Positions 1 through 64,000 of a stretch of DNA of 64,000 nucleotides are shown here, one piece after another. The translations under genes and the position numbers were made by a program. The notes under the pieces were generated by a model. The model did not search any database. It had not been told where the DNA came from and saw only the letters and a list, made by a program, of their open reading frames with translations. The first letter of the stretch is position 1. Each line of letters opens with the position of its first letter. The stretch covers positions 18,589-82,588 of the forward strand of contig JBDOIE010000015.1 of the NCBI GenBank assembly GCA_041082245.1, in the 5' to 3' direction. This DNA is from Chloroflexia bacterium. GTDB lineage: Bacteria > Chloroflexota > Chloroflexia > DTKN01.

Positions 1-535
1 CTTCCTTGCCGCGCGCAATGTGATGGGGGGTACCGTGGTGGGCCGAGCGATCTATACCCTGATGCGCACGGTCCTGAACCTGTGGCGTTCCGTAGAGCCG
101 CTCATCCAGGCCCTGATCTTCGCCTCCTGGGTCGGCTTTGGCCCGTTTGCGGGAGTACTCGGGCTGGGCGTCTGGAACATCCCCAACGTGGCCAAACTCT
201 TCTCGGAGGCGATCGAGGACATCGATACGGGTCCGGTGGAAGCGATCACCGCGACCGGCGCCACGCGCCTGCAAACACTTTTCTACGCGGTCGTCCCGCA
301 GCTGCTCCCGGCATTCCTCGCGTTTGTCCTTTATCAGTGGGATATCAGCATCCGGATGTCGACGGTCATCGGCTTTGTGGGTGGAGGCGGCCTGGGGCAG
401 CAGTTCCTGGCCTGGGTCGGGTTGGACGAGTACGGGAAAGCGGCTACCGCGCTTTGGGCGATCGTGGCGATGGTCTGGAGCATGGATTATGTGAGCGCCC
501 GGGTGCGCGAACGGTTCATCGGTGTGACGCGCTAG
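1..535 (+). CDS. phnE: Phosphonate ABC transporter permease PhnE-like, C-terminal part (5' end outside the window)
   Basis: ORF 20..535 is open to the left window edge. Hydrophobic permease C-terminus with a PhnE-type motif (EAIDTGPVEAITATGATRLQTLFYAVVPQLLP). Motif recognition only. Confidence 0.6.
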   Translation, partial: FLAARNVMGGTVVGRAIYTLMRTVLNLWRSVEPLIQALIFASWVGFGPFAGVLGLGVWNIPNVAKLFSEAIEDIDTGPVEAITATGATRLQTLFYAVVPQLLPAFLAFVLYQWDISIRMSTVIGFVGGGGLGQQFLAWVGLDEYGKAATALWAIVAMVWSMDYVSARVRERFIGVTR

Positions 536-566
536 CGTTGCGGTGCGTTACGAAATGGAGTAGCAA

Positions 567-599
567 GCGAGGGGACAGGTCTCGCACCTGTCCCCTCGC
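567..599. terminator. Perfect 14-bp inverted repeat (GCGAGGGGACAGGT / ACCTGTCCCCTCGC, 5-nt loop) between convergent phnE and the UPF0182 gene. Putative bidirectional terminator hairpin with no clear U-tract.
   Basis: Read directly from the sequence; it lies in the 107-nt gap between two converging stop codons. Confidence 0.4.
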
Positions 600-641
600 A
601 ATGTGCGCCCGGAAAGCGGTGCATGCCGGAGACCCTGCCGG

Positions 642-3491
642 TTACTGTTGCTCGGCCAGCCTCACGAGTTCCTCCAGGTCTGCCTGCAGCTGTTCCATCT
701 CTCTGCCGTAGCATGCCCAGTCCGCCCTGCGAAGGCATTCCTGCGCCGCGCGGTAGTGGTCAGCCGCCGAGCGCGCGACCTCCCCCCATCGGCGCTCCTG
801 CGCGGGCGGCGTTCCTGCGCCGAGCACCTGACGAAGCGCGTCCTCGAGCGTTTCCCCCATCGCGATCTGGTTTCCGTAGGCAACGATCACGCGGCGGAGC
901 TCCGGAATTTGCCCCGTCTCGGACTGCAGATAGAGCGGGCGTACGTAAAGCAGATTGTGCTCGATCGGAACCACGAGCATGTTCCCCAGGATGACCTGCG
1001 ATCCGTGCTGGTTCCAGAGCGTCAACTGCTGGGAGATGTAGGGGTGCTGGTTCGTCCGGGCCTCGATCTGGAACGGCCCATAGACCAGGCTCTGCTTCGG
1101 AAACTTGAACACGCCCAGCCGGCCATAGTCGTCCAGGTCGCATTGCACGTGCATCCAGGCGATCATGTTGTCCCGGTTCACAGGGGTGAACGGCACCATC
1201 AAGAAGAACTCTTCCTGTTCCCAGCCGGGAAGCCGCATGATCACGTAGTAGCTGTCGATGTACCGCTGTTCGCCGAGATAGGTCTCTTGGGCGAATTGCC
1301 AGGCATCTTCCTTGTTGTAGAAGACCTGTGGGTCACGCATATGATAGGTAGAGTACACGTAAGTCTGTGCGCGAAAGATCTCCTCCGGATAGCGCCAGTG
1401 TTCCCGCAGGCCCGCGGGCATCTCGGATACCGGACGGAAAAGCGTCGGAAAGATTGCGGCGTAGGTCTGCACCACCGGATCGTTTGGGTCCACGATATAG
1501 TAGGTCGTCGTGCCTTCGTATGGATCGATGACCACCTTGACCGCATTTCGGATGTAGTTCAACGACCCGTACGGTTCCGAATACGGATACATATTGCTCA
1601 CGGTGTAAGCGTCCTGAAGCCAGTAGATCTTCCCGTCCAGGATGACGGGATAGGGGTCATAATCGTAGGCGAGGAAAGGAGCGATGGTCTCGACCCGCTC
1701 CTGCACCGTCCGGTAGAACAGGATACGGCTCTCGGAGGTCACATAGTTGCTCACCAGGATCGGCAGGTCGCCAAAGCGAAGTGCGAAGGCCAGCCGCCGC
1801 AGGAATCCCCCCAGAGGGACACCGTCTTTCCCCTGATAGTGGGTGTAGACGTTCTCGTCCCCCTTCGGATAGTCGAACTCTTCTGCCGCGGTATTCACGA
1901 TGACATAATTGGTAGTTTCCTCTCCGATGTAGATCTCCGGCCGGTCCAACCGAAGCTCGTCGAAGGTGTGCCGCGGCGGGATATCTCGAAGATAGAAGCA
2001 GGGTTGGCCCTCCGTGCAGATCTCGTTGACCGGGCTCATGACGACGCCGTACCCGTGGGTGTACACGAGGTGCCGGTTCTGCCAGGTCTGGGCCTGTTCC
2101 GGCAGCTCATCGACAGAGAGCTCCCGCACAGCCAGCTCTACCTCCCGGTATTTCCCGCCAAGGCGGTAGCGCTCGACGTCGATATCGTGGAAATTGTAAT
2201 AGAGCCGGATCTCCTGTAGCTGGCTGTAGGTATCGTAGAGGGGCCGGTGGTCCCACAGCCGGATGTTCTCCAGCGTGCCCGCGTTGCGGTTGGCCGTTTC
2301 CAGGGTCAGCGTGCCCGTGACAGGATACTCGACTTCCTCCACGTGCTCCAGGCCGTAAGCCGCGAGTGTGTATCGGATGGCGTGCTCGATGTAGGGCCGC
2401 TCCATAGCGAGCTCACTGGGACGCACACGGAAGGTCTGCACGAGGGCAGGGTAAATCACCCCCATGACGAGCAGACAGGCGAGCCAGGTCCCGCCGCCGG
2501 CAGCCAGCAATGCCCACCGACGCCGCCACAGGTTCACGAGGAGCAACACCGCGCATCCGATGACGATCCATGTCAGCACGGCGTACGCCGGCCATCGGGC
2601 ATGCACATCCGTGTAGCTTGCGCCGAAGGCGGCGCCGTGCCGCGAGTACAGCAGCTGGTAGATCTTGAGCCGGTAATCCCACGCTTTGACCAGGAGCAAC
2701 AGGACACCGAGCAGCGACAGGTGGCCGAGCGCCGGTGCAGGGAAACTCCTGCGGCGCAGGGCAACGACGTAGATCAGCCCGGTCACCACCAGGGCGACTC
2801 CTGTGAGCCACAACAGCATGGCCTTCAGGTCCAGCAACAGCCTGAGGCGGAACAGGTAGAAGCCGAGATCCCGGCCGAACAGGGGATCGCGTGTGCCGAC
2901 CTCTACCCCGTGCAGGAACCGCAGCACGCGCATCCATTTCCCTTGCGCAACGCTACCGAACACGATCCCCGCGATGGCCGCAAGGGTCCACAGGATCGGG
3001 ATCGCCGCACGCCCACTGCGCCTCGGAAGCGGTGTCCACTCCTCTGTGCGCTCTCGCTGCCGGAGCAATGCATGCAAGGCTCCCTGCCAGGAGAAGCCCA
3101 GGAACAGGCTCGAGGGCAGGGCCGCGCCGAAGAACAACAGGAAGCGCGTAAGGACCTGCGTGCGGAACACCTCCCCGTAGCCCAGGTGCCCGAACCAGAG
3201 GGCATCGGTGTAGATGCGTACGCCCAGGGTAAGTGCAAGGACGAGCAGCAGCAGCCCTAGTGCGCCCACGATCCATGGCCAGAACCGCGCGGGCCGGCCT
3301 GGGCCACCCCACACCCCACGCCGACGGAGGTAGATACCGAGGGCGATCAGATCGGCCAGCACGAACAGCCCGATCAACACACCCCAGGCGCGAGAGGAAA
3401 TCAGGATCAAGAGGACAATAGCCACAATGACCCCAAGCGCGATGATCACACCCTGACGCTTTCCACGCATAGCGATCTCCTCCTCATCCAT
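642..3491 (-). CDS. UPF0182-family large membrane protein. N-terminal multi-TM region plus a large C-terminal domain.
   Basis: ORF 642..3599 on the minus strand. Start refined to the ATG at 3491 (MDEEEIAMRGKR), which has a GGGAGG-like RBS and an 8-nt overlap (ATGGATGA) with the upstream M28-like gene. Seven or more hydrophobic helices are followed by a conserved soluble region (YYVIMRLPGWEQEEFFLMVPFTPVNRDNMIAWMHVQ). Family assigned from memory. Confidence 0.6.
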   Translation of the reverse strand: MDEEEIAMRGKRQGVIIALGVIVAIVLLILISSRAWGVLIGLFVLADLIALGIYLRRRGVWGGPGRPARFWPWIVGALGLLLLVLALTLGVRIYTDALWFGHLGYGEVFRTQVLTRFLLFFGAALPSSLFLGFSWQGALHALLRQRERTEEWTPLPRRSGRAAIPILWTLAAIAGIVFGSVAQGKWMRVLRFLHGVEVGTRDPLFGRDLGFYLFRLRLLLDLKAMLLWLTGVALVVTGLIYVVALRRRSFPAPALGHLSLLGVLLLLVKAWDYRLKIYQLLYSRHGAAFGASYTDVHARWPAYAVLTWIVIGCAVLLLVNLWRRRWALLAAGGGTWLACLLVMGVIYPALVQTFRVRPSELAMERPYIEHAIRYTLAAYGLEHVEEVEYPVTGTLTLETANRNAGTLENIRLWDHRPLYDTYSQLQEIRLYYNFHDIDVERYRLGGKYREVELAVRELSVDELPEQAQTWQNRHLVYTHGYGVVMSPVNEICTEGQPCFYLRDIPPRHTFDELRLDRPEIYIGEETTNYVIVNTAAEEFDYPKGDENVYTHYQGKDGVPLGGFLRRLAFALRFGDLPILVSNYVTSESRILFYRTVQERVETIAPFLAYDYDPYPVILDGKIYWLQDAYTVSNMYPYSEPYGSLNYIRNAVKVVIDPYEGTTTYYIVDPNDPVVQTYAAIFPTLFRPVSEMPAGLREHWRYPEEIFRAQTYVYSTYHMRDPQVFYNKEDAWQFAQETYLGEQRYIDSYYVIMRLPGWEQEEFFLMVPFTPVNRDNMIAWMHVQCDLDDYGRLGVFKFPKQSLVYGPFQIEARTNQHPYISQQLTLWNQHGSQVILGNMLVVPIEHNLLYVRPLYLQSETGQIPELRRVIVAYGNQIAMGETLEDALRQVLGAGTPPAQERRWGEVARSAADHYRAAQECLRRADWACYGREMEQLQADLEELVRLAEQQ

Positions 3492-4632
3492 CCTGGGCCG
3501 GCCTCCCGGTGTCGAGCGTGTCCAGGCCCCTGGCGACGCTGGCCGCGAGCCGGACGGCCTGTTCCAGCACTTCGGGTTCCACCTGGGAGGATGTATCACT
3601 GGGCCAGTGCCAGTTGGCCGGAAGCCCCTTTTCGAGCGTCATCAGGCTTACCGCCCGGTAACCCCGTGCCAGTGGAACCAGCGCGCTCGTGCTCCCGGCG
3701 CGAAAAGGCCGAAAGGCCGCCTTTGCCTCACTGCGGCGGGCCAGGTCGATGAGCGTCGCATCCGACCGGTGCGGCCAGAGTACGCCCTCCGCCGTGACGA
3801 CTGTGAGTTCCCCCCGGCCCACGCTCTCCAGGTTCACGAAGAACGCCTCGTCCCGCGGAAACGGGTAACGGCCCAGGAAATGCTGTATCCCCTGGGGCGC
3901 GGACTTACCGCACCCGGTCGCGACGAACCACAGGGCCGTATGGTCGAGGTCGTCCAATTCTTCCGCCAGCCACAGGAGTACGGCGACTCCGGAAGCGTTG
4001 TCGTTTGCCCCGGGAACGTGCGGCATCACCGCCTCGCGGTGTACGAGGAGGAGGAGAAACAACGCGAGGTACCCCGCCGGAATACCCTGCAAGTAAAGCG
4101 GCCACGGACTTCCCGTCGCCCAATGCAGGACCATCAGCACCGGAACACATACCAGCGCCACGGCCAGGAGCAGGAAAGAACACCGGATGCTGCGGACCCA
4201 CCGGGGGTGGAACAGGAGTGCAGCGCGCGCCGTATCCAGGTTCGCGAAGAAGATCAGGTGTCGCCTCTGTTCACGGCTGGGTGGCCGTGTGCCGACCACG
4301 TTCTGGCTCTTTCCCCAGGCAAGCCACGAAGAGACAACCGGAAAAGACAGCATCTCCAGCACAAAACCGGTTAGTACGAGCAGAGCCAGAGCGAGTCCCG
4401 CCGGGCGAGCAACGCGGTAGAGCAGGGGCGACAAGGAACCGAGCAGGCAGAGCAGCCCGCAGGGCAAACTGGACGTGGTCACGGCGCGAAACGGCTGTAC
4501 TTCCACCGCCAAGCCGCCTTCCCGCATCCTTGCGTTGACATAAGCGGCAGCCTGGGCCTCCGCCGCGGACGTCGACGGGCGAGGGCCGATGGTGTCGGCA
4601 AGGAACCGCACGATTTCCATCGCGTCCCGCAT
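3484..4632 (-). CDS. M28-family (Zn-aminopeptidase fold) membrane protein. The catalytic-type region is interrupted by about 5 TM helices, and the Glu-Glu motif is not evident.
   Basis: HVPGANDNASGVAVLLWLAEEL matches the M28 Asp/Zn-binding motif. Hydrophobic helices lie between the N-terminal segment and this motif. Translationally coupled to the UPF0182 gene. Confidence 0.5.
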   Translation of the reverse strand: MRDAMEIVRFLADTIGPRPSTSAAEAQAAAYVNARMREGGLAVEVQPFRAVTTSSLPCGLLCLLGSLSPLLYRVARPAGLALALLVLTGFVLEMLSFPVVSSWLAWGKSQNVVGTRPPSREQRRHLIFFANLDTARAALLFHPRWVRSIRCSFLLLAVALVCVPVLMVLHWATGSPWPLYLQGIPAGYLALFLLLLVHREAVMPHVPGANDNASGVAVLLWLAEELDDLDHTALWFVATGCGKSAPQGIQHFLGRYPFPRDEAFFVNLESVGRGELTVVTAEGVLWPHRSDATLIDLARRSEAKAAFRPFRAGSTSALVPLARGYRAVSLMTLEKGLPANWHWPSDTSSQVEPEVLEQAVRLAASVARGLDTLDTGRPAQDG

Positions 4633-4806
4633 CGTCCGCTCCTTTCTGGACTATACGGCCCACGCGGCGATCGGTTGCATGCCTCCGCGGCCCCCACCGT
4701 ACGTTCGCTCCGATCCCCTCACCGACGTTACGGCCCCTGGATCGCGCTCGGTGATAGGCCTCGCGCCTTCGAAAACGCACGGGCATATCGCACGAAGCGA
4801 GAGGAA

Positions 4807-5889
4807 TCATGGAGCGGCTGCGAGCGCTTCCTTGAGCACCTGGATCGCCGGGATGGATGTCGGGTCCGCACGGTAGAGCATCGCGAGGTAATAGCTCGTT
4901 GCATCGCCCAGCAGCACAGATGTGAGCATCTGGGCCAGGTCCCCACAGCCGCGGCTCGTGACCACACGACAGGGGGTACCGCCTTCCTCGAAGATGCGGC
5001 GGGTGATGTCCATCCGCAGCCGGTTGCGAGGGTGATCGGCATCCGAGGCGAGCAGGATCGCCCGCACGTTCGAAGCAAGTCGCGGAGGGTAAGCTGTGCC
5101 CGCGACAACGTTGTGGTCCATTTCCGGGAGCTCGTCGCACATCGCCCAGGACTTGCTGTTCTCGTTGAACTGCCCCTTCCAGCGGCGGGCGACCGGAGCC
5201 AGAAGCCCCGAACCGCAGATGAACGGAAGATGGCCGTAGAGCCAGCGCGCCAGCTCCTTAGCTGGATTCCGTTCTTCGGGGATCTCGGGCCGTACCTCCA
5301 GGAGGAGCTCGTTCAACAGGGAGACCGCTTCCTCCACCTGAGGCGTAGGGTCGGGAAGAAGGTCCAACCGCACGAGCACGCCCAGGAGCAGGAGAAAGCT
5401 GTATCCCAGCGCCTCGCGCGGCTGAGCGAGGTAATCGAACTGGAGCACATCGATTCCCCAGTCACGGGCGCGTCTCGCGAGCTCCCCGCCCGTCGTGACC
5501 GCGATCAGCGTCGCGCCGCGCCGTCGCGCCTCCTCCGCTGCAGAAAGCGTTTCCTCGGTGTTCCCCGAGTAGCTGGACGCGATGACCAGCGTATGCCGGC
5601 CCGCGAAGGCGGGAAGCCCGTAATCGCGATGTACCGTTACCGGCAAGGATGACCATCGTTCCGCGAGCGCGCGGACCAGGTCCCCTCCGATGGCCGATCC
5701 GCCCATACCGGCGATCACCACGGCGCGGGGTGGTGCGGGCGTAGCCGGTGGGGACCAGCTACGGACAAGCTCCCAGGCACGGCGGCACTGGTTCGGCAGG
5801 TCGAAAAGGCGCGCACCTGCCCGGGAGCGGTCGATCTCCAGGTAAGTGTTGGGGTCATCGAGATCGGGTAGGGGAAGAATCGTCGCCAC
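4807..5889 (-). CDS. Bifunctional phosphoglucose/phosphomannose isomerase (SIS-domain PGI/PMI family)
   Basis: VVIAGMGGSAIGGDLV and IASSYSGNTEETL SIS motifs. Start placed at an in-frame GTG (5889) preceded by AAGGAGG with a 5-nt spacer. Any longer N-terminal extension would have no RBS. Confidence 0.75.
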   Translation of the reverse strand: MATILPLPDLDDPNTYLEIDRSRAGARLFDLPNQCRRAWELVRSWSPPATPAPPRAVVIAGMGGSAIGGDLVRALAERWSSLPVTVHRDYGLPAFAGRHTLVIASSYSGNTEETLSAAEEARRRGATLIAVTTGGELARRARDWGIDVLQFDYLAQPREALGYSFLLLLGVLVRLDLLPDPTPQVEEAVSLLNELLLEVRPEIPEERNPAKELARWLYGHLPFICGSGLLAPVARRWKGQFNENSKSWAMCDELPEMDHNVVAGTAYPPRLASNVRAILLASDADHPRNRLRMDITRRIFEEGGTPCRVVTSRGCGDLAQMLTSVLLGDATSYYLAMLYRADPTSIPAIQVLKEALAAAP

Positions 5890-5929
5890 ACCATCCTCCT
5901 TCGATCGGGCGATCTCCTGGCTGGCCGAG

Positions 5930-5958
5930 AGTATAGCACAGGGGTGCGGCCGGGTCAA
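5930..5958 (-). promoter_or_regulatory. Sigma70-like promoter for the PGI/PMI gene: TTGACC, 17 bp, TATACT (TG-extended), read on the minus strand
   Basis: Hexamers and spacing read directly from the sequence. It sits about 40 nt upstream of the GTG start at 5889. Confidence 0.45.
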
Positions 5959-5962
5959 GCGT

Positions 5963-5991
5963 TTGCGCCTGCCCCGTAAACCTGGTACAAT
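5963..5991 (+). promoter_or_regulatory. Sigma70-like promoter for parA: TTGCGC, 17 bp, TACAAT (TG-extended)
   Basis: Hexamers read directly. It lies back-to-back with the PGI promoter, about 35 nt upstream of the parA ATG. Confidence 0.45.
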
Positions 5992-6026
5992 AGGGCCGAC
6001 CGGTAGCGCTGGTGGGACATCGCCCG

Positions 6027-6827
6027 ATGGGATATACATTTGCCCTGGCCAATCAGAAAGGCGGCGTCGGCAAGACGACGACGGCGGTTAACCTGAGTGC
6101 CTTCCTGGCAAGGCAAGGGTACCATGTCCTCCTCGTAGACGGTGATCCCCAGGGAAATGCGACGACAAGCCTGGGAATCGCAAAGTCGAGGCTGCGGGCT
6201 ACCCTTTACGAAGCACTCCTGGACCACCTGCCCCTGGATCGGGTGATTGTCCCGACCGGACGTTCGGGCCTCGATCTTGTTCCAGCGACGGTGCAGCTTG
6301 CCGGGGCCACAGTGGAGCTGCTGGCACAGGAAGGGCGGGAACAGCGGCTGGAGCAGGTGCTGCGGCCGTACCGTGAGCTGTACGATTTCGTGTGCATCGA
6401 TGCCCCGCCTTCGCTCGGGCTGTTGACCATCAATGCACTTGTGGCTTCGCAGGGAGTGTTGATCCCGCTCCAGTGCGAGTACCTCGCGATGGAGGGCCTG
6501 GCGCAGCTTCTGGGGACAGTGCGGCGCGTCCAGCAGCGCCTCAATCCGGGATTGCAGCTGATCGGGATCGTGATGACGATGTACGACAGCCGCACGCGCC
6601 TGTCCCTGGAAGTTGTCCAGGAAGTGCAGCGCCATTTGCCTGGCCGAATGTTCCGCACGGTGATCCCGCGCACGGTGCGCCTGGGCGAAGCACCGAGCCA
6701 TGGCCGAACGATCTGGGAGTACGACGCCCACAGCTACGGGGCGCTTGCGTACGAACGGCTCGGGCAGGAGTTCCTGGCGCGCTTGGGGTTCACCGTCCCG
6801 GAACGGAAGGAGGGGGCGCATGTCTGA
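6027..6827 (+). CDS. parA: ParA/Soj chromosome-partitioning ATPase
   Basis: Deviant Walker A (ALANQKGGVGKTTTAVNLSAFLA) and DGDPQGN motif. ATG at 6027 chosen; the ORF track begins at a GTG at 6012. Confidence 0.85.
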   Translation: MGYTFALANQKGGVGKTTTAVNLSAFLARQGYHVLLVDGDPQGNATTSLGIAKSRLRATLYEALLDHLPLDRVIVPTGRSGLDLVPATVQLAGATVELLAQEGREQRLEQVLRPYRELYDFVCIDAPPSLGLLTINALVASQGVLIPLQCEYLAMEGLAQLLGTVRRVQQRLNPGLQLIGIVMTMYDSRTRLSLEVVQEVQRHLPGRMFRTVIPRTVRLGEAPSHGRTIWEYDAHSYGALAYERLGQEFLARLGFTVPERKEGAHV

Positions 6828-7665
6828 ACGCAGGCGGCTTGGGCGCGGGCTAGACGCGCTTATCCCCACGGCAGGAGAGAGCGAAGGGATCCGCGAAATC
6901 CCGCTGGAACGGATCGTGCCGAACCCCCGCCAGCCGCGCCAGCGGGAGGATCCCGAGGGGCTGCAGGAACTTGCTGCATCGATCGCGGCGCACGGGGTGC
7001 TGCAGCCGGTCATCGTGACCGAGGTGCTGGATGCGCTTCCGCCGACCTATCAGCTCGTCGCAGGGGAACGGCGCTGGCGTGCCGCGCGTCTGGCCGGGTT
7101 GACCACGATTCCGGCGATCGTGAAGGATGTCTCGCCGCGGCAGATGGTGGAGCTCGCGCTGGTCGAGAACCTCCAGCGCGAAGATCTGAACCCGCTGGAA
7201 GAAGCGGAAGCTTACCGGGTGCTGGTGGAAGAGTTCGGGTTGAACCACGACGATGTGGCACGTCAGGTCGGGCGAAGCCGGCCGGCTGTGACGAACAGCC
7301 TGCGTCTCTTACAGCTTCCCGAGCCCGTGCGGGAACGTGTGGCTTCGGGCGAGTTGTCGGCCGGGCACGCTCGGGCGTTGCTTTCGCTCCCTACGCCGGA
7401 GGCCCAGGTGAAGGCGATGGAGATCGTCCTCCGACGCGGGCTGAGCGTACGCCAGACCGAACGGCTCGTGCGCGGCCTCTTGCGCCGCAGAGAGCGAGGC
7501 GTGGCCACGCGGCGGGACGAGCCGGAGATCGCCGCCCTGGAGGCGCGCTTGCAAGGGTTGCTGGGCACCCGGGTCCGTATCCAGCGGGGGCGCAAAGGAG
7601 GCCGTCTCGTCATCTACTTCTTTTCCGACGAGGAGCTGGAAGCGCTGCTACAGCGTTTGGAATGA
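6820..7665 (+). CDS. parB: ParB/Spo0J partition protein
   Basis: ParB box (MSERRRLGRGLDALIP ... PNPRQPR ... QPVIV). ATG at 6820 follows GGAGGGGG and overlaps the parA stop by 8 nt. Confidence 0.85.
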   Translation: MSERRRLGRGLDALIPTAGESEGIREIPLERIVPNPRQPRQREDPEGLQELAASIAAHGVLQPVIVTEVLDALPPTYQLVAGERRWRAARLAGLTTIPAIVKDVSPRQMVELALVENLQREDLNPLEEAEAYRVLVEEFGLNHDDVARQVGRSRPAVTNSLRLLQLPEPVRERVASGELSAGHARALLSLPTPEAQVKAMEIVLRRGLSVRQTERLVRGLLRRRERGVATRRDEPEIAALEARLQGLLGTRVRIQRGRKGGRLVIYFFSDEELEALLQRLE

Positions 7666-7694
7666 CCCGCCTTTAGCGGGGCAAGGAGGAAACC

Positions 7695-8627
7695 ATGCCG
7701 CTGGTCAATTCGCGTGCACTGTTCGAACGGGCTTCGAAAGAGGGGTATGCCATCGGTGGGTTCAATGTGAACAACATGGAGATTCTGCAGGGAATCGTCG
7801 ATGCCGCAGAGGAGAAGCGTGCGCCTCTGATCCTTCAGGTCTCAGCCGGTGCGCGGCGCTATGCGCGCCACGAGTACCTGACGAAGCTGGTCGAAGCGGC
7901 GGTGCTGACGAGCAGTGTTCCGATCGTGCTCCACCTCGACCACGGGGAGGATTTCGCGATCTGCAAGAGCTGCATCGACGGCGGCTTTACCTCGGTGATG
8001 ATCGACGGGTCGCGGCTGCCGTTCGAAGAGAACATCGCCCTGACGCGGCAGGTCGTGGAGTATGCCCATCCCCGCGGTGTTACCGTGGAAGCGGAACTGG
8101 GTCGGCTGGCCGGGATCGAGGACGACGTTTCGGCCACCGAGCGTGAGGCGCGCTTCACAGACCCCGACCAGGCCGCCGAGTTCGTGGCACGTACCGGATG
8201 CGACTCGCTGGCCGTAGCGATCGGGACGAGCCACGGGGCCTATAAGTTCAAAGGGGAACCGCGTCTGGACTTCGATCGTCTGCGTGCCATCGTGGAGAAA
8301 TTGCCCCCGGGGTACCCGCTCGTGCTCCACGGGGCTTCCAGTGTCCTTCCTGAGTTGGTGCAGATCTGCAACGCTTACGGCGGCAATATCCCGGGTGCCC
8401 AGGGCGTGCCGGAGGAGATGATCATCGAGGCGCGCAAGATCGGCATCCGGAAGGTGAACATCGATACCGACCTTCGGTTGGCGTTTACAGGTGCGGTGCG
8501 CAAGTACCTGTTCGAGCATCCGGAGGAATTCGATCCGCGCAAGTACCTGGCCCCTGCCCGCGAGGCAATCCGCCAGGTCGTGCTCCACAAGCTGGACGTG
8601 CTGGGTTGCGTGGGAAAGGCCGACTGA
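7695..8627 (+). CDS. fba: Class II fructose-bisphosphate aldolase
   Basis: GGFNVNNMEILQGIVDAAEE, LHLDHG and HGASSV motifs. AAGGAGGA RBS 6 nt upstream of the ATG. Confidence 0.85.
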   Translation: MPLVNSRALFERASKEGYAIGGFNVNNMEILQGIVDAAEEKRAPLILQVSAGARRYARHEYLTKLVEAAVLTSSVPIVLHLDHGEDFAICKSCIDGGFTSVMIDGSRLPFEENIALTRQVVEYAHPRGVTVEAELGRLAGIEDDVSATEREARFTDPDQAAEFVARTGCDSLAVAIGTSHGAYKFKGEPRLDFDRLRAIVEKLPPGYPLVLHGASSVLPELVQICNAYGGNIPGAQGVPEEMIIEARKIGIRKVNIDTDLRLAFTGAVRKYLFEHPEEFDPRKYLAPAREAIRQVVLHKLDVLGCVGKAD

Positions 8628-8686
8628 GCTCGGCGCAGGCCGGGCAGGGCCCACCATCCCGGCGGTAAACCGGCAGGAGGGACTCG

Positions 8687-10393
8687 ATGCGCAAGGGCTA
8701 CCTGGCTTTCGTACTCCATTCGCATATGCCGTATGTCCGGCAGGCCGGGCGGTGGCCTTTCGGCGAGGAGATGCTCCACGAAGCGATGGCGGAAACCTAC
8801 CTTCCCCTTCTGAACGCGTTCTACGACCTGCGCGCGGATGGTGTGCCCTTTCGGGTCACCGTCGGGATTACACCGATCCTCGGGGAGCAGCTGGCCGATG
8901 CGGAAGTCTTGGACCATTTCGAGACCTTTCTGCTGGGGGAAGTCGAGCTGGCGCACCAGGATGTGGAGCGCTTCCAGAAGGCAGAAGCGTCGGTTCCAGA
9001 TGCTCCGCATTTCCTGTACCTGGCGCGCTTCTATGAGGAGTGGTACCGCAATCTCCTCCAGGCATTCCGTGAGCGGTTCCGGCGGGATCTGATCGGGGCT
9101 TTTCACCTCCTGCAGGACGAGGGGTTCATCGACATTCTGACGAGCGCGGCGACGCACGCCTACTTGCCCCTGATGGAGCGCGATTCGACCATCTACGCGC
9201 AGCTACGCACTGGGGTCGCGAGCTACCTGCGCCATTTTGGCCGTCTTCCGAGAGGCATCTGGTTGCCCGAGTGTGCGTATCGGCCGGGCTTCCTTAAGGT
9301 CGAGGACGGGCGAGAGATCGTGAAACCGGGCCTTGAGGAGTTTCTGGCGGAGCTGAACCTGAGCTACACGTTTGTCGAGACACACGCCATCGAGCGCGGC
9401 CGGCTGACTGGGAAGGCGGTGGGCGATGTGGTGGGGCCGTACGGTGGGGTGCCGAAGCGCAAACTCGTAGTACCGCTCGAAGAAGGCCGGGAGCCGGCCG
9501 AGCGAACCACTTTCCGGCCCTATTACATCCAGGCTTCTTCCGTGGCCGTTTTCGGGCGAGATGCGCGCACGGGCAAGCAGGTGTGGTCCGCATCGGAGGG
9601 TTATCCGGGCGATTTCGTGTATCGGGAGTTTCATCGCAAGGACGATATCTCCGGCTTGCAGTACTGGCGTGTAACCGGAGATCGGGTTGACCTGGGCGAA
9701 AAGGACCTGTACGATCCGTATCACGCGTTCCACCGCGCGCAGGAGCACGCGTCGCATTTTGTGGAGGTGGTGCGGGAGCACCTGCTCGGCTACTGGGCCA
9801 GGAGCGGCCGGCCGGGGATCGTGGTTGCGGCCTACGATACGGAGCTGTTCGGCCATTGGTGGTTCGAGGGCATCAACTGGCTCAAAGAGGTCCTGGTACG
9901 TCTGGCGCGCGATCCGGATATCGAACTGAGCACTGTGGGGGAGTATCTGGAGCAGTTTCCGCCCGAGGAAGCGATCGTGTTGCCGGAGGGGTCGTGGGGC
10001 AAGGGCGGAGACCATTCTACCTGGATGAACCCGGAGACCGAGTGGATGTGGCCCCTCATCCACGACGCAGAACGGCGTATGGAGCAACTGGTGGCTCGCT
10101 TCCCGGATGCCGAGGGCGAGCGTCTGGAAGTCCTGAAGCAGGCCGGGCGCGAACTGCTCCTTCTGGAAAGCAGCGACTGGCCGTTTCTGATCGACACAGG
10201 GCAGGCGGTCGCGTACGCGACGGACCGTTTCCAGGGGCATTTGGCGCGGTTCAACCGCCTTTGCGTACTTGCGGAAAAGCCCTCTCTGGACGCTGCGGAT
10301 CGTGACTACCTTCAGGAGTGCCAGCGTTTGGACAACCCCTTCCTGAACCTGGACTACCGCGTCTTCTCGGCGCGCGAAGGGCGAGCCGGCTAA
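8687..10393 (+). CDS. Glycoside hydrolase family 57 protein, 1,4-alpha-glucan branching-enzyme-like
   Basis: N-terminus (LAFVLHSHMPYVRQAGRWPFGEEMLHEAMAETYLPLL) closely resembles GH57 branching enzymes such as the Thermus/Thermococcus type. GGCAGGAGGGA RBS. Confidence 0.8.
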   Translation: MRKGYLAFVLHSHMPYVRQAGRWPFGEEMLHEAMAETYLPLLNAFYDLRADGVPFRVTVGITPILGEQLADAEVLDHFETFLLGEVELAHQDVERFQKAEASVPDAPHFLYLARFYEEWYRNLLQAFRERFRRDLIGAFHLLQDEGFIDILTSAATHAYLPLMERDSTIYAQLRTGVASYLRHFGRLPRGIWLPECAYRPGFLKVEDGREIVKPGLEEFLAELNLSYTFVETHAIERGRLTGKAVGDVVGPYGGVPKRKLVVPLEEGREPAERTTFRPYYIQASSVAVFGRDARTGKQVWSASEGYPGDFVYREFHRKDDISGLQYWRVTGDRVDLGEKDLYDPYHAFHRAQEHASHFVEVVREHLLGYWARSGRPGIVVAAYDTELFGHWWFEGINWLKEVLVRLARDPDIELSTVGEYLEQFPPEEAIVLPEGSWGKGGDHSTWMNPETEWMWPLIHDAERRMEQLVARFPDAEGERLEVLKQAGRELLLLESSDWPFLIDTGQAVAYATDRFQGHLARFNRLCVLAEKPSLDAADRDYLQECQRLDNPFLNLDYRVFSAREGRAG

Positions 10394-10396
10394 CCG

Positions 10397-12511
10397 ATGG
10401 TAGGCTTGGGCAGTCATCCCGGGCAATCCAGCTGCTGGAAGGCCGGTAGCCGCTGCTTCTGGCCGAACGCCCTTTCGCGGTACCGGGTGTTGCCTCTTGT
10501 GCTGCTAGTGACCGCGATCTTTGTGGTGTGCGCGTACCAGTTCGACCGCATCTACACGGTGGATGCGGGTCGATACGCGGATCGTCCCTTCCTGCGAGGT
10601 TTTCATGATCGGGAGGGAGTCGACGGGCTCGAGCCTTTCCGCTGGACGGGTGCGAGGTCGGAAGTGATTTTCCCGGGGGTAGGGGCGCGGGACCGGTGGC
10701 TGCTGGTGCGGCTGGGCGGGCACGAGTACGCGGGGTTAGCGGACCGGACGGTGCGGATCGCGGTCAATGGCACTGTGATGAGCGAGGTCGTGGTGTCGAA
10801 GGGCTGGCAGGCGTACCGTTTCTGGATTCCGGCCAGCGAGCAACATCTGGGCAGCGTACGGGTTACGCTCGAAACGACGCCGTTTGTGCCAGCGGAGGTC
10901 GCTGGGGGCGAGGATGATCGCCTTGTCGGGGTGAAGGTAAGCCGCGTGGAGCTCGTGCCTATGAGCAATGGATTCTCGGCCGGCTGGCCGGCCCTCGTAC
11001 CGCTCTTGTGGTGCCTGCTCCTTGTGGCAGGGATTTACGCAGGGCTGAGCACCTGGGTCGTTTCTTGGCGAGGGGCTGCCGTGGTTGCCCTGCTTGTGGC
11101 AGCCGCTGTTGCCTGCGCGCTCAGCGTGTACCGGCTTCAGGTGGCGGCCTACCTGCCACGGCTCGTGGCAGGGATGCTGCTGGGCCTGGCGCTCGCCGCA
11201 GCTTCGGGCCGCCTAGCGCGCCTCCTGTACCGGTGGAGTGGCGTGGCCGCATCCGATCGGGACGTACGGTGGCTTCAGGCGATCTTTCTGGTTGGCTTCT
11301 GGCTGAAGGCCTGGGGCCTGCTCTACCCCAACAGTGTCGCGATCGACCTGAAGTGGCATCTCTGGCAGGCACAGCGAATCGTGGATGGAGAGCTCGCCAC
11401 GATCTACAAACCCGGGGCGCTCGCGTTCTGGATCGCGCCGGACCAGTGGGGCGGCAGCCTGGAAGCGGCCGTGCCCTATTCACCGTTCTACCACATCACT
11501 GCCGCAGCGTTCTTCTTCCTTCCATGGCCCCCGTACGTCACGGCGAACCTTCTGAGCGTTTTCCTGGATACAAGCCGCGGCTTCTTGCTCTACGGGCTCG
11601 CGAGAAAACTGGGTATGGGGAACCGCGCAGGTATCTTTGCGGCGCTGCTGTACGGCCTTTTCCCGACGACGTTCCTCCTCCATTCCTGGGGAAACGTGCC
11701 GACGACGACCGGGCTCTGGTGGGCGATTGCCGCTACGTGGTACCTTGTGGCGGGGTGGGAAAAGATGAAGCGCTGGACCGTCTGGTCCGGGCTTGTCGTC
11801 TTGCTCCTGGGCACAATGCTCTATTATAGCGTGATCGCGGCGTTCATCGTCGTCTTTTTCGTGCTCTTGCTCCTTGGGCTCTCGTGGAGCCGTAGCCTCG
11901 AAGTACGCCCGCTCGGGAGGGTCGGGCTTGCCCTGGTGGTTGCTGTAGGGCTGGCGATGGCGATCTACTACTGGCAGTACGTTCCCCCGCTCTTGCTGCT
12001 CTTGCGCTCCGGGAGACTGGGAGCAGGCCTGGGAAGCACGGCCCAGTCCGTTCCGGTGACCGTGTTCCTCTGGCGGACACTCGTGAGGATCGCTTCGCTG
12101 CGGTACGGGCTCCTCTGGCCGGCAGTGCTGGCCTTCGTGGGGCTCTGGGCGGGACGCGGCTGCTTGCGGAATCCCCTGACGCGCTGGCTGACATGGTCCT
12201 GGTTCCTGACAGGGCTGCTGTTCCTGGCAGTCGATTACCGGATCCAGCTCGTCGATAAGCATATCTTCTTCCTGATGCCGCTTCTCGCGCTGTGGGGCGG
12301 GGTCGCACTCGATTGGTTGCTGGGCAGCCGGTGCTGGGGGAAAGCAATAGTGTGGGCGACCGCTCTAGCGCTTGCGGTGGCCTCACTGCATACCTGGCTG
12401 TACCGGCTTTCGAACGTACAGCAAGAATGGACCGAAGCAGATATCCGGATTGTCGGCGAACGGCTGGCCCCGCTGATGGTCGCCGGCATCCAGCGGCTCT
12501 TGGGGCTGTAG
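10397..12511 (+). CDS. Large polytopic membrane protein (paralog A). N-terminal TM anchor plus a roughly 130-aa extracytoplasmic module, then 12 or more TM helices. GT-C-like?
   Basis: ATG lies 3 nt after the GH57 stop. Hydrophobicity profile. The N-terminal module shares conserved blocks with ORF 15882..18170 (FRWTGARSEVIFPGVG / YRWTRAEASVRLPEVG; LVGVKVSRVELVP / LGVAVERVELRAV). Confidence 0.5.
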   Translation: MVGLGSHPGQSSCWKAGSRCFWPNALSRYRVLPLVLLVTAIFVVCAYQFDRIYTVDAGRYADRPFLRGFHDREGVDGLEPFRWTGARSEVIFPGVGARDRWLLVRLGGHEYAGLADRTVRIAVNGTVMSEVVVSKGWQAYRFWIPASEQHLGSVRVTLETTPFVPAEVAGGEDDRLVGVKVSRVELVPMSNGFSAGWPALVPLLWCLLLVAGIYAGLSTWVVSWRGAAVVALLVAAAVACALSVYRLQVAAYLPRLVAGMLLGLALAAASGRLARLLYRWSGVAASDRDVRWLQAIFLVGFWLKAWGLLYPNSVAIDLKWHLWQAQRIVDGELATIYKPGALAFWIAPDQWGGSLEAAVPYSPFYHITAAAFFFLPWPPYVTANLLSVFLDTSRGFLLYGLARKLGMGNRAGIFAALLYGLFPTTFLLHSWGNVPTTTGLWWAIAATWYLVAGWEKMKRWTVWSGLVVLLLGTMLYYSVIAAFIVVFFVLLLLGLSWSRSLEVRPLGRVGLALVVAVGLAMAIYYWQYVPPLLLLLRSGRLGAGLGSTAQSVPVTVFLWRTLVRIASLRYGLLWPAVLAFVGLWAGRGCLRNPLTRWLTWSWFLTGLLFLAVDYRIQLVDKHIFFLMPLLALWGGVALDWLLGSRCWGKAIVWATALALAVASLHTWLYRLSNVQQEWTEADIRIVGERLAPLMVAGIQRLLGL

Positions 12512-12513
12512 CG

Positions 12514-14010
12514 ATGCGCGTGTGGCCGAGAAGCGCGGTAGACCGGCTGACTAGCTTCTGGAACAGGCTCGAACGCCACGCGGGTCTCCTGTTGGCGCTG
12601 ATGCTCGTGGGCTATGGGTTGCTGTTCAGCGCAGCCTCGATCTACAAACTGTACACCTTGCGGCAGGGTTTCGACCTTGCGGGCAACGAGCAGACGATCT
12701 GGAACACCATGCACGGCCGGTTCTTCCGGACCTCGGTGTTCGCGATGATGGATTATGACTTCGATGACGGACCGGTGCTCCTGGAGATCCCGCTCGCGGC
12801 CCTGTACGCGCTCTGTCCGTCCACGTCTACGCTGCTCGTACTGCAAACGCTGGCGATCGTTCTGGGGGCGTTGCCGCTCTACGGTCTGGTCCGCGACCTG
12901 TGGGGCCGGCGGGTGCCAGGGTTGATCGCAGCAGCGCTCTATCTGCTGCACCCGACGGTCCAGCACATCAACCTCTACGAGTTCCAGTACCGCTCTTTTT
13001 CGATGGCCTTTGCGCTCGCTGCCTTCTACTTCTTCGAACGCCGTCGCTGGGGTTGGTGGGCGCTTTTTCTCCTGCTCGCGATGGCGACCAAGACCGAGTC
13101 CGCGCTTTTTGCGGTCGCCTTCGGAGTGTACGCTTTGCTTCGTAAACGTCGGTGGCCGTACGTGGTCCCGCCGATCGTCGTGGGCGCTGCTTGGTTCTAC
13201 ATCGCCCTGTTTGTCGTTGTCCCGCACTTTACACACGGGAATGGCAGTTTCGTCGCCGGCATCTACAGCTACGGCTACCTGGGCAATACGCTGGGCGAAG
13301 TGGTCCGTACCTTTGTGACGCGGCCGGTGTTCGTGCTTTCCGTACTCTTTCAGCCGCTCAAGGTACGGTTCCTCCTCTCCTTCCTGTTCCTTTCGGCGTT
13401 CTTGCCGATCCTTGCGCCGGGGCCGCTTCTGCCGGCTGCTCCGATCTTCCTGCTGAACCTGCTTTCCCCAAACCCGGTACAGTTCAGCCTCTACTACCAG
13501 TACCAGGGGCTGACGCTGCCCGCAGTGCTCGTATCTGCGTGGTATGGACTGGATCGCCTGCTTCGCTTCGGCCGGCGGCGGCTGGGGTGGGAGGGGGAAC
13601 GCGCTCGTTCGATTGCCCTCTGCTTGCTGCTCGTGTTCGGCCTGTTGAACTGCGTGCTGTGGAAAAACGCCCTGTGGAGTACGGTACGCAACCGGGATAC
13701 CGCGCAGCGGATTGCCGATGCGCGCGCGGTGCTGGCCCAGGTACCGCCCGATGCTCCGGTTGCGGCCAGCAGTTTTCTCGCTCCCTTCCTGGCACAGCGC
13801 GAAGGCCTCTACTTCTTTCCCGGCAACCGGTCCTATCCGGAGGCGTACATCGCCCGCGCCGAGTACATCGTGACGGACACCTCCGATCTTCTCCCACCGC
13901 GCGGCCGCGAACTGCTGGCTGCCTACCGCCAGAGCGGGGAGTGGGAAGTGGTCGTGCAGCGGGGCGACTTCTTACTACTGCGGCGGGTGCGCCCGTCGCC
14001 GCAGCCGTGA
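12514..14010 (+). CDS. DUF2079-like integral membrane protein (GT-C-type glycosyltransferase-like)
   Basis: ATG at 12514 lies 2 nt after the previous stop. Multi-TM protein with an acidic first-loop motif (YDFDDGPV). Family recalled from memory. Confidence 0.45.
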   Translation: MRVWPRSAVDRLTSFWNRLERHAGLLLALMLVGYGLLFSAASIYKLYTLRQGFDLAGNEQTIWNTMHGRFFRTSVFAMMDYDFDDGPVLLEIPLAALYALCPSTSTLLVLQTLAIVLGALPLYGLVRDLWGRRVPGLIAAALYLLHPTVQHINLYEFQYRSFSMAFALAAFYFFERRRWGWWALFLLLAMATKTESALFAVAFGVYALLRKRRWPYVVPPIVVGAAWFYIALFVVVPHFTHGNGSFVAGIYSYGYLGNTLGEVVRTFVTRPVFVLSVLFQPLKVRFLLSFLFLSAFLPILAPGPLLPAAPIFLLNLLSPNPVQFSLYYQYQGLTLPAVLVSAWYGLDRLLRFGRRRLGWEGERARSIALCLLLVFGLLNCVLWKNALWSTVRNRDTAQRIADARAVLAQVPPDAPVAASSFLAPFLAQREGLYFFPGNRSYPEAYIARAEYIVTDTSDLLPPRGRELLAAYRQSGEWEVVVQRGDFLLLRRVRPSPQP

Positions 14011-14044
14011 CGCGGGCGCTTTTGGATTCGGAGCGAGGCGCAAC

Positions 14045-15736
14045 GTGGACGAAACCAACCACACGCCGCTTTCACGTCAGGTTGCGGGAGCGATGTTCTG
14101 GAACGTGATGCTCTTCCCGCTCAAGTTTGTGGTCGGCGTGGCCGTGGGCATCGTCGTGCCGAACCTCCTGGGGCTGGAGCGCTACGGTCTTTACATTCTG
14201 CTTGTTTCTTTGGCAAGTACCCTGGGAAGCTATGCGGACCTGGGGATGGAGCGCGCTTTGCCACGCTACATTCCCGAGGTCGCGCACCATTTCGGACGCG
14301 CGGGACTGCGCCGCTTCCTGCGCGAAGTCGTCGTGGTCAAACTGGGCTTGCTGCTCCTGCTCCTCCTGGGCCTGCAGCTGTTCTCCGGTCCGCTCCAGGG
14401 GTATGTGCGGGGCAACGAATTGCGCAAGATCGCCTCGATCGACCTTCAGCTGCAGCAGGAAAGCGATCCGGTGCGACGCGAACGCCTGCTTGCTGAGCGG
14501 AGTGCGCACGAGCAGCTGATCGCCCGGTTGGAGCGCGAGGGCCGGCTGTACCTCTGGACAATCGGCGCAATGCTCCTTCTGGGGGCGGTTTTCGATGTCT
14601 TGACGCGCCTCCTCGTGGCCTACTTCAGGCAACGGGCCACAAACGCGATCGATGTGGGGTTGGCAGTGCTGCAACCGCTGCTCATCATCGTGTTGGTCCT
14701 GGCCGGCTGGGACATGAAAGGGATCCTGGTTGCCCTGGTCGTCACACCGATCGTCGGGGTGGCGCTTGCCGCCTGGCGTGCACGGCAGGCGATGGTGGCG
14801 CTGCCGGAAGGCACCGCAACGGCAGATCGGTGGTGGCATCGCGTCTGGAGACGTTTCCTTGCCTTCTCGGCGATCTCCTACCTGATCAACCTCAGCACAT
14901 GGCTGTACGACCTCGCCTTCCTGAGCCTGGTCACGGCGGCATACCTGGGCACAGCGGACGTAGCGGCCCTGGGGGTGGCAAGCAAGTTTGTGGGCCTCTT
15001 TCTGACCTACCTGATGGTACCGTTGAGCGGGATCCAGGTACCGCTCTTCGCCCATCTGTACGCGCGGAAAGGCCTGCAGGAGCTCCAGCAGGCGTTCGAG
15101 GTCCTGAGCCAGTTCCTGCTCCTCCTGCTTGTGCCCACGGGCGTCGGACTTGCGCTGCTGTCCCCGTCTCTGGTTCCGCTGCTCTACCCCGGGTTTCCCC
15201 GGAGCACGGGCGTACTCGTGATCATCCTCATCGCGGCGATGTTCCTGGAAACGCTGATCGGGACACCCCAGAACATCCTGCAGGTCTACGAGCGCTACGG
15301 GATCGTGGTCCTCGGCCGGCTCCTTGCTCTGGTCGTGGTACCGCTGCTTTACCTATGGGTGCCGCGGTACGGGCTGATCGGCGCAGTCGGGGCGGCGAGT
15401 GTGGCGCGCGTGGCTTCGCGGGCGGTAACTTTCTGCTACAGCCTGCGGGCTTTCCCGCTGCACTTTCCCTGGCGGTTTGCCGCGCGGGTGAGTTGTGCCA
15501 CGGCGACCATGCTGGCCGTCCTCTACCCCCTGACCCTATGGTTGAGGATCACCCAGATCGGGAGCGGCTGGGGAGGGCGCCTCGCCGTGCTGGCGAAGGA
15601 CCTGGGCCTCACAGCGCTCGGAGGTGTAGTGTTCTTCGGCGTGCTCCGCCTGCTCGGCGGTCTCGACCCGGCGTTGCGGAATCGTCTGAACGAACTGCGT
15701 TTCCCGCTGAAAGAGCGGATCCTGCGTTTCCTCTAG
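14045..15736 (+). CDS. MOP/Wzx-like polysaccharide (lipid-linked oligosaccharide) flippase
   Basis: About 14 TM helices with the typical polysaccharide-biosynthesis-protein architecture. Start is a GTG at 14045 with a GGAG/GAGG RBS; an alternative ATG lies at 14093. Confidence 0.55.
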   Translation: MDETNHTPLSRQVAGAMFWNVMLFPLKFVVGVAVGIVVPNLLGLERYGLYILLVSLASTLGSYADLGMERALPRYIPEVAHHFGRAGLRRFLREVVVVKLGLLLLLLLGLQLFSGPLQGYVRGNELRKIASIDLQLQQESDPVRRERLLAERSAHEQLIARLEREGRLYLWTIGAMLLLGAVFDVLTRLLVAYFRQRATNAIDVGLAVLQPLLIIVLVLAGWDMKGILVALVVTPIVGVALAAWRARQAMVALPEGTATADRWWHRVWRRFLAFSAISYLINLSTWLYDLAFLSLVTAAYLGTADVAALGVASKFVGLFLTYLMVPLSGIQVPLFAHLYARKGLQELQQAFEVLSQFLLLLLVPTGVGLALLSPSLVPLLYPGFPRSTGVLVIILIAAMFLETLIGTPQNILQVYERYGIVVLGRLLALVVVPLLYLWVPRYGLIGAVGAASVARVASRAVTFCYSLRAFPLHFPWRFAARVSCATATMLAVLYPLTLWLRITQIGSGWGGRLAVLAKDLGLTALGGVVFFGVLRLLGGLDPALRNRLNELRFPLKERILRFL

Positions 15737-15808
15737 GAGGGCGCTGGCGTTCGCGTACAACCCTGCTGCGCTCGGCTGTTCCGGGGAAACTTCTGGCATA
15801 GAGCGCGC

Positions 15809-15837
15809 TTGCCCGCGGCGTGTGCGGGTGGTATAAT
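15809..15837 (+). promoter_or_regulatory. Sigma70-like promoter: TTGCCC, 17 bp, TATAAT (TG-extended), upstream of the paralog B membrane gene
   Basis: Read directly from the sequence. The -10 hexamer is 44 nt upstream of the ATG at 15882. Confidence 0.5.
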
Positions 15838-15881
15838 CCGGCGCTGATTGTGCACCCGATGGGAAAAGCGAAGGTCGTGCG

Positions 15882-18170
15882 ATGCGGGAAAGGCTCACGC
15901 GCACAGAGGCTGGCTCGATTGCCCGCGCACGCATACTGTGGCCGGTCCTCCTCCTTGTGGCGGGCGTAGCGGGTCTCCTTGTGGCGTTCCAGATGCGTCC
16001 GCCCGTTGTCGTACGGGTGGGGGAAGCGGCATCCGAGCCTCTGCTCAAGAATTTCCACGCTCCCGAAGCGACGGGGGGCCGCGCGTACCGCTGGACGCGC
16101 GCCGAAGCGAGCGTTCGGTTGCCCGAGGTGGGCCTGCCCGCGCCCTGGGAACTCGTGCTGTACCTGTCCGGACAGCCTGATCGAACCATCCCGCTGTTTC
16201 TCGCCGTGGACGGGGACGAGGTGGGGCGGCTGGACATCGCTTCCAGGAGCGGTGTCTATTCCCTCGTTCTGTCCGGTAAGTCTTCTCCCTTCGCTCATTC
16301 CGTCGAATTGGAGCTGCGTACGTCGGCGTTCTCTCCCCCCAACGACCCCCGGGAGCTCGGAGTGGCCGTGGAGCGGGTCGAACTGCGGGCGGTCGGCCAC
16401 GGGCCCCGGGGGATTGCGCTGGGGCCGTCCCTGCTGTTCCTGGGACTCTCGTTGCTGTCCTACGCGGGCTTCGCGCGCCTGAGCGGGAGCCGTCTGGGCG
16501 GACTTGTCGCTGGGGGGATGGTACTGGGGTTTGCCTGCGTGGGGGTGCAGAGGTACTGGCCCACACAGCAATTCCGCCCGTTCCCGTGGGCCGCGGTGAT
16601 CGGCTCGGTCTCTCTCGCAGGCCTCGTGTACGGACCCGCGGTGCGTCGCGATCTTGCGGCGATGTCCCGTACAATGGCGGCCGGCCGTCTCGCGCTCCCC
16701 CGGGCAAGGACGATAGCCACCTCCCGGGGATGGCTCTGGGCAATGGCCGCGGGTGCGTGCCTGGTCCTTGGCCTTCACCTTGCGGCCCCGTGGCTGCCTG
16801 TGGAACAGGGTCCGTACGAGAACCTGTCCTGGGGAGTCCGTTTCTACGGGCGCCTTCCAGTCGGGTGGCGCTGGGGCGGGGTACTCGCGGCGGCCGCGGT
16901 CTGTCTGGGGTCCGGGCCGTTGGCCCGTGCCCTGCTCGGGCTCTCTTTCCGGACGCGCCATTACCGGGTACGGAGTGCTCTCGTGGCAGCGGCGCTGGCC
17001 GCTTTGCTTGCAATAGCCTGTTTCTGGCTGCTGCGTACCCGCTGCTTCTATGGCGACTGGGAAGAGATCGTGGAGGACATTGCGCTGGGAGCGCTCTGGC
17101 GGGAACGGAGTCCGGTCGATTTCCTGCTCCGGGCTGGCTTGGGGCGGGCGCTAGCGGCGCAATGGCCCGCCTGGCTGCGGGTAGCTCCGCCCCTCTCGCG
17201 ATGCCTTGTGCAGCCGGTGGCGGCAACGGACGCTTTTCCGGCTCTGCGCGGTGCGCTTGGCGTACTCAGCTGCATTGTTGGCGGGGTGTTCGTCGCGGGA
17301 GCCTCAGGGCTCGGCGCGGCGCTGTTCCCACAGCGGCTGGAGCGTTCGTTCTTTGTGCTCCTCCTGGTCGCACAGGGGACGGCGTTGCTCTTTGCAGGCT
17401 ACATCGAGATGTACACGATGGTTACGGCGGCGCTGGCCGTGTTTCTGCTCTCCGGGGTCCTCGCGTTACAGCGCCGTATCGGGTATGTGTGGTCCGTGTG
17501 GGCTTTCGCGCTGGCCGTGGTGACGCACCTGCAGGCGGTGTACCTGGCGCCCGCGCTGCTCTATGTGGTGTGGAATGCGGTTGCAGAAGGCCGCCGAGCA
17601 CGTATCCGGGCGGTGCTCGGTGCGGTGCTTGCGGGACTGCTGCTGCTTGCCCTTGTATCGGGAATCTTCCTCTTGCTCGGCTATGACCCAGGGAGGTTGA
17701 CCTGGGCATCCCGCGGGCTCGGGGGCGTGGACGGGGTTTTCCTCAAGCACCTCCTGCGGCCAGCCCCAGAAGCGCACGAACCGTACCCGATCCTGTCCTG
17801 GGAACACTTGCGCGCTGTACTGAACCAGCAGCTACTGGCCGCGCCGCTTTCGCTGTTTGCCCTGGTCGCAACGGTAGCCGCTTTCGGGCGGCGGTGGCGA
17901 GCGCTCCTTGCGGACCGGATCCTGGTCTTTCTGCTGCTCGCTACGGTGCCTGCCCTTCTCTTCACCTGGGTATACAACCCGGACCTGGGGGCGCGCCAGG
18001 ACTGGGACCTCCTGGCGCCACCGTTCGTGCTCCTGACGGCGACCGCGGCCTACCTGATCCTTGGGCGCGTGCGGCCGGCCGGGGCGCGCTTGAGCGGGGC
18101 GATCGTCTGGCTATCCGTTTCCCTCCTGCATACCCTTTCCTGGCTCTGGCTCAACCACCTTGGGCTGTAG
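15882..18170 (+). CDS. Large polytopic membrane protein (paralog B) sharing the N-terminal extracytoplasmic module of paralog A
   Basis: ATG at 15882. A TM anchor and a conserved module are followed by 14 or more TM helices. See paralog A for the shared motifs. Confidence 0.5.
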   Translation: MRERLTRTEAGSIARARILWPVLLLVAGVAGLLVAFQMRPPVVVRVGEAASEPLLKNFHAPEATGGRAYRWTRAEASVRLPEVGLPAPWELVLYLSGQPDRTIPLFLAVDGDEVGRLDIASRSGVYSLVLSGKSSPFAHSVELELRTSAFSPPNDPRELGVAVERVELRAVGHGPRGIALGPSLLFLGLSLLSYAGFARLSGSRLGGLVAGGMVLGFACVGVQRYWPTQQFRPFPWAAVIGSVSLAGLVYGPAVRRDLAAMSRTMAAGRLALPRARTIATSRGWLWAMAAGACLVLGLHLAAPWLPVEQGPYENLSWGVRFYGRLPVGWRWGGVLAAAAVCLGSGPLARALLGLSFRTRHYRVRSALVAAALAALLAIACFWLLRTRCFYGDWEEIVEDIALGALWRERSPVDFLLRAGLGRALAAQWPAWLRVAPPLSRCLVQPVAATDAFPALRGALGVLSCIVGGVFVAGASGLGAALFPQRLERSFFVLLLVAQGTALLFAGYIEMYTMVTAALAVFLLSGVLALQRRIGYVWSVWAFALAVVTHLQAVYLAPALLYVVWNAVAEGRRARIRAVLGAVLAGLLLLALVSGIFLLLGYDPGRLTWASRGLGGVDGVFLKHLLRPAPEAHEPYPILSWEHLRAVLNQQLLAAPLSLFALVATVAAFGRRWRALLADRILVFLLLATVPALLFTWVYNPDLGARQDWDLLAPPFVLLTATAAYLILGRVRPAGARLSGAIVWLSVSLLHTLSWLWLNHLGL

Positions 18171-18317
18171 CAGAGGGGCTGTGGACCCGGTTCCCTTGGA
18201 CAGACGTTTTTCGAGTACGGCGCTTCTGCACTCCGGACGTGAACCGTCCCTCACAATTGGCCGGTGCGTCTCCCGGCTGTCCGTCCCGCTGCTCGGCCGG
18301 TCCGGCCCATCCGCGCT

Positions 18318-18572
18318 CTAACGTGTCGAGAAGCGCCGCACCGGGATGTCGGCCACGAGTCGGTCCTGGCGCTCGGTGCGCGTGATTTTGACATCGATGT
18401 GCTCGGCATCGATCTCCACGTACTTGGAGATCACGGCGATGATCTCGCTCTTCAGCGTTTCCAGAAGCTGCGGCGAAAAGCCGCGGTCGTGCACAAGCAC
18501 GAGCTGCAGACGCTCTTTCGCGATCGCGGAGCTCTTTGGGCGTCGCTGGAACATGCTGCGTACCAGATCCAC
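18318..18572 (-). CDS. minE: Cell division topological specificity factor MinE
   Basis: 84 aa, GTG start. Typical MinE N-terminus (FQRRPKSSAIAKERLQLVLVHDR). Confidence 0.85.
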   Translation of the reverse strand: MDLVRSMFQRRPKSSAIAKERLQLVLVHDRGFSPQLLETLKSEIIAVISKYVEIDAEHIDVKITRTERQDRLVADIPVRRFSTR

Positions 18573-18588
18573 GGCTCGTCCTCCCTGT

Positions 18589-19401
18589 TCACTGACCCCT
18601 GGTGCCGTCGTTGCGGCGGCCCATCCAGGTGGCGATCCGCCCCCAGAACGAGGGCTCCTCGGGGACCGTTAGCGGCACTTCCTCGCCCAGGAGCCGTCGG
18701 GCAATCTGAAGGAACGCCTGGCCGGCCGCGGAACGGTTTTCCAGCACCACCGGCACCCCACGGTTCGTGGACGTCAGGATGTGGGCATCTTCAGGAACAA
18801 TCCCGATGATCGGGATCGCCAGGATCTCGCGGACGTCTTCTACACTCAGCATCTCTCCCCGACGCACCATGCTGACGTTCAGGCGGTTGATGATCAGGCG
18901 GGGTTCCCCTTTCTCTTCGGCCTCGACCAGCCCGATGATCCGATCGGCATCGCGGACGGCCGCAACCTCTGGAGTGGTCACGATCAGCACCTCGTCCGCT
19001 CCTGCAACGGCGTTCTTGAAACCCTGCTCGATGCCCGCAGGGCTGTCGATGAGGATGAAATCGAATTCCCCGCGCAGCTGGCGGCACACCTCGATCATGT
19101 CCGTGGGGCTCACAGCGGTCTTGTCGCGCGTCTGCGCCGCTGGAATCAGGTAGAGATCGGGCAGACGTTTGTCTTTGATCATCGCCTGGCGGAGCCTGCA
19201 ACGACCCTCCACGACGTCCACCAGGTCGTACACGATGCGGTTCTCGAGCCCCATCACGATATCCAGGTTCCGCAGGCCGATGTCCACATCGATGGCCACC
19301 ACGCGCTGTCCCAGCATCGCCAGGGCAGTGCTCAAGTTCGCGGTCGTAGTGGTCTTGCCCACCCCTCCCTTGCCGGAGGTGATCGTGATCACTTGGGCCA
19401 T
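18589..19401 (-). CDS. minD: Septum site-determining ATPase MinD
   Basis: MAQVITITSGKGGVGKTTTTANL deviant Walker A. ATG at 19401 with a GGAGG RBS. The ORF track extends further upstream, but that stretch has no RBS. Confidence 0.9.
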   Translation of the reverse strand: MAQVITITSGKGGVGKTTTTANLSTALAMLGQRVVAIDVDIGLRNLDIVMGLENRIVYDLVDVVEGRCRLRQAMIKDKRLPDLYLIPAAQTRDKTAVSPTDMIEVCRQLRGEFDFILIDSPAGIEQGFKNAVAGADEVLIVTTPEVAAVRDADRIIGLVEAEEKGEPRLIINRLNVSMVRRGEMLSVEDVREILAIPIIGIVPEDAHILTSTNRGVPVVLENRSAAGQAFLQIARRLLGEEVPLTVPEEPSFWGRIATWMGRRNDGTRGQ

Positions 19402-19439
19402 ACCTGCCTCCTTCCAGTGCTCAGGCGGACCAGCCCTCC

Positions 19440-20129
19440 TCAGGGCCGCCGGAAGAGATCCCACGGCTCCACGACGATACGGCCGCCCGCGATATACGCA
19501 ACCTCGGGACCCGCGGACGGTACGCCTTCCTCGGGGGGGCGAGCGGCCAGGTTGGCGATTCGGAGCTGCGTCGGCGAAAGGTCGAGCGCACACACGATGG
19601 CTCGCTCGTCTCCGATGGCCCCGGCATGGACGACGCCACGCAGCCGTCCCCAGACCACCACGTCGCCCCCGGCCAGGACTTCGGCGCCCGGATTCACGTC
19701 CCCCAGCACCGTGATCGGCCCATGGTGCCGTACGGCCTGTCCCGAGCGGACCGTGCGCGTGACGAACAGCGCGTCGGAGATCGCGAGCGGACGGGTGCCG
19801 CTTTCCGCGCGTGTGGGGAGCGGCGCGGTCGCGGAAGGGACCGCCCGGACGCCGGCATCCCGAAGGGCGCCGCGCGTCTGACGGTTCAGGGTGCCAACCG
19901 CACGGAGATCCACGCCCCATCGCTGCAGGATCGTGGTCAGCTGGCCCAACTCCTCCGTGCTGAGGGCACGGTTCCCTACATCCACCATCAGTTCGGCGCC
20001 CCGGAAAAAGCTTTCCCCGCGCCGCAGCTGCTCTTCCAGAGCGGCGAGCAACGCTTCCAGCGGCGCTTCCTCGTCCAGGAACAGGCGCAGGCCCGTCCGG
20101 TCACCTTTCAGGCGAACCAGTTCCTCCAT
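19440..20129 (-). CDS. minC: Septum site-determining protein MinC
   Basis: MinC-like N-terminus (MEELVRLKGDRTGLRLFLD) and C-terminal beta-helix repeats. ATG at 20129 with a GAGGGAA RBS; an alternative GTG lies at 20141. Confidence 0.75.
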   Translation of the reverse strand: MEELVRLKGDRTGLRLFLDEEAPLEALLAALEEQLRRGESFFRGAELMVDVGNRALSTEELGQLTTILQRWGVDLRAVGTLNRQTRGALRDAGVRAVPSATAPLPTRAESGTRPLAISDALFVTRTVRSGQAVRHHGPITVLGDVNPGAEVLAGGDVVVWGRLRGVVHAGAIGDERAIVCALDLSPTQLRIANLAARPPEEGVPSAGPEVAYIAGGRIVVEPWDLFRRP

Positions 20130-22272
20130 CGGTTCCCTCACTTGCCGATGCTCCTGACCGTGTGAAGTAGTACTCGATGATATCGGTTACCGCCGGCAGG
20201 GCGATCCGGCTTCCTTGTCCACCGCCCTCCACGACCACCGCGACGGCGATCTGCGGGTCTTCGTAGGGAGCAAAACCGACGAACCACGCGTGGGCCTGCC
20301 GCACGCCCGGCCTCAGGAAAGGCCCGAACTCCGCCGACCCCGTCTTGCCGGCGATCGCGACGCTCGCGTGCGTGCGCGCGTAATCGGTGGCCGATTCGGT
20401 GACTACCCGCCGCATTCCCTGCCGCACTACCGCCAGATAGTCGGGGTCGACCGGCAACTGGTGAATCACCTGCGGGCGGAACTCCTGTACGACCTGTCCC
20501 TGGGCGTCCTGGACGCGCAGCAGTAGCTGTGGGCGGTACAGGGTTCCGCCGTTGGCGATGGCGGCCACGGCGTTGACGAGCTGCAGCGGGGTGACCAGGA
20601 TATTGCCCTGGCCGATGGCCATGTTGTACAGGTCGCCCTGGACCCACGGTTCCCCGAGCGTCTCCTCTTTCCATTCGGGCGTCGGGATCAGTCCCGATGC
20701 CTCACCGGGCAATCCCAGCCCCGTCGGTTCGCCGAATCCGAAGGCGTGAGCGTACCGTACGAACCTCTCGATCCCCAGACCGTCCTCGTACTGCTTGTCG
20801 GGTGTACCACCGGCGATGGTGAAGAAGAAGACGTTACAGGAGTTCCGGATCGCCACATCCACTGTCTGCCAGCCGTGTCCGCTGCGCAGCCAGCAGGGGA
20901 AAACCTGTGGAGGAAGGTTGGGGTCGTAGCGGTTCGGCACGAGCAACGCTCCGCCGTCGAAGATGCGTGTCTTCGGAGTGATCACCTTTTCCTGGAGCGC
21001 AGCCGAAGCGACCACCAGTTTGAAGGTAGACCCGGGGGGATAGCTCCCGGAGATGGCCCGGTTTAGAAGCGGGTTGCGAGGATCATCCAGCAGGCGCCGG
21101 AACTCTTCCTGCGTGATGCCGCGCGCAAAGAGGTTGTTGTCGTAGGACGGCAAGCTGACCATCGCGAGCACCTGCCCGCTCCGCACGTCCAGGACGACTG
21201 CAACCCCGCTCGTCACCGGGCGGTAGTCCCGCGGCCGCTCCCGCTCTGCCTGGCGGATGTACTGCTCCAGGATCGCCGTGGCTCTTTCCTGGAGGTCCGT
21301 ATCCAGAGTCAGTACGACGTCATAGCCGGGGCGCGGATCCTTGGTCCAGAAAGGAGCGCCGACCGGGCGGCCGCTTGCGTCCACCTGGATTTCCTGCAGC
21401 CCGAGTTCCCCGCGAAGGATCGCCTCGAAGGCACGCTCTGCCCCGAGCTTGCCGATGCGATCGTTCTCGAGGTACCGGACAGGCTGGCCGTTCTTGGGGT
21501 CAGGGTTCTCTGCTGCGAGTTCCTCCGCGCTGATCCTCCCAACGTATCCCACGACGTGTGCCGTCAGGGCACCCGTCGGATAGCGTCTCGATGGCTCGGG
21601 CTGGACATAGATCCCGGGAAGGTCGAGCCGGTGTTCCTCGATGACAAGTGCGACATCGCGCGGCACGTTTTCCGCCAGGGGGACAGGCAGGTAGACGGGG
21701 ACGTGGCTATCGTACAAAACTTGTTCGAGGGACGTGGTGTAAGTCAGGCCGGCCGAGGACGCGATCCGTGTCCGAAGCCACGCCGCATCCGATTCCGTCA
21801 GACGCACGGTTGCGCGGAAGGGTCCCTCGAGGTCCAGAAGCGCTTCCAGATCTCCTCCATAGCCCAGTTCGAGACGCTCGCCCAACCATGCATAGAGCGT
21901 TTCCAGGGCGGTTGGATCGATCTTGCGGGGGTCTACCTCCACTGTCCCTTCGCACCGGAGCAGCGCACATAGCCGGTCGAACAACCGTGTGCGTTCCGCT
22001 TCATCCTCGGGCAAACTATCCACTGTGGCCATGATGGTGAAGCTGGGGACGTTCTCGGCAAGTACCCGCCCCGCGCGGTCAAAGATCCTCCCCCGAATGG
22101 GCAACATGGCCACCGTTCGACGGCGGTTTCCTTCGGCCGCTTCCCGGTAGCGCGCGCCCTCCACGATCTGCAAGTACCAGAGCCGCGTGCCGAGGAGTGC
22201 GAATGCAGCCACCAACAGCAGTCGCAGAAGGATGAAACGCCAGGAAGGCCTGTGTCTCCGCCGTCCGTTCAC
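20101..22272 (-). CDS. mrdA: Penicillin-binding protein 2 (peptidoglycan D,D-transpeptidase, MrdA-type)
   Basis: Contains the transpeptidase signature GSTFK; KTG is partly supported (AIAGKTGSAEF), while SxN was not located. N-terminal TM segment present. Start refined to the GTG at 22272 with a GGGGGAGGAAAG RBS just after the mreD stop; the longer ORF would overlap mreD by 290 nt. Confidence 0.8.
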   Translation of the reverse strand: MNGRRRHRPSWRFILLRLLLVAAFALLGTRLWYLQIVEGARYREAAEGNRRRTVAMLPIRGRIFDRAGRVLAENVPSFTIMATVDSLPEDEAERTRLFDRLCALLRCEGTVEVDPRKIDPTALETLYAWLGERLELGYGGDLEALLDLEGPFRATVRLTESDAAWLRTRIASSAGLTYTTSLEQVLYDSHVPVYLPVPLAENVPRDVALVIEEHRLDLPGIYVQPEPSRRYPTGALTAHVVGYVGRISAEELAAENPDPKNGQPVRYLENDRIGKLGAERAFEAILRGELGLQEIQVDASGRPVGAPFWTKDPRPGYDVVLTLDTDLQERATAILEQYIRQAERERPRDYRPVTSGVAVVLDVRSGQVLAMVSLPSYDNNLFARGITQEEFRRLLDDPRNPLLNRAISGSYPPGSTFKLVVASAALQEKVITPKTRIFDGGALLVPNRYDPNLPPQVFPCWLRSGHGWQTVDVAIRNSCNVFFFTIAGGTPDKQYEDGLGIERFVRYAHAFGFGEPTGLGLPGEASGLIPTPEWKEETLGEPWVQGDLYNMAIGQGNILVTPLQLVNAVAAIANGGTLYRPQLLLRVQDAQGQVVQEFRPQVIHQLPVDPDYLAVVRQGMRRVVTESATDYARTHASVAIAGKTGSAEFGPFLRPGVRQAHAWFVGFAPYEDPQIAVAVVVEGGGQGSRIALPAVTDIIEYYFTRSGASASEGTDGGTGSPER

Positions 22273-22292
22273 GTCGTTCTTTCCTCCCCCGA

Positions 22293-22778
22293 CTACCCGA
22301 TCCGCATCCGGGGCCGGATGCGGCGATCCAACCATTCGCTCAACGCATAGACCAGGGGCATCAAGGCTCCATGGACAAGCGCCAGGGGCAGGACGACGCG
22401 CACCAGGACCTCCGAGTGCCATGGGACACCTGTCAGCACCACCAACAGCAGGTGATAGCCAATTGTCCCAAGGAACGCCGCACCCGCCGGGAAGAGCAGG
22501 TTGCCCCGGTGTAAAGGCGCGACCATCGCTCCCACAGCCGCAACCACAAGGAGGAGCGCCAGCGTGTGGCTGCCCAGCCATCCCGGAGAGAGAAGGTCGA
22601 GGGCCATCCCCCCTACGAAGGCACCGATCGCTCCCTCGCGCAGGCCGCGGACAACGGTCCAGGCGACCACGCCCAGGAAAAGTAGGTCCGGCCTGGCCCC
22701 GAGCAACGGTATTTTGGGCATCGCGGCGGACTGCACGAACGCCAGCAGAACCAGAACGACCAGCAACCCAATGCGCAC
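22293..22778 (-). CDS. mreD: Rod shape-determining protein MreD
   Basis: 161-aa polytopic membrane protein, located between mreC and the PBP2 gene. Confidence 0.7.
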   Translation of the reverse strand: MRIGLLVVLVLLAFVQSAAMPKIPLLGARPDLLFLGVVAWTVVRGLREGAIGAFVGGMALDLLSPGWLGSHTLALLLVVAAVGAMVAPLHRGNLLFPAGAAFLGTIGYHLLLVVLTGVPWHSEVLVRVVLPLALVHGALMPLVYALSEWLDRRIRPRMRIG

Positions 22779-22782
22779 GAGG

Positions 22783-23616
22783 CTACCTCGTCCCCAGGAC
22801 GATCATCACCCGCTCGAGGTGGTCCAGGTCGACTGCCGGGATCAGCTCCAGCTCCTGGTGGAGGTCGGCGGTCTTGATAACCCGGAGGACCTGGCCGATC
22901 GGCAGTCCGGCCGGGAAAGCATCTTCCTGGAACGGCGGGAGCTGGAGTCCGGATGTCAGCACCCAGTCCCCCTCGCTGACGCGGGCCTCCAGCGGCACGA
23001 AACGCATCCGCAGCCGGCTTCCGGCCTGCCAGCGTCCCTCGACCAGACCGGTCGGTCGGTCCGGGTTTTGGATGACCGCGCTCACTGCGCTGGCGACGTC
23101 GGTAATGAGTAACACATCGGCCGAGTTGCCGTACACCCGGAGGACGCGCCCCACAAGTCCTGCCGGGGCGATGACGGCCATCCCTTCGCGTACAGCTAGC
23201 TGTCGTCCGTCCGGCGGCGACCACACGACCCGGATCGTTTGTTGTAACCCGCTCGGGTCACGGCCGATCACCTCCGCATAGAGGAGCAGCAGATCCGGAT
23301 AGCGCTCCCGCACGCCGAGGAGCCGCCGCAGCTGCTCGTTTTCGCGCTGGATCTCCTGAAAGCGGCGGTTCTCCTGAGTCAGATAGGCGATCGTTTCTTT
23401 CAGCTGTTCGTTTTCTTCCTGGAGTTCCGCCGCCTTCTGCCACCGTTCCCACAGCCGGCTGAGCTCGGTCGAACTGCCCTCAAGGCCGCGCTGAAGGGGC
23501 GCCGTGGCCCAGTTCCACGCGGCCCTTGTCCACCCCAATCCCACGAGGCGGTCGGCCACCAGGAAGCCTACCGCCAGGATCGTCAGGATGAGGAACGTTA
23601 GGCCGGTCTTGCGCAC
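22783..23616 (-). CDS. mreC: Rod shape-determining protein MreC
   Basis: N-terminal TM segment, a coiled-coil region (QEENEQLKETIAYLTQENRRFQEIQRENEQLRRLL) and a beta-rich C-terminus. Confidence 0.8.
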   Translation of the reverse strand: MRKTGLTFLILTILAVGFLVADRLVGLGWTRAAWNWATAPLQRGLEGSSTELSRLWERWQKAAELQEENEQLKETIAYLTQENRRFQEIQRENEQLRRLLGVRERYPDLLLLYAEVIGRDPSGLQQTIRVVWSPPDGRQLAVREGMAVIAPAGLVGRVLRVYGNSADVLLITDVASAVSAVIQNPDRPTGLVEGRWQAGSRLRMRFVPLEARVSEGDWVLTSGLQLPPFQEDAFPAGLPIGQVLRVIKTADLHQELELIPAVDLDHLERVMIVLGTR

Positions 23617-23688
23617 AGTTGACTCCCGTCTGGGTCCGACCCACGTTTCGGGGGAACCCGGCGCGCCCCGACGGACGCGGCCGGAGGC

Positions 23689-24762
23689 CTAGGCTGCGGC
23701 AGGGATCGGCCTGAGCCGCTGGCTGGCCAGGATGATCTTGCGGTACCGTTCGAAATCTTCCACAATGGCGCCGCACCCCCGCGCGACACAGGTCATCGGG
23801 TCATCCGCGATGCGCACGGGGATCTTGGTCTCGTGAGCAAGGCGGCGATCCAGGCCCAGGAGCAGAGCCCCACCGCCAGCCAGAACGATGCCGTGCTCCA
23901 TGATGTCCGCCAGGAGTTCTGGCGGCGTTTCCTCCACTGCCGCGCGCACTTCTTCCACGATACGGTTGACCGGGCCCGCGATCCCCTCGCGCAGTTCCAC
24001 GCTGCTGACCTCGACCTCTTTGGGGAGGCCCGTCAACAGGTCCCGGCCCCTGAGGCACACCTTGCGTTCCTCGGCCAAAGGAAAGGCGCTTCCAGCGAGG
24101 ATCTTGGCCCGTTCCGCCATCCGGTCACCGATCAACAGGTTGAACGCCGAGCGCGCAAAGGCGACGATGGCTTCGTCGATCTCGTCGCCCGCCGTACGGA
24201 TGGAGCGGGAGACCACGACGCCGCCCAGCGAGATCACCGCGACCTCGGTCGTGCCGCCGCCGATGTCCACGATCATGTTGCCGGTAGGCTCCGTGATGGG
24301 AAGGCCGGCCCCGATCGCCGCGGCGAGCGGTTCTTCGATCGTGTACGCTTCCCGTGCACCTGCGTGAATGGCCGCATCTTTGGCAGCCCGCTTTTCCACT
24401 TCGGTCACACCGCTCGGTACCCCGATGACGACACGCGGGCTGGGCCGTGGCCATCCGCGGACCCGCTGGTGTGCGCGGTCGATGAAATAACGGAGCATCT
24501 GCTCGACCACATCGAAATCGGCGATCACACCGTCCTTGAGCGGCCGGATCGCGATGATGTTGGCCGGGGTCTTGCCCACCATGGCCTTGGCTTCTTCGCC
24601 TACGGCGAGCACGGCTTTGCTCTTGCGCTCGATCGCCACGACCGAGGGCTCGCCAACCACGATCCCCTTCCCGCGCACGTAGACGAGGGTCGTCGCGGTG
24701 CCCAGGTCGATTCCCAAATCGCGGCTAAAGATCCCCGCGAACGCCGAAATCGGGTTCAGCAT
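23689..24762 (-). CDS. mreB: Rod shape-determining actin-like protein MreB
   Basis: DLGIDLGTATTLVYVRGKGIV and VDIGGGTTEVAV motifs. ATG at 24762 with an AAGGAG RBS. Confidence 0.9.
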   Translation of the reverse strand: MLNPISAFAGIFSRDLGIDLGTATTLVYVRGKGIVVGEPSVVAIERKSKAVLAVGEEAKAMVGKTPANIIAIRPLKDGVIADFDVVEQMLRYFIDRAHQRVRGWPRPSPRVVIGVPSGVTEVEKRAAKDAAIHAGAREAYTIEEPLAAAIGAGLPITEPTGNMIVDIGGGTTEVAVISLGGVVVSRSIRTAGDEIDEAIVAFARSAFNLLIGDRMAERAKILAGSAFPLAEERKVCLRGRDLLTGLPKEVEVSSVELREGIAGPVNRIVEEVRAAVEETPPELLADIMEHGIVLAGGGALLLGLDRRLAHETKIPVRIADDPMTCVARGCGAIVEDFERYRKIILASQRLRPIPAAA

Positions 24763-24803
24763 CTTCTTGCTCCTTGTCCCAGGACTCAAGTCATTGGCAT
24801 TAT

Positions 24804-24832
24804 AGCATAGAAGCGAAAAGTTCGCTTGTCAA
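24804..24832 (-). promoter_or_regulatory. Candidate mreB promoter on the minus strand: TTGACA, 17 bp, TATGCT. A TATAAT hexamer lies 5 nt further downstream.
   Basis: Read directly. Its -35 hexamer overlaps the -35 of the divergent yebC promoter inside the palindromic core TTGTCAA. Confidence 0.35.
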
Positions 24833-24854
24833 AACCGGGGCTTCAGGCTATAAT
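24826..24854 (+). promoter_or_regulatory. Sigma70-like promoter for yebC: TTGTCA, 17 bp, TATAAT
   Basis: Read directly. It is 57 nt upstream of the yebC ATG, which has a GCAGGAGGA RBS. Confidence 0.5.
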
Positions 24855-24910
24855 GATACTTTGGCAGATGGGTAAACGCATACGCGGCGGGACCGCAGGA
24901 GGATAGGACG

Positions 24911-25687
24911 ATGTCCGGGCATTCCAAGTGGGCGCAGATCAAGCGGAAGAAGGGTGTGGCAGATATCCGGCGAGGACAGCTGTTCACCAAACTGGGGCGG
25001 GAGATCATGATCGCAGTGCGCGAGGGCGGGCCAGACCCCGAGGCGAACTTTCGCCTGCGGATGGCGATCGAGCGGGCACGACGCGAGAACATGCCGATGG
25101 AGAACATCCAGCGCGCGATCGACCGAGCAGCTGGCCGCACCGGAGAGGCGGCGGTCGAGGAGGTCATCTACGAAGGGTATGCTCCACACGGCGTTGCGTT
25201 GATCGTGAATGCCGCAACGGACAATCGCAACCGTACTGTGGCCGAGGTACGCAACGTGCTGACCCGCGGCGGCGGAAGCCTGGGCGAGACCGGATGCGTA
25301 TCCTGGTTGTTCGATGTCAAGGCCTACTTCACGATCGAGGTGCCCGGCGAAGACCCCGACGAGGTCCAGGCTGCGGGCGAAGCGATTGCGCTCGACGTGA
25401 TGGACGTGGACGGCGTGCAGGATGTCAAAGTCGAGGGAAACGTCGTCGAGATCTATGCCGATCTGTCGGACCTGAAGCGCGTGCGCGACGCCCTCATCCA
25501 GCGCGGGTATAACGTCACAACGGCTGAAAAGACCTACGTCCCGAAAAGCACGGTTTCGCTCAGCGAGAAAGACACCATCCAGGTACTCAAGTTGCTGGAG
25601 CGGATCGAGGAACTTGACGACGTCCAGAAGACCTACTCCAACCTGGAGATCCCGGACTCTGTCCTTGCGGCGCTGGAGCAGGAATAG
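24911..25687 (+). CDS. yebC: YebC/PmpR-family DNA-binding transcriptional regulator
   Basis: MSGHSKWAQIKRKKGVADIRRGQLFTKLGREI is a near-canonical YebC N-terminus. Confidence 0.85.
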   Translation: MSGHSKWAQIKRKKGVADIRRGQLFTKLGREIMIAVREGGPDPEANFRLRMAIERARRENMPMENIQRAIDRAAGRTGEAAVEEVIYEGYAPHGVALIVNAATDNRNRTVAEVRNVLTRGGGSLGETGCVSWLFDVKAYFTIEVPGEDPDEVQAAGEAIALDVMDVDGVQDVKVEGNVVEIYADLSDLKRVRDALIQRGYNVTTAEKTYVPKSTVSLSEKDTIQVLKLLERIEELDDVQKTYSNLEIPDSVLAALEQE

Positions 25688-25720
25688 CGTACCGGCCGCG
25701 GCTTCAGGGGGTACCCGACC

Positions 25721-26218
25721 ATGCGTGTCCTCGGCCTGGACCCCGGGACCGCTCGCTTGGGGTGGGGAGTCATCGAGGGGGAAGAAGAGCCTCGGCTGGT
25801 CGGCTGCGGAACGTTGACCACACCGGCGAACCTGCCGCTGGCGACTCGCCTGGCGCAGCTCTTTTCGGAGCTCCAGACGATTGTGACGCAGTTTCGTCCG
25901 GAAGCCGCCGCGCTGGAGGAGATCTTTTTCTCGCGGAACGCGCGCACGGCGTTTGCCGTCGGTCAGGCTCGCGGTGCGGCGCTCGTGGCCCTGGCGGTAG
26001 CCGGGATCCCCGTGCACGAGTACACCCCGCTCGAAGTGAAACAGGCAGTCACCGGGTATGGCCGTGCGGAGAAGCACCAGGTGCAGGAGATGGTGCGCGC
26101 GCTGCTGCGCCTGGCCGAACCTCCTCGGCCGGACGATACTGCGGACGCCCTGGCGGTGGCCATCTGCCATTTTCACGCGGCCCGTATGCAACGGCTGCTT
26201 GCTGAGCGAACGGAATGA
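25721..26218 (+). CDS. ruvC: Holliday junction resolvase RuvC
   Basis: MRVLGLDPGTARLGWGVIE plus conserved acidic catalytic residues. Sits in the typical yebC-ruvC arrangement. Confidence 0.85.
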   Translation: MRVLGLDPGTARLGWGVIEGEEEPRLVGCGTLTTPANLPLATRLAQLFSELQTIVTQFRPEAAALEEIFFSRNARTAFAVGQARGAALVALAVAGIPVHEYTPLEVKQAVTGYGRAEKHQVQEMVRALLRLAEPPRPDDTADALAVAICHFHAARMQRLLAERTE

Positions 26219-26320
26219 TTCCCCTCTGGCCTCGGCCACAGGCCGGGCCGTTTGCTGTGTTCCTCGTGTTATCTCTCCGGGCTGCGATCGAGCAAGACTT
26301 GGACGCGCAGGGGGTAATGG

Positions 26321-27868
26321 ATGAAGACGCTGAGCATCCTGAACGATGTCCTGGGCCCTGTGATGCGCGGTCCTTCCTCCTCCCACACGGCAGGGTCGTT
26401 CCACATCGGCCGGCTCGCGCGTTGCCTCTACGGCGTGACTCCGGAGAAGGCCGTCATCCGTTTCGATCCGGACGGGTCCTACGCCCGTGTCTACCGGGAC
26501 CAGGGGAGCGACCTCGGGTTCGTGGCAGGGCTGCTGGGCTGGGAGATCACGGACGACCGTTTCTCGCGGGCGCTGGAAGCTGCCCAGGCACAGGGGGTGT
26601 CGGTTCACTTCGTGACGGAACCGATTCCCGGGGCGGACCATCCGAACTCCGTGGAGCTGGAGCTATCGGGTGGTGGCAGACCCTCGCTCCGGGTGCTCGC
26701 CCGCTCGATCGGCGGTGGGACGGTGGAGATCGTGCGGCTGCAGGAGTGGCCCGTATGCCTGAGGGGGAGCGCTTTCGAGCGCATCGCGGAGGCAGAGGAT
26801 CGGGCGGCTGGGGCAATTGCAGAGCTACTTGGCGCGGACGCTCTGGCTGCCCCGGAGCAGCAGAGCAAGGATGGCAGAACACTGCTCCGTGTGGCTGCGG
26901 CCCGCCCGCTTTCGGACGACGAGGAGCGCGCGCTGCAGCGGCTGGCCGGCGTACGGCGGGTGTGGACAGCGCCCCCGCTGGGGTATGTGGTGCGCGGCCG
27001 GCCGCTCTTCTCCAGTGCCGCCGAGATGGAGGCCTATGCGTGCGAACAAGGCATTTCGCTGGGCGAGGCCGCGCTTCGCTATGAAGCCGCATTGCTCGGG
27101 GTTGACGAAGACACGGTGCTGGAGGAAGCCGAGCGGCGGCTGAGCATCATGCAGTCCGCGGTGGAACGAGGACTTGCGGAAGAGGTTTCACCGCAGTTGC
27201 TTACGCCCTGCGCGGGCAAGATCTACCGCGCGGAAGCGGCAGGATGCCTCCCCGGTGGCGGGCTACATACGCGCGCTGCGGCACGCGCGATGGCCGTCAT
27301 GCACGTGAGCAGCTCGATGGGCGTGATCTGCGCAGCGCCGACGGCAGGGTCTTCCGGGGTAATCCCCGGCGTGCTCGTGACGCTGATCGCAGAGCGCGGG
27401 TTGGAGCGGCGACGCGCCGCGCTTGCGCTTCTTGCAGCAGGTGCAGTGGGCCTCGCGATCGGCGCACGGGCGACTTTCGCCGCCGAGGAGGCCGGATGCC
27501 AGGTGGAGATCGGGGCCTCGGGGGCAATGGCCGCTGCGGCGGTGGTAGAGGCCGCAGGCGGCACGCCGCGACAGGCCCTCGACGCTGCCGCGATCGGGCT
27601 CCAGAACACCATGGGCTCGGTGTGCGACCCGGTGCAGGGGGTCGTGGAGATCCCCTGCCATACGCGGAACGCCGCCGCCGCGGCAGCCGCCTTCCTGTGT
27701 GCGGACCTGATCCTGGGAGGGTACGAGAACCCGGTGCCGCTGGATGAGACGGTGGATGCTGCCTATGCAGTGGGTCGGATGCTGCCCCGAGAGCTGCGCT
27801 GCACGGCTTTGGGAGGGCTCTCCCTCGCTCCGTCGGCGCAGCGGTTGCCCCGGCGTGGCCGCACCTAA
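26321..27868 (+). CDS. sdaA: L-serine dehydratase (iron-sulfur dependent, fused beta+alpha type)
   Basis: GPSSSHTAGSFHIGRLA N-terminal signature. The 515-aa length is consistent with the fused form. Confidence 0.75.
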   Translation: MKTLSILNDVLGPVMRGPSSSHTAGSFHIGRLARCLYGVTPEKAVIRFDPDGSYARVYRDQGSDLGFVAGLLGWEITDDRFSRALEAAQAQGVSVHFVTEPIPGADHPNSVELELSGGGRPSLRVLARSIGGGTVEIVRLQEWPVCLRGSAFERIAEAEDRAAGAIAELLGADALAAPEQQSKDGRTLLRVAAARPLSDDEERALQRLAGVRRVWTAPPLGYVVRGRPLFSSAAEMEAYACEQGISLGEAALRYEAALLGVDEDTVLEEAERRLSIMQSAVERGLAEEVSPQLLTPCAGKIYRAEAAGCLPGGGLHTRAAARAMAVMHVSSSMGVICAAPTAGSSGVIPGVLVTLIAERGLERRRAALALLAAGAVGLAIGARATFAAEEAGCQVEIGASGAMAAAAVVEAAGGTPRQALDAAAIGLQNTMGSVCDPVQGVVEIPCHTRNAAAAAAAFLCADLILGGYENPVPLDETVDAAYAVGRMLPRELRCTALGGLSLAPSAQRLPRRGRT

Positions 27869-28896
27869 GCGGGTGCATAGAGCTCCAGCACGTCACGAAG
27901 GACAGCGGCAGCGGTGGGAAGGGGGGTCGCCTCGACGATGCTTGCGGCAAGCACACCGCAGATGTCCGTATGGTAGACGATTCCCATCTGCTCAGGACCC
28001 AAGCGGGCCAGCGGATGATGTTCGGGCAGGGTGGTGGGGCCCACAGCGAGGCGGTACCCTTGGGCGGTGCGTTCTGCGAGGGCCAGTGGGCGGATGACCT
28101 GCCCCTGCGAGCGCGCATGCTGCAACGTTTCCGGCTGGATGCCCGAGATACCCTGGATGGTGACGTCTGCCAGGGAAGCAGGGTATCGCAGGACGCTCCA
28201 GGCCAGGATGACCAGCTTTTCTGCGGCATCCCAGCCGTCGATATCCAACCTGGGGTCGGCCTCGGCATGTCCGGCCGCCTGCATTTCAGCAAGCGCCTGT
28301 TCGAATGTTGCCCCCTGCTCCAGGCGGCAAAGAACGGCGTGCGAGGTCAGGTTCAGGATGCCCTCGAGGCGTACGATGTCGGCAGCGGCAAGGTCGCGGC
28401 GCCCCAGGTTGACCGCGGGGAGCCCTCCACCGACGGTCGCACTGAAACGCATCCGCGCGCCGGAGCGGGCAGCGAGCTCCAGAAGGTGCGGGAATGCGAG
28501 CACCAGGGGCGACTTGTTCGCGGTGACGACATCCATGCCTCGGGAAAGCGCGGCTTGCATGCATCCCAGGCCGGGCTGGCCGGTCTGGAGGTTGGCCGGG
28601 GAGGCTTCGACCAGCAGGTCAGCCGCGATGGTGCGCACGATCGGTTCTGCCGGCATATCGGCGTGCCCGACACCAGGAATCTGGCCAACGCTGCTGCCTG
28701 CGCGCTTCTGTTGGAGGACCCTTTCCAGGGCGATCCCACAGGGATCGTACGCGGCGCCACCCCGGTCCGCACACCCAACGAGCACGAGCTCCAGCCCGTA
28801 CCGTTCCCGGAGCAGGTCACGCTTTTCAGAAACGATCTCGAGAAACCGCCGGCCGACCTGCCCTATACCGTTCAGGAAGAACCGCACAACACGCAT
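27865..28896 (-). CDS. Homoserine dehydrogenase-like NAD(P)-binding oxidoreductase (no ACT domain)
   Basis: N-terminal Rossmann motif (FLNGIGQVGRRFLE) and ANKSPL / EGILNLTSH motifs reminiscent of Hom. 343 aa. Confidence 0.5.
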   Translation of the reverse strand: MRVVRFFLNGIGQVGRRFLEIVSEKRDLLRERYGLELVLVGCADRGGAAYDPCGIALERVLQQKRAGSSVGQIPGVGHADMPAEPIVRTIAADLLVEASPANLQTGQPGLGCMQAALSRGMDVVTANKSPLVLAFPHLLELAARSGARMRFSATVGGGLPAVNLGRRDLAAADIVRLEGILNLTSHAVLCRLEQGATFEQALAEMQAAGHAEADPRLDIDGWDAAEKLVILAWSVLRYPASLADVTIQGISGIQPETLQHARSQGQVIRPLALAERTAQGYRLAVGPTTLPEHHPLARLGPEQMGIVYHTDICGVLAASIVEATPLPTAAAVLRDVLELYAPA

Positions 28897-28946
28897 TTCT
28901 ACCTATCCCTTTCGGATGTAGCAGACCCATCTCAAAGGAGGCGAAA

Positions 28947-29243
28947 GTGCCGCAGACCCTGCGCGTCGAGATTGTAGAGGTGCAAGGCAATTGCCCCGTC
29001 TACCGGGGCGGCGAGTCTTTCTACATCGAGGCCGGGTATCGGCTGAAAGCACCGGAGCCCGTTTGCCTCCACGGAATCGTCAGCATTCTTCCGTACTACG
29101 TTGCACTGGCAAGAGGCATTCCCGCGCGGGACCTGGGCCTTGCGGGCCCTGACGGGGCCGCCTACGTGCAATGCCTCGACCCTCACGCCCTTACCGGCGG
29201 GGGCACCGTGACTTTTCGGCTGACGACCGAGGCCGCACCGTAG
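28947..29243 (+). CDS. Small conserved hypothetical protein (98 aa, 3 Cys)
   Basis: GTG start preceded by AAAGGAGG with a 5-nt spacer. Balanced amino-acid composition. Overlaps the 3' end of the convergent 29183..31636 gene by 61 nt. Confidence 0.45.
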   Translation: MPQTLRVEIVEVQGNCPVYRGGESFYIEAGYRLKAPEPVCLHGIVSILPYYVALARGIPARDLGLAGPDGAAYVQCLDPHALTGGGTVTFRLTTEAAP

Positions 29244-31636
29244 CACAGGGCTCCCGCGGCCAGGACCGCGCCGTATCCCGCCGTGAGGGCCAGCCACTGT
29301 GCCCCGATCGCGCCCACAACCGATGCACATCCGTTCGCCGCCCAGGCCCACGGGATGAGCGATCGCCGTGTGCTGCCCAGGGCACGTATGGCGGTGGGAA
29401 AGGGAATTCCCATCCCGAAGCCCAGGGGCAGCAGAAGCAAGGTGCCGATCCCCAGGCGCGCCCAAAAGGGAAGGCCCATCGTCGCCTGGACAAGCAGCGG
29501 CAACCCTGGCACAGCGAGCGCGATCGTCGTCGCGAGCACAAGGAGCAGTCCACCGAGCCGAACCTCCCGGCCTGCGCTCCACAGGCTTCCAAGCCCGGAC
29601 CCGACGAGCAGGGCGAAGAGCACGGTCGCCGTGGCGTAGAGCGGCCGGTCGAGGTACAGGGTAAACCGCCCCAAGAGCGGAATCTCCACAGCCATAAACC
29701 CGACGCCGAGCGCTGCGAAGTAGAGCAACACCGGGCCACGGCCGGCTACCTTTTCCCGGCGGTGCAGCGCGACCGGGAGCAAGATGAGCAACCCTGACGC
29801 CCCGACCGCAAGCAGGAGCAGCACAGGCACGATCAGGAAGCCCGCTCCCCCGAACGGCTGCGCGGTCTGCCCGTACTGCGCCAGCAGCTGCGGCAACTGA
29901 CGCCACGTGAAGAACTGGTAGAAGAAAGGGCGATCGTCCTCGGCCGGTCGGACATCGGCCGGCCAGCTGCGCAGGAACGCGCGGCGGTCCGGACCCACCA
30001 GGTAGCCTCGAAACGCATCGTAATAGATGGGCCCTTCCCGCACGATGTTGTGACGGTTCGCTTCCCCACGCTGCATGCCCGGGAGCCAGACGAGGTCGAA
30101 GCGCCGTTCCGCGCAGAAGCGGCGCACAGTCTGCAGCTCCGCAGGCGTCCACGCTTCCCGCCGCGCGAGGAGCAGCAGAGTGGACCAGCTGCGCACGGCA
30201 ACGATCTGTGCCTCCGGATGCGATGTTCCTTCCCGCTCCAGGGCTTCAACGAGCGTCGTGAGTGCCCGCAGTTCCTCCGAAGGTGGCTGCTGCAACCAGC
30301 GCGTGATCGCGAGGATCCCGTCCGGGGCAAGCCGTCGTAGCGCAGCGCGGAACGACTCTACCGTGTAGCGGCTTTCTTCGACCAGACTGTAGGCGCCTGC
30401 GGTCACCACCGTCCGCTCCCCGGTCAGGCAGTAGACGATCAGGTCGAATTGCGGTCCGCACGAGGCCAGGTAGGAGCGGGCGCCCCGGTGCAACACACGT
30501 ACCTGGGGACGGGAGAAGATCCCGCCGATCTCCGAGGCCAAGTGCTCCTCGACCACTTCTGCGACCAGCGGGTCCTGCTGGATGACCACGATCTCGCGCG
30601 CTCCTTGCTCCAGTGCTTGCAGCAGGTCCAGCCCACCCATCGGCTCGATAAGCAGGGTGCGCGCCCCCGGGCGGATGTGATAGGGCAGGGAGGTCAGCAT
30701 CGCATCCAGGAAAGCGGGAGGGGCATCCGATGCGTGCACCAGGGTGAGCGGCGAAGGCTGATCGCCGTCGATCGTCAATGACATCTGCTGGGGCAACGGG
30801 CCGCTAGGCACGAGGGGCAGACCTGGGAAGGAGTGGTACGGACCACCGGCGACGACGTCCACGCGCGCGGCCGCATGCTCTTTCGAGTACACGAGGCGCG
30901 CGCCCGGGAAGAAGAGCTGCTGCACCAGGCTCTTGTGGGGGTCCATACGCGGTGTCAAAGCGGGGGGAGGGCGCAGGAGGAGGATCAGCGAACCTCCTAG
31001 CCCGGCAAGTGCGAAGAGTACCGGCCACGACCGCTTCCCCAGCGAGAAGAGTACCGCGGCGGTGGCAGCCAGAAGCGCGGCCGCCAGCGGAAGCCTCTGG
31101 CTACCCAGGAGACCGATAAGCGGAACGGCAAGCGCTGTCCCCAGGGCCGATCCGGCCAGGTTTGCACCGTACAGCCGGCCAGCGTGCTCCGGTGTAGATT
31201 CCAGCACCAGGCACACCACCAGACCCCCGCAGAGGAAGGGAAGGCCCAGCGCGAGGTAGTACAGCGTAAGGTACACGTACTGGCGGCGGTCCCAAGCCAC
31301 AGCATACAGGTCGAGCGGAAGGGCGTGAAGGATCCACAGCAGAACCACACATAGCGCGGAGAAACCGATGCTCAGTCCGACCAGGGTCTGGCGTCGCAGC
31401 GGCCGTGTGAGGCCCGGAAACGCGGCGTGGAGCGACCCCCCCGCGCCGCTCCCGAGCAATGCCAGGCTGACCACGAGGAAGGCGAAATGGTACCATTGGC
31501 ACACCGCGAGCATGCGCGTGAGCCCGACCTCGAGGAGGAGGACGCTTGCAGAAAGCAACGACAGGCCCAGGTAGAGCGCGACCACTGCCGGCTCCTGGAG
31601 ACCTTGGCTACTCCGGTTCAACCCGCGCGAGGGCAT
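29183..31636 (-). CDS. Membrane-embedded spermidine-synthase-like (class I SAM/aminopropyltransferase fold) protein. N- and C-terminal polytopic TM blocks flank the catalytic-fold domain.
   Basis: The central region (RARTLLIEPMGGLDLLQALEQGAREIVVIQQDP ... FDLIVYCLTG ... LAPDGILAI) resembles the SpdS fold, with many hydrophobic helices on both sides. Start set to the ATG at 31636 (MPSRGLNR); the ORF-track start at 31804 would overlap the upstream gene. Confidence 0.55.
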   Translation of the reverse strand: MPSRGLNRSSQGLQEPAVVALYLGLSLLSASVLLLEVGLTRMLAVCQWYHFAFLVVSLALLGSGAGGSLHAAFPGLTRPLRRQTLVGLSIGFSALCVVLLWILHALPLDLYAVAWDRRQYVYLTLYYLALGLPFLCGGLVVCLVLESTPEHAGRLYGANLAGSALGTALAVPLIGLLGSQRLPLAAALLAATAAVLFSLGKRSWPVLFALAGLGGSLILLLRPPPALTPRMDPHKSLVQQLFFPGARLVYSKEHAAARVDVVAGGPYHSFPGLPLVPSGPLPQQMSLTIDGDQPSPLTLVHASDAPPAFLDAMLTSLPYHIRPGARTLLIEPMGGLDLLQALEQGAREIVVIQQDPLVAEVVEEHLASEIGGIFSRPQVRVLHRGARSYLASCGPQFDLIVYCLTGERTVVTAGAYSLVEESRYTVESFRAALRRLAPDGILAITRWLQQPPSEELRALTTLVEALEREGTSHPEAQIVAVRSWSTLLLLARREAWTPAELQTVRRFCAERRFDLVWLPGMQRGEANRHNIVREGPIYYDAFRGYLVGPDRRAFLRSWPADVRPAEDDRPFFYQFFTWRQLPQLLAQYGQTAQPFGGAGFLIVPVLLLLAVGASGLLILLPVALHRREKVAGRGPVLLYFAALGVGFMAVEIPLLGRFTLYLDRPLYATATVLFALLVGSGLGSLWSAGREVRLGGLLLVLATTIALAVPGLPLLVQATMGLPFWARLGIGTLLLLPLGFGMGIPFPTAIRALGSTRRSLIPWAWAANGCASVVGAIGAQWLALTAGYGAVLAAGALCYGAASVVSRKVTVPPPVRA

Positions 31637-31670
31637 TGGACCCCGGAAGCGCACGGAGCGAACAGTGGGC

Positions 31671-32633
31671 TCAGAGAGCGCCGGATGCTTCTTCCTCGCG
31701 GTACCAGCGGTAGAACCGTTCCAGGCCCTCTTCCAGGCATGTGCGCGGCTCGAAACCGAGCAGCCGCCGTGCCTTGGAGATATCCGCGTGGGTAAGCGGA
31801 ACATCGCCCGGGGCAGGGGGTTCCTGCACCACGTGGGCCTTTCGTCCGACGATCTGCTCGATCAGGGCGATAAAGCCTCGCACCGTAACGGTACGGGAGT
31901 TGCCCAGGTTGATGATTTCCCAGGCGAGTTCGGCGTCCAGAGCCGCCAGTACCCCGGCGACGATGTCGTCGATGTAGGTAAAATCGCGCTGGGCGCTCCC
32001 GTCTCCGTACAGGTGGAGCGGTTCGCCGCGGTGTATCGCCTCGGTGAACCGGTATGGGGCCATATCGGGGCGACCACGCGGGCCGTACACCGTGAAGAAA
32101 CGAAGCGCTGTACACGGCAGACCATACAGGTGATGGTACGTGTAGGCGAGCAGCTCCGCAGCGCGTTTCGTTGCTGCGTAGGGAGAGATCGGGTGCAGAC
32201 ATGGGTCGTCCTCGCGGAACGGCGGGCGGCTGTCCACCCCGTAAACCGAGGAGCTGGAAGCAAGGAGGAATGCTCGCACGCCGAACCGGCGTGCCTGCTC
32301 GAGCAAAACCAGCGTCCCTCCCACGTTGACTTCCTGGAAGAGCTGTGGCTGGGCCAGCGAGTAGCGGACCCCGGCCATCGCCGCAATGTGCACAACCTTC
32401 TCCGGCCGCTCCGTTTCGAACAGAGAACGCACCGTGCTCACATCCCGGATGTCTCCTTCCCAGAGGCGAAAGTTGGAGCGCCCGAAGAGCGGGGCGATGT
32501 TGCGCCGTTTCCGCGCCGGGCTGTAGTAATCGTGAAAGTTGTCCAGACAGACCACCTCGTCGCCGCGTGCGACCAGCGCCTCGCAGACGTGCGAGCCGAT
32601 GAACCCGGCCCCTCCGGTCACAAGCACCTTCAC
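31671..32633 (-). CDS. NAD-dependent nucleotide-sugar epimerase, UDP-glucuronate 4-epimerase-like
   Basis: [15 protein letters not shown], the NFHDYY motif and YxxxK. Overlaps the UXS stop by 4 nt (ATGA). Confidence 0.7.
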
Positions 32634-33595
32634 AACCGCCCCTCCTTTTCCAGACGCGCGCGGAACCAGGCCACCGTGTGGGTGAGTCCTTCCTCCAGCG
32701 GCACCACCGGTTCCCAGTTCAGGATGCGTCGGGCGAGGGTGATGTCCGGCTGGCGCACGTGGGGATCGTCACGGGTGCGTTCGTCGTTTGGGACGACGAA
32801 CTTGATCGGCGAACGGCTCCCTGTGATTTTCAGGACAAGCCGTGCGAAATCCAGAATGGTCATCTCCTGCGGGTTTCCGAGGTTGACCGGACCCGGGTAG
32901 TCGCTGAAGAGCAACCGCGTGAGGCCCTCTACCATGTCGGAGATGTAACAGAACGACCGCGTACGCTGCCCGTCGTCGTAGACCGTGAGTGGCTCGCCCA
33001 GTAGCGCCTGCCGGATAAAGTTCGGCACCACGCGTCCGTCGTCCAGCCGCATCCGGGGCCCGTAGGTGTTAAAGATGCGCGCGATGCGGGTCGGAATGCC
33101 GTGGGCGCGGTGGTAAGCCATGGTCAGCGCTTCCGCAAAGCGCTTAGACTCGTCGTAAACGCCCCGCGGCCCCACCGGATTGACGTTGCCCCAGTAAGTC
33201 TCGGGCTGAGGATGTATCTGTGGGTCGCCGTAGACCTCGGAGGTGGAAGCAAGCAAGAACACGGCCCGCTTGGCGAGCGCGAGCCCAAGGGCGTTGTGCG
33301 TCCCCAGCGCGCCCACCTTCAGGGTCTGGATTGGCTTTTCCAGGTAGTCGACCGGGCTGGGCAGCGACGCGAGGTGGAGGATCGCATCCAGTGGGCCCTC
33401 CACGTGGATGAAGCGGGTGACATCGTGCAGCACAAAGTGGAAGCGCTCGTGTTCCATCAGGTGTGCGATGTTATCCTTACTCCCGGTCACGAGGTTATCC
33501 ATTGCGATGACCTCGTGGCCTTCCGCGAGGAAACGCTCGCACAGGTGGGAACCGATGAAGCCGGCGCCGCCCGTGACGAGGATCCGCATGTCCAC
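32630..33595 (-). CDS. UDP-glucuronate decarboxylase (UDP-xylose synthase)
   Basis: [28 protein letters not shown] and YDESKRFAE are strongly UXS-like. Confidence 0.8.
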
Positions 33596-33635
33596 CTCCG
33601 CTTTTCGAGGGGCGGTTCCTCCTGTGAGAACGCCC

Positions 33636-35105
33636 CTAGTACGCGCCCTTGCCGGTGATCACTGCCGGGATCGTACGCAACAGGATCACCAGATCGAGCC
33701 ACAGGTTCCAGTTCTCGATGTAGTAGAGGTCCAACCGGACCATCTCGTCGAAGGTGAGGTCGCTTCGCCCGGAGACCTGCCAGATGCCTGTCAGACCAGG
33801 GAGAACCTCAAGGCGTTTCCGATGCCACGGCTCGTACTGTGCAACCTCGCCCGGGGTTCCTGGCCGGGGTCCTACCCAGCTCATCTCGCCCCACAGGATG
33901 TTAAAGACCTGTGGCAGCTCGTCGAGGCTTGTGCGGCGCAGGATGCGTCCCACGCGCGTGACCCGGGGGTCATCGCGGATCTTGAAGAGCGGGCCGCTGG
34001 CCTCGTTGAGCGGGGCGAGCCGCTCCTGTTCGGCTTCGGCATTGGCGTGCATGGTGCGGAACTTGAGCAGCGTGAAAGGCCTCCCTCGCCGACCGATCCG
34101 CCTCTGACGAAAGAGCACCGGCCCTGGGGAATCCAGTTTGATCGCCAGGGCGATGGCCAGGAGCAGCGGCCATCCGAGCGCGAGCACGAGGAGGCTGAGG
34201 ACGATGTCGAGCGTACGCTTCAGGACGAGGTTCCATCCGCGGATGGCTACCTCTTTCAGCCCGATCAGGGGGATGCCCGCCAGCTCGGCTACATCCACCC
34301 GGTCGAAGCTCATCTCGAAGAGATCGGGTGCGATCCGAAAGTCCACCCCCTCCTGGCGGCACAGGTTGGCGACTTCGAGCGTCTGCCGGTGCTCGTGCGG
34401 TGGAAGCGCGATGATGACCTCGTCGATGCGACAGGGCTGCAGGACAAGGGGAAGGTCCTCCGTCCGGCCCAGGTAGCGAAACGTCCCCTCGATCTCGCTT
34501 GGTGCATCCCCAGGGCGGTCTTCGTTGTCCAAGTAGCCCACGAGGAAGTATCCCAGTTCCGGCCGGCTCTGGATGCTTTCCATCACGCGCTTTCCGGCCT
34601 GGCCCGCCCCTACGACGAGCACGCGCTCGACCCCGATGCCGTTTTTCCAGAGCCAGCACTGCAGCCGGCGGACAAGCGCCCGGCCCCCTGCGACGGCCAC
34701 GGTGATGGTGAACCAGGCGTAGAGATACAGCAGGCGCGTGTAATAGGTGCGCGTAGCATAGAGCACGACGACGAGGATGGCTACGGCGAGCGTTGTGCTA
34801 TCCGCAATGCGTGCAAGCGCTTCCAGCCAGCTCGCACCACGCGGAAGCCGGTAAAGCCCACGGCTCTCCAGCAGGATGAGGAGGATGCCCACGAGGGTCA
34901 GGCCGATCCAGAAGAAATTCTGGAACGGCAGATAGTAGATCTCGAGCACAGCGCGCCCGAGCTGAAGGTCGTACCGCAGCCAGTACGCCAGGGCAAAGCC
35001 CGCGAAGGCCATGCCGGCATCCAGGCAGAGCAAGCCAATGTGCTGAATGATGCGTCGTAGGCGTCGACTCAGCAAACCACACCTCTGCGGTCGATCCGCG
35101 CCCAT
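33636..35105 (-). CDS. Polyprenyl-phosphate sugar phosphotransferase (WbaP/exopolysaccharide priming glycosyltransferase family)
   Basis: C-terminal bacterial sugar transferase domain ([11 protein letters not shown] ... [21 protein letters not shown]) plus N-terminal TM helices. Confidence 0.8.
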
Positions 35106-35437
35106 TATACCACAACCGTCGGCACCGGCGCGCTGCAGGTACAGACGGCACTCGCGATATCCGTAGCCGAGCTTCTACGACGTAACAGGCCAGTCGGCCG
35201 GCCGGCCCCGCAAAAGCGCCCCGGAACCGGAGAATCTTACGGGATGACGGAAGGTGCCGCTGCATACGGAGCACGCGTGGGAGTGTCGGTTGCGAGCCAC
35301 GTCGCACCGATCGATGGGAGACAGCGCCACCGCGCAGAACGGTGCAACCGATGCTCGAGACGTTCGATGTGCACCTCGCGGGCAATGTTCGGCCGCCGGG
35401 CGACCCTCTGTTGGAACTCAGCTGGCCAGGAGCCTCC

Positions 35438-35466
35438 TTGACGACCAGGGATGACTTGGGTATGAT
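35438..35466 (+). promoter_or_regulatory. Sigma70-like promoter: TTGACG, 17 bp, TATGAT, upstream of the membrane gene at 35515
   Basis: Read directly. The -10 hexamer is 48 nt upstream of the GTG start. Confidence 0.45.
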
Positions 35467-35514
35467 ACGCTCGCAGTCTGCTCCCGGCAAAAGGTCGCAC
35501 GAGGACGTGGATCC

Positions 35515-37023
35515 GTGAGAGCTTCTCGGCTTGCCGTGCTGTTTTCCCGCGAGGCGCTCTGGACAGGGAGCCTCTTTCTCCTCTTCCTCTTCGCGCTATT
35601 GGTGCAGCCGCTCCGTTCTGCCGACTTCTGGTGGCACCTGAAGGTGGGCGAGATCGTCCTGGACGAGCACGCCGTGCCCCGCGTCGATCGCTTTTCGACC
35701 ACCATGGCTGGGCATCCGTACACCTACCAGAGCTGGTTGGCAGGGGTGTGCTTTGCGCTCCTCTACCGTCTGGGCGGCGCGGGCACGGTTGTGGTGGCCC
35801 ACGCCTTGCTCCTCAGCGCGGCTTACTCCCTCCTGTGGAGCGTCTGTCGGAAAGCCGGCGGCCACCCGCTGGTGGCGACGGCGTGCACGTTCGCGGCGAT
35901 GGTCGTTTGCGGCGGAAACTGGGGCGTCCGGCCTCAGAGCTTCTCCACCTTCCTTTTTGCGCTCTTTTTCTGGCTCTTGGTACGCCACGCGCGGGGCGAG
36001 CAGGTACCGTGGTGGCTTTTTCCTCTGGGGATGGTGGTGTGGGCGAACCTGCACGGAGGCTTCGTACTGGGTCTGGGATTGCTTGGTGCGGCGGTGGTGG
36101 GGGAAGGGATCGCGTGGTTGTTGCCAGGCCGGCCGTTCCCGATCGTTTCGGGCAAGCGCTGGACGGGGATGGTCGGAGCACTGGTCTCTTCCGTTGTTGG
36201 CACGCTGGTGAATCCGGCCGGCCTGGGAGTCTACGCGTATGTCCGCAGGATCCAGCGAAACCCGGTCATCCACGGAGCCATTGCCGAGTGGCAGCCCCCG
36301 CGTGTGGACGAGCCTGTGGGAGCGATCTTCTTTGGCTCTTTGTTCCTGCTGTTCCTTGTCCTTCTTTACCGGGGGTACCGACCGCATCCGAGGGAAGCGC
36401 TGTGGTTGCTCGGCACCGGGTGGTTGGCCCTCGGTAGCGTCCGAAGCATCCTCTGGTACACGTTTCCGATGGCGCTGCTGCTGGCCCAGTCGGTGGGAAC
36501 CGTTCGTCTGCCCCGGATACGAAAGCCGCGCGTCGGCGAGGCGGTGGCGAACGGTGCGGTGCTCGTGCTCCTGCTGGCGCTCGTGGTCGCGGCGCTTCCG
36601 CCGTTCAAAGGACGATTGCCCCTTGGGGCGGACCTGCGGGGGACCATCGCCCCGGACACCCCAGTACGTGCCACAGACTATATCCTGAGCCACGGCCTCG
36701 CTGGGCCGATTTTCCACCGGATGGAGTACGGGGACTACCTGCTCTGGCGCTGTTATCCAGAACGGCGGGTCTTTGTCGATCCCCGTATCGAGCTGTATCC
36801 GCCTGCGATCTGGGAGGCGTACGAAGCCATCTCACAGGGCGGGCCGCAGGCCGCGAATCTGCTCGAGCAGTACGGCATCCGCGTCCTGCTCCTGGACCGG
36901 GTCCGCCAGGCGCGTCTGCTGGAGTGGGCGCGTAGCTCCGGCCTGTGGCATCTGTGTTTTGAGGACGAGGCAGAGGGGACCGCAGTGCTCGCACAGAGCT
37001 GTCCCGGAGACAAGGTTCAGTGA
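35515..37023 (+). CDS. Polytopic membrane protein with a C-terminal soluble domain (GT-C-type glycosyltransferase-like)
   Basis: 11 or more TM helices, then a roughly 150-aa hydrophilic C-terminus. GTG start. Family uncertain. Confidence 0.4.
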   Translation: MRASRLAVLFSREALWTGSLFLLFLFALLVQPLRSADFWWHLKVGEIVLDEHAVPRVDRFSTTMAGHPYTYQSWLAGVCFALLYRLGGAGTVVVAHALLLSAAYSLLWSVCRKAGGHPLVATACTFAAMVVCGGNWGVRPQSFSTFLFALFFWLLVRHARGEQVPWWLFPLGMVVWANLHGGFVLGLGLLGAAVVGEGIAWLLPGRPFPIVSGKRWTGMVGALVSSVVGTLVNPAGLGVYAYVRRIQRNPVIHGAIAEWQPPRVDEPVGAIFFGSLFLLFLVLLYRGYRPHPREALWLLGTGWLALGSVRSILWYTFPMALLLAQSVGTVRLPRIRKPRVGEAVANGAVLVLLLALVVAALPPFKGRLPLGADLRGTIAPDTPVRATDYILSHGLAGPIFHRMEYGDYLLWRCYPERRVFVDPRIELYPPAIWEAYEAISQGGPQAANLLEQYGIRVLLLDRVRQARLLEWARSSGLWHLCFEDEAEGTAVLAQSCPGDKVQ

Positions 37024-37937
37024 AACCATCCCCCCAGGGCGATGCCGCTCGAGACGAGCGAAGCGGCTGCCCATAGCGAGACGGCGCGGAGAGAAGGTAC
37101 AGGGAGAGGGTTTGACGGGGCACGCAGGAGGGGAAGCGATTGGCCCAGGAGAGCGAAGGCCAGGAACGTCCCCCACGATGGTCGGCTGAGAAGGATCCAG
37201 AGAACCCCTGTCGCCTGAGGAAAGAGGAAGCCCATCGCGGCTTTCCGCGGGGCATCCTGTCGCAGAAGGGCTAGCCACGCGCCTGCGGCCGTGCCCCATA
37301 ACAGTCCCAGGCACAGGGAGGGGATGGAAAGCGGGGCCCGGCAAGCGTGCCCGAGCCACCAGGGCCAGGCGATCAGTGAGATCCCTGCGAGGAGGAGTCT
37401 TGGCCAGGTGCGAGATCGGGCAAGCCGGAGCAAGCCGAGGAGGGCCAGGCCGGCTGCACACGCGACGAGCGGGCGATTTCCCAGGAGGGCGCAGGTCAGA
37501 AGAAGCGTGACAAGCAGAAAAGCGAACTCAGGCGTTGTTCTCTTCGCGAGTGCTGTCTGCACCTTCCGGAAGGCTTTGCCGAGTGCGCGGGCGGCGAGGG
37601 CGCTGAGGGAGCCAGGCCGGGTGTAGGGAAGATAGGGGAACGAACGGGCAGAAGAAGCGCGCCGCAGGGATGGGGGGTTGGTTGGGCTGGAGCGATCGGC
37701 CCCCGCGCCGTATCCTACGAGTCGAACCCAGACCGTACCTATGAGCAAGCAACCGAGAAACAGGCGCGCAAGGTCCCACCAGCGCAGCGTCTGGCTTCCT
37801 GCGGCGGCACCCCCCGCGACCCACGCCAACGCGCTGGCCACACCCGCAGGTGTCAGCGCGAGCCGGATCTCCGGCCCTACGAGTGCCGCAACAGGCCCTG
37901 ATCTGGGTGACTCGCGGTGCTCGGTCCTCATTGCCAT
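37017..37937 (-). CDS. Hypothetical integral membrane protein (306 aa) in an operon downstream of amt
   Basis: Hydrophobic helices. 10-nt overlap with the amt 3' end. No recognisable motif. It could be an antisense artefact. Confidence 0.3.
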   Translation of the reverse strand: MAMRTEHRESPRSGPVAALVGPEIRLALTPAGVASALAWVAGGAAAGSQTLRWWDLARLFLGCLLIGTVWVRLVGYGAGADRSSPTNPPSLRRASSARSFPYLPYTRPGSLSALAARALGKAFRKVQTALAKRTTPEFAFLLVTLLLTCALLGNRPLVACAAGLALLGLLRLARSRTWPRLLLAGISLIAWPWWLGHACRAPLSIPSLCLGLLWGTAAGAWLALLRQDAPRKAAMGFLFPQATGVLWILLSRPSWGTFLAFALLGQSLPLLRAPSNPLPVPSLRAVSLWAAASLVSSGIALGGWFH

Positions 37938-39238
37938 TTCTTGGTGTTACCGAGGGCCACGAGGCGGAACAGGAAGTAGCCAAATCCCAGGCCCCACGCC
38001 AGAAGGACCACCGCCCCGAGTATCTGGGCAGCGAGCTGGCCGAAATCGGGTGCCATGCCCGGCGCAAGGAGGAAGATGCCGGTCACGCCCTGGCCGGAAA
38101 CGCCCAGGTAGCGGGGGGACCCCACCCCATTCAGACCGATTCCGAAGCTACCGTCGGCCAGGAGGCCTGTGGCGAGCATCCCCCAGAGCCCTCCCAGGCC
38201 AAAGGTGGCGACGACTCCTGCGCTGTCCTCGAGCTTCCACACGCGTTCCACGAGGTAACTCCCGAGGCAGACCAGCAGGCCGGCCACGGCGCCGACCAGG
38301 ACGAGCGAGGCGAGCGGCGCAAAGGGAGCGGGCCCGGCTGCCGCGGCAGTCCCTGCCAGTATTCCCCGCCCGATCATGTCGCCCCGCAGGCGGCTCGTGG
38401 TAAAGGCCATGTAGAGCCCGGCAACGAAGCCGCCGGCGACTGCTGCGGCCAGCGTGTTGCCTGCTACCGCAGCAAGGCGAGGCGAAACGTCGCGCAGGCT
38501 GCCGAGCTGTAGCGCGAGCATTCCGACAAACGTAAGGAGCACCGCTCCAGGGGAAGGGTTGCCTTCGCGTACCGGGTTGCGGCGCTTCCCACGGGTCGCC
38601 AGCAGCGCGGCCAGCGCGAGCATGCCTCCCAGCCCATAGTGCACGCCGGCGCCGCCCGCGTCGACCGTCCCGTGGCCCAGAAACCCTGTGCGCCCCGTCG
38701 CGGCGAGCCACCCGCTCCCCCAGACCCAATGGCCCATCAGCGGGTAAACGAGGCCGGCAATCGCAACTGTCGCCGCGATCCATCCGGGTGCGTTGAGCCT
38801 GCGAAGCACGGGGCCCAGGGCGATCGCGAGGACGCACACGGTTCCGGACCCCTCGAGCAGCAGCAGCGCGGCACGCGAGGAGGAATCCGCGTCTCGGAGC
38901 CCGATACCGCTCCACGCGAGCAGGCCGGATCCTTCTCCGAACGGCTCCCACTGCCAGGAAGCTCGCGCGCTCTCTCCCAGCGCGGGAAAATGGACCGCGC
39001 CGTATAAAAGGGGGAACCCCACTGTCCCCGCCACAATCAGGCCCAGGAGGGCGGCGGCCAGCATCCGCCCTGCCTCGGTTTCCTGTGTGGATGCGCGGCC
39101 GGCGGTCATCCACGTCAAACCGGCCCCAAGGGCGAGCCCCAGCAATGCGGTGCAGGTTACCCAGAGGATACCCGTGTCGGCTGTCAATCCAGCCCCCTTT
39201 CTGTTCTTCGCGCGGCGCCATTCTAACACGCGCTCCAT
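37928..39238 (-). CDS. amt: Ammonium transporter (Amt family)
   Basis: Amt signatures MGHWVWGSGWLAATG and GTVDAGGAGVHYGLGGMLALAALLATRGKR. A possible alternative TTG start at 39187 has an AAAGGGGG RBS. Confidence 0.75.
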   Translation of the reverse strand: MERVLEWRRAKNRKGAGLTADTGILWVTCTALLGLALGAGLTWMTAGRASTQETEAGRMLAAALLGLIVAGTVGFPLLYGAVHFPALGESARASWQWEPFGEGSGLLAWSGIGLRDADSSSRAALLLLEGSGTVCVLAIALGPVLRRLNAPGWIAATVAIAGLVYPLMGHWVWGSGWLAATGRTGFLGHGTVDAGGAGVHYGLGGMLALAALLATRGKRRNPVREGNPSPGAVLLTFVGMLALQLGSLRDVSPRLAAVAGNTLAAAVAGGFVAGLYMAFTTSRLRGDMIGRGILAGTAAAAGPAPFAPLASLVLVGAVAGLLVCLGSYLVERVWKLEDSAGVVATFGLGGLWGMLATGLLADGSFGIGLNGVGSPRYLGVSGQGVTGIFLLAPGMAPDFGQLAAQILGAVVLLAWGLGFGYFLFRLVALGNTKKWQ

Positions 39239-39350
39239 GGGGCTGTCAATCGTCGCCCTGGCGGATCTTGGACACGGTGGATGAGGGTCCCCACGTCATC
39301 CGGAAAGGGCCGGCGATCGGCGCCGTGTCCCGAGCTCGGTCAGAGGGCGA

Positions 39351-42101
<2,751 letters not shown>

Positions 42102-42152
42102 GGTCCGGAGGGAAGACTTCTTGAAACGCCAGTGGGTGCGGAGGAGCGGACG

Positions 42153-45137
42153 ATGGAACTGTTTCGTCTCGTACTGGTCCAACTGAACCCTACAGTGGGT
42201 GACTTGCAGGGCAACGCGCAGAAGGTGGTTGCTGCGCTCGAGGAGGCCCGCGGAGTCGGAGCCGACCTTGTGATCTTTCCCGAACTCGTCCTGACCGGCT
42301 ATCCGCCGGAAGACCTTCTCCTGATGCCCTCGTTCGTGCAGGAGAACCTGGCGTGCCTCCAGCAGGTTGCCGGGGCGACGTCCGGGATCACAGCGCTCGT
42401 GGGCTTTGTTGATTGCCGCGACGACGAGATCTACAACGCCGCAGCGGTCCTGCACGATGGCGAAGTCGCGGCTGTCTATCACAAGCTCTATCTGCCCAAC
42501 TACGGCGTGTTTGATGAATACCGCTACTTCCACCCCGGAGGCCGCCCCCTGGTGTTCCGGCAGGGCCCTGCCACGGTAGGGGTAAGCATCTGCGAGGATA
42601 TCTGGTACCCGGCCGGCCCGGTGGAGGCGGAAGCGCTGGCGGGAGCGCGGTTGATCGTGAACATCTCGGCTTCGCCCTATCATATGGGCAAGGGGCGCGG
42701 GCGGGAGCGGATGCTCGCTACCCGGGCGGCCGACAACGTGGCCTATGTGGCCTTCTGCAACCTGGTCGGCGGCCAGGACGAGCTCGTCTTCGACGGGGGG
42801 AGCGTCGTCTTCGATCCTCGGGGAGAACTCGTGGCGCGGGCACGCTATTTCGAGGAAGACCGCCTGGTCGTCGATCTGGATCTCGGGACCGTCTTGCGCC
42901 AGCGCCTGCACGATCCTCGCCGGCGCCAGCTCCACTCCGCGGCTGCCGATGGTGTGGAGGAGCTGCGGCTCACATCGCTCGAGCCGGGAGCCCGGGCACC
43001 GGTCCCTCCGCGGATCGAGCCGCTGCCGGAACCGGATGCCGAAGTGTACCGCGCCCTGGTCCTTGGCACGCAGGACTATGTCCGGAAAAACGGTTTCCGG
43101 CAGGTGGTCGTGGGCCTTTCGGGCGGGGTGGATTCGTCGCTTGTGGCGACCATCGCGGTGGACGCACTGGGCCCTGAGAACGTGATCGGCGTCTTTATGC
43201 CCAGCCGCTACTCTTCCACCGAAAGCCGCGAGGATGCCCGTGCGGTGGCCGACCTGCTGGGCATCCGCTTCCTGGAAATCCCGATCGATGAGATCTTTTC
43301 TGCTTACATCGCAGCGCTGGCTGCTCCCTTTGCGGGGTTGGCGCAGGATGTGACCGAGGAGAACATCCAGGCGCGCATCCGGGGTAACCTGCTGATGGCC
43401 CTTTCGAACAAGTTCGGCTGGCTGGTGCTGACGACGGGCAACAAGAGCGAACTCGCAACTGGGTACTGCACCCTCTACGGGGACATGGCCGGAGGTTTTG
43501 CGGTGCTGAAAGATGTACCGAAAACCCTTGTCTACCGCCTTGCCCGTTACCGCAACGCCCGATCTCTCGCGATTCCGGATCGTGTCCTGACAAAGCCCCC
43601 CTCGGCCGAACTACGCCCCGACCAGCGCGACGAAGACACCCTGGGACCCTATGCTCTGCTCGACCCCATCCTTCAAGCGTACGTCGAGGAGGATCGGGGA
43701 CTCGCGGAGATCGTCGCGCTTGGATACAGGGAGGAGGATGTGCGCCGGATCCTGCGGATGGTCGATCGCTCGGAGTACAAGCGTCGCCAGGCGCCTCCAG
43801 GGATCAAGATCACGCCACGTGCCTTTGGCCGCGATCGGCGGCTCCCGATTACGCACCGCTTTCGGCCCTCGGCACCCCGGAGCGGGGGGGCGTGCCCTTT
43901 TCCCGGGCACGCCCCCGCTGTGTCCCTTTCAGATCACGCCCTGCTCCCGGAGGCGGGCGATTTCCTCGGGCACGTAGCCGAGGTACGTTTGCAAGATTTC
44001 CTCCGTATGTTGCCCGAGGAGCGGGGGTGGGTTCTCCAGCCGCACCGGGGTGCGGGAAAGTTTCAGGGGCGAGCCCGCAACCCGGATGCGGCCGGCCGTA
44101 GGGTGAGGCAGTTCGACAACCATCCCCCTCGCGAGGACCTGGGGGTCGGAGAACACCTCGTCGATGTGGAGGATGGGAGCGCACGGGATGTTTGCAGCGA
44201 GGAGTGCCTCTTCCCACTCGCGTGCCGTGCGGGTGCGAAACCGTTCCTGCAGGATCGGGATGAGGATATCGCGGTTCTGCACGCGGAGAGGGTTCGTTGC
44301 GAACCTCGGGTCCTCGGCGAGATCGTCCCATCCGCCGACCGCGCACAGATCGCGCCACTGGCGGTCGTTGCCCACTCCCACCGCGATCCAGCCGTCGGAC
44401 GTGGGGAACGGCTCGTACGGCACGATGTTGGGGTGGGCATTCCCATAGCGTTTCGGGCGCTCGCCCGAGATCAGGTAGTTGCTGCCCACGTTGATCAGCC
44501 AGGCCACGTGGGAATCCAGGAGCGCGATGTCGATGTACTGTCCTTCCCCGCTCCTTTCCCGTTCCTGCAGCGCGGCGAGGATGGCGATCGTCGCGTACAA
44601 GCCTGCCGTCACGTCGACGATGGCAAGGCCGACCTTCATAGGCGGCCCTTCGACCGGGCCGGTGATGCTCATGATCCCGCCCTGGGCCTGGATGATGAAA
44701 TCGTAGCCGGGGCGGTCACGGTAGGGCCCGGTTTGGCCGTAACCCGTGATCGCACAGTAGATCAAACGCGGGTTCCGCGTGCGCAGGGCCTCATACCCGA
44801 TTCCCCATTCGTCCATCGTGCCGGGGTAAAAGTTCTCCACGAGCACGTCGGCCCGCTCGGCCAGCCGCTGGACGATTTCCCGGCCTTCCCGGGTTTTCAG
44901 GTTCAGGGTGATGCTCTTCTTCCCACGGTTCACGCACAGGTAGTAGGCAGCTTCCCCTCCGGCAAATGGGGGTCCCCACTGACGGGTATCGTCCCCCCGT
45001 CCGGGGATTTCGACCTTGAGCACCTCAGCTCCGAGGTCGGCAAGCATCATGGTGCAGTACGGGCCCGCCAGCACCCGGGAGAGATCGAGCACCAGCAGGC
45101 CCTCGAGGGGAGCGCGTGTGCCTCCGGGCATCCATAA
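42153..45137 (+). CDS. nadE: Glutamine-dependent NAD+ synthetase (CN-hydrolase plus NAD-synthetase domains). Homology ends near 43865, but the frame has no stop codon until 45137.
   Basis: MELFRLVLVQLNPTVGD N-terminus, CN-hydrolase and SGGVDSS motifs, and a conserved C-terminus (YKRRQAPPGIKITPRAFGRDRRLPITHRFR). The 3' boundary is unreliable: the extension is antisense to the CoA-transferase gene. Confidence 0.6.
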   Translation: MELFRLVLVQLNPTVGDLQGNAQKVVAALEEARGVGADLVIFPELVLTGYPPEDLLLMPSFVQENLACLQQVAGATSGITALVGFVDCRDDEIYNAAAVLHDGEVAAVYHKLYLPNYGVFDEYRYFHPGGRPLVFRQGPATVGVSICEDIWYPAGPVEAEALAGARLIVNISASPYHMGKGRGRERMLATRAADNVAYVAFCNLVGGQDELVFDGGSVVFDPRGELVARARYFEEDRLVVDLDLGTVLRQRLHDPRRRQLHSAAADGVEELRLTSLEPGARAPVPPRIEPLPEPDAEVYRALVLGTQDYVRKNGFRQVVVGLSGGVDSSLVATIAVDALGPENVIGVFMPSRYSSTESREDARAVADLLGIRFLEIPIDEIFSAYIAALAAPFAGLAQDVTEENIQARIRGNLLMALSNKFGWLVLTTGNKSELATGYCTLYGDMAGGFAVLKDVPKTLVYRLARYRNARSLAIPDRVLTKPPSAELRPDQRDEDTLGPYALLDPILQAYVEEDRGLAEIVALGYREEDVRRILRMVDRSEYKRRQAPPGIKITPRAFGRDRRLPITHRFRPSAPRSGGACPFPGHAPAVSLSDHALLPEAGDFLGHVAEVRLQDFLRMLPEERGWVLQPHRGAGKFQGRARNPDAAGRRVRQFDNHPPREDLGVGEHLVDVEDGSARDVCSEECLFPLACRAGAKPFLQDRDEDIAVLHAERVRCEPRVLGEIVPSADRAQIAPLAVVAHSHRDPAVGRGERLVRHDVGVGIPIAFRALARDQVVAAHVDQPGHVGIQERDVDVLSFPAPFPFLQRGEDGDRRVQACRHVDDGKADLHRRPFDRAGDAHDPALGLDDEIVAGAVTVGPGLAVTRDRTVDQTRVPRAQGLIPDSPFVHRAGVKVLHEHVGPLGQPLDDFPAFPGFQVQGDALLPTVHAQVVGSFPSGKWGSPLTGIVPPSGDFDLEHLSSEVGKHHGAVRARQHPGEIEHQQALEGSACASGHP
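43886..43916. terminator. 12-bp GC-rich inverted repeat (GGGGGCGTGCCC / GGGCACGCCCCC, TTTTCCC loop) between the nadE conserved end and the CoA-transferase stop. Putative bidirectional terminator. Its left arm is part of a G7 homopolymer.
   Basis: Read directly from the sequence. Confidence 0.35.
43929..45131 (-). CDS. Family III CoA-transferase (CaiB/BaiF family)
   Basis: LEGLLVLDLSRVLAGPYCTMMLADLGAEVLKVE N-terminus is canonical. 400 aa. AAAGGAGG RBS. Confidence 0.8.
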   Translation of the reverse strand: MPGGTRAPLEGLLVLDLSRVLAGPYCTMMLADLGAEVLKVEIPGRGDDTRQWGPPFAGGEAAYYLCVNRGKKSITLNLKTREGREIVQRLAERADVLVENFYPGTMDEWGIGYEALRTRNPRLIYCAITGYGQTGPYRDRPGYDFIIQAQGGIMSITGPVEGPPMKVGLAIVDVTAGLYATIAILAALQERERSGEGQYIDIALLDSHVAWLINVGSNYLISGERPKRYGNAHPNIVPYEPFPTSDGWIAVGVGNDRQWRDLCAVGGWDDLAEDPRFATNPLRVQNRDILIPILQERFRTRTAREWEEALLAANIPCAPILHIDEVFSDPQVLARGMVVELPHPTAGRIRVAGSPLKLSRTPVRLENPPPLLGQHTEEILQTYLGYVPEEIARLREQGVI

Positions 45138-45150
45138 CCTCCTTTTGCCC

Positions 45151-46434
45151 TCAGCTGTTGATGACCCCCGCCAGGCTATGCTCGAAGATGGAAAGAGCCT
45201 CGTCGAGCTCCGGATCGCCGATGATCAGAGGTGGCGTCCAGCGAAGGACATTGTCGTCGGTGCCGCAAGTAGCCAGAAGGAGTCCAGCCTCCAGGCAAGC
45301 CCGCTGCGTATCCCGGGTGCGATCCTTGTCCGGCGTGCGCCCCCCGGGAACGACAAACTCGACGCCGACCATCAGCCCCTGGCCGCGCACCTCCCCGATG
45401 GCGGGGTAGCGCTGCTGCAGCGCCCGCAGCCGGCTCCGCAGCTTCTCCCCCATTATAGCACTATTTTTCACCAGCTGTTCTTCCTCCAGCACGCGCAGGG
45501 CCACCTCGGTTGCGCTGCAGGCGACAGGAGAAGGAACAGGCACGTCCCAGGCTCCTTCTTTGTGCGGGTCCTCGAGAAGTCCCCGACGTGCGGCGACAGC
45601 CCCGAGCGGCAGGCCTGTGGACAGGATCAGGATGTCCGGAACGACCCCCGAATGCTCCAAAGCAAAGAAGCGCCCGCTCCGGCCAAAGCCGGTGCATCTT
45701 TCGTCGAAAAGGAGCAGGATGCCGAATTCGCGGCAGATGTCGCGCAGGCCACGGAGGAATGGGGCTGGAGCGACCACACATCCTCCCTCCCCCAGGATCG
45801 GTTCGACGAGGATGGCGGCTGTCTCCTGTGGCACAGTCTGGCTCTTCAAGAGGAAGCGTACCTGCTCCAGCGGCCAGCCGCAGCAGCTGCCAGCACTGTA
45901 GCGCTCGGGCGCCGCCTCCGCCTTCGGGCAACGGTAGCAATACGGGTAGGGCGCGACCAGGGTCCTGCACGAAAGGGAAGGGTTACCGGTGCATTGCCAG
46001 GCTTTGGCGGTGGACAGGTTCACAGTGGCTATCGTGTGGCCGTGGAAACCGCGCTGGAAGACGATCAGGTTCGGGCGGCCCGTGACGTGGCGCGCGAGCC
46101 GGATCGCCAGCTCGACCGCCTCGCTCTCGCTACCTGTCAGGCAAATGTCAGGGAGCTCGGCGGGCACGACATCGCGCAGTACGCTGACCAACCGGAGCAT
46201 CGGCTCGTGGGGCGCAACGTTCCCCGCCAGGTGGAACAGGCGGCCGGCCTGAGCGCGGATGGCTTCGACGACCCGGGGATGGTTGTGCCCCGTATTCGAT
46301 ACCCCCACACTTGTGGCAAAATCCAGATATCGGCGCCCGCACTCATCCCATAGAAAGGCGTGTTCCCCTCGGACAACAGCGTGTCCAAGGAGAAACTGCG
46401 GTGATGCGTACATTTCGGTTCTACGATCGTTCAT
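45151..46434 (-). CDS. Class III PLP-dependent aminotransferase (GABA/ornithine/omega-aminotransferase family)
   Basis: Class III fold pattern (YLDFATSVGVSNTGHNHPRVVEA ... LIFDERCTGFGRSG). Confidence 0.7.
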   Translation of the reverse strand: MNDRRTEMYASPQFLLGHAVVRGEHAFLWDECGRRYLDFATSVGVSNTGHNHPRVVEAIRAQAGRLFHLAGNVAPHEPMLRLVSVLRDVVPAELPDICLTGSESEAVELAIRLARHVTGRPNLIVFQRGFHGHTIATVNLSTAKAWQCTGNPSLSCRTLVAPYPYCYRCPKAEAAPERYSAGSCCGWPLEQVRFLLKSQTVPQETAAILVEPILGEGGCVVAPAPFLRGLRDICREFGILLLFDERCTGFGRSGRFFALEHSGVVPDILILSTGLPLGAVAARRGLLEDPHKEGAWDVPVPSPVACSATEVALRVLEEEQLVKNSAIMGEKLRSRLRALQQRYPAIGEVRGQGLMVGVEFVVPGGRTPDKDRTRDTQRACLEAGLLLATCGTDDNVLRWTPPLIIGDPELDEALSIFEHSLAGVINS

Positions 46435-46496
46435 CTCACCCTTCTCGTCGGCGGCCTAGAGCCGCCGCTTGTGCCACGCTCCTTCCATCACCCCGC

Positions 46497-47408
46497 TCAC
46501 TCTTCGGGCTCCGGAGACGCGTAGCGGGGTAGTTGCAGCGGGCCAAGCCCACGGAATCCGGGGCCCTGCGCGATCCCTTCGCTGTACATCGGAAAGTTCC
46601 CGTGAAAGTCGCGCAGCTGCTTCAGATGCTGGTTCAGGCCTAGCGTCCCCAGCTCCCTTGTCCGCCGAACGAGCTCGAGGTCCAGCATTTCGACAATCAG
46701 CTCTTCCTCTGCACCGGCCTCGTGCAGGATACGGCCGTGCGGATCTACCACCAGGGAACGGCCAGCGGCGGTGGGCGCGGCGGCGTTCACGCTGACCAGG
46801 TAGCATTGGTTGAACAACGCATGCGCCTGCTCCAGGACCAGCTCGGCCCGCCGGTCTTGGGTGTACGAAAGCGAGGGGTGGAGGATGACTTCGGCACCCA
46901 GCCAGATCAGGCTGCGCACCACCTCCGGGAACCAGGTGTCGTAGCAGATGCACAGCCCGAAGCGCCCTACACCGGGAATGTCGAAGGTGCAGAAATCGTG
47001 GCCGGGGGCGACCACTTCCCACGGCCTCCAGGGAAACATCTTGCGGTACCGTGTGACGAGTTCTCCTTCGGGCGAAAAGACCGGCGCGGTGTTGTACACG
47101 GCATCGCCTTCACGTTCGTGAAAAGAGCCGGGCTGCAGCCAGAAGCGGTAGCGACGAGCCAGTGCGGCCAGCCGTTCCGTCAGGGGCCCCGGGACGGCCT
47201 CGGCATTCCAGTCCCAAGAACGGCCGTCCGGGGGAGGCACCCGTGGGGCGATGCCGGTAGGGTAGAGCTCAGGAAAACATACCAACTGTACCCAGGGGAA
47301 GGAGCGACGGATCAGCGCGAGCACTTGCTCCATCCGCTCGACCGTCCGCTCCGCGTTCCAGGGAACGACTGGCACCTGGGCCACGGCGATTCCCAGAGAT
47401 CTGGACAT
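46497..47408 (-). CDS. Carbon-nitrogen hydrolase family protein (nitrilase/amidase)
   Basis: CN-hydrolase catalytic Glu-Lys-Cys context (CFPELYPTG, LCICYDTWFPE). AAAGGAGG RBS. Confidence 0.7.
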   Translation of the reverse strand: MSRSLGIAVAQVPVVPWNAERTVERMEQVLALIRRSFPWVQLVCFPELYPTGIAPRVPPPDGRSWDWNAEAVPGPLTERLAALARRYRFWLQPGSFHEREGDAVYNTAPVFSPEGELVTRYRKMFPWRPWEVVAPGHDFCTFDIPGVGRFGLCICYDTWFPEVVRSLIWLGAEVILHPSLSYTQDRRAELVLEQAHALFNQCYLVSVNAAAPTAAGRSLVVDPHGRILHEAGAEEELIVEMLDLELVRRTRELGTLGLNQHLKQLRDFHGNFPMYSEGIAQGPGFRGLGPLQLPRYASPEPEE

Positions 47409-47411
47409 GGT

Positions 47412-48464
47412 TCAAACCTCCTTTCTCGAAACGCGTGGCGCGATGGGTTCCGCAGGCACTACTTCTTTCCCTTCCGCGAGGTGGCACGCGACGAGGTGGC
47501 CGACGTCGATCTCGCGCCAGGGAGGATCTGCCTGCTGACACAGGGGACGCGCTTCGGGACAACGGGTGTGGAAGCGGCAGCCGGGGGGCGGATTCGCCGG
47601 GCTCGGTACCTGGCCCGGCAGGAGAAGCCGTTCCCGACGGCCACCCGGCACCGGAAGGGGGATCGACCCGAGCAACGCCCGCGTATAGGGGTGCCCCGGC
47701 CGGTCGAAGACCTGCTCCACGTGCCCGCTTTCCACGAGCCGTCCTAGGTACATAACAGCAATACGGTCGCTGATGTGGTGGACGACCCGCAGATCGTGGG
47801 AGATGAACAGGTAGGTCAGCCCACGCTGCTCCTTGAGCTCCGCGAGCAGGTTGAGGATCTGGGCCTGCACAGAAACGTCCAGTGCACTGGTCGGCTCGTC
47901 CAACACCAGGAAACGCGGTTCGAGGCTGAGCGCCCGTGCGATCGCCACCCGCTGACACTGGCCCCCGCTCAGTTCGTGCGGGTATCGGGCCAGATGCTGG
48001 GCGCCCAGGCCGACCATCTCGAGGAGGGCCAGCACACGCTCCCGTTCCTCGGCCCGGGAAAGTCTGAGGTGTGTCCGCAGGGGCTCAGCCACTATATCGA
48101 AGACGTGGAACCGTGGGCTGAGCGAAGCCAGCGGGTTCTGGAACACGATCTGCATCTCACGTCTTATGCGCTGCAGGTCGCTTCGGGAAAGCCTGAGGAT
48201 ATCTTGTCCGTCGAAAAGCACCTCGCCATCGGTTGGCTCGATAAGGCGCAAGATGCACCGGCCCAGCGTTGTCTTTCCGCACCCGGATTCCCCCACGAGC
48301 CCCAGAACCTCTCCCCGTGCGATCCACAGGTCGACCCGATCCACGGCCCGTATGAGCCGCGGGCGGGTAAAGAGCCAGTCTCCGCGCGCGCGGAACAGTT
48401 TCGCGAGGGAACGGACCTGGACCAGCGGCTCATCCACGCGGCCGGCGACTGTCGCCCCCTTCAT
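47412..48464 (-). CDS. Peptide/nickel-type ABC transporter ATP-binding protein (DppF/OppF-like)
   Basis: Walker A (GESGCGKTT), signature LSGGQCQR and a C-terminal oligopeptide-ABC extension. ATG at 48464 overlaps the upstream stop. Confidence 0.8.
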   Translation of the reverse strand: MKGATVAGRVDEPLVQVRSLAKLFRARGDWLFTRPRLIRAVDRVDLWIARGEVLGLVGESGCGKTTLGRCILRLIEPTDGEVLFDGQDILRLSRSDLQRIRREMQIVFQNPLASLSPRFHVFDIVAEPLRTHLRLSRAEERERVLALLEMVGLGAQHLARYPHELSGGQCQRVAIARALSLEPRFLVLDEPTSALDVSVQAQILNLLAELKEQRGLTYLFISHDLRVVHHISDRIAVMYLGRLVESGHVEQVFDRPGHPYTRALLGSIPLPVPGGRRERLLLPGQVPSPANPPPGCRFHTRCPEARPLCQQADPPWREIDVGHLVACHLAEGKEVVPAEPIAPRVSRKEV

Positions 48465-49441
48465 GGGCGGCCCTCCGTGGTTGCGACATAGCAAGCGACC
48501 AGATGTCCTGGTGCGACCTCGGTGAGCGAAGGTCGGTCGCTCCAACAGCGCTCGCGGGGTTGTCCACACCGGGAGGCGAAGGCACAGCCAGGGATCGACC
48601 CGGGATTTGCGGGTACCGTCCCCGGGATGGCCGCTAGCCGGCGGCCCCGGCTACCCGGCCGCGGGATAGCCGCCATCAATCCTTGCGTATAGGGATGACG
48701 CGGGGCACTGAAGATCGCTTCCGTCGGACCGATCTCCGCCACCCGGCCAGCATAGAGCACGGCGAGTCGGGAGCACGTCTCGGCAATAATCCCTAGGTCG
48801 TGGGTGATCAGCAGCAGCGCGATTCCGTAGCGCTGTTGCAGGTCACGCAGCAATGCCAGAATCTGGGCTTCGATCGTCACATCGAGTGCCGTTGTGGGCT
48901 CGTCCGCGATCAGCAGAGACGGCCGGCACGAAAGGGCCATCGCGATCATGACGCGTTGCTGCATTCCGCCCGAAAGCTCGTGCGGGTAGCACCCCAGGAC
49001 CCTGGGCGCATCCGGCAAACCGACCGCTTCCAGCACTTCGAGCGCACGCGCCTGTGCTTCCGCACGGGAGACTGGCTGGTGTCTACGGATGACGCGCACG
49101 ATCTGGGAACCCACGGTGAACACCGGATTCAGGGATGAAGCGGGATCCTGGAAGATCATAGCGATCCGTCCGCCCCGAATAGACTGCATTTCCTCTTCCG
49201 ACTTGGACCCCAGGTCTTCGCCCTCGAGCCAGATATGCCCACCTGCAATCCGCCCCGGCCGTGAAATCAATCGGAGGATAGAAAGCCCGGTTACCGTTTT
49301 TCCGCACCCCGTTTCGCCGACCAGGCCGAACGACTCGCGGTGTTGGATCTCGAAGCTCACTCCGTCCACCGCGCGCACGATCCCGCGTCGTGTACGGAAT
49401 TCCACACAAAGGTTCTCGACGCGCAGCAGCGGTTCGCCCAC
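48461..49441 (-). CDS. Peptide/nickel-type ABC transporter ATP-binding protein (DppD/OppD-like)
   Basis: Walker A (GETGCGKTV) and LSGGMQQR. Start set to the GTG at 49441 with an AAGGGG RBS just after the permease stop; the ORF-track start would overlap the permease by 73 nt. Confidence 0.75.
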
Positions 49442-49451
49442 TTCTTTCCCC

Positions 49452-50345
49452 TTAACGGTACTGGCGTGGATCGAAAATGTCGCGCAAAGTATCTCCGAGC
49501 AGGTTGAACGCAAGCACTGTGACAAAGATGGCTAGCCCTGGAAACGTGGAGTACCACCACTGGGTGAGGAGGAAGGCGCGTCCTTCGCTCACCATCAGTC
49601 CCCAATCGGGTGCCGGGGGCTGTGCGCCCAGCCCGATGAAAGCCAGGCCGCCTGATGCCAGGATAACGGTGCCGATGTCGATGGTCGCCTGGACCAGGAT
49701 AGGGGATAGGCAGTTCGGGAGAATGTGCCGAAAGATGATCCCCAGGCTCGGGACCCCGACCGCGCGTGCCGCTTCCACGAAATGCCGTTCTCGGAGCGAC
49801 AGCGCGATCCCGCGGACCAGCCGTGTGTACCAGGGCCACCAGGAGATCGCGATGGCCAGCATCGCGTTCGTCAACCCGGGCCCGATGGCGGCCACGATCG
49901 CCATGGCGAGCAGCAGGGAAGGGAAGGCCAAGAAGAGGTCGGTGATCCGCATGATCAGGTCGTCGACCCAGCCTCCCACATACCCGGCTACGGCGCCAAG
50001 CAGTGAACCGATCGCCACTGCGAGCCCGACCACGATGAGCGAAGTGCTCAGCGCCGGCCGCGCGCCGATGATGATGCGGCTGAGGATGTCACGGCCAAGG
50101 CGGTCTGTGCCGAGCGGGTGCTCTCGCGAAGGCGGCAACATCCGCGTGGCCACGTTTGTCTTACCGAAGCCTTGCTCCGGGTAAGGGGCGATCCAGGGAC
50201 CGGCGATGGCCAGGACCAGAAAGCCCGTGATCACAAGCACGCTGAACAGGGCCAGAGGGTCGCGTGTGATCACGTGGGCCGCGTGACGCCACCTCCGCTG
50301 CGTTTGCAGTTCCTCAGGAGAACGGGCGCTCTCTCTTGTCGACAT
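49452..50345 (-). CDS. ABC transporter permease (DppC/OppC-like)
   Basis: 6 TM helices plus an EAA-like loop. Confidence 0.8.
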   Translation of the reverse strand: MSTRESARSPEELQTQRRWRHAAHVITRDPLALFSVLVITGFLVLAIAGPWIAPYPEQGFGKTNVATRMLPPSREHPLGTDRLGRDILSRIIIGARPALSTSLIVVGLAVAIGSLLGAVAGYVGGWVDDLIMRITDLFLAFPSLLLAMAIVAAIGPGLTNAMLAIAISWWPWYTRLVRGIALSLRERHFVEAARAVGVPSLGIIFRHILPNCLSPILVQATIDIGTVILASGGLAFIGLGAQPPAPDWGLMVSEGRAFLLTQWWYSTFPGLAIFVTVLAFNLLGDTLRDIFDPRQYR

Positions 50346-50357
50346 CGTCCTTTTCCT

Positions 50358-51380
50358 TCAACGGAGGCTGATACGCGGGTCGATCCAGGCCTGGAGCAAG
50401 TCAACAGCCAGATTGATGCCTACGTATCCTGCAGCAGCAAAGAGCGTGATTCCCATCACTGCCGGATAGTCCACGCTTAATAGCGAGTGGACCGTAAAGA
50501 GGCCGAGCCCGGGCCAGTTGAAAACGATCTCGATGAAGAAGGTCCCGGTGAGCGCATATGCCAGGGTCAGACCGATCACGGTCAAAGTGGGGCCGATCGC
50601 ATTCTTCAGTGCGTAGCCATAGACCACGAACCGCTCGGATATCCCGTATGCGCGCGCCGTCCGGATATAGTCCTGGGCCAACACTTCCAGCATAGTACCG
50701 CGGGTCATGCGGGCAATGAGGCCGATGGGGTAGGCCGCCAGCGTGAAGGCGGGAAGGACGATGTGCCAGGCGACGTCCTTGAAAGCAACCCAGTTCCCGG
50801 TGATGGCCGTGTCGAGCAGGAAGAACCCGGTGAGTGGCCGGATCGGATGGGTAAAGCGGAGTTCCGTCGCGAACCGGCCCGTGAGCGGGAGCAGGTGAAG
50901 CCAGCGGAAAAAGACCAGTTGCAGCACCAGGCCCAGCCAGAAGGCCGGCATCGAAACCCCGGCGATCGATAGCGTGCGCACCACGACGTCGAACGGGCTG
51001 CCCTGGAAACGAGCCGAGAAGACGCCCAGCGGTACACCGATCAGCACTGCAAGGGACATCCCGACTGCGAGCAGTTCCAGCGACGCGCAGACCCGGTCTC
51101 CGATTTCCCGCAGCACCGGGCGCTTGGTAGAGATCGATTCGCCCCAGTCGCCCCGCAGGAGGTCGCGCATGTAGATCAGGTACTGCACGGGAAGGGGGCG
51201 GTTCAATCCCAGGCGTTCACGGACCATCTCCACCTGCTCGGGGCGGGGATGCGGGCCGATGTAGGCGGCCGCGGGGTCGGAGGGAATGACCCGTGCGAGG
51301 GTAAAGGTGATCAGCGAAAGCCCCAGCAGGACAAAAAGCGACATACCCAAACGCCGCAGTACAAACGCCGCTTTCCGCAC
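50358..51380 (-). CDS. ABC transporter permease (DppB/OppB-like)
   Basis: Typical N-terminus (VLRRLGMSLFVLLGLSLITFTL). Confidence 0.8.
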   Translation of the reverse strand: MRKAAFVLRRLGMSLFVLLGLSLITFTLARVIPSDPAAAYIGPHPRPEQVEMVRERLGLNRPLPVQYLIYMRDLLRGDWGESISTKRPVLREIGDRVCASLELLAVGMSLAVLIGVPLGVFSARFQGSPFDVVVRTLSIAGVSMPAFWLGLVLQLVFFRWLHLLPLTGRFATELRFTHPIRPLTGFFLLDTAITGNWVAFKDVAWHIVLPAFTLAAYPIGLIARMTRGTMLEVLAQDYIRTARAYGISERFVVYGYALKNAIGPTLTVIGLTLAYALTGTFFIEIVFNWPGLGLFTVHSLLSVDYPAVMGITLFAAAGYVGINLAVDLLQAWIDPRISLR

Positions 51381-51441
51381 CGTTGCACTCCCGAAATCTA
51401 CTCTGGGACTCGCCCCAGCGCAATTGTTCTCCGTCCAGGGA

Positions 51442-51467
51442 GCGGGGGCGGAAGGACCCGCCCCCGC
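51442..51467 (-). other. Intercistronic perfect 10-bp GC hairpin (GCGGGGGCGG, AAGGAC loop, CCGCCCCCGC) between the substrate-binding protein gene and the first permease gene
   Basis: Read directly. It lies in the 130-nt gap inside the minus-strand operon. It may act as an mRNA-stability element or a partial terminator. Confidence 0.4.
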
Positions 51468-51510
51468 CCTGAAGACTTAATTGCTCTGGCCTGCGGACTC
51501 GCGAGCGACG

Positions 51511-53136
51511 CTATTCCGCGTACAACGGGTAGAAAAAGAGCGTGAAGGGGTAGTTCATGTTGTACGTGAACCCCTTCAGCCACTTTGGCACTACCAGCGG
51601 CGTCTGCACGTCGTAGAGAAAGACCGCCGGGGCGTCATCAACCAGCAGATTCAGTGCCTGCTCGTAGAGTTGGGCCGATCGGGTAGGGTCAGTGGCTACG
51701 AGCGTGGCCGCCTCGTCGATCAACTGGTCGTACTCCGGATTGGAGTAGTAGCTGAGGTTGAAGAACGGTTTTTCCTCGCTGTGGAACAGCGAGTACATGT
51801 TGTCCGTTCCGGCATCCGCGTACGTCGGCCAGTACAGAAGCAGGAAGATGTCCTGCGCCTTGGTGGGGTCGCCCTTGGCCAGTTCCCACTGTTGCTTCCA
51901 CAACATCGGGCGGATCTCCACGTCGATGCCGATCTCCGCCAGCGCGTCTTTGATGATCGGCGCAAAGCGCTCCTCGCTCTGGTTCTCCGCGGCGTAGGTG
52001 AGCACCACGTGGAGGCCTCCGCCCTCGAACCCGGCCTGTTTCATGAGCTCTTTCGCTTTTTGGGGATCGTATGGATACTGCTTTACGTTCGGGCTGTACG
52101 GCCACACCCCCTCCGGGACCGGCCCACGTGACTGTTTGCCGAAGCCCTGGGCGCCTACAGCGATGATATCCTCGTACGGGATCGCATAGGACACCGCCTG
52201 GCGCACCAGTTTGTTGTCGAAAGGAGGCTTGCGCGTGTTGAGGTAGGCCGCATAGTTGTACATGCTCGGTTCGACGCGGAATTCAAAGTTCGGGTTGTTC
52301 TGGTACAGGTGGATGTTCTCAAGCGGGAGGGATAGGGCGAGGTCCACTTCGCCTCCATCGAGCATCTGCTGCTGGGTGACGGCTTCCGGTACAATGCTCA
52401 CCACGATTTTATCAAAGTGCGGAACGTCTGTCCATCCCCCCCAGTAGTCCGGAAAGGCCGCGAGGACTACTTCTTTATCCGGCGTATAGGATTCCAGGTA
52501 GTACGGGCCTGTCCCCGCAGAAATGCCCTGCTCGAAGTAGTTCGGGTCAGCAGTGGCGGCCGCGATCGCCTTCGGGCTCATGATCCACGCCCCGTTGGAG
52601 CTGGCGGCGATCAGGTCCAGGGCCGCGGCATATTTCAGCTGAAAGCGCACGGTGTAGTCGTCGAGAGCTTCGATCTTGTCCACCGGCGCCCAGATGAAAG
52701 CCGCGCCCAGGCCGAGCTGTATCGTACGCTCGATCGACTGTTTGACCGCTTGCGCGGTGAGGTTTTCGCCATCGTGGAACTTGACCCCCTTGCGCAGATG
52801 GAAGGTCCATTGTAACCCGTCGGGAGAGACTTCCCAGCTTTCCGCCAGGGCCGGCCGGAAGCGTTCCGCCGATCCGGGCGGATTCACGTAGAGCAGGGGT
52901 TCGTACAGGTTGACCATGTAGAGCACCTCCGTGGAGAAAGAGGCGCTCGGGTCCCAAGTGGTCACGTTTGCGGTAGCCGCGACGCGCAGAACGCGCGGGG
53001 CCGGGGTCGCGGTCGGCGCAGGGGGCGGGACGGTCGGAGCGGAGGGCTGGGTCGGTTGAGCGGGGATCGTAGCGGGCCCACACTGCACCAGGGCGAAACT
53101 CAGGCACACCAGCAGAAGGAAGGACACGCGCTTCAT
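51511..53136 (-). CDS. ABC transporter substrate-binding protein, family 5 (peptide/nickel/opine type), secreted lipoprotein-like
   Basis: ATG at 53136 (MKRVSFLLLVCLSFALVQC lipoprotein-like signal) with a GGAGGAGG RBS. Family 5 SBP length and motifs. Confidence 0.8.
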   Translation of the reverse strand: MKRVSFLLLVCLSFALVQCGPATIPAQPTQPSAPTVPPPAPTATPAPRVLRVAATANVTTWDPSASFSTEVLYMVNLYEPLLYVNPPGSAERFRPALAESWEVSPDGLQWTFHLRKGVKFHDGENLTAQAVKQSIERTIQLGLGAAFIWAPVDKIEALDDYTVRFQLKYAAALDLIAASSNGAWIMSPKAIAAATADPNYFEQGISAGTGPYYLESYTPDKEVVLAAFPDYWGGWTDVPHFDKIVVSIVPEAVTQQQMLDGGEVDLALSLPLENIHLYQNNPNFEFRVEPSMYNYAAYLNTRKPPFDNKLVRQAVSYAIPYEDIIAVGAQGFGKQSRGPVPEGVWPYSPNVKQYPYDPQKAKELMKQAGFEGGGLHVVLTYAAENQSEERFAPIIKDALAEIGIDVEIRPMLWKQQWELAKGDPTKAQDIFLLLYWPTYADAGTDNMYSLFHSEEKPFFNLSYYSNPEYDQLIDEAATLVATDPTRSAQLYEQALNLLVDDAPAVFLYDVQTPLVVPKWLKGFTYNMNYPFTLFFYPLYAE

Positions 53137-53190
53137 GACTTTTCCTCCTCCACGAAACGTCGGATCCCGCAGCCCGCATCGGTCGATTTC

Positions 53191-53196
53191 AGTATA
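53191..53196 (-). promoter_or_regulatory. Candidate -10 element (TATACT) for the SBP/ABC operon, about 50 nt upstream of the ATG. No convincing -35.
   Basis: Read directly. Weak. Confidence 0.25.
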
Positions 53197-53241
53197 GCGG
53201 TGGGCTCTCACACGGCTCTAACCCTTTCTCTTACAGCGCGG

Positions 53242-53270
53242 TTGCGCGTAGGCCCGGTCGCAGGTATAAT
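53242..53270 (+). promoter_or_regulatory. Sigma70-like promoter: TTGCGC, 17 bp, TATAAT, upstream of the STAND regulator gene
   Basis: Read directly. 50 nt upstream of the ATG at 53320. Confidence 0.5.
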
Positions 53271-53319
53271 CGCCTTGAGCAGGGCAAGCCTTGGCGCCCG
53301 CCGAACAGGGCGGTGAACG

Positions 53320-56300
53320 ATGAGGGACCTGCCCCTCCTGAGCACCAAGTTCCTGGTTCCGCGGCTCCAGCCGGACCATCTGCCGCGAGAACGGCTCGTG
53401 CGGCAGCTTGGGGTAGCCTTGTACAAGCGTCTTGTGCTACTCTCAGCGCCGCCCGGATACGGGAAAACGACCCTGCTGGCGCTGTTTGCGCGGCAAACGG
53501 AGATTCCCCTGATCTGGTATCAGCTCGATGCGACGGACAACGATCCGATCCTGTTCCTGCACTCCTTGGTCACCGGGTTTCGGATGCGCTTTCCCGGCTT
53601 TGCCCCTGCGACCACAGCATTGCTGGAGGATCATCGCCAGCAGCCCGACCGGCTGCTGGCCGTGTTGCTGAACGAGGTGACAGGCGAGATCAGACCGGAC
53701 GTGCTTCTGGTACTGGAGGATTATCACGCGATCCGGCATCCTGATGTCCACCGGCTGGTACAGTTCTTGCTGGATCACCAGCCGCCGCAGCTGCACCTGT
53801 TGCTTTCCACCCGGGAGGAGCCTCCTCTATCCCTGGCCGGCCTACGCGCAGCCGGCGAGCTCATCGAGTTGCGTGCTGCCGACTTGCGGTTCACAACCGA
53901 GGAGATTTCGCAACTTACGGCATCCCTGGAACTGGGCGAAACACTCGTCGATCTTCTCGCAGAACGCACTGAAGGGTGGCCTGCGGGTCTGCAGCTTGCG
54001 CTCGCGGCGCTGGCACAGAGGCCGGGAGTGCCGCCTCAAGAGGTCGTGCGGCGCTTCCGGGGGAACCACCGCTTCGTTTTCGATTACCTGGCCGAAGAGG
54101 TTTTCGAACGCCAGCCTCGCGAGGTACAGGATTTCCTGTTGCGATCTTCCATCCTGGAGCAGATGAGCGCGCCGAGCTGCAACGACATCCTCGGGATCGA
54201 CAACGCGAAAGTGCTCCTTGAAGAGCTGGAGAAACGGAACCTTTTCCTGCAGGGCCTGGATGAAGAGCGGCGCTGGTACCGATACCATCAGCTGTTTCGA
54301 GATTTCCTTCTGGATCGCCTCTACCGGCAGGGCGAAGAAGAACCGCTTCGGTTGCACGCGCGGGCTGGCGACTACTACGCCGAACAGGGAATGTGGGATC
54401 TGGCCGCCGAGCACTACGTCGCGGCACGGAGCGTTCCAGGATTGAGCCGGGCGGTCCGCGCGCTTGCTCCGTGCTGTCTGCAGAGTGGCCGCCTGGAGAC
54501 CCTATACCGTTACCTTTTGGCCTTACCGCCTCGGGTCTTCGAAGAGGAGCCGGACTTGCTTCTGTACCAGGGGCAGGTGTTCCGCCACTGGGGCAGGGTC
54601 GAGGAAGCGGTCGCTTGTTACGAAAGAGCACGTTCCCTTTATGAGGTGCGCGACGAACGGAATGGGCTGTCGCGCGCGCTGAGCGAGCTGGCTTACATCG
54701 CGCTCTCGCGTGGCGAATACCGGGATGCCCAGCGGCTGGCGCAGCAGGCTCTGGGTGCCGCAGGACCGCACGACCATCTGGAACGATCCTCGGCACTGAT
54801 GGCGCTGGCGCGTAGCACTGGTTTCCTGGAAGGGATGGAACGCGGGTGCAAGCTCGGGGAAGAGGCACTTCGCGAGGCGGAGGTCGCTGATCCCCCGCTG
54901 CCTCGGACGGCCCGGGCGCGCCTGCTGCTTTCTCAGGCCCAGTTATGTTGGTGGTACGGGGACCCTTTCGCTACTGTGGGCCATTGTCAGGCGGCGCTGG
55001 ACGCGGAGCCTGAGCCGGTTTCGCCTATTGCCTGCCGGGCCTTTGTCATTATGGTCAGCCCCCATCTCTATTGGGGCAACTTTTCGTTAGCCCGTGACCT
55101 TGCACAAAAGGGCCTGGCGTTGAGCGAGCAACTCCAGTACACCGAGTGGCGGCCGATGGCACATGCGGCGCTGGGCATGGTGCTTTCTCGCCAGGGCCAG
55201 CTGGCTCTAGGGGAGAAGCACCTCCGTGAAGCGATCTCGCTGGCCCGTCGCCTGGGTGCGGAAAGCTACGCGCAGCTGATGGCGGCCGGGTACCTTGCAG
55301 CGAACCTGAGCCAGCAGGGCCGGCTGGCGGAAGCTCGCCGCTGCTGCGAAGAGGTCCTGCATCTATACGAGGCCAACCAGGAGACCTACGAATACTCGGT
55401 GTGCCGGAGCGTGCTGGGCGATGTGTTGATGGATATGGGGGATCTGGACACGGCGTGGGAGTATTTCCTGAGCCTGCGGCAGATCGATGAGGCGCGACAG
55501 TTCCGTCTGCCGTTGGCGATGGTCCATTTTGCTCTGGGCTACCTGCATCTCTTGGCCGGCCGTCGGGACCCGGCGCTGGAGGCCATCCGGGATTCGATGG
55601 AGATCATACGCCAGACAAACACGGTCGTCCTCTATCTCGACCAGGGGCAACGCGCAGCTGCCGTGTGTCGAGCGGCACTCGAAGCTGGGATCTGCCCCGA
55701 TCTCGCGCGCCGGATCCTTGGGATGCTTGGCGCCGATGGGCAGCTGGCCGTGGAGCCTTGCTATGAGGCCCGTACATCCACCGAGCCGGTCGACCGGCGG
55801 AGGCCCTTCGAGATCGTAACGCTTGGCGGGTTCCGCGTCTTCTACGAGGGGCGTGAGATCGGGAAAGAAGCCGGGTTGGTGGGGCGCCCCAGGGAGATGC
55901 TGGCCTATTTCATCACCCATCGGTACGAGCGCCTTCCCCTCGACCGGATCGTGGAAGACCTTTGGCCCGGGTGCGCTCCGGAACAGGGACAAGCCGTTTT
56001 TCACACCACGCTGCACCGGCTGCGCCGTGCTTTGAGCCGCGTCGCCGGCCCAGGAACCTATGTCCGTCACGATGGCGGAGAGTATCAGCTGGAGGCCGAG
56101 GCATTTCGCGTGGACGTCGACACGTTCGAGGCCTGTCTGCAGCGTGCGCGGAGCAGCGTCGGCACCAGTGCACAACGCGCCTGCGAAGAGGCAGCCCAGC
56201 GCTATGGGGGAGCGTACCTGGTTAACCTGTACGCAGACTGGTGCGAAGCCGAACGCCGGAGGCTCACCTCGGCCTATCTGGAAGTGCTCCGCACGCTTGT

Positions 56301-56577
56301 CGCGGCGTATACCGCTGCCGGGGACTATACGCGTGCCGTTTGGGCATGCGAGCGAATGCTCGAGGTCGATCCGCTGCTGGAAGAGGTGCACTGCGAGCTG
56401 ATGCGGCTCTGGCACCGGATGGGGAATCGTGCGGCGGTCATCCGCCAGTACGAGCGCCTCGTCCAGCTGCTCGCGCAGGAGGTGTGTGCAAGCCCCTTGC
56501 CGGAAACGCAGCGCCTCTTGCGGGAGCTGCTGGCTCGGCCAGCAGGCGCCATCCTTGACAATCCGGGGCCTTTCTGA
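53320..56577 (+). CDS. Large ATP-dependent transcriptional regulator: MalT-like STAND NTPase N-terminus, TPR-like repeats, C-terminal OmpR-type winged helix plus BTAD (SARP-type) module
   Basis: N-terminus (LLSTKFLVPRLQPDHLPRERLVRQL ... LLSAPPGYGKTTLLALF, Walker B LVLEDYH) resembles MalT. The C-terminus (FEIVTLGGFRVFYEGREIG ... MLAYFITHRYERLPLDRIVEDLWP ... then a BTAD helical repeat) resembles SARP/AfsR DNA-binding domains. Confidence 0.6.
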   Translation: MRDLPLLSTKFLVPRLQPDHLPRERLVRQLGVALYKRLVLLSAPPGYGKTTLLALFARQTEIPLIWYQLDATDNDPILFLHSLVTGFRMRFPGFAPATTALLEDHRQQPDRLLAVLLNEVTGEIRPDVLLVLEDYHAIRHPDVHRLVQFLLDHQPPQLHLLLSTREEPPLSLAGLRAAGELIELRAADLRFTTEEISQLTASLELGETLVDLLAERTEGWPAGLQLALAALAQRPGVPPQEVVRRFRGNHRFVFDYLAEEVFERQPREVQDFLLRSSILEQMSAPSCNDILGIDNAKVLLEELEKRNLFLQGLDEERRWYRYHQLFRDFLLDRLYRQGEEEPLRLHARAGDYYAEQGMWDLAAEHYVAARSVPGLSRAVRALAPCCLQSGRLETLYRYLLALPPRVFEEEPDLLLYQGQVFRHWGRVEEAVACYERARSLYEVRDERNGLSRALSELAYIALSRGEYRDAQRLAQQALGAAGPHDHLERSSALMALARSTGFLEGMERGCKLGEEALREAEVADPPLPRTARARLLLSQAQLCWWYGDPFATVGHCQAALDAEPEPVSPIACRAFVIMVSPHLYWGNFSLARDLAQKGLALSEQLQYTEWRPMAHAALGMVLSRQGQLALGEKHLREAISLARRLGAESYAQLMAAGYLAANLSQQGRLAEARRCCEEVLHLYEANQETYEYSVCRSVLGDVLMDMGDLDTAWEYFLSLRQIDEARQFRLPLAMVHFALGYLHLLAGRRDPALEAIRDSMEIIRQTNTVVLYLDQGQRAAAVCRAALEAGICPDLARRILGMLGADGQLAVEPCYEARTSTEPVDRRRPFEIVTLGGFRVFYEGREIGKEAGLVGRPREMLAYFITHRYERLPLDRIVEDLWPGCAPEQGQAVFHTTLHRLRRALSRVAGPGTYVRHDGGEYQLEAEAFRVDVDTFEACLQRARSSVGTSAQRACEEAAQRYGGAYLVNLYADWCEAERRRLTSAYLEVLRTLVAAYTAAGDYTRAVWACERMLEVDPLLEEVHCELMRLWHRMGNRAAVIRQYERLVQLLAQEVCASPLPETQRLLRELLARPAGAILDNPGPF

Positions 56578-56583
56578 TAGTAT
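56555..56583 (+). promoter_or_regulatory. Sigma70-like promoter: TTGACA, 17 bp, TAGTAT. The -35 lies inside the last codons of the regulator gene, and the -10 starts right after its stop. It would give a roughly 160-nt leader for the protease gene.
   Basis: Read directly. Confidence 0.4.
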
Positions 56584-56746
56584 CACTTGTGTAGACATTA
56601 TCTCCCTTTCTCCATCTGTATCCCGGCATCCCGAACCCGGGTGTGCGTTGCACAGCCCGAGCGTATTTGCCTACAGAGAGGAGGTGGTCGCCGCTAGCTG
56701 TTCCTCCCGCTTCCCGTGGATCCAGGCTGAGAGCAAGGAGGTTACG

Positions 56747-59700
56747 ATGAACTGGAGCCGAATCCTGCGGCTACTCGGTGTACTGGTGCTCCTCGTGATC
56801 GGCCTAGCGGCGCTTCCTTCGGTCGCGACCCCGAACAGCAAGATCGAGCCGGCACTCCTGGAGAAACTCGCCGCGGAACGGACCGCTGATTTCATCGTCC
56901 GCTTTGGCGAACAGGCGGACCTCAGTCCTGCCTATCAGATGGGCTGGAAAGAGCGCGGCGAGTTCGTTGTGCGCGCGCTGACCGAAGTGGCCGAGCGCAG
57001 CCAGGCGACGGCAAAGACCTACCTGGACGGGCGCGGTATCGCGTACCGGACGTTTATCGCGGGCAACGAACTATACGTCTGGTCGGGCGATCTCGCCGCC
57101 GCCAACCGTCTGGCCGAGTTTCCCGAAGTGGCTTTCATCCGGGCTACCCGCACGTACTACGTGGATCCGATCATCTCCAACGAGACAAACGCCGCGCCGC
57201 ACGCGCTTGACTGGGGCATCTTGGATACAGGAGCAGATGACTTTTGGGCCGCTTTCGGCGTCCAGGGCGACGGCATCGTAGTTGCGAACATCGACACCGG
57301 CGTCCAGTGGAACCACCCCGCCCTCGACCAGGCCTACAAGTGCGCTTCGAACCCGACCAGCCCTGCCTGCTGGTACGATCCTTCCAGCATCTGCGGGGGT
57401 ACCGTGTGCGACAACAACGGCCACGGCACGCACACGATGGGCACGATGGTCGGGGACGACGATCCCTCGCTAGCCTATCAGGTCGGGATGGCGCCGAACG
57501 CCCTGTGGATCGCCTGCAAGGGGTGCGAGACGAACTCGTGCTCGGATTTCGCCCTGAACGCCTGCGCGGACTGGATCCTGCAACCCGATGGCAACCCGGC
57601 GAACCGCCCGCACGTGGTGAACAACTCCTGGGGCGGGGGTGGGTGCGACACCTGGTACCAGGCGAAGGTACAGGCCTGGCGCGCGGCCGGCATCTTCCCC
57701 GCCTTCTCGGCCGGGAACTCGGGTTCTGGCTGCGGCACGCTGGGTAGCCCCGGGGACTATCAGGAGTCGTTTGCCAGCGCGGCACACGATGTCTCCCGCA
57801 ACATTGCCTCCTTCTCGAGCCGGGGTCCTTCCTGCTTCGGGCACGATCCGTACACGAAGCCGAACATCTCGGCCCCGGGTGTAAACGTCTGCTCCTCGGT
57901 GCCCACAAACGCCTGGAGCTGCACCTACAGCGGCACCTCGATGGCCAGCCCGCACTCCGCGGGGGCGGTGGCGCTGCTCTGGTCGTGCAACCCGAGCCTG
58001 ATCGGCCAGATCGACCTGACCTTCGAGGCCCTCCAGAACACCGCGGATACGCCGCCGGCCGGAAACTGCAATGCGCCTCCGGACGGTGAGGGGAACTATA
58101 CCTACGGCTACGGATACCTCAACGTGTACCAGGCCGGCCTCCAGTACTGCGGCGGTGTCGCGCTGGGCTACCTGCAGGGCCACGTGTACGATGCCGACAC
58201 CGGCAGCCCGATCGGGGGAGCCAACGTGATCGCGGTACCGGGTGGCCAGATCCTCGCGGTCACGGATCCCACGGGCTACTACACGATGTCCCTGGTCCCC
58301 GGGGTCTACGACGTGACGGCCTCGAAGAACGGCTACGACTCGCAGACGGTCCAGGACATCCACATCTACACCGACACTGTGACCACCCAGGACTTCCAGC
58401 TGCACTTCCTTGGCCAGTGGACGTTGCTTCCGGACAACCCGTTCGACTACACCCGCTTCGACTGCGTCTGGTTCGACGACGGGACGGGACCCTCGGCCTA
58501 CAACCAGAAGGTCTACTGCCTCGGCGGGCGCACCGGCTCCACGACCGAGGATCCCTCTATCTGGCGCTTCGATCCGGTAACCCAGGTCTGGACGGATACC
58601 GGGCACGACGTCTACGAGGATGTCTCCAACTACACCGCCAACCTGCTGCGGGACGAGAACTATGACACCCAAGGGCTAGCGATCTACATCGTCGGTGGGT
58701 ACGACGCGGAGGGCGGCGGCTATATGCCCATTGTGCAGCGTTACTACCCCAAGACCGGGCTTGCGCAGAACGTCCCCGACGACCCCTGGCCGGTAATGGT
58801 CGGCGGGTACAACACCATCCCCGGAGCGTGCGTCAGCACCTCGGATCTGACCAAGATCTACTGCTTCGGCGCCTGGGAGAGCAACGCTGCGCCCTATTTC
58901 TCCGCCCAGACCTGGGAGTATGACCCGACCCGGCCCGACACCCAGCGCTGGCAGCAGATCACCACGGCCAACCTGAGCGTGCCACGGGGTTACATCCTGG
59001 CCGCGGTCCAGGGCACCAAGATCTATGCCATAGGCGGTGACTACCAGTACACGGGCGGCGATCTGGTGCCCACGGACATCGTCGAGGTGCTCGATGTGAC
59101 CAACCTGGCCGCGGGCTGGTCGACCGTGGCCTCCATGCCCATCCCGCTGTCCCAGGGGCGTGCCTTCGGCCTCGATGTCGACACGCTGGGAGTGAACGTC
59201 CCCGTGGGCAAGATTTACACCGCGGGCGGCGGCGACTGGCCGAACGAGACCACCGAGGCGATGGAGTACGACGTGGCGTCCGACACCTGGAATCAGGCCT
59301 TCCCCGATCTGAACATCGCCCGCCGCAACCACGCTGGTGTATACATCCCGCTGTGCACGCCCGATGATCCGACCGACCTGATGCCTTCGCTCTTGGTGGT
59401 CGGAGGCCGGAGCGGCTCGGATGTCCCGCCCTACCCCCAGCCGGAGTACTTCCCGTTCTCCTGCTCGATCTGTGAGCCGGTCGAGATCCTGTCGGTCATT
59501 ACCACGACCGAAGGGTGCGTCGTCTCCTTCAGCGCGGAGGTAACGGGTACCGAGCCGATCGACTTCCTGTGGGACTTTGGGCCCTTCGGGACGACCACGG
59601 AGACGAACCCGATCGTGGACTTCCAGGCGAGCGGCACCTACGCCTACACGTTGACCGTCTCCAACTGCGGCGGTACCGACAGCTGGAGCGGTACAGTCAC

Positions 59701-59767
59701 GGTCGAGTGTGCGCCGCCGATGTGGGAGATCTACCTGCCTGTCGTCTTCAAAGCCTACGAACCTTAG
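56747..59767 (+). CDS. Secreted multi-domain subtilisin-like serine protease (S8): signal peptide, I9-like propeptide, S8 catalytic domain, CarbopepD-reg-like beta-sandwich, Kelch-type beta-propeller-like region and a C-terminal PKD-like domain
   Basis: AAGGAGG RBS. MNWSRILRLLGVLVLLVIGLAALPSVA signal. Catalytic triad motifs (VANIDTGV, HGTHTMGT, GTSMASPHSAG). Repeated ...YxxGG... blades. C-terminal WDFGPFGTTTE...YTLTVSN PKD-like motif. Confidence 0.85.
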   Translation: MNWSRILRLLGVLVLLVIGLAALPSVATPNSKIEPALLEKLAAERTADFIVRFGEQADLSPAYQMGWKERGEFVVRALTEVAERSQATAKTYLDGRGIAYRTFIAGNELYVWSGDLAAANRLAEFPEVAFIRATRTYYVDPIISNETNAAPHALDWGILDTGADDFWAAFGVQGDGIVVANIDTGVQWNHPALDQAYKCASNPTSPACWYDPSSICGGTVCDNNGHGTHTMGTMVGDDDPSLAYQVGMAPNALWIACKGCETNSCSDFALNACADWILQPDGNPANRPHVVNNSWGGGGCDTWYQAKVQAWRAAGIFPAFSAGNSGSGCGTLGSPGDYQESFASAAHDVSRNIASFSSRGPSCFGHDPYTKPNISAPGVNVCSSVPTNAWSCTYSGTSMASPHSAGAVALLWSCNPSLIGQIDLTFEALQNTADTPPAGNCNAPPDGEGNYTYGYGYLNVYQAGLQYCGGVALGYLQGHVYDADTGSPIGGANVIAVPGGQILAVTDPTGYYTMSLVPGVYDVTASKNGYDSQTVQDIHIYTDTVTTQDFQLHFLGQWTLLPDNPFDYTRFDCVWFDDGTGPSAYNQKVYCLGGRTGSTTEDPSIWRFDPVTQVWTDTGHDVYEDVSNYTANLLRDENYDTQGLAIYIVGGYDAEGGGYMPIVQRYYPKTGLAQNVPDDPWPVMVGGYNTIPGACVSTSDLTKIYCFGAWESNAAPYFSAQTWEYDPTRPDTQRWQQITTANLSVPRGYILAAVQGTKIYAIGGDYQYTGGDLVPTDIVEVLDVTNLAAGWSTVASMPIPLSQGRAFGLDVDTLGVNVPVGKIYTAGGGDWPNETTEAMEYDVASDTWNQAFPDLNIARRNHAGVYIPLCTPDDPTDLMPSLLVVGGRSGSDVPPYPQPEYFPFSCSICEPVEILSVITTTEGCVVSFSAEVTGTEPIDFLWDFGPFGTTTETNPIVDFQASGTYAYTLTVSNCGGTDSWSGTVTVECAPPMWEIYLPVVFKAYEP

Positions 59768-59787
59768 GGTGTAACGCGGAAAGGAAC

Positions 59788-59820
59788 GGGGCCCGGGGAA
59801 TGCCCGGGCCCCGTTTTCTT
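59788..59820. terminator. Intrinsic terminator: 10-bp stem GGGGCCCGGG / CCCGGGCCCC (GAATG loop) followed by GTTTTCTT. Bidirectional between the protease gene and the convergent minus-strand gene.
   Basis: Read directly. It is 20 nt after the protease stop. The T-run overlaps the stop of the minus-strand gene. Confidence 0.7.
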
Positions 59821-60664
59821 ACTGGCCGGCGAAGGTATCCAGCAGCAGCGCGAGTGCCTCGGCGACGTCGCGATGCGTGTCCCCGGTGCACTGGCTGGCC
59901 AGCACGTCTACGAGCTCGTGCAGCCTTGTGGCGGTTTCTGGCGGAAGGTGCGACAGCATGGCGCGCGCCTGTTCGGCCAGGTCAGGGGCGTGGGCAAAGA
60001 GGGGACGTGCGTAGAGCAACGGGCGCAGCTGGGCGGAAAGGTAGAGCAGGCGGGCACGGGGCTCCCAGCGGGCCATCTTCCAGATCGTGACGTCGTCTTC
60101 TTCCTTTTCCATCTGGTAGGCGGCCAGGGCGACCTGATCGTCGATGAAACCGTGCTGCACCAGCAGCCGCACTGCTTCGAACCCCTTGATGGCGATGGCG
60201 ACATAGTAGAGCACCTGCTGGAGCACTTCCATCTCCACGCCCCGCGCGCGGCTCAGGAGGATCAGGCGGCGCGGGATGGAGAAACGGTAATAGTCCGGCC
60301 GGCCGTGCAAGACGCTATGGGCGACCACCTGATGTAATGCTCCCCGTTGCAAAAGGGGTGGGTGGCAAAGGAGTCGCTCCAGGCATACATTCAGCCGTGG
60401 GACGCCCTCCCAGGCATCGTGCGTGGCGAGAAATCCCTCCTCCCCGGCAGTGACCACGCCGGCCTCGAGCCGCTTCTGCGCGCTGTATGTGCGCCACGCC
60501 TCGAGCGTCTCGAACAGGGCAAGCACCACGGTGTCAGGCGTACGTACGGTGAGCGCCCGGTAGCACAACTCGATTTCCCGGAGGATGGCCCGGCAGGTGT
60601 CTTCCGAGACTTCCCCGTACGTCTCGATCTCGATCTGAGGCACGTCTTTCAGACCATGGTCCAC
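59819..60664 (-). CDS. Hypothetical protein (281 aa), translationally coupled downstream of sbcC. No recognisable domain.
   Basis: GTG start at 60664 with a GGAGGAGGG RBS embedded in the sbcC 3' end (16-nt overlap). Balanced composition. No Mre11/SbcD phosphoesterase motifs. Confidence 0.5.
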   Translation of the reverse strand: MDHGLKDVPQIEIETYGEVSEDTCRAILREIELCYRALTVRTPDTVVLALFETLEAWRTYSAQKRLEAGVVTAGEEGFLATHDAWEGVPRLNVCLERLLCHPPLLQRGALHQVVAHSVLHGRPDYYRFSIPRRLILLSRARGVEMEVLQQVLYYVAIAIKGFEAVRLLVQHGFIDDQVALAAYQMEKEEDDVTIWKMARWEPRARLLYLSAQLRPLLYARPLFAHAPDLAEQARAMLSHLPPETATRLHELVDVLASQCTGDTHRDVAEALALLLDTFAGQ

Positions 60665-63228
60665 CGGCTGCCCTCCTCCGTCCGTTCGATTTCGATTCGC
60701 ACCGGGAAACGCTCCTTCAGCTCCTGGAGGTGCGTGATCACAAGGATTTTCTCGAAATCGCCTTCGACTGAGTGGATCGCCTCGACGAGCTTTTCCCTCC
60801 CCTGGGTGTCCTGGCTGCCAAACCCCTCGTCGATCACAAGCGTCTGGAGGCGTGCCCCGGCGCGCCGCGCAAGCAACCGGCTCAAGGCGATCCGCAGCGC
60901 AAAGTCGATGCGGAGCTTTTCGCCGCCGGAAAACATCTCGTAGGGCCGGGTACCGCGCAGGTCCGACACGTGGATATCGAGCGTCTCCTGGACCGTGCCC
61001 TTTTGCGTCACCCGCTGCATGGCGACCTGCACGGACATCTCTCCGTCGCTCATCTGGCGCAGCAGCAGGTTCGCTTCCTGTTCGATTTCCGGTACGGCGG
61101 ATTCGATGAGCATTGCCTGTACACCGCGCTTGCCGAGCGATTCCAGGAGCTCCTGATAGATCGCTACCTGATCGCGGCGCTTCTTGAGTTCTCGTTCCTT
61201 CTCCTTGCGCTCTTCACCCAACCGCTCGAGCTGCTGCAGCTCCCCCAGCGCGGCGCCGAGCGCTTGATCCGCGCGCTGGAGCTGGAGTTGCGCCGATTTC
61301 CAGGCGCTCTCCAATTGCTGCCGGCGGTGCTGCAAGGCCGCCCATTCGGCAAGCACCTCTTGCAGCTGCTGCAGTTGCGTCTCTACGCATTGAAGCTCGT
61401 CTTCCCGCTCCAGGAGTGCAGTCCGTGTCTCGCCGAGGAGCCGTTCCTCCGCCTCGAGCTGCATACGGGCCGCGGTGAGCTGCCGGTATTCCCCTTCGAT
61501 CCCTCTCAAGCGCAGCAACTCCTTCCGCAGGGCATCGTGCTCCGCCCGATCGTAGGGAAGCGTCTCCAGTTCCTGACGCACCGCCGTTAGGGCCCTGCGT
61601 GCCTCGTGGGCGAAATCCCCGCCTGCGAGTGTATTCTCTATGCTCGCCAGCGCCGCTTGGTCCCGAGCCTGATCCTGAGCAAGATGCTCCAGTTCTGCGA
61701 GCATCCGCTCCAGCACCGCCCGCTCCTGCTCGAGCAGGCTGCGTCCTCGCAACTGCTCTTCCAATTCCTGGAGCTTGCCGCGCAAGCGGGCGATCTCCTT
61801 CTCTTCCTGCTGGGCGGCGGCTTCCCTGGCGCGGTAGAGGTCTCTTTTCTCCTTGTCCTCCGCTTCATAGCTTCGCCGCACGCGTTCCAGACCCTCGGCA
61901 CCCAAAGGGCTCTGGCACAGGGGGCAGTTCGCCTCGCCTTCCGCGAGAAGCGCCAGTTTCTCCCGCAGCAGTGACATCTCCTCCCTAAGACGCTGGCATT
62001 CCGCGCGAAGGGTCTGGACGGTTTCCATCCGGGCACGCTCTTCCGCCTGAAGGGCTGTTCGCTGCTGCTCCAGTTCTTGAGCCTGCTCGAGCTGTTGGGC
62101 CAGCCGATTCAGTCGCTCGAGGAGCTGCGGGCGTTCCCGTAGCCGGTGCTCCCGTTCCGCGATCTGCCGGCGGAGGACTTCGCGCTCCGTCACGTAGCGA
62201 CTGCGTTCCCTTTCGATCGCTTGCTCGAGTTCACGAACCTGTTCCGCAAGGGCAAGGCGCTGCCCGGCCATCCGGGAGAGCTCTTCGTTCCGCTCCTGGA
62301 GCTGCCGGAAATGCATGTACGCCGCTTCGATCTCCGGGGCCTGCTCCAGGATCCGACGGGCGGCCTCTACGCGCTCCTGTTGTTGCGCGCAACGCGCGCG
62401 GAGTTGTTCGACTTCCGATTTCAGGCGGGTTCGCCGTTTTTCCGTCTCCGTGAGGTGTAACCGTTGAGCCTCGAGTTCGGACATCCGCGCGCGAACTTCT
62501 TCGAGGGCGCGCCATTGCCGGTCGAGTTCTTCCTGCCATCGGGCAACATCCTGGGCTGCCTGCTCTTTCGCCCTTTCCAGTTCCTCCTGGCGTGCGAGCT
62601 GGCGCTCCAGTGCTTCCAGCGCGATCGCCAGGTCCTGCACCCGGCGCTCTTCGAGCCGGAGGCGCTCGCGTGCCCGTTCCTCTAGGCGCTCGTAATACGC
62701 TAACCCAAGGATATCCGCGAGGACTTGTTTCCGTTCGGCTGGTGGTTTCAACGTGAACAGATCTGCTTTTCCCTGAAGCAGGAAGGACGAGTTCACGAAG
62801 GTTTCATAGTCCATACGCAGGAGATCGACGATCCGCCTTTCAGTCTGTGGTACATTTTCCCCGGCGATCGAGCGCCAGCCCAGAGGGCCAAAGGCTTCCA
62901 GCTCCAGACGGGTGCGCCCGGACTTTTTCCCTGCGCCGGCCCCGCCTCTCTGCGCCCGTTCTCGCTGCCGGCGGACCCGGTAAGGGGTTCCTTCCAGAAG
63001 GAATTCGAATTCCACCTCCATCTCGTTCGCCCCGGTGGAGATGAGGTCGTCATCCGTGCGTCCGCGGGCGCGCCCCCAGAGCGCCCAGGTGATCGCGTCG
63101 AGCAAGGCGGACTTGCCGGCGCCGTTCGGGCCGGAGAGGCACGCCAGGTGGATATCGCCGAATTCGAGGGGTGGAAGGCCCTCGCGGTAGCACATGAAGT
63201 TGCGTAGTCGCAACGCGACCGGGATCAT
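60649..63228 (-). CDS. sbcC: SbcC/Rad50-like SMC-family ATPase with a zinc hook (CPLCQ)
   Basis: N-terminal Walker A (LSGPNGAGKSALLDAITWALWG), long coiled coils, a central CxxC hook, and a C-terminal signature (FSGGEKLRIDFALRIALS) plus D-loop (LVIDEGFGSQD). ATG at 63228 with a GGAGGTG RBS. Confidence 0.85.
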   Translation of the reverse strand: MIPVALRLRNFMCYREGLPPLEFGDIHLACLSGPNGAGKSALLDAITWALWGRARGRTDDDLISTGANEMEVEFEFLLEGTPYRVRRQRERAQRGGAGAGKKSGRTRLELEAFGPLGWRSIAGENVPQTERRIVDLLRMDYETFVNSSFLLQGKADLFTLKPPAERKQVLADILGLAYYERLEERARERLRLEERRVQDLAIALEALERQLARQEELERAKEQAAQDVARWQEELDRQWRALEEVRARMSELEAQRLHLTETEKRRTRLKSEVEQLRARCAQQQERVEAARRILEQAPEIEAAYMHFRQLQERNEELSRMAGQRLALAEQVRELEQAIERERSRYVTEREVLRRQIAEREHRLRERPQLLERLNRLAQQLEQAQELEQQRTALQAEERARMETVQTLRAECQRLREEMSLLREKLALLAEGEANCPLCQSPLGAEGLERVRRSYEAEDKEKRDLYRAREAAAQQEEKEIARLRGKLQELEEQLRGRSLLEQERAVLERMLAELEHLAQDQARDQAALASIENTLAGGDFAHEARRALTAVRQELETLPYDRAEHDALRKELLRLRGIEGEYRQLTAARMQLEAEERLLGETRTALLEREDELQCVETQLQQLQEVLAEWAALQHRRQQLESAWKSAQLQLQRADQALGAALGELQQLERLGEERKEKERELKKRRDQVAIYQELLESLGKRGVQAMLIESAVPEIEQEANLLLRQMSDGEMSVQVAMQRVTQKGTVQETLDIHVSDLRGTRPYEMFSGGEKLRIDFALRIALSRLLARRAGARLQTLVIDEGFGSQDTQGREKLVEAIHSVEGDFEKILVITHLQELKERFPVRIEIERTEEGSRWTMV

Positions 63229-63245
63229 CGTGCACCTCCGAAGGT

Positions 63246-63274
63246 AGTCTAGCATATAGCGACTCTCGGCGCAA
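63246..63274 (-). promoter_or_regulatory. Sigma70-like promoter for sbcC: TTGCGC, 17 bp, TAGACT, read on the minus strand
   Basis: Read directly. About 18 nt upstream of the sbcC ATG. Confidence 0.4.
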
Positions 63275-63280
63275 CCGCGT

Positions 63281-63309
63281 TTGTCCCGGGGGCCTATGTG
63301 TGCTATAAT
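63281..63309 (+). promoter_or_regulatory. Sigma70-like promoter: TTGTCC, 17 bp, TATAAT (TG-extended), for the PfkB-kinase gene
   Basis: Read directly. 28 nt upstream of the ATG at 63338. Confidence 0.5.
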
Positions 63310-63337
63310 CGGTATATCGTGGGGTACAGGAGAGCGC

Positions 63338-64000
63338 ATGGAAGAGGCGTGGCAGCCCGAAGTCCTCGTGATCGGCGCAGCGTGCCTGGATATCAAGGGG
63401 CACGTGTCCGGCCCCGTGCATCCCGGAACCTCGAATCCCGGGCGCGTACGTATCAGCATTGGCGGGGTTGCCCGTAACATCGCCGAGAACCTCGCGCGAT
63501 TGGGGACACGCACGACGCTGCTCGCCGTCGTGGCGCGTGATCCGTTCGGGGAGCAGATCGTGAAGCACACGGGCGCCGCGGGCGTGGACGTGAGCCAGGT
63601 GCTCTTCAGCCGCGACCAGCGGACCAGCGCTTATCTAGCGATCGTGGATGGGGAAGGGAACCTTACGGCCGCAGTGGATGACACGGCCACGACGGCAGAA
63701 TTGACCCCGCGCTACGTCTACCGGCGGCGCCGCCTGTTTCGAGCGGCGCGCATGGTTGTGGTCGATGCCAACACACCGGTCGCCACGGCACAGACGGTAC
63801 TCCGGATCGCGCATCACTACCGAGTTCCAGTATGCCTCGATCCTGTTTCCTATGAGTTGGCGCGCAGGTACCGGGAGCTGATCGGCCAATTCCACCTGTT
63901 GACCTGTGGACAAGTGGAAGCCGAGGCGCTGCTCGAGCAACCTGTACGTTCGCGCCGCGAGGCGACCGCAGCGGCGCGGCGGCTCGTCAGCACTGGCACT
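63338..64000 (+). CDS. PfkB-family carbohydrate/nucleoside kinase (ribokinase/pseudouridine-kinase-like), 3' end outside the window
   Basis: EVLVIGAACLDIKGHV ... GGVARNIAENLARLG pattern. The frame is open to the window end. Not in the ORF track because it has no stop. Confidence 0.6.
   Translation, partial: MEEAWQPEVLVIGAACLDIKGHVSGPVHPGTSNPGRVRISIGGVARNIAENLARLGTRTTLLAVVARDPFGEQIVKHTGAAGVDVSQVLFSRDQRTSAYLAIVDGEGNLTAAVDDTATTAELTPRYVYRRRRLFRAARMVVVDANTPVATAQTVLRIAHHYRVPVCLDPVSYELARRYRELIGQFHLLTCGQVEAEALLEQPVRSRREATAAARRLVSTGT

Follow-up and report, generated by a model that had tools for sequence, protein, structure and literature searches.

We identified three co-directional genes on the minus strand of the window (the whole 64,000-nt stretch of Chloroflexia DNA that was analysed) encoding, in 5′ to 3′ order, a bifunctional PGI/PMI-type protein with SIS and bact-PGI_C domains, an M28-like protein and a member of the UPF0182 family (Table 1). 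The last two open reading frames (ORFs) together occupy positions 642-4632, as had been proposed in a first-pass annotation made from the sequence alone. A candidate promoter upstream of the PGI/PMI gene was the sole promoter-like site between positions 400 and 6200, where about 0.8 would be expected by chance, and could possibly serve all three genes.

Table 1 Features of the PGI/PMI, M28-like and UPF0182 genes, in window coordinates
Feature	Position	Strand	Detail
UPF0182 gene	642..3470	-	942 aa from supported start; alternative upstream start 3491
UPF0182 large extracytoplasmic domain (~348-890) and C-terminal helical tail (895-941)	648..2429	-	AF2
UPF0182 canonical 7-TM core, residues 63-347	2430..3284	-	AF2; YTDALWF motif at 3212
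UPF0182 clade-specific N-terminal extension, residues 1-60	3291..3470	-	Sequence comparison; AF2 pLDDT 53-67 (low)
GAGGAGGAG, Shine-Dalgarno 3485..3477, 6-nt spacer, ATG 3470..3468	3468..3485	-	Orthologue-supported UPF0182 start
ATGGATGA	3484..3491	-	M28 stop TGA 3486..3484; upstream in-frame ATG 3491..3489
M28-like pseudo-peptidase gene (putative), polytopic	3484..4632	-	382 aa; PF04389
H342 (NWHWPSDT), C-terminal His metal ligand, kept	3607..3609	-	Aligns with WHT His of glutaminyl cyclase-like 8xfv
E269 replacing Asp metal ligand	3826..3828	-	NLESVG versus family NLDxVG
G242-K243 replacing catalytic Glu and metal-ligand Glu	3904..3909	-	Family consensus EE
GANDNASG motif, residues 208-215	3988..4011	-	Bridging Asp D211 kept
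TM hairpin 2, residues 146-202 (helices 146-173, 183-202)	4027..4197	-	AF2 and hydropathy
Degenerate HxD motif, A130-N131-L132-D133	4234..4245	-	Family consensus AH[LY]D[ST]
TM hairpin 1, residues 55-94 (helices 55-74, 76-94)	4351..4470	-	AF2 secondary structure and hydropathy
Bifunctional PGI/PMI-type gene (SIS and bact-PGI_C)	4807..5886	-	Pfam PF10432, E = 5.6e-47
Sigma-70-like promoter candidate (TTGACC-17-TATACT, with TG)	5930..5958	-	Upstream of PGI/PMI; weak evidence

Both family assignments of the first-pass annotation were borne out by profile search. The UPF0182 protein matches Pfam PF03699 over its full length (947.7 bits, E = 6e-285, profile positions 5-770 of 770) and scores 831.6 bits against NCBIfam PRK02509, under the equivalog cutoff of 949. 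Its AF2 model (pLDDT 83.6) shows the seven helices of the core, described here as beginning with the YTDALWF motif, and a mixed alpha/beta domain (residues 378-890), to which we apply the membrane topology given for the family in bioRxiv 10.1101/2025.11.14.688347. The N-terminal extension comprises a basic N-terminus and two additional transmembrane (TM) helices (residues 2-25 and 29-50) followed by YLRRRG, and this extra hairpin was found in 21/21 members of the clade to which the window protein belongs and in 0/39 other UPF0182 proteins.

All Actinobacteria, M. tuberculosis (Rv3193c) among them, reportedly carry UPF0182, and the family is widespread elsewhere. Its function has only lately been addressed, through a link to FtsH proposed in a 2026 preprint. 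Chemical genomics in Actinobacteria correlated UPF0182 phenotypes with FtsH and YccA, and AF3 modelling predicted that the protein binds TM partners, those proposed being YccA and a small TM protein and not an M28 homologue (bioRxiv 10.1101/2025.11.14.688347). The actinobacterial proteins (M. smegmatis MSMEG_1959, M. tuberculosis Rv3193c, C. glutamicum cg0896 and C. diphtheriae DIP0733) belong to the same Pfam family as the window protein and share its 7-TM core, large extracytoplasmic domain and C-terminal helical tail (PMC6123952; bioRxiv 10.1101/2025.11.14.688347), whereas the window clade adds the two N-terminal helices and the upstream M28-like gene. No FtsH signature was found within the 64,000-nt window.

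The M28-like ORF is preceded by AAGGAG 7 nt ahead of its ATG at 4632, and its product scores 44.8 bits with Pfam Peptidase_M28 (cutoff 21.3, E = 1.6e-11), over residues 206-365 only because TM hairpins interrupt the N-terminal half. The AF2 model (pLDDT 95.6, pTM 0.93) adopts the alpha/beta aminopeptidase fold, and Foldseek comparison with the PDB returned B. subtilis BSAP as the best match (6hc6, E = 2e-14), with SGAP, AAP and glutaminyl cyclases ranking next. By both sequence and fold the protein is an M28 homologue. With the secreted zinc aminopeptidases of this family (BSAP/YwaD, Streptomyces griseus SGAP and Vibrio/Aeromonas AAP; Foldseek E from 2e-14 to 1e-9) it shares the order of N-terminal helices, NV.G strand, HxD, GAxDNxSG, EE, NxD and near-C-terminal His. 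Those enzymes are soluble and exported however, while the window protein has no signal peptide, carries four inserted TM helices and has a predicted orientation towards the cytoplasm.

The first-pass annotation had placed about five TM helices between the N-terminal segment and the motif HVPGANDNASG. The motif is present (residues 205-215) and the insertion is real, although it consists of four long hydrophobic helices paired as two separate hairpins and not of one block, each hairpin being inserted into a loop of the catalytic domain. The protein is membrane-embedded. In the M28 domain, hairpin 1 follows the first beta-strand and hairpin 2 lies between the HxD and bridging-Asp motifs, ending in a family-specific HRE motif (residues 198-200); the two are parted by a pair of M28 beta-strands, on which the HxD motif occurs in degenerate form (ANLDT). 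None of 64 members of the wider family sharing this architecture (hereafter TM-M28) has an N-terminal signal or TM segment, and Lys and Arg residues average approximately 5.0 in the juxtamembrane segments next to the domain versus 1.2 at the hairpin tips. These features predict that the M28 domain lies on the cytoplasmic face with the rim of its active site against the membrane.

Translational coupling of the M28-like and UPF0182 genes through the stop/start overlap ATGGATGA, with stoichiometric co-expression as its consequence, had also been proposed. The overlapping sequence is present, and the NCBI gene call (P0121, 949 aa) starts UPF0182 at its ATG; this is probably not the start codon used, since it finds no support among orthologues, nor does an overlap imply stoichiometry. 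Comparison with orthologues indicates instead that UPF0182 begins at the next ATG, 13 nt past the M28 stop and behind GAGGAGGAG, giving an N-terminus (MRGKRQG) that fits every orthologue (M-x-x-K/R-x-R-R...). A UPF0182 orthologue with 76 % identity (L096) has nearly the same Shine-Dalgarno and ATG sequence and lacks an equivalent of the upstream ATG. The genes would thus be separated by 13 nt instead of overlapping by 8 nt, a gap still tight enough for predicted coupled translation, and the ribosome-binding site of UPF0182 begins inside the M28 stop codon. At seven loci the distance from M28 stop to UPF0182 start was -8, -4, +8, +9, +11, +12 and +13 nt, with overlaps at the homologous UPF0182 start in two relatives (L147, ATGCGTAG; L133, ATGA), while in several orthologues the gap is 31-191 nt. 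In most orthologues, a Shine-Dalgarno sequence again overlaps the M28 stop or directly adjoins it.

The Glu-Glu pair that could not be located in the first-pass annotation is indeed absent, the family motif TGCEExG reading TGCGKSA in the window protein, and the losses extend further. Relative to the family consensus H-D-D-E-E-D-H the protein carries H131N, E242G, E243K and D269E, removing the general-base Glu, the Glu ligand and the HxD His that the secreted enzymes possess; the His-to-Asn change at 131 was seen in the window protein only. Ligand positions were taken from motif alignments with YwaD and the family and not from coordinates; of the five co-catalytic metal ligands (His, Asp, Glu, Asp, His), D211 and H342 are retained. 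A normal two-metal centre has probably been lost, and peptide hydrolysis by the protein is not expected, consistent with the earlier suggestion of a non-catalytic, membrane-embedded M28 homologue.

TM-M28 proteins share full-length homology (30-46 % identity), the two hairpins and the HRE motif with the window protein, and in a neighbor-joining tree of the family those linked to UPF0182 form a monophyletic clade. All seven canonical residues are kept in 31/31 sampled members outside this Chloroflexia clade, including Glu at position 242 in 100 % of them; these proteins, which never lie beside UPF0182, are presumably active. Active-site decay runs through the UPF0182-linked clade as a whole: E242 is kept in 5/32 members and missing in 27/32, with K, N, H, A, Q, R or G in its place across subclades, the general-base Glu having been lost repeatedly. 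Residues of the active-site shell beside the ligands (S134, N270, N340 and W341) are likewise relaxed only in the clade. P0116, a divergent protein and the sole further degenerate member found, has lost every catalytic residue and is not linked to UPF0182. Against an orthologue of 76 % identity the M28-like gene has a dN/dS of 0.177 (0.155 for the soluble domain), and the UPF0182 TM region gives 0.185 for the same pair of genomes. As purifying selection persists, we regard the M28-like protein as a pseudo-peptidase and not the product of a pseudogene.

The PGI/PMI, M28-like and UPF0182 genes form a block, with PGI/PMI first and directly upstream of the M28-like gene, at every sampled locus whose UPF0182 is at least 61 % identical to that of the window. 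These loci amount to about 12 distinct sequences with differing flanking genes, and four further pairs of M28 and UPF0182 genes were found on contigs of equal length. Both flanks are reshuffled in every sampled genome while the block itself persists, at M28 identities of 48-59 %. Conservation of the adjacency across Actinobacteria and Chloroflexota, another point raised in the first-pass annotation, was not found: UPF0182 was within 8 kb at 0/35 full-length TM-M28 loci from GTDB genomes, and an M28 gene accompanied UPF0182 at 0 of approximately 40 more distant UPF0182 loci. The pairing is confined to one uncultured Chloroflexia lineage.

Our tentative first choice, with a little less than even confidence, is that the three genes constitute a minus-strand operon specific to this lineage, in which the M28-like gene would be co-transcribed with UPF0182 and its product would now serve UPF0182 as a non-catalytic partner in the membrane, an adaptor or scaffold docking through TM helices. 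A role in membrane-protein quality control may be proposed because of the FtsH/YccA link reported for actinobacterial UPF0182, although that link comes from a preprint on Actinobacteria and not Chloroflexia. The partnership is suggested by the clade-wide synteny and the co-occurring N-terminal hairpin of UPF0182, and is plausible but unproven. Unlikely, in our estimation, is its stronger form, in which a once-active, membrane-anchored M28 aminopeptidase facing the cytoplasm became an obligate, non-catalytic part of a UPF0182 membrane-protein quality-control machine, docking on the simultaneously gained N-terminal hairpin of UPF0182.

Several observations weigh against any such partnership. The linkage arose once in one clade, so the correlations between adjacency, active-site decay and N-terminal extension represent a single evolutionary event, and both families occur almost everywhere without each other. 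The predicted soluble domains of the two proteins lie on opposite sides of the membrane, and contact would have to run through TM hairpins, which are less conserved than any other part of either protein (identity 0.44-0.51 and 0.35, versus 0.55-0.73 elsewhere). We give appreciable though lesser credence to a reading in which the M28-like protein has a non-catalytic role unrelated to UPF0182, the operon being a set of unrelated genes inherited from the ancestor of the lineage and the decay and extension being separate changes. The adjacency limited to one clade and the weakly conserved hairpins fit such an arrangement, as do the intergenic gaps of up to 191 nt, the complete catalytic loss in P0116 with no UPF0182 neighbour and the absence of any conserved neighbour in the wider TM-M28 family. 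PGI/PMI, which has no evident functional link to the other two genes, is equally conserved in the block and often closer to the M28-like gene than UPF0182 is (24-42 nt in L081, L083 and L084), illustrating that unrelated genes can ride along. Such inheritance sits less easily however with the persistence of the block amid reshuffled flanks, with the recurrent Shine-Dalgarno at the M28 stop and with the exact coincidence of three independent lineage-specific features, namely linkage, active-site relaxation and UPF0182 extension.

That the window protein is still an enzyme with a remodelled site, built for example from D133, D211, E269 and H342 together with H198-R199-E200 and H205, appears improbable. 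Such an enzyme might work with a single metal, as glutaminyl cyclase does, and its substrate might be associated with the membrane; mononuclear M28-fold glutaminyl cyclases are among its structural neighbours, D211, H342 and an acidic residue at 269 are kept, as is the HRE by the active-site loop, and the soluble domain is under purifying selection. Glutaminyl cyclases nevertheless retain the Glu ligand and the general-base Glu where the window protein has K243 and G242, the HRE and shell residues are relaxed in the clade, and position 242 carries different replacements from one subclade to another, which speaks against a defined new chemistry. A decaying pseudogene or assembly artefact is effectively refuted, for although the window protein shows the most extreme catalytic loss among its closest relatives, its 382-codon ORF is intact with a good Shine-Dalgarno, dN/dS is 0.18, the AF2 model is confident (pLDDT 95.6) and the gene exists in four copies of at least 99 % identity, the three besides the window's own coming from independent sequencing-run assemblies.

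Nicastrin (of gamma-secretase), nicalin and the transferrin receptor are eukaryotic non-catalytic M28-fold proteins of membrane complexes. GPAA1 is likewise a non-catalytic M28-fold subunit of a membrane complex (PMC4111754). The likeness to the window protein lies in a membrane-tethered M28-type domain without peptidase chemistry; theirs are binding or scaffolding subunits, whereas here membership of a complex is a proposal. In the eukaryotic proteins the domains are luminal or extracellular and the TM segments, a single helix or, for GPAA1, a bundle at the C-terminus, are not inserted into the fold; these proteins bear no specific sequence relationship to the window protein. Were the obligate-subunit model true, the M28-like protein would be a bacterial counterpart of nicastrin and nicalin and the first genome-encoded partner to pin down the role of UPF0182. 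The apparent hard-wiring of UPF0182 to a specific membrane protein in one lineage offers a concrete, testable interaction, and the clade a clean natural case of an enzyme becoming a pseudo-enzyme, with repeated independent loss of the general base under continuing purifying selection, although a single uncultured clade, and inference, underlie all of this.

The TM-hairpin M28 family itself represents an undescribed architecture. Members occur in Actinomycetota, Bacillota, Chloroflexota, Deinococcota, Hadarchaeota and other phyla, are annotated in databases only as 'M28 family peptidase', and a limited literature search found no experimental work on them. The family is probably a cytoplasm-facing aminopeptidase of the membrane surface distributed across many phyla. 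Variants from Coriobacteriia carry a disordered, highly charged insert of approximately 240 amino acids.

ORF analysis showed the interval to be occupied by two co-directional ORFs on the minus strand. The upstream ORF matched Pfam Peptidase_M28 over residues 206-365 only (44.8 bits against a cutoff of 21.3) and the ORF downstream of it matched UPF0182 across the entire profile (947.7 bits), while NCBIfam profiles gave no more specific assignment for either. Taken with the comparisons described here, it is well supported that one Chloroflexia lineage carries an operon encoding a polytopic M28 pseudo-peptidase and a 9-TM variant of UPF0182.

Features of the operon and predicted ORFs elsewhere in the window
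Feature	Position	Strand	Length	Remarks
PGI/PMI gene	4807-5886	-		upstream of M28-like gene
M28-like gene	3484-4632	-	382 aa	PF04389
UPF0182 gene, start favoured here	642-3470	-	942 aa	PF03699
UPF0182 gene, upstream ATG	642-3491	-	949 aa	call P0121
UPF0182 residues 1-60	3291-3470	-		acidic residues in extra TM helices
ORF	10397-12511	+	704 aa	directly after GH57 branching-enzyme gene; no Pfam match at E <= 1e-5
ORF	14045-15736	+	563 aa	predicted; no Pfam match at E <= 1e-5
ORF	15882-18170	+	762 aa	predicted; no Pfam match at E <= 1e-5

An AF2 model of the M28-like protein built with 64 homologues (pLDDT 95.6, pTM 0.93) places four long hydrophobic helices, paired as the hairpins 55-74/76-94 and 146-173/183-202, in an alpha/beta domain of the M28 type, and hydropathy is consistent with this. 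The first-pass annotation had proposed an M28 relative with about five inserted TM helices; the TM insertion stands, the number becomes four, in two separate hairpins, and the M28 relationship is borne out by the profile match and by Foldseek searches of the PDB, which returned the aminopeptidases BSAP (6hc6, E = 2e-14), SGAP and AAP as well as glutaminyl cyclases. Hairpin 1 is placed after the first beta-strand and hairpin 2 sits exactly between the HxD and GAxDNxSG bridging-Asp motifs, on the active-site rim. We infer that the M28 domain is cytoplasmic and pressed onto the membrane, because every member of this two-hairpin family (TM-M28) lacks an N-terminal signal or TM segment, because K+R averages about 5.0 in the domain-side juxtamembrane segments versus 1.2 at the hairpin tips, and because in Coriobacteriia members of about 600 amino acids the domain is interrupted by a disordered, highly charged insert of about 240 amino acids. 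In P0048, P0054, P0063, P0066 and P0097, TM-hairpin M28 proteins of about 560-660 amino acids from Coriobacteriia and relatives with the catalytic set intact, this ~240-aa insert is low-complexity, rich in Asp, Glu and Arg, and separates the GANDNASG helix from the EE strand.

The TM-M28 consensus, AH[LY]DS ... HRE ... PGANDNASG ... TG[CA]EExG ... NLDNVG ... NWHWxTDT, holds the complete M28 residue set together with an HRE motif peculiar to the family. HMMER aligned VHREA with AHYDS of YwaD; we rejected HRE as the HxD motif and assigned this to AH[LY]DS because of the canonical strand order (NV.G...AH[LY]DS at 107-133) and family-wide conservation. The corresponding motifs of the window protein are ANLDT / HRE / PGANDNASG / TGCGKSA / NLESVG / NWHWPSDT, so that the absence of Glu-Glu suspected from the sequence is confirmed: the HxD His (N131), the general-base Glu (G242) and the Glu ligand (K243) are all lost. 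D269 is replaced by Glu and D133, D211 and H342 are retained; that these survivors serve a remodelled active enzyme seems to us quite improbable.

In an NJ tree of 64 TM-M28 family members, with 31 outside the Chloroflexia clade and 32 within it, the clade holding the window protein is monophyletic. All 31 members outside it have the canonical H-D-D-E-E-D-H set, and E242 is kept in only five of the 32 clade members, which form one subclade; in the remainder, position 242 is K, N, H, A, Q, R or G, differing by subclade. Additional ligand losses are dispersed through the clade, in the window protein, P0006, P0005, P0022/P0030 and P0025. S134, E242, N270, N340 and W341, clustered beside the ligands, show conservation of 87 % or more outside the clade and are relaxed within it. 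Against a 76 %-identical orthologue the dN/dS of the M28-like gene is 0.177 overall and 0.155 in the soluble domain, compared with 0.185 for the UPF0182 TM region and 0.082 for PGI. Judged from these sequence comparisons the gene is a maintained pseudo-enzyme and no pseudogene, since dN/dS indicates constraint despite the residue losses. A divergent family member, P0116 (L148 6001-7167; GCA_034436615.1), has lost all seven canonical residues, is no longer recognised by precomputed Pfam, and neighbours a 772-aa PPC-domain protein and DNA polymerase III delta; with UPF0182 not nearby, it was rejected as a second degenerate M28 linked to that family.

The UPF0182 proteins of the clade are likewise distinctive. 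Database searching revealed a sharp break between 23 clusters at least 57 % identical, of 942-956 amino acids and full coverage, and proteins at most 54 % identical, of about 890-925 amino acids. The stretch preceding YTDxLWF comprises 85-90 residues with three TM helices in 21/21 clade proteins and 17-57 residues with one TM helix in 39/39 others. The AF2 model of the window protein (pLDDT 83.6) has a seven-helix core, a large extracytoplasmic domain and C-terminal helices; confidence is low (pLDDT 53-67) for the extra N-terminal pair, helices 2-25 and 29-50. In 16/21 clade members an acidic residue of the second extra helix lies inside the membrane (E; D in the window, LAD), and many members have one in the first as well; the M28 hairpins showed no conserved basic residue that might pair with these. 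Neither sequence nor fold searches found a solved structure resembling UPF0182 (best fold E = 0.15). In a 2026 preprint, the phenotypes of UPF0182 knock-down in M. smegmatis are correlated with the phenotypes for ftsH, yccA and a small TM protein, similar correlations with ftsH and/or yccA hold in C. glutamicum and B. breve, and AF3 predicts a tetrameric periplasmic dome binding YccA and the small TM protein; its authors suggest that UPF0182 takes part in regulating FtsH and in the quality control of membrane proteins (bioRxiv 10.1101/2025.11.14.688347). We found no other functional proposal for UPF0182 in the literature. At seven metagenomic UPF0182 loci lacking M28 (L108, L113, L115, L117, L125, L127 and L129) a small predicted membrane protein lies immediately upstream on the same strand, in ORFs of 111-257 amino acids with the motif ...SPLDAIPDFIPVIGEMDD....

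Using gene lists or tblastn we recovered the order PGI/PMI, TM-M28, UPF0182 in 12/12 distinct clade sequences (M28 48-99 % and UPF0182 61-76 % identical), the flanking genes differing in each case; four further M28/UPF0182 pairs were found on contigs of equal size. Outside the clade, none of 35 full-length TM-M28 loci taken from GTDB genomes had UPF0182 within 8 kb, and no linkage was seen at P0035, P0036, P0041 or P0116; among metagenomic UPF0182 loci of no more than 55 % identity, about 40 in all, there was likewise no M28 or PGI neighbour. The adjacency, which the first-pass annotation had proposed to check across Actinobacteria and Chloroflexota, is limited to one Chloroflexia lineage among the loci sampled. 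The apparent UPF0182 hit at locus L015 was in fact an amidase that a read-through ORF had joined on. Gene clustering of 38 TM-M28 and 47 UPF0182 loci yielded no conserved partner outside the clade for either family. At L084 (320-2865), L086 (7271-8119) and L091 (161-5004), TM-M28 genes adjoin lipid-related genes, encoding GDPD (which in L091 overlaps the M28 start by 4 nt), acyltransferases and PAP2 phosphatases. The active TM-M28 members may thus work at the membrane surface, although the pattern is too inconsistent to call conserved. A sigma-70-like site precedes PGI, no convincing terminator was found inside the block (candidates lay within coding sequence, at chance level), and an Rfam scan of the window gave zero matches.

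The junction of the M28-like and UPF0182 genes reads ...CAGGATGGATGAGGAGGAGATCGCTATGCGT..., so the stop/start string ATGGATGA reported previously is real, and a second in-frame ATG lies at 3470, 6 nt behind GAGGAGGAG. In all orthologous loci UPF0182 starts at an ATG or GTG 5-9 nt past GGAGG, with the N-terminus M-x-x-K/R-x-R-R-Q.... Locus L096 (UPF0182 76 % identical) reads GCGGAGGAGATAGCGATG against GAGGAGGAGATCGCTATG in the window and has no ATG at the position of the upstream one; at locus L147 (M28 gene 76 % identical) the M28 stop and the homologous start, MRRKRTG, share bases in ATGCGTAG. Because the orthologue starts support it, we place the UPF0182 start in the window at 3470, 13 nt past the M28 stop, which would remove the overlap on which coupling had been argued. 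The public call P0121 (NCBI, 145-kb contig) takes the upstream ATG of ATGGATGA, and orthologue comparison favours the shorter product. The first bases of the window Shine-Dalgarno fall within the M28 stop codon, and the distance from M28 stop to UPF0182 start ranges from -8 to about +190 nt across orthologues, with seven loci within -8 to +13; translational coupling of the two genes is plausible.

Gene linkage, a relaxed M28 active site and a new UPF0182 TM hairpin coincide in this lineage, and the simplest functional reading would be that the M28-like protein acts as a non-catalytic membrane partner of UPF0182, a proposal we hold tentatively and place a little short of an even chance. Against it, the linkage is a single evolutionary event, PGI/PMI travels within the same block, P0116 decayed without a UPF0182 neighbour, and the soluble domains of the two proteins are predicted to be separated by the membrane. 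In both proteins conservation is lowest in the TM hairpins, which also counts against partnership, and we rejected the hairpins as a conserved interface. The mirror-tree correlation of M28 and UPF0182 distances (r = 0.86) was dismissed as evidence because shared phylogeny alone explains it. An inherited operon whose M28-like and UPF0182 products have no direct interaction is a possible, if somewhat doubtful, alternative to this partnership.

Non-catalytic M28 homologues and UPF0182 are already known. A limited literature search found no description of the two-hairpin polytopic M28 architecture, of repeated catalytic-base loss within a single M28 clade, or of operon linkage between an M28-like gene and a modified UPF0182. 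Elsewhere in the window, the ORF following the branching-enzyme gene is probably a real conserved gene, since locus L081 has a 707-aa gene, also without a Pfam match, at the same position.

Follow-up and report, generated by a model that had tools for sequence, protein, structure and literature searches.

A candidate Chloroflexia gene cluster for outer-face assembly of an envelope polysaccharide, encoding two membrane proteins with a shared N-terminal module

Introduction

The construction of the Chloroflexia cell envelope is a long-running question. Chloroflexia lack LPS genes and BamA, and cryo-tomography has revealed envelope layers of uncharacterised chemistry (PMC7332563, PMC3368417). The same sources cite a complex of peptidoglycan and polysaccharide in Herpetosiphon and, in Oscillochloris, a glucan associated with the wall (PMC3368417, PMC7332563). 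Within the 64,000-nucleotide stretch of DNA analysed here (the window), two large membrane proteins with similar N-termini, designated A and B, are encoded on either side of a DUF2079-family protein and a flippase candidate, raising the question of whether these genes build such a polymer. An earlier note on this DNA, which suggested a phyletic profile across Thermomicrobia/Chloroflexota, had proposed a lipid-carrier-dependent glycan assembly locus; the host class is Chloroflexia instead. The four gene products likely (probability about 0.7) carry out the outer-face half of lipid-carrier-dependent synthesis of a cell-envelope polysaccharide typical of the filamentous Chloroflexia, and the cluster supplies concrete candidate genes for the polymer.

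Gene organization of the locus

The cluster consists of four neighbouring genes oriented on the positive strand, encoding in order protein A (10397..12511, 704 aa), a GT-C-type membrane protein of the DUF2079 family (12514..14010, 498 aa), a divergent MOP-superfamily (Wzx/MurJ-like) flippase candidate (14045..15736, 563 aa) and protein B (15882..18170, 762 aa). The reading frames given earlier for A and B match those found here exactly. Each of these two proteins combines a TM anchor and a predicted CBM-like module with a polytopic region, which is a GT-C-fold membrane glycosyltransferase domain in A and a domain with a probable GT-C fold in B. According to the gene calls, the DUF2079 gene starts 2 nt past the stop of A. 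The promoter previously suggested for B corresponds to a sigma-70-type promoter-like site (15809..15837, positive strand; TTGCCC-17-TATAAT with an extended -10 TG) 45 nt upstream of the gene; it is a consensus match only, with 10 of 12 positions matching and 0 sites expected in shuffles.

Directly upstream of A on the same strand lies a GH57 alpha-glucan branching-enzyme-like gene (8687..10393) with matches to the Pfam models Glyco_hydro_57 (E 5e-34) and BE_C (E 8.5e-30). Its stop codon is 3 nt ahead of the ATG of A, and the two genes are probably co-transcribed, though a functional tie to the cluster is only putative. The GH57 neighbour was considered as a sign of a wall alpha-glucan, a reading that was not adopted because the adjacency is confined to the clade closest to the window (loci L007-L014 and the P0006 contig).

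At 31.7-35.1 kb, 16 kb away, the window encodes an initiating Bac_transf enzyme (a phosphoglycosyl transferase of WbaP/PglC type) together with two sugar epimerase/dehydratases, tied to the cluster by proximity only. The cluster of the window encodes no cytoplasmic glycosyltransferase, and the subset of window ORFs scanned against Pfam yielded no GT2 polyprenyl-phosphate sugar synthase. A recognisable gene of Wzy, Wzz or WaaL type was likewise not found. Two further window ORFs, 29183..31804 on the negative strand and 35515..37023 on the positive strand, were considered as additional module, A-type or B-type proteins and rejected, having no match to the local HMMs.

The shared N-terminal module

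Proteins A and B each begin with a TM anchor followed by a module of approximately 140 aa that they have in common. In A, the signal-anchor helix (10490..10534) spans aa 32-46 in the AF2 model, coincides with a hydropathy peak at aa 31-49 and is preceded by basic residues, placing the N-terminus inside; the module that follows (10553..10960, aa 53-188) is hydrophilic and beta-rich and is modelled with a pLDDT of ~90. The N-terminus of B has the same layout, with a basic stretch, one hydrophobic helix at aa ~18-36 and a hydrophilic, beta-rich module (15999..16397, aa ~40-172).

BLASTP aligns A with B at 30% identity over 174 aa (E 2e-14), and the four conserved blocks described earlier are visible in this alignment, in which FRWTGARSEVIFPGVG pairs with YRWTRAEASVRLPEVG and DDRLVGVKVSRVEL with DPRELGVAVERVEL. 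Reciprocal profile searches bear out the shared anchor and module: a module profile built from the A family only matches aa 12-172 of B (E 2.9e-30), and one built from B-type proteins only, leaving out the B of the window, matches aa 34-204 of A (E 6.7e-26). When 24 diverse modules were aligned, only an RW pair and a D-x-R-x-LG motif were invariant or nearly so, represented in A by R82-W83 and D173-x-R175-x-x-G178. The two proteins do not align outside the module, and profile comparison of their membrane domains gave a non-significant hhalign probability of 7.8%. The proposal that A and B are paralogues thus stands for the N-terminal module and is rejected for the whole length, since the membrane domains, lacking detectable homology, belong to two different families.

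In the models of both proteins the module has a CBM6/35/36-like fold, and it is therefore predicted to be a beta-sandwich (jelly-roll) of this type. None of the 24 modules matched Pfam at E<=0.05, and the module profile had no match below E 0.89 among PDB sequences. In relatives the module is joined to four or more kinds of membrane domain, among them A-type, B-type, GT39/PMT_2 (P0037) and some that are unassigned, and its placement may be N-terminal, C-terminal or tandem. The module could be expressed and serve as a diagnostic probe.

The membrane domain of protein A

The polytopic domain of A (10982..12511, aa 196-704) comprises ~16 helices in the AF2 model, made up of three extra helices and a 13-helix core. 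The 12-14 TM helices estimated in the earlier note therefore fit B, for which hydropathy gives ~14, and fall slightly short for A. The core is confidently modelled as a GT-C fold, its nearest structural likeness being to STT3/PglB/AglB. Besides D391 and W431-G432, the invariant residues of this domain include D317, which occupies the first outer loop between helix 287-308 and a short loop helix, 316-329, and is conserved without exception across 27 family members. With a modelled GT-C core and a conserved acidic residue in the predicted first extracytoplasmic loop, A shows two of the features that mark the GT-C superfamily, and it would be expected to draw on a polyprenyl-phosphate-linked sugar donor at the outer face.

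Direct searches of A against Pfam, NCBIfam and PDB sequences returned no match, and the A-family profile had no meaningful match among PDB sequences. Profile-profile comparison of the TM1-TM4 region with a local DUF2079 alignment gave an hhalign probability of 88% (E 3e-6), and comparison of the A membrane domain with a local PMT_2 alignment gave 11.8%. Having no Pfam match, A falls by sequence outside the DUF2079 family and is only distantly related to it.

The resemblance to STT3/PglB/AglB suggests an alternative in which the locus serves protein glycosylation, with A modifying envelope or S-layer proteins, either alone or together with B, whose family is usually TPR-bearing like the TMTC/PMT-type protein O-mannosyltransferases. 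Such a role is considered improbable. The enzymes of the STT3/PglB/AglB group (GT66) are distinguished by a C-terminal periplasmic domain and a WWDYG motif; A ends at aa 704 in TM helices with no such domain, and WWD is absent from its sequence. The STT3, PMT and PMT_2 Pfam models do not match A or its relatives at E<=10, the STT3 search having covered 27 A-family members. Protein A is therefore ruled out as a true oligosaccharyltransferase. The predicted CBM-like domain appended to both A and B would suggest a glycan acceptor over a peptide, and the B protein of the window carries no TPR.

The membrane domain of protein B

The membrane domain of B (16719..18170, aa 280-762) belongs to a different, unannotated family, with invariant residues G391-D392, E509/Y511, H549, H642, W708-D709 and N758. 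The G391-D392 pair is invariant in alignments of 5 and 16 members and directly follows the TM helix at 364-384, making D392 a conserved acidic residue after an early TM helix, where it may face the outside as part of outer loop 1. AF2 models B poorly (pLDDT 52) because word-indexed homologue searches supplied only 5-7 relatives; an exhaustive search recovered 3,881 relatives (~3,900 clusters) of the membrane-domain family, most of which, unlike B itself, are fused to TPR. A GT-C fold is probable, as suggested by this low-confidence model and by weak, sub-threshold EpsG matches in 3 of 16 B-family members (best E 3.4e-5). Direct searches of B against Pfam, NCBIfam and PDB sequences gave no match, the membrane-domain profile had no meaningful match among PDB sequences, and profile-profile comparisons with the local DUF2079 and PMT_2 alignments detected nothing (PMT_2 hhalign 4%). 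The PMT and PMT_2 models matched neither B nor its relatives at E<=10.

The module, A and B thus match no Pfam, NCBIfam or PDB sequence family, in agreement with the earlier failure to assign the module, and A and B align significantly, through the module, with no link to a characterised family. The description of the proteins as undescribed consequently holds at the family level. The A membrane domain, the B membrane-domain family and the module lie outside current domain libraries and could join them as GT-C and CBM-like families.

The DUF2079 protein and the flippase candidate

The identification of a DUF2079-like GT-C-type protein between A and B is firmly supported by a match to PF09852 (E 3.2e-62; 211.6 bits against a gathering cutoff of 28.2). 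This protein also has weak Pfam matches to Alg6_Alg8 (4.6e-4) and EpsG (E 0.014; 15 bits against a cutoff of 30.1), and a weak match to the NCBIfam entry 'cell surface glycopolymer formation protein'. The flippase candidate itself has no direct match in Pfam (E<=0.1) or NCBIfam, and its family profile has none in the PDB. Among 19 full-length orthologues, four match Polysacc_synt_3 (best 2e-10), one matches Polysacc_synt (2e-6) and one matches MurJ (7e-5); those with family matches share 31-41% identity with the ORF of the window, and the Herpetosiphon aurantiacus orthologue scores 31.4 bits to Polysacc_synt_3 against a cutoff of 23. Through the orthologues, the Wzx-like assignment made earlier is plausible for the ORF of the window. 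The Wzy_C, O-antigen polymerase and EpsG profiles had no match above threshold, EpsG being sub-threshold only, in the DUF2079 ORF and the B-family members noted above. A literature search found no publication on DUF2079 and none that deals with the Chloroflexia GT-C proteins or module proteins reported here.

Conservation across Chloroflexia

Genes for A, the DUF2079 protein and the flippase occur together in most of 69 Chloroflexia loci, sampled as one genome per species and including Roseiflexus, Herpetosiphon and Chloroploca. Because the loci were scanned for with a single peptide pattern, the apparent restriction to Chloroflexia sets only a minimum for how widely they occur. In H. aurantiacus (about CP000875 5,449,262-5,460,976) the order is A, methyltransferase, GT4, DUF2079, GT4, methyltransferase, flippase and module protein. 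The Roseiflexus cluster has a GT4 followed by A, DUF2079 and a PMT_2+TPR protein and, further along, a methyltransferase, the flippase and a GT4. As in Roseiflexus, the position of the third GT-C is held in related clusters by PMT_2+TPR proteins. The candidate cluster, which encodes a flippase along with three proteins of predicted GT-C fold, is conserved across Roseiflexus, Herpetosiphon, Chloroploca and uncultured Chloroflexia. A separate module protein is encoded at a locus with PMT_2, DUF2079, GT2, GT4, DegT and epimerase genes.

This distribution bears on the possibility that A and B are mere neighbours, that is, independent membrane proteins such as transporters or sensors that carry a generic beta-sandwich and share no pathway. 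Consistent with this, B is limited to the closest relatives (L002, L003 and L007), the cluster is flanked by housekeeping genes (FBA, GH57, minCDE, PBP2 and mreBCD), and the products of all four genes are without established function. However, the trio of A, DUF2079 and flippase is kept together in different orders of Chloroflexia at identities as low as 28-35%, and the clusters also hold GT4s, methyltransferases and further GT-Cs, so that a chance grouping is very unlikely. The wall polysaccharides of Chloroflexus and Herpetosiphon contain O-methyl sugars, which would fit the methyltransferases of the clusters; this is not used as evidence here.

Proposed pathway

The modelled folds, motif positions, module homology, and gene order and its conservation can be combined into a four-step pathway. 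On the cytoplasmic side of the membrane, enzymes encoded elsewhere in the genome would first build an oligosaccharide on a polyprenyl-(pyro)phosphate carrier. Candidates among them are the WbaP/PglC-type transferase and the two epimerase/dehydratases 16 kb from the cluster; orthologous clusters have GT4s and SAM methyltransferases of their own. The lipid-linked unit would then be carried across the membrane by the MOP-type flippase. At the outer face, A, the DUF2079 protein and B may polymerise, branch or transfer the glycan from lipid-phosphate-linked donors, using the conserved Asp of the first outer loop (D317 in A, D392 in B), with the labour presumably split among the three GT-Cs. Finally, the N-terminal beta-sandwich, tethered by its own TM helix beside each catalytic domain, would hold the acceptor or nascent chain as a carbohydrate-binding module, by analogy with the CBMs of EmbC, AftD and GT136. 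Donor and acceptor identity, sugar binding by the module and a wall-associated polysaccharide as the product are what we infer from this scheme.

The general proposal of extracytoplasmic, lipid-carrier-dependent glycan assembly is thus supported by the GT-C-fold proteins and the MOP-type flippase, with orthologous loci adding GT4s, methyltransferases and GT-Cs. Its more specific form, an arabinan or mannan type of polymer, is not, as nothing points to either sugar polymer. The mechanism originally envisaged was stepwise elongation, in which the GT-Cs extend the chain one sugar at a time from polyprenyl-monophosphate donors, as in the mycobacterial Emb/Aft, Gtr and GT136 systems, and the large flippase moves the monosaccharide donors. 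This remains a tentative reading, with odds well below even. The donor flippases GtrA and ArnE/F are small. So is that of GT136, a 4-TM protein (PMC11127046) and not a ~14-TM MOP protein with similarity to Polysacc_synt_3 and MurJ. No GT2 polyprenyl-phosphate sugar synthase is present in the annotated Herpetosiphon or Roseiflexus clusters, and the Bac_transf initiating enzyme together with the GT4s indicates a pre-assembled lipid-PP-linked unit. The stepwise and pre-assembled-unit models are compatible with each other.

A bolder extension of the pre-assembled-unit pathway, regarded as a long shot, is that the R-W / D-x-R-x-LG beta-sandwich constitutes a new synthase-dedicated CBM family defining a Chloroflexia-wide machine for a non-LPS outer or wall polysaccharide. 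The OST-like A would here act as an en-bloc 'glycan ligase' that takes the lipid-PP-linked polymer, once flipped, and attaches it to peptidoglycan or a different acceptor in the envelope, with the modules of A and B handing on the same chain. If true, a GT-C enzyme would occupy a role usually filled by LCP or WaaL-type ligases.

Comparison with known systems

Carbohydrate-binding modules on GT-C enzymes are already well established, with EmbC, AftD and GT136 as examples (PMC3044687, PMC11127046). The mechanism is familiar from elsewhere and only the protein families are unnamed, so that the value of the cluster lies in annotation and in a testable envelope question, not in a new principle. Mycobacterial EmbA/B/C and AftD are arabinofuranosyltransferases of GT-C type with lectin-like CBMs. 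In contrast, the module described here is N-terminal on its own TM helix, and in relatives sometimes tandem or C-terminal, the partner is a putative MOP-type flippase and the hosts are Chloroflexia; sequence searches link A, B and the module neither to the Emb/Aft families nor to any model in Pfam.

The three-component side-chain glycosylation system of Citrobacter youngae (ORF12/14/15) includes a GT136 GT-C enzyme whose CBM binds the polysaccharide substrate (PMC11127046). It resembles the present cluster in encoding a CBM-bearing GT-C for extracytoplasmic glycosylation alongside a dedicated flippase (PMC11127046), the CBM role here being predicted from models. The GT136 locus differs in its single GT-C gene, as opposed to three genes for predicted GT-C-fold proteins here, in the C-terminal position of its CBM, in its small 4-TM flippase compared with the ~560-aa MOP-type candidate, and in encoding a lipid-P-sugar synthase, none of which was found here.

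Wzx/Wzy pathways have counterparts at this locus in the candidate MOP flippase, related through its orthologues to Polysacc_synt_3 and MurJ, in a Bac_transf enzyme (encoded in the window) and in the weak EpsG similarity of the DUF2079 protein and the B family; however, work at the outer face would here fall to GT-C-fold proteins that bear CBM-like modules, and the EpsG signals fall far under Pfam thresholds. A link to the PMT_2/GT39-GT83 enzymes (ArnT, PMT, TMTC) is provided by the GT39-annotated protein P0037, to which the N-terminal module is also fused, but the DUF2079, PMT and PMT_2 models detect neither A nor B at any threshold tried. The likeness of the module to CBM6, CBM35 and CBM36 is one of fold only, its sequence matching neither a CBM family nor a chain in the PDB. 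The module has a signature of its own, R-W ... D-x-R-x-L-G, unlike CBM6/35/36, and whereas those domains are found on glycoside hydrolases, it is carried by putative membrane synthases.

Gene Organization of the Cluster

On the simplest reading, which draws on fold, the position of motifs and the neighbouring genes, the four genes between 10397 and 18170 encode the outer-face half of a pathway that would build an envelope polysaccharide on a lipid carrier. All four lie on the positive strand and encode protein A (10397..12511, 704 aa), a DUF2079 protein (12514..14010, the start being taken from gene calls), a flippase-like protein (14045..15736) and protein B (15882..18170, 762 aa). An earlier note had described A and B as giant membrane proteins with a DUF2079-like protein and a Wzx-like flippase between them; both ORFs are present where it placed them, and the N-terminal design it gave is borne out. 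Each protein opens with a basic stretch and one hydrophobic helix; a hydrophilic region of approximately 140 residues comes next, ahead of a long series of hydrophobic helices. The stop codon of an upstream GH57 alpha-glucan branching-enzyme-like gene (8687..10393) lies 3 nt from the start of A, the stop of A lies 2 nt from the DUF2079 start, and 34 nt separate the DUF2079 and flippase-like ORFs. The gap ahead of B is 145 nt and contains the promoter-like sequence noticed earlier, TTGCCC-17-TATAAT (15809..15837, positive strand), which also carries a TG extension and is a consensus match only.

As had been proposed, the ORF at 12514..14010 clearly belongs to DUF2079 (E 3e-62), and it has weak similarity to Alg6/Alg8 and EpsG. 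The flippase-like ORF itself has no direct family match, and its assignment comes from full-length orthologues with 31-81% identity to it: four match Polysacc_synt_3 (best 2e-10), the Herpetosiphon aurantiacus copy exceeding the Pfam gathering threshold for this family, one matches Polysacc_synt and another MurJ. Because of these matches, the protein is a candidate divergent flippase of the MOP superfamily (Wzx/MurJ-type). A highly charged, helix-prone insert of about 45 residues, RGNELRKIASIDLQLQQESDPVRRERLLAERSAHEQLIARLEREGR, is located between its hydrophobic segments at aa ~118-165.

The Shared N-Terminal Module

The first approximately 174 residues of A and B align by BLASTP (30% identity, E 2e-14) and display the four conserved blocks described earlier, whereas the remainder aligns as noise only, so that the proposed paralogy is confined to the N-terminal module; comparison of A and B profiles outside the module was likewise negative. 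A profile built from the A family only matches B at aa 12-172 (E 2.9e-30), and one built from B-type proteins excluding the B of the window matches A at aa 34-204 (E 6.7e-26). Because these independent profiles each match the other protein, the similarity, as judged from sequence, is neither chance nor compositional.

In the AlphaFold models of both proteins the module is a beta-sandwich whose nearest solved relatives are carbohydrate-binding modules (CBMs), including CBM36 and CBM22, and the positive-inside charge distribution would place it outside the membrane. Profile searches returned no sequence match in Pfam families or PDB chains, in keeping with the earlier failure to place it in any family; the module is of CBM-type fold, yet a member of no CBM sequence family. 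Across 24 diverse copies, near-invariance is limited to an R-W pair close to the first strand and to D-x-R-x-L-G within the last one.

The module is mobile, since its copy number, terminus and attached membrane domain vary among proteins. Proteins A of the window's clade and of Herpetosiphon carry one copy, and the Roseiflexus and Chloroflexaceae orthologues carry two in tandem at the N-terminus (loci L015-L070). In these loci, other membrane proteins of ~665-735 aa, encoded in the same clusters as the A orthologues, carry it at the C-terminus; examples of tandem or C-terminal modules are found at L016 9359..11845, L015 15799..17796 and L039 15823..18024. An N-terminal module is also found on B-type domains, on a protein annotated as GT39/PMT_2 (P0037), and on further, unassigned membrane-domain types, such as H. 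aurantiacus L025 19403..21610.

Membrane Domains of A and B

A word-indexed search of a 5.8-billion-protein database identified 31 relatives of A, none with a Pfam domain, and those with names are from Chloroflexia MAGs; A itself, its family profile included, has no sequence match in Pfam, NCBIfam or PDB. The AlphaFold model (27-sequence alignment; pLDDT 87.7, pTM 0.88) comprises a TM helix (aa 32-46) and an all-beta domain (aa 53-188), followed by three more helices and a 13-helix core. In GT-C enzymes, the catalytic acidic residue is located in the first outer loop and a late outer loop is mobile. D317 of A, which follows helix 287-308 directly and lies in the first outer loop, is invariant in the family, as are D391 and W431-G432, and the low model confidence at aa 538-553 fits a mobile loop. 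The TM1-TM4 region has distant profile similarity to DUF2079 (hhalign 88%, E 3e-6). By its predicted fold, A is a GT-C protein outside every named family, fitting neither the oligosaccharyltransferase (OST) nor the PMT definition; its likeness to OSTs is limited to the core fold, since their C-terminal periplasmic domain and WWDYG motif are absent. This missing domain, along with an appended domain that is CBM-like and not TPR, makes protein glycosylation a less likely function for the cluster than polysaccharide assembly.

For B, the word index returned only 5-7 relatives. Searched exhaustively with HMMER, 1.84 billion cluster representatives yielded 3,881 matches at E<=1e-3, of which 2,423 reached E<=1e-10, and almost all of them are confined to aa ~285-760. 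No Pfam or NCBIfam model covers the membrane part and the proteins are annotated at source as 'hypothetical', so these matches place B, on sequence grounds, in a large unannotated family. Members typically have an N-terminal membrane domain, followed by C-terminal TPRs in the longer ones tested; B is atypical in bearing the N-terminal module in place of TPRs, as do about ten of the best 150 matches. Family invariants include G391-D392 directly after a TM helix, E509/Y511, H549, H642, W708-D709 and N758. The membrane domain at aa 280-762 (16719..18167) shares invariant GD, GY-x-E-x-Y, H, H and WD motifs with P0040-P0187, its numbered relatives. Because profile comparisons with PDB sequences, A, DUF2079 and PMT_2 were all negative, B is only a probable GT-C protein, its fold coming from a weak model. 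This family would itself be a candidate for a new GT-C/TPR family.

Conservation and Gene Neighbourhood

With one genome scanned for each species, 69 loci encode relatives of A, essentially all labelled Chloroflexia; this restriction is a lower bound on distribution, as only one peptide pattern was searched for. The loci occur in Roseiflexus, Herpetosiphon (including the complete genome of H. aurantiacus DSM 785), Chloroploca, Chloroflexaceae and uncultured lineages, and most that are sufficiently long encode DUF2079 and flippase proteins within 10 kb of A. In H. aurantiacus, A is followed by a methyltransferase, GT4, DUF2079, GT4, methyltransferase, flippase and a second module-bearing membrane protein; in Roseiflexus, a GT4 gene precedes A, DUF2079, a PMT_2+TPR protein (found in 27 loci), two unknowns, a methyltransferase, flippase and GT4. 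Another module protein, P0038, neighbours PMT_2, DUF2079, GT2, GT4, DegT aminotransferases and an epimerase. The families are unnamed and the cluster is conserved and apparently lineage-typical; our literature search found no description of A, B, the module or the cluster proteins.

A B-type domain beside A is found only in the window's closest relatives, in the order ParB-FBA-GH57-A-DUF2079-flippase-B, then minE-minD-minC-PBP2-mreD-mreC-mreB on the opposite strand. Synteny with the related locus L002 (proteins 80-95% identical) places minE, minD, minC, a PBP2-type transpeptidase (20101..22581), mreD, mreC and mreB at 18170..24800 on the negative strand, directly downstream, and therefore the glycan cluster of this clade abuts genes for cell shape and division. 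The ORF called mechanically at 18589..19920 (443 aa) over-extends MinD, which has 269 aa in the orthologue. Adjacency of GH57 and A is kept across the window's clade (L007-L014, and the P0006 contig with a sulfatase-family gene lying between the two) and not in Roseiflexus or Herpetosiphon. A branched alpha-glucan is reported in the Oscillochloris trichoides wall, as cited in PMC7332563; the adjacency analysis did not show a functional link between the GH57 gene and the cluster.

Proposed Pathway

In the window, no enzymes for the cytoplasmic steps are encoded inside the cluster; a WbaP/PglC-type phosphoglycosyl transferase and two sugar epimerase/dehydratases are encoded ~16 kb downstream. 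The candidate MOP flippase would export a pre-assembled lipid-pyrophosphate-linked unit, an option favoured because orthologous clusters contain GT4s and methyltransferases, the window encodes this initiating transferase, and the GT136 system, which works from a monosaccharide donor, relies on a small 4-TM donor flippase (PMC11127046). Polymerisation, branching or attachment of the glycan would then fall to the proteins assigned a GT-C fold (A, DUF2079 and, probably, B), and the tethered CBM-like modules may keep the acceptor chain in place, a role demonstrated for EmbC, AftD and GT136 (PMC3044687; PMC11127046). Stepwise elongation from polyprenyl-P-sugars, the arabinan/mannan analogy drawn earlier, is a live alternative and is compatible with export of a pre-assembled unit. 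Chloroflexia are described as lacking LPS and BamA and having envelope layers of unresolved chemistry, with a peptidoglycan-polysaccharide complex cited (PMC7332563; PMC3368417), making a wall-associated polysaccharide the obvious candidate product. The cluster looks functionally similar to known GT-C plus CBM systems, in which the working principle is established, and the mechanism would not surprise a specialist; the cluster offers testable candidate genes for the question of the Chloroflexia envelope.

A second glycan-related cluster at 29183..37023 encodes, on the negative strand, the phosphoglycosyl transferase (33636..35105; Bac_transf and CoA_binding_3), the two NAD-dependent sugar epimerase/dehydratases (31671..32633 and 32630..33595) and a polytopic protein of 873 aa whose central domain is soluble (29183..31804), with a divergently transcribed 502-aa polytopic protein on the positive strand (35515..37023). 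Neither polytopic protein matches Pfam or the HMMs of the module or the A and B membrane domains. By proximity only, it could be the source of the lipid-linked primer on which A, DUF2079, the flippase and B would act. Elsewhere, the window encodes a 984-aa membrane protein of the conserved, functionally uncharacterised UPF0182 family (642..3599, negative strand; E 6.5e-285), a 1,085-aa AAA_16-TPR-BTAD regulator-like ORF (53320..56577) and a secreted-type protein of 1,112 aa (56429..59767) that combines subtilase S8, CarboxypepD_reg, Kelch and PKD domains.

Follow-up and report, generated by a model that had tools for sequence, protein, structure and literature searches.

Introduction

Bacterial fusions of an MFS transporter to a spermidine synthase-like (SpdS-like) domain, the MFS-SpdSyn-like fusions, are uncharacterised. 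Putrescine is not believed to be their substrate, and they are presumed to be dcSAM-dependent because they are linked to AdoMet decarboxylase genes. Such fusions, with the SpdS-like domain at the C-terminus and a genetic link to AdoMet decarboxylase, were reportedly described by Li, Kurihara, Kim, Liang and Michael in 2019 (Biochem J 476:2579). This work is cited in PMC11237479.

In fungi, the 7TM-SpdS-like protein NHMT (AN4663) is a proven protein N-terminal histidine methyltransferase of secreted proteins, which acts in the ER and requires its membrane part for activity (PMC10349129). An earlier note on the DNA studied here had stated that no function was shown for the membrane-fused SpdS family; as far as we found this holds for bacteria, but not for the fungal enzyme. 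In plants, the Golgi SAM transporters GoSAMT1-3 are of the MFS type and are needed for pectin methyl-esterification (bioRxiv 10.1101/2021.07.06.451061, PMC9946043), and they were proposed to bring SAM into a topologically extracytoplasmic compartment for the methyl-esterification of uronic-acid polysaccharides (PMC9946043).

The window analysed here is a stretch of 64,000 nucleotides from a Chloroflexia bacterium (contig JBDOIE010000015.1), in which three genes for sugar enzymes are followed by a gene (gene 4) that encodes a membrane protein with a SpdS fold. Its folds, predicted topology, residue losses and gene neighbourhoods were computed.

Results

Four co-directional minus-strand open reading frames were found at 33636-35105, 32630-33595, 31671-32633 and 29183-31804 (genes 1 to 4). 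Their order, given earlier as a priming polyprenyl-phosphate sugar transferase, a UDP-glucuronate decarboxylase, a UDP-glucuronate 4-epimerase-like SDR and the membrane protein, was upheld, as were the identities of the first three from Pfam/NCBIfam, UXS1 and PDB matches, with gene 3 remaining only epimerase-like.

Gene 1 (33636..35105, minus strand) encodes a putative priming polyprenyl-phosphate glycosylphosphotransferase of the large WbaP/WcaJ type, with Bac_transf (PF02397, 230 bits) and CoA_binding_3 (PF13727) domains. It scored 461 bits with TIGR03025, above the cut-off of 295.55, and 410.5 bits with TIGR03023, just under the cut-off of 410.75. As the TIGR03025 cut-off was reached and the catalytic Bac_transf domain is present, gene 1 is by sequence a polyprenyl glycosylphosphotransferase. 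The reading frame holds 489 aa, whereas gene callers begin at Met32 (35012), which yields 458 aa, the length also called in locus L087.

The product of gene 2 (32630..33595, minus strand) matched human UXS1 (4gll/2b69) with 379 bits (E 1.4e-112) over residues 3-318, its full length, compared to only 134 bits for the next-best family; by this full-length closeness to a characterised UDP-xylose synthase (UXS) it is assigned as a UDP-glucuronate decarboxylase. Its likely start is the ATG at 33589, with GGAGG 6 nt upstream, giving 319 aa. Gene 3 (31671..32633, minus strand), a putative SDR nucleotide-sugar 4-epimerase of the UDP-glucuronate 4-epimerase-like kind, matched PDB 5u4q (deposited as a dehydratase) with 273 bits, the Bacillus cereus UDP-GlcA 4-epimerase 6zl6 with 197 bits, a UDP-hexose epimerase with 197.5 bits and MoeE5 with 167 bits, and reached no NCBIfam equivalog cut-off. 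It carries a motif of 15 residues (not shown) that we take to be typical of the UDP-glucuronate 4-epimerase group.

The four genes are closely spaced. Genes 1 and 2 are separated by 46 nt, counted to the likely start of gene 2; the stop of the UXS gene and the start of the epimerase gene share 4 nt (GTGA); and 85 nt separate gene 3 from the likely GTG start of gene 4 at 31585. In a consensus scan of the locus, promoter-like hexamers were confined to the regions upstream of gene 1 and downstream of gene 4 (three sites observed vs 0.5 expected in shuffles), with no internal promoter-like site between genes 1 and 4. Operon membership is predicted from this spacing and these consensus scans. Upstream of gene 1, the divergent intergenic region 35106..35514 contains one promoter-like site per strand, at 35490-35462 on the minus strand and 35438-35466 on the plus strand, both being consensus matches only.

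Beyond this region, divergent from the operon and outside the coordinates covered by the earlier note, lies a plus-strand gene (35515..37023) for a GT-C-fold glycosyltransferase of 502 aa. Its product had no Pfam or NCBIfam match and showed both the GT-C membrane fold and an acidic residue conserved near the N-terminus (invariant D37). This gene belongs to the same picture. At the other end, a small convergent plus-strand gene (28947..29243) overlaps the 3' end of gene 4 by 61 nt and encodes a TIGR04076 family protein of 98 aa (41.8 bits vs a cut-off of 33), which is conserved and called in loci L001, L087 and L088.

The open reading frame of gene 4 reaches 31804 and would encode the 873 aa given earlier, but it would then share 134 nt with gene 3. 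Translation probably begins at the GTG at 31585, with AGGAG 6 nt upstream, so that the gene (29183..31585, minus strand) encodes about 800 aa; this agrees with the gene call and with homologs of ~800 aa. An alternative start is the ATG at 31636, from which the residues of gene 4 are numbered here.

In the AF2 model (pLDDT 88.6, pTM 0.89) gene 4 encodes a 14-TM MFS transporter with an inserted SpdS-fold domain. The MFS N-domain (TM1-6) and an extra helix, TM7, are encoded at 30974..31588, the predicted extracytoplasmic domain at 29846..30931, and a second extra helix, TM8, with the MFS C-domain (TM9-14) at 29210..29842, all on the minus strand. TM7 and TM8 are modelled as hydrophobic helices on either side of the SpdS-fold domain, with seven helices in all C-terminal of this domain (~240-597). 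The modelled helices 1-6 and 9-14 are one MFS fold of two six-helix bundles. The earlier description of a SpdS/class-I fold flanked by polytopic membrane blocks stands with regard to the fold, but the two blocks are not separate. No MFS model in Pfam or NCBIfam matched gene 4, even at E<=10. Conserved residues of the N-domain are E36 and R41 (TM1), H50 (TM2) and D109 (outside loop 3-4), and E651 (TM9) is conserved in the C-domain.

Over 118 homologs, the mean number of K+R was 14.5 in the MFS-inside loops vs 1.7 in the short outside loops. The SpdS-fold domain connects TM7 with TM8, and as the inside-positive loops of the MFS fold are on the other side, it is predicted to face the outside of the cell. 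We know of no dcSAM or SAM pool outside the cytoplasm.

The central domain does have the SpdS/class-I fold. Within its ~360 residues, an N-terminal beta-sheet of the SpdS type is followed by a Rossmann-type core (~245-450), and residues ~450-597 form a C-terminal extension. No Pfam or NCBIfam threshold was reached by gene 4: PF01564 (Spermine_synth) scored the full protein at 15.8 bits and the domain at 18.0 bits, both below the gathering score of 22.9, and NF002010 gave 13.5-15.6 bits vs a cut-off of 260. The search against the membrane-fused SpdS models that had been suggested as a check also fell short, with 11.6 bits (E 0.083) for NF037959 vs a cut-off of 40. Like the members of this last family, named 'fused MFS/spermidine synthase', gene 4 has an MFS-type membrane domain and a SpdS-like domain in one chain. 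Unlike them, it carries the domain not at the C-terminus but in the middle of a 14-TM MFS protein, enclosed by the two extra helices, and neither the dcSAM acid nor the catalytic Asp is present. No AdoMetDC gene was seen near gene 4. Gene 4 is thus a new kind of fusion among the uncharacterised MFS-SpdS-like proteins.

The residues of the domain were positioned by alignment to 1uir and 7xif and followed in censuses of 118 and 138 family members (256 in total). Position 334, the dcSAM-selecting acid of GxG(D/E)G, was never D/E in any of the 256, being Gly in 118/118 and G/T/A/S among the 138 diverse members. Position 403, the catalytic Asp (D170 in T. maritima), was likewise never Asp in these sequences; it is Cys in the window protein and S/A/P/C/G/T across the family. 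The second Asp (D173), at position 406, is Gly in the window protein, and only about half of the family has D/E there. At position 353, the ribose-binding acid at the end of beta-2, the window protein has Gln with an Asp two residues later; family-wide this position is E in 77-79% and Ile/Val/Gln/His in ~21%, with E-x-N in most relatives. The glycine loop of the window protein reads E-P-M-G-G, of which G334 and G335 are conserved. With the dcSAM-specific acid and the catalytic Asp lost, the dcSAM motif on which the earlier note had made its reading depend is largely gone.

A different set of polar residues is retained. R387 and D567 occur without exception, E420 and T425 in 137/138 diverse representatives, and G414 is counted with these four as family-invariant. 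The conserved residues cluster on the acceptor-side half of the fold, whereas the cofactor side is degraded; both the glycine loop and the beta-2 Gln speak against the outside domain binding SAM in the canonical way.

The reading of the earlier note, in which gene 4 may aminopropylate or methylate the lipid-linked glycan, would make it a cytoplasm-facing membrane aminopropyltransferase or methyltransferase. The SpdS fold itself, the glycine pair G334/G335 and the E353 of ~78% of the family fit such an enzyme, and some homologs have a precomputed PF01564 match or are called 'spermidine synthase' by some sources. However, the residue losses described above, which in the window protein extend to the beta-2 acid and the second Asp, the unmet Pfam and NCBIfam thresholds and the predicted outside position between TM7 and TM8 make this reading very improbable. 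Because the domain is predicted outside and the SpdS catalytic residues are absent, gene 4 is probably not a polyamine-type enzyme.

The best structural matches of gene 4 were DHA1-type and vesicular amine antiporters (NorA, SotB, VMAT2 and VAChT). Along with the membrane-embedded Glu residues in TM1 (E36) and TM9 (E651) and the acceptor-side clustering, these matches would suit a proton-coupled exporter or sensor for a cationic amine, for example a polyamine, whose outside domain kept only the amine-binding pocket. Nevertheless, the putrescine-binding residues of SpdS (the two Asp after beta-4) are not kept, and no polyamine genes were found in any neighbourhood examined. As this proposal also leaves both the glycan operon and the methyltransferase neighbour described below unexplained, it is considered improbable.

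Gene 4 belongs to a very large, unstudied family of Chloroflexota, with 6,175 clusters at 50% identity (E<=1e-30), which is near-ubiquitous in the phylum (at least 541 species-level genomes). The four-gene order recurs in L001, L088 and L090, relatives of 60-77% identity, and in L002 (59% identity) the transferase, the UXS and the transporter are kept together without the epimerase. Most family members, which have 40-46% identity and keep all the invariant residues, have no adjacent glycan genes, although four Anaerolineae loci have a homolog of the priming transferase 1-1.5 kb upstream. The association with glycan genes is therefore clade-specific and not family-wide, and the co-occurrence with UXS and priming transferase genes that the earlier note had proposed as a check is seen in the relatives of 59-77% identity but not across the family.

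Alternatively, gene 4 might encode an envelope protein with a housekeeping role, which stands last in a sugar operon in this clade without any functional link to the glycan. The near-ubiquity of the family, its variable neighbourhoods and the core genes that surround the operon in the window (homoserine dehydrogenase, RuvC and MreB) are consistent with this. Yet the arrangement persists across five genomes of 59-99% identity while the downstream flanks vary, and the tight co-directional spacing without an internal promoter-like site also speaks for a link, so that we consider this explanation improbable.

Among the more distant relatives the common neighbour is instead a gene for a protein-L-isoaspartate O-methyltransferase (PCMT), which lies ~100 bp away in 56/70 loci with enough flank and is convergent with the family gene, without co-transcription. 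The four PCMT proteins that were scanned all passed equivalog cut-offs, and 48/55 PCMT neighbours have a lipobox or an N-terminal anchor; they are predicted from their sequences to be extracellular, lipoprotein-type users of SAM. E at position 353 showed no clear tracking with PCMT adjacency across the family.

Discussion

Transport by gene 4, which way it runs, what is carried and how it is coupled to the glycan are inferred from these data. In the preferred reading, to which we give an even chance, gene 4 encodes an exporter that has a ligand-handling domain tethered on the outside and serves extracytoplasmic envelope modification. The two extra central helices (7 and 8) would carry the ~360-residue domain to the outer face of the membrane. 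This domain would descend from spermidine synthase, having lost the residues that define an aminopropyltransferase and retained a differently placed, strictly conserved polar set (R387, E420, T425 and D567). A compound from the cytoplasm would cross the membrane through the MFS part and, at the surface, be bound or processed by the outside domain.

For the cargo, S-adenosylmethionine or a related adenosyl compound, used for methylation outside, is tentatively preferred. This lead rests on the PCMT neighbours of relatives, the fungal 7TM-SpdS-like methyltransferase and the plant MFS-type Golgi SAM transporters. As no PCMT gene was found near the window operon, L001 or L002, the argument is borrowed from relatives of 40-46% identity. 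The likeness to NHMT is at the level of architecture: both proteins join a membrane domain to a SpdS-family fold and have another residue in place of the acid of GxG(D/E)G, and the ER site of NHMT is topologically equivalent to the bacterial outside, where the gene 4 domain is predicted. However, NHMT has seven helices, a C-terminal domain and the SAM-binding Glu (E340), whereas gene 4 has a full MFS part, an inserted domain and Gln at this position. With GoSAMT1-3 the common ground is the MFS fold; these transporters are eukaryotic and have no fused domain, and SAM transport by gene 4 is hypothetical.

The next candidate cargo, a lipid-linked sugar, is a doubtful one. A corresponding and similarly doubtful explanation of the whole protein is that its MFS part is a flippase or translocase for a polyprenyl-diphosphate-linked sugar that the priming transferase of the operon makes and that feeds the GT-C enzyme, the SpdS-fold domain being a docking or regulatory module. 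The locus encodes both a priming and a GT-C transferase and no other flippase candidate; the linkage of the transferase, UXS and transporter genes persists in relatives as distant as 59% identity, although their flanks change; and the Anaerolineae loci point the same way. On the other hand, the lack of adjacent glycan genes in most of the family and the PCMT neighbour are left unexplained, and so is the retention, across thousands of lineages, of a SpdS-derived domain whose polar site is invariant. LtaA (PDB 6s7v), an MFS protein that flips a lipid-linked disaccharide, differs from gene 4 in having 12 helices and lacking an extracytoplasmic domain, and it resembles gene 4 no more closely than many unrelated MFS proteins do, cation and drug antiporters included. 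In the ArnA/ArnC/ArnEF/ArnT and RgtE/RgtA-D systems a GT2 enzyme makes a monophosphate-linked donor and the flippases are small proteins of the EamA/SMR type; here, in contrast, a phosphoglycosyl transferase would give a diphosphate-linked product, and the MFS fusion is the only transporter candidate.

The UDP-xylose/UDP-galacturonate and lipid-linked-sugar context of the operon is plausible, as the earlier note had proposed, with the reservation that the glycan link is specific to this clade. It is strengthened by the adjacent GT-C enzyme and by the conservation of the four-gene order in the relatives of 60-77% identity. UXS and the epimerase would make UDP-Xyl and UDP-GalA, polyprenyl phosphate would be loaded with a sugar phosphate by the priming transferase, and sugar transfer outside would fall to the GT-C enzyme encoded next to the operon. 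As an exporter with a tethered outside domain, gene 4 would in this genome serve the pathway encoded around it.

Gene content and conservation of the glycan locus

Four minus-strand open reading frames in the same direction make up the region, and the identities and order proposed in the earlier note for the first three held. The first encodes a large polyprenyl glycosylphosphotransferase (33636-35105) with Bac_transf and CoA_binding_3 domains, which scored 461 bits with TIGR03025 against a cut-off of 295.55. It is followed by a UDP-glucuronate decarboxylase (UXS; 32630-33595), matched over its full length by human UXS1 (379 bits, E 1.4e-112; next family 134 bits), and by an extended SDR (31671-32633) whose solved relatives include 5u4q (273 bits), 6zl6 (197 bits) and MoeE5. 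Among the best of these, 6zl6 is the UDP-glucuronate 4-epimerase of B. cereus; as the SDR passed no NCBIfam equivalog cut-off, it is named here only 'UDP-GlcA 4-epimerase-like'. The last frame, MFS/SpdS-like, has 873 codons (29183-31804), the first 73 of which lie within the spacer or overlap the epimerase gene. A GTG at 31585, with AGGAG upstream at a spacing of 6 nt, yields a protein of 800 aa that matches gene callers and homologs; residue numbers refer to the 817-aa form, which begins at an alternative ATG (31636).

The transferase and UXS genes are 46 nt apart, UXS and the epimerase gene share 4 nt (GTGA), and 85 nt separate the epimerase gene from the fusion gene. Promoter-like hexamers were confined to the divergent intergenic region (35106-35514) and to the stretch that follows the last gene. 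Because of this spacing and hexamer distribution, the four genes look like one operon. A 98-aa gene of the TIGR04076 family (28947-29243, plus strand) converges on the transporter gene, with an overlap of 61 nt at the transporter gene's 3' end. Three other loci (L001, L087 and L088) have it conserved in the corresponding position, which in distant relatives is taken by a methyltransferase gene.

Divergent from the operon, on the plus strand, lies a gene for a 502-aa membrane protein (35515-37023) with a confident GT-C glycosyltransferase fold and no Pfam or NCBIfam match; among its distant homologs, one bears the name RgtA/B/C/D-like. Activation of sugars, their loading onto polyprenyl phosphate, a transferase acting outside and the MFS fusion are thus encoded together. 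The glycan context suggested earlier was supported, and is extended by the GT-C gene. A 306-aa ORF (37017-37937, minus strand), called as a gene in L087, converges on the GT-C gene with a slight overlap. Its sole family match is very weak (chlorophyll-synthase/UbiA-type, E 0.015), and it may encode a polyprenyl-related membrane protein.

The order transferase, UXS, epimerase and fusion was also found in relatives with 77%, 73% and 60% identity, and a 59% relative keeps transferase, UXS and fusion with the epimerase missing. As this order is kept down to about 60% identity while the downstream flanks vary among the loci that share transferase, UXS and fusion, it supports a functional link of the fusion to the glycan genes within the window clade. 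In the 60% relative (L090:5107-7514), where transferase, UXS and epimerase likewise precede it, the transporter gene is split in the gene call into two pieces of 279 and 531 aa that overlap, through either a frameshift or an assembly error.

Fold and topology of the fusion protein

In direct scans at E<=0.01 the large protein matched nothing in Pfam or NCBIfam, and at E<=10 only sub-threshold SpdS (spermidine synthase) matches were obtained (PF01564, 15.8-18.0 bits vs 22.9); NF037959 reached 11.6 bits against a cut-off of 40. Full-length relatives of some 800 aa number in the hundreds, chiefly in Chloroflexota, and a profile of 36 of them matched Thermus SpeE (1uir) with an E of 3e-9. A confident AlphaFold model from the alignment of relatives (pLDDT 88.6, pTM 0.89) returned spermidine synthase matches for its central part in Foldseek. 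The spermidine synthase fold that had been proposed for the central domain was confirmed by the profile and by Foldseek. The two polytopic membrane blocks proposed with it are the two halves, N- and C-domain, of one MFS. The model has 14 helices; 7 and 8 are extra ones at the centre, and residues ~240-597 between them form the SpdS-fold domain.

The N-terminus, C-terminus and central loop of MFS proteins are cytoplasmic. The domain, inserted between the extra central helices, is therefore predicted to face outside, and the loop charge agrees as a second, independent argument: in 118 homologs, the mean number of Lys plus Arg was 14.5 in predicted inside loops vs 1.7 in short outside loops.

Loss of the aminopropyltransferase residues

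The catalytic positions of SpdS were placed on the family by HMMER alignments to 1uir and 7xif, and residues were counted in the 118 homologs and in a more diverse set of 138 cluster representatives. The acid of GxG(D/E)G that selects decarboxylated SAM (dcSAM) falls at family position 334, which is Gly in the window protein and never D/E in the family, and the catalytic Asp after beta-4 falls at position 403, which is Cys in the window protein and Ser, Ala or Pro, never Asp, in the family. The second Asp (position 406) is Gly in the window protein and D/E in about half of the family. Position 353, where beta-2 ends and SpdS has its ribose-binding acid, is Gln in the window protein and Glu in 77-79% of the family, with Ile, Val, Gln or His in the remainder. 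Residues 353-355 (30568-30578) read Gln353/Asp355 in the window clade vs Glu353/Asn355 in most relatives, and this may be an acid/amide swap that retains one carboxylate in the former ribose-binding site.

Other residues are kept: R387 and D567 never vary, and 137 of the 138 representatives have E420 and T425. All four map to the acceptor side of the fold, within the loop that follows beta-4 or the C-terminal extension. It is concluded that the fold is that of SpdS but that aminopropyl transfer is not the predicted chemistry; for the window protein, canonical binding of SAM is doubtful. The aminopropyltransferase function suggested in the earlier note found no support in either set, with position 334 never D/E and 403 never Asp, and the dcSAM motif, whose loss was to count against it, is largely gone from the window protein (G334, C403, G406, Q353).

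A methyltransferase neighbour in the wider family

MFS–SpdS-like fusions are widespread and are not known to have a function in bacteria. A species-level genome scan yielded at least 541 relatives, the best 80 of which (37-46% identity) belong mainly to Anaerolineae and Dehalococcoidia, and an exhaustive profile search returned 6,175 clusters at 50% identity (E<=1e-30). Outside the window clade, glycan genes are usually absent around family members. This counts against a lipid-linked sugar of the window operon as the transported compound, a cargo that operon content and the precedent of LtaA both favour, and which is tentatively ranked second, little behind SAM. A priming-transferase homolog near the MFS/SpdS-like gene of Anaerolineae relatives was weighed as glycan support and judged weak, as it occurs in four closely related loci only and a YgeY-type M20 hydrolase gene intervenes (three Anaerolineae loci: L062:8818-10008, L027:8619-9803, L047:2906-4087).

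In 56 of the 70 loci with enough flank, a convergent gene was found about 100 bp downstream of MFS/SpdS-like, often reaching into its 3' end. The four proteins scanned all passed the equivalog cut-offs for protein-L-isoaspartate O-methyltransferase (PCMT; NF001453, 242-256 bits vs 188). Four of the 56 genes, all on the minus strand, are at L003:10420-11229, L030:7807-8589, L079:12402-13205 and L008:2574-3377, with about 50 more. As 48 of 55 non-redundant PCMTs begin with a lipobox or hydrophobic anchor and continue with a linker rich in Pro and Thr, the enzyme is predicted to be an extracellular, SAM-dependent repair enzyme; one also has a LysM-like segment. No paper describing an extracytoplasmic, lipoprotein or exported isoaspartyl methyltransferase was found in the literature, and tblastn detected no PCMT gene in the 64-kb window or in the loci of two relatives (L001 and L002).

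Residue 353 was compared with PCMT adjacency: with Glu, PCMT adjoined in 48 loci and not in 17, and with Val, Ile or Ala it was present in 5. These counts are not decisive and are therefore not used as support. At about ten loci, the region 1-2 kb downstream of MFS/SpdS-like contains a gene for a lipoprotein thioredoxin-cyclophilin fusion (plus strand at L042:13484-14803 and L003:12245-13507); its thioredoxin/DsbA-like part belongs to the Rcas_1661 family, making it a second extracytoplasmic protein-maintenance gene nearby. In two Dehalococcoidia genomes (L005:6752-7624 and L006:6752-7624), the MFS/SpdS-like gene is directly preceded by a GYD-domain gene and one of homocysteine S-methyltransferase type (PF02574), and the methyltransferase lipoprotein is encoded 7 kb downstream.

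A putative exporter and its candidate cargo

The simplest common reading of the transporter fold, the outward domain of SAM-enzyme ancestry with its new invariant site, and the outside-acting neighbours (GT-C enzyme and priming transferase in the window clade, lipoprotein methyltransferase and folding catalyst elsewhere) is an exporter. Such a protein would take a compound from the cytoplasm and hand it over either to its own domain outside or to partner enzymes, and the compound would serve envelope modification outside the membrane.

SAM or a related adenosyl compound is tentatively ranked first as cargo, because of the ancestry of the domain and because a predicted extracellular SAM user adjoins in most of the family. 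Precedents are the fungal NHMT, a 7TM-SpdS-like methyltransferase that acts on secreted proteins (PMC10349129), and the plant MFS-type Golgi SAM transporters needed for pectin methyl-esterification (PMC9946043). Against SAM stand the degraded cofactor site, the lack of a methyltransferase neighbour in the window genome, and the fact that this neighbour, where present, is convergent. A cationic amine as the exported compound is rated improbable. Like NHMT, the window protein has a membrane-tethered SpdS-like fold, predicted on the non-cytoplasmic side, but it differs in its membrane part and in the residue at the SAM-binding Glu position.

The closest described kind, with both components common to the window protein, is the bacterial MFS-SpdSyn-like fusion (NF037959), reportedly described by Li et al. 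2019 (Biochem J), a study cited in PMC11237479. The window protein departs from it in score threshold, domain order and presumed dcSAM dependence, and is regarded as a variant within this still uncharacterised kind.

Under SAM as cargo, a broader and rather speculative proposal, unlikely as it stands, is that the family forms a self-contained 'export and present' SAM module for SAM-dependent chemistry outside the cytoplasmic membrane. It would feed the lipoprotein PCMT, for extracellular protein repair, in most Chloroflexota, and xylose/galacturonate surface-glycan methylation in the window clade, with the SpdS-derived domain as a catalytically disabled SAM holder. If true, the holder would keep the cofactor from diffusing off a cell without an outer membrane, and the priming transferase would, together with the GT-C enzyme, build the glycan that is methylated in the window clade.

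For the window genome, the analysis defines a compact envelope-glycosylation locus of priming transferase, UXS, epimerase, MFS fusion and GT-C enzyme. The family of the window protein alone comprises over 6,000 clusters (50% identity). In this protein, a complete MFS carries an inserted, predicted outward SpdS-fold domain that has lost the aminopropyltransferase residues and kept a new invariant site; transport and outside binding, not polyamine synthesis, are therefore worth studying. The recurrent pairing with a lipoprotein-type PCMT raises the testable question of whether, and how, bacteria run SAM-dependent reactions outside the cytoplasm.

Follow-up and report, generated by a model that had tools for sequence, protein, structure and literature searches.

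A serine codon at the nadE stop position and a probable chance read-through frame in a Chloroflexia bacterium

Introduction

Why does a gene for NAD+ synthetase run on for hundreds of codons after the enzyme that it encodes has ended? This question is raised by a 64,000-nucleotide stretch of DNA from a Chloroflexia bacterium (contig JBDOIE010000015.1), which was analyzed as a whole and is called the window here. The ORF list of the window gives a frame of 1001 aa at 42132..45137(+), which begins as nadE and continues antisense through a CoA-transferase gene. A first-pass annotation had called the missing stop anomalous, with an indel in a G7 homopolymer as the leading cause and a natural C-terminal extension among the other candidates. 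The 1001-aa ORF, the G7 run, the 12-bp hairpin and the antisense overlap that it described were all located at the positions it gave. The features of the locus are collected in Table 1.

Table 1. Features of the nadE and CoA-transferase locus, in window coordinates
Feature	Coordinates	Strand	Description
nadE	42153..43868	+	Glutamine-dependent NAD+ synthetase; 572 codons, from ATG (MELFRL...) to Pro
TCG (Ser) codon	43869..43871	+	Sits exactly where orthologs have their stop
Read-through "shadow" frame	43869..45137	+	422 sense codons and TAA (45135..45137); antisense to, and codon-aligned with, the CoA-transferase gene
GC-rich hairpin	43879..43925	.	Lies within the 57-nt spacer that separates nadE from the convergent CoA-transferase gene
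G7 homopolymer	43884..43890	+	In the 5' arm of the hairpin (3' arm: C5), downstream of the lost stop
Class III CoA-transferase	43929..45131	-	400 aa; PF02515; the real gene of this stretch

The enzyme up to the lost stop

Over its full length, the profile NF010588 (PRK13981) matched the ORF with 743.3 bits, above the curated cutoff of 479, and profile positions 3-544 of 546 aligned to ORF residues 9-579. Both domains of the NadE architecture are present, PF00795 (CN_hydrolase) at residues 15-254 and PF02540 (NAD_synthase) at residues 306-554. The string LSGGVDSS, which is the SGGxDS ATP-pyrophosphatase motif of the NAD synthase domain, can be read in the translation. Orthologs use the ATG at 42153 as their start, while the GTG chosen by the ORF lister (42132) lies 7 codons earlier. 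The first-pass annotation had ended the NadE homology at ...RLPITHRFR. In our alignment R578 is encoded at 43863..43865 and the homology stops one codon further, at Pro579 (43866..43868), which is the last residue common to the window and its closest orthologs. The starts and ends of two proteins, P0002 and P0003, match 42153 and 43868.

For comparison at the DNA level, four syntenic relatives (L001-L004) were used. L001 is the relative with 84% NadE identity, and the two closest relatives, at 84% and 83%, are Chloroflexia MAGs. All 572 nadE codons are colinear between the window and L001 without a gap, with 84% aa identity, a dN/dS of 0.086 and a dS of 1.09. Judged by these comparisons, the sequence 5' of the lost stop is an intact NadE gene under selective constraint.

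A sense codon at the stop position

An alignment of the 3' end of nadE (alignment A1) shows CCC-TCG in the window, CCG-TAG in L001, and CCC-TGA in L002-L004. Of the two closest relatives, the one at 84% has TAG and the one at 83% has TGA. The alignment is ungapped across the coding part of nadE, and the stops of the orthologs align to the sense codon in the window. TAG and TCG differ by one substitution in the middle base, at 43870. Speaking of one substitution is valid only if the ancestral stop was TAG, and the ancestral stop of the lineage (TAG, TGA or TAA) cannot be inferred because dS to the nearest relative is already about 1.1. From the nadE stop position to the stop of the CoA-transferase gene, the spacer is 57 nt long in both the window and L001.

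The first-pass annotation expected a stop no more than a few codons after ITHRFR, and the protein comparison agrees. Each of the 121 orthologs examined ends 4-13 residues past the motif RR[LV]P[ILV]T, and the window ORF runs on for 427 residues. The window ORF thus departs from the family trait of ending a few residues after RRLPIT. The alignment to the closest solved structure, 4f4h_A, reaches to 5 residues from the end of that structure. The overlong NadE of the window is a stop codon defect, with the enzyme domains unaffected.

Very probably, then, the nadE stop was replaced in place by TCG through a base substitution, and the frame behind it is open by chance. This best explanation is supported by alignment A1, the 572 codons without a gap and the equal 57-nt spacer. 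An alternative genetic code was also considered and was rejected, since the neighboring genes end normally and no known bacterial code reads TCG as a stop.

The open frame behind nadE

The gene that the frame crosses is well supported. PF02515 matches the CoA-transferase over its full length (1-366 of 366, E = 1.9e-142), and synteny with nadE is kept in L001-L004. Compared with its L001 ortholog, it shows 92.8% aa identity and a dN/dS of 0.036. All NCBIfam equivalog scores fell below their cutoffs and no substrate was assigned. Its GC3 is 0.82, and it contains no TTA, CTA or TCA codons. The codons of the nadE frame coincide with its codons on the other strand (offset 0), and it is because of this register with a GC-rich gene that uses none of these three codons that the frame stays open for 422 codons.

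How unusual such a frame is can be estimated from codon usage. Within a rough set of 33 gene-like ORFs from the window, with the nadE ORF itself and at least one shadow ORF among them, TTA, CTA and TCA together make up 93 of 16,796 codons (0.55%). At this frequency, the probability that 400 codons contain none of the three is about 0.11. Five other ORFs of the set also lack them, four of which are Pfam-confirmed genes and one a shadow ORF. The tail is thus no longer than codon composition predicts. These numbers bear out the view that GC-rich codon usage gives rise to the long antisense frame. The missing stop itself is anomalous, as had been said, in that none of the 121 orthologs lacks it, but the length of the open frame is within chance. 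Further long shadow ORFs occur elsewhere in the window, one of 747 aa at 40692..42935(-) and one of 411 aa at 55363..56598(-).

The same situation is seen in the closest relative. The CoA-transferase gene of L001 also lacks TTA, CTA and TCA and stands in the same register to nadE; L001 is therefore one point mutation away from the same 1000-aa ORF. In L002-L004, the codon-aligned antisense frame of the CoA-transferase gene contains 3 stops, and nadE is in another register.

Nothing in the tail resembles a protein. No Pfam or NCBIfam domain was found past residue 579 of the ORF, and no homologs of the tail were found, as the coverage of the query by non-self protein matches is 55-58% throughout. 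A comparable tail is absent from all of the 120 closest NadE proteins. GC1/GC2/GC3 in the tail are 0.82/0.48/0.68, which is inverted relative to real genes and is the pattern of an antisense strand. Between the window and L001, dS is 1.10 for the CoA-transferase gene and 1.09 for nadE, and therefore no second coding constraint is visible on the synonymous sites of the CoA-transferase. The tail is neither conserved in relatives nor a constraint on the synonymous sites of its mother gene. Read in this way, the sequence 3' of the lost stop is a non-coding spacer followed by the antisense strand of the CoA-transferase gene, and the 1001-aa "protein" comes from stop-loss and read-through into a shadow ORF that is open by chance, and is not an evolved extension.

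The spacer hairpin

The hairpin in the spacer has a perfect 12-bp core, in which 43886..43897 pairs with 43905..43916. Its folding energy is -37.8 kcal/mol on the + strand (z = -3.3 against shuffled sequences) and -33.5 kcal/mol on the - strand. L001 (-39.4, z = -6.4) and L002 (-28.9) carry hairpins of differing sequence in the same position. No U-tract lies by the hairpin on either strand, and a scan of 43500..45500 for canonical terminators and promoters found none. The two convergent genes probably share the hairpin as a 3'-end or terminator stem-loop. ARAGORN and Rfam gave no matches in the window, and thus no tmRNA gene was found within it.

Alternative explanations

An indel in the G7 run, whether a sequencing error or phase variation, could have moved nadE out of a frame that bears a stop. 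A G7 run does occur 13 nt past the end of the homology, and the arms of the hairpin are unequal, with G7 on one side and C5 on the other. The orthologous stop position, however, precedes the run by 13 nt and is held by TCG, and the spacer has the same length as that of L001. Adding or removing a G leads to the first stops of the other two frames, at 43975 and 44099, which are 36 or 77 codons late and unlike those of any ortholog, so that no 1-nt change restores a normal end. The absence of homopolymer frameshifts in about 40 neighboring genes also speaks against it. The first-pass annotation had reasoned that a stop just after ITHRFR in relatives, with a 1-nt difference in the G run, would confirm a simple indel. 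In relatives a stop does come directly after ITHR[YF]RP; what sets the window apart, though, is a substitution within that stop codon and not a 1-nt change in the G run. We therefore consider the indel improbable in the extreme.

The two other alternatives take the missing stop as functional, and we regard each of them as highly improbable. If the tail were genuinely translated, either as a C-terminal extension or as a nascent overprinted antisense gene fused to NadE, this would fit with a frame that is open for 422 codons and with the 994-aa product reported by the gene caller behind the protein database. For GC-rich Pseudomonas, translation of long antisense ORFs has also been reported (bioRxiv 10.1101/2021.02.09.430400). 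Against this stand the absence of the tail from the 120 closest NadE proteins, its lack of any domain or homolog, and the probability of about 0.11 that it is open by chance. The 3 stops in the corresponding frame of L002-L004, with their other nadE register, the undiminished synonymous divergence of the CoA-transferase and the antisense-like GC by codon position speak against it as well. The natural extension put forward earlier thus has no support, and neither has the third cause proposed there, termination by some non-canonical means. Alternatively, nadE could be a programmed non-stop gene, with its transcript ended or cleaved at the hairpin and its output set by ribosome rescue. The strong hairpin, conserved in position and 10 nt past the lost stop, would suit such a gene, and arfA of E. 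coli, whose regulation involves hairpin cleavage and trans-translation, offers a precedent (PMC3985003). Conservation of the stop-less state is lacking, however: all 121 orthologs terminate normally, and every relative stops before the same kind of hairpin. That the hairpin is a common 3' structure of two convergent genes is a simpler account of it.

Discussion

The substitution of the stop by TCG is an ordinary stop-loss or base error, which is a known phenomenon and no new kind of gene. Whether it is real is a closer question. We lean slightly toward the C at 43870 being a real allele, recent or at the level of the strain, over its being a consensus error. Roughly 40 neighboring ORFs were scanned against Pfam, and every match was full length without frameshifts; the assembly is therefore not error-prone. 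An identical 994-aa call (P0001) is present in the protein collection that was searched, on a public NCBI contig of 145,350 bp, so the base change was deposited and did not arise from cutting out the window. P0001 is a singleton in the cluster look-up. The product of the CoA-transferase gene is absent in identical form from the collection that holds P0001, which would fit with suppression of this gene. In exact look-ups, neither the 994-aa product nor the CoA-transferase product led to a recorded contig. No second assembly of the same species was found in the protein, genome-contig and metagenome-contig collections searched, and because of this a real allele and a consensus error are inseparable. 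Exact DNA patterns around the stop position (with NN at variable bases) and from the upstream CDS gave 0 matches in genome_contigs and metagenome_contigs, and in a protein-based scan of genome contigs the relatives among the matches listed had at most 72% identity and did not include the 84% relative or the source genome. NadE is normally essential, which makes it harder to accept that the stop-loss is real and fixed, unless the cell tolerates the tail or encodes a second NAD synthetase outside the window.

If the allele is real, ribosomes would go beyond codon 572 and, 10 nt further on, run into the hairpin of the spacer. Any transcript that ended there would be a non-stop mRNA and would call for ribosome rescue (PMC3985003; PMC3061065). 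Rescue would proceed by tmRNA tagging and proteolysis, or by release of the ArfB type, in which NadE would keep a tail of about 15-20 residues. This would lower the yield of NadE, and transcripts that read through would yield a fusion with a junk tail. Such a stop-loss allele should be deleterious and short-lived. The fate of transcript and protein is entirely what we infer, for a hairpin that has no U-tract and a region in which the scan found no terminator. It is very unlikely that the TCG is real and fixed, that the message ends at the hairpin, and that NadE is tied to the capacity for trans-translation, or else that the read-through is the first step of an overprinted gene. Were the message naturally non-stop, the yield of NadE would hang on tmRNA tagging versus ArfB-type release.

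Among known systems, the locus can be compared with stop-losses and base errors in stop codons, as it has a sense codon in place, an intact gene upstream and, downstream, a sequence without conservation at the protein level. With 422 codons the read-through is unusually long for a stop-loss, since the 57-nt spacer holds no backup stop and is then followed by a stop-free antisense register. The locus also resembles shadow ORFs, which lie in the codon-aligned (-1) antisense frame of GC-rich genes and in which stops need the rare codons TTA, CTA and TCA; long antisense ORFs of this kind are described from genomes of 60-70% GC (bioRxiv 10.1101/2021.02.09.430400). Unlike standalone shadow ORFs, this one continues the frame of a real gene upstream of it. 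Like olg1 and olg2 of Pseudomonas aeruginosa, it is a long ORF that lies opposite an annotated gene, directly antisense to it, in a genome of 60-70% GC. The two Pseudomonas ORFs exceed the composition prediction, are conserved in their clade, constrain the synonymous sites of the mother gene, and have evidence of expression (bioRxiv 10.1101/2021.02.09.430400). In contrast, the tail in the window shows none of the sequence-based properties of this list that were tested. Like arfA (PMC3985003), it is a stop-less ORF that enters a strong hairpin, but its stop-less state occurs in no ortholog and there is no sign of cleavage or regulation.

Nothing in the data points to new biology, and the matter is mostly a practical one. 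Base 43870 alone makes gene callers output a "NadE" of 994-1001 aa. In the record, nadE should appear as a 572-aa enzyme whose stop is disrupted, unless the record is corrected, and the 400-aa CoA-transferase needs an annotation. At about 65% GC, convergent genes without a backup stop in their spacer can sit one mutation away from kilobase artefactual fusions, and the 84% relative, L001, is in exactly such a one-mutation state.

Structure of the long nadE frame

The 1001-aa ORF contains a CN_hydrolase domain (residues 15-254) and an NAD_synthase domain (306-554), and no Pfam domain was found beyond the latter. It scored 743 bits against NF010588, the NCBIfam NAD+ synthase equivalog (cutoff 479). 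Since this alignment covers ORF residues 9-579 and positions 3-544 of 546 in the profile, the enzyme is complete at Pro579 (codon 43866..43868). The first stop in the nadE frame is the TAA at 45135..45137. The opposing minus-strand ORF matched CoA_transf_3 over the whole profile (1-366 of 366, E = 1.9e-142) and is the real gene of the overlapped stretch. The nadE frame lies in exact codon register with it (offset 0). The ORF, the G7 run, the 12-bp stem and the antisense register were all found as the first-pass annotation had described them.

Features of the window discussed in the text
Feature	Coordinates	Strand	Length	Remarks
nadE-containing ORF	42132..45137	+	1001 aa	mechanical ORF list
nadE proper	42153..43868	+	572 codons	from ATG used by orthologs; disrupted stop
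CoA-transferase ORF	43929..45131	-	400 aa	mechanical ORF list
G7 run	43884..43890	+		read from sequence
Perfect stem	43886..43897 paired with 43905..43916		12 bp	in spacer
Genes without TTA/CTA/TCA	23689..24789, 27865..28896			two of four, Pfam-confirmed
Shadow ORF	53842..54414	-	190 aa	without TTA/CTA/TCA
Shadow ORF	40692..42935	-	747 aa	antisense to MFS transporter gene and first half of nadE
Regulator gene	53320..56577	+	1085 aa	AAA_16/TPR/BTAD-type; real gene
Shadow ORF	55363..56598	-	411 aa	antisense to regulator gene
Multidomain protein	56429..59767	+	1112 aa	subtilase S8, carboxypeptidase-regulatory-like domain, Kelch beta-propeller, PKD
ORFs without Pfam family	10397..12511, 14045..15736, 15882..18170, 35515..37023	+
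ORFs without Pfam family	29183..31804, 59819..60664	-

A stop had been expected just past the NadE homology, and this is where the relatives end. In the 121 orthologs fetched, the protein terminates 4-13 residues past the RR[LV]P[ILV]T motif, compared with 427 residues in the window ORF. A protein search with the long product returned one identical 994-aa protein (P0001), a singleton cluster on one 145,350-bp NCBI contig. The next closest were P0002 (84% identity, 572 aa, 'MAG: NAD+ synthase [Chloroflexia bacterium]'), which ends in ...RLPITHRYRP, and P0003 (83%, 573 aa), which ends in ...RLPITQRYSP; many further NadE matches had 66-74% identity. Query coverage was only 55-58% in every non-self match. 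Among proteins of solved structure, 4f4h_A (565 aa) was the closest; its alignment runs as far as PITSRF, no more than 5 residues before the end of the chain.

Loss of the stop codon

The order ammonium transporter, GH1, MFS, nadE is common to the window, the contig with the closest relative's nadE (L001) and three contigs with the 83% relative's nadE (L002-L004). It is followed in all of them by convergent CoA-transferase, class III aminotransferase, CN-hydrolase and Opp/Dpp ABC genes. When the 3' ends of nadE were aligned as DNA, the coding part had no gaps. The last codons are CGC TTT CGG CCC TCG in the window, CGC TAT CGT CCG TAG in L001 and CGC TAC AGC CCC TGA in L002-L004. Because the alignment is ungapped, nadE has 572 codons in the window as it does in L001 (no indel), and the CoA-transferase stop is 57 nt from the stop position in both, the stop codon itself was replaced by TCG at 43869..43871. 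A change from TAG to TCG needs one substitution; since dS to L001 is ~1.1, the ancestral stop of the window lineage is not inferable.

An indel in the G7 run had been suggested as a possible cause, to be recognized by a stop at the equivalent codon in relatives and a 1-nt difference in the run. L001-L004 do stop at that codon, but the difference is the stop codon replacement and not the G-run. The indel was rejected, as the stop is lost 13 nt upstream of the run and a 1-nt deletion or insertion there puts the first stop at 43975 or 44099, which in either case is unlike the way the orthologs end. A programmed arfA-like arrangement of nadE is conceivable but is not supported, because every relative keeps a normal stop. 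Decay can be set aside, since nadE dN/dS against L001 was 0.086 overall and 0.043 over the last 150 codons; nadE is not a decaying pseudogene.

The substitution could be a real allele or a base error. It is present in the public record (P0001), and none of the collections searched contained another assembly of this species. The Pfam matches of about 40 genes across the window are full length and give no indication of frameshifts, so the assembly is not error-prone, which modestly favors a real variant. Since NadE is normally essential, fixation of a stop-loss would be expected to be deleterious, and this favors an error or a transient allele. We lean slightly toward a real allele, recent or at the strain level.

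The tail and the open antisense frame

The tail (43869 to 45137) had no Pfam or NCBIfam domain and no homolog in the protein search. Its GC1/GC2/GC3 of 0.82/0.48/0.68, against 0.73/0.44/0.77 for NadE proper and 0.68/0.46/0.82 for the CoA-transferase in sense, is an antisense-strand signature. The CoA-transferase shares 92.8% protein identity with that of L001 (dN/dS 0.036), and its dS of 1.10 equals that of nadE (1.09); therefore no second frame constrains its synonymous sites. Nothing in these comparisons suggests that the tail is coding.

In a codon-aligned antisense frame, only sense TTA, CTA and TCA become stops. These made up 93 of 16,796 codons (0.55%) across 33 ORFs of the window with a gene-like character, a rough set in which the 1001-aa ORF and one or more shadow ORFs (open frames antisense to a real gene) are counted too. 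At this frequency, the probability of none in 400 codons is 0.11, which agrees with the earlier attribution of the long frame to high-GC codon usage. Five other ORFs of the set, four Pfam-confirmed genes and one shadow ORF, also lack these codons. The L001 CoA-transferase (Chloroflexia MAG GCA_049969155.1, contig JBMFPK010000019.1) has none either and lies in the same register to nadE. Past the nadE TAG, the L001 frame stays open (5717..6979) across the spacer and all of the CoA-transferase gene, with no backup stop, so L001 is one substitution short of the same ~1000-aa fusion ORF. In L002-L004, the CoA-transferase has three such codons and nadE lies in another register. Genomes of 60-70% GC are known to contain long antisense ORFs (bioRxiv 10.1101/2021.02.09.430400).

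The 747-aa ORF is a further very long chance-open antisense frame in this sequence of 64.7% GC. The 411-aa and 190-aa ORFs within the regulator gene had no Pfam match and look like shadow ORFs; one of them passed as a gene under a simple GC3 filter. Six ORFs of 281-873 aa with gene-like codon-position GC had no Pfam family at E <= 1e-5. The multidomain protein gene has an unusually low GC1 (0.58) and a high GC3 (0.84) compared to its neighbors.

Consequences and annotation

On the plus strand, the 57-nt spacer forms a hairpin with a folding energy of -37.8 kcal/mol (z = -3.3); the value for the minus strand is -33.5 kcal/mol. Hairpins of different sequence occur at the same place in L001 (-39.4 kcal/mol, z = -6.4) and L002 (-28.9 kcal/mol). 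The window hairpin has no U-tract, and a canonical terminator scan found none. Its position and conservation as a structure suggest a shared 3'-end structure of the convergent nadE and CoA-transferase genes. If the substitution is real, ribosomes would run past codon 572 into the hairpin 10 nt downstream, and mRNAs terminating at it would be non-stop mRNAs. Cells resolve such mRNAs either through tagging by tmRNA-SmpB with proteolysis or through release of the ArfB (YaeJ) type (PMC3985003; PMC3061065). NadE yield would drop, and read-through transcripts would give a junk-tailed fusion, antisense to the CoA-transferase operon.

The P0001 entry has the source 'ncbi' with no accession or name, unlike P0002; its source record may be unannotated or treat the gene differently. 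No record of an identical CoA-transferase product was found in the protein collection, which would fit a gene caller dropping that gene for the long nadE ORF. Overall, the long ORF results from an ordinary substitution in a stop codon, or from a base error, and the shadow frame behind it is open by chance; the kind of event is already known. The main value of the finding is a correction of the annotation to nadE proper with a disrupted stop and a separate, convergent CoA-transferase gene.
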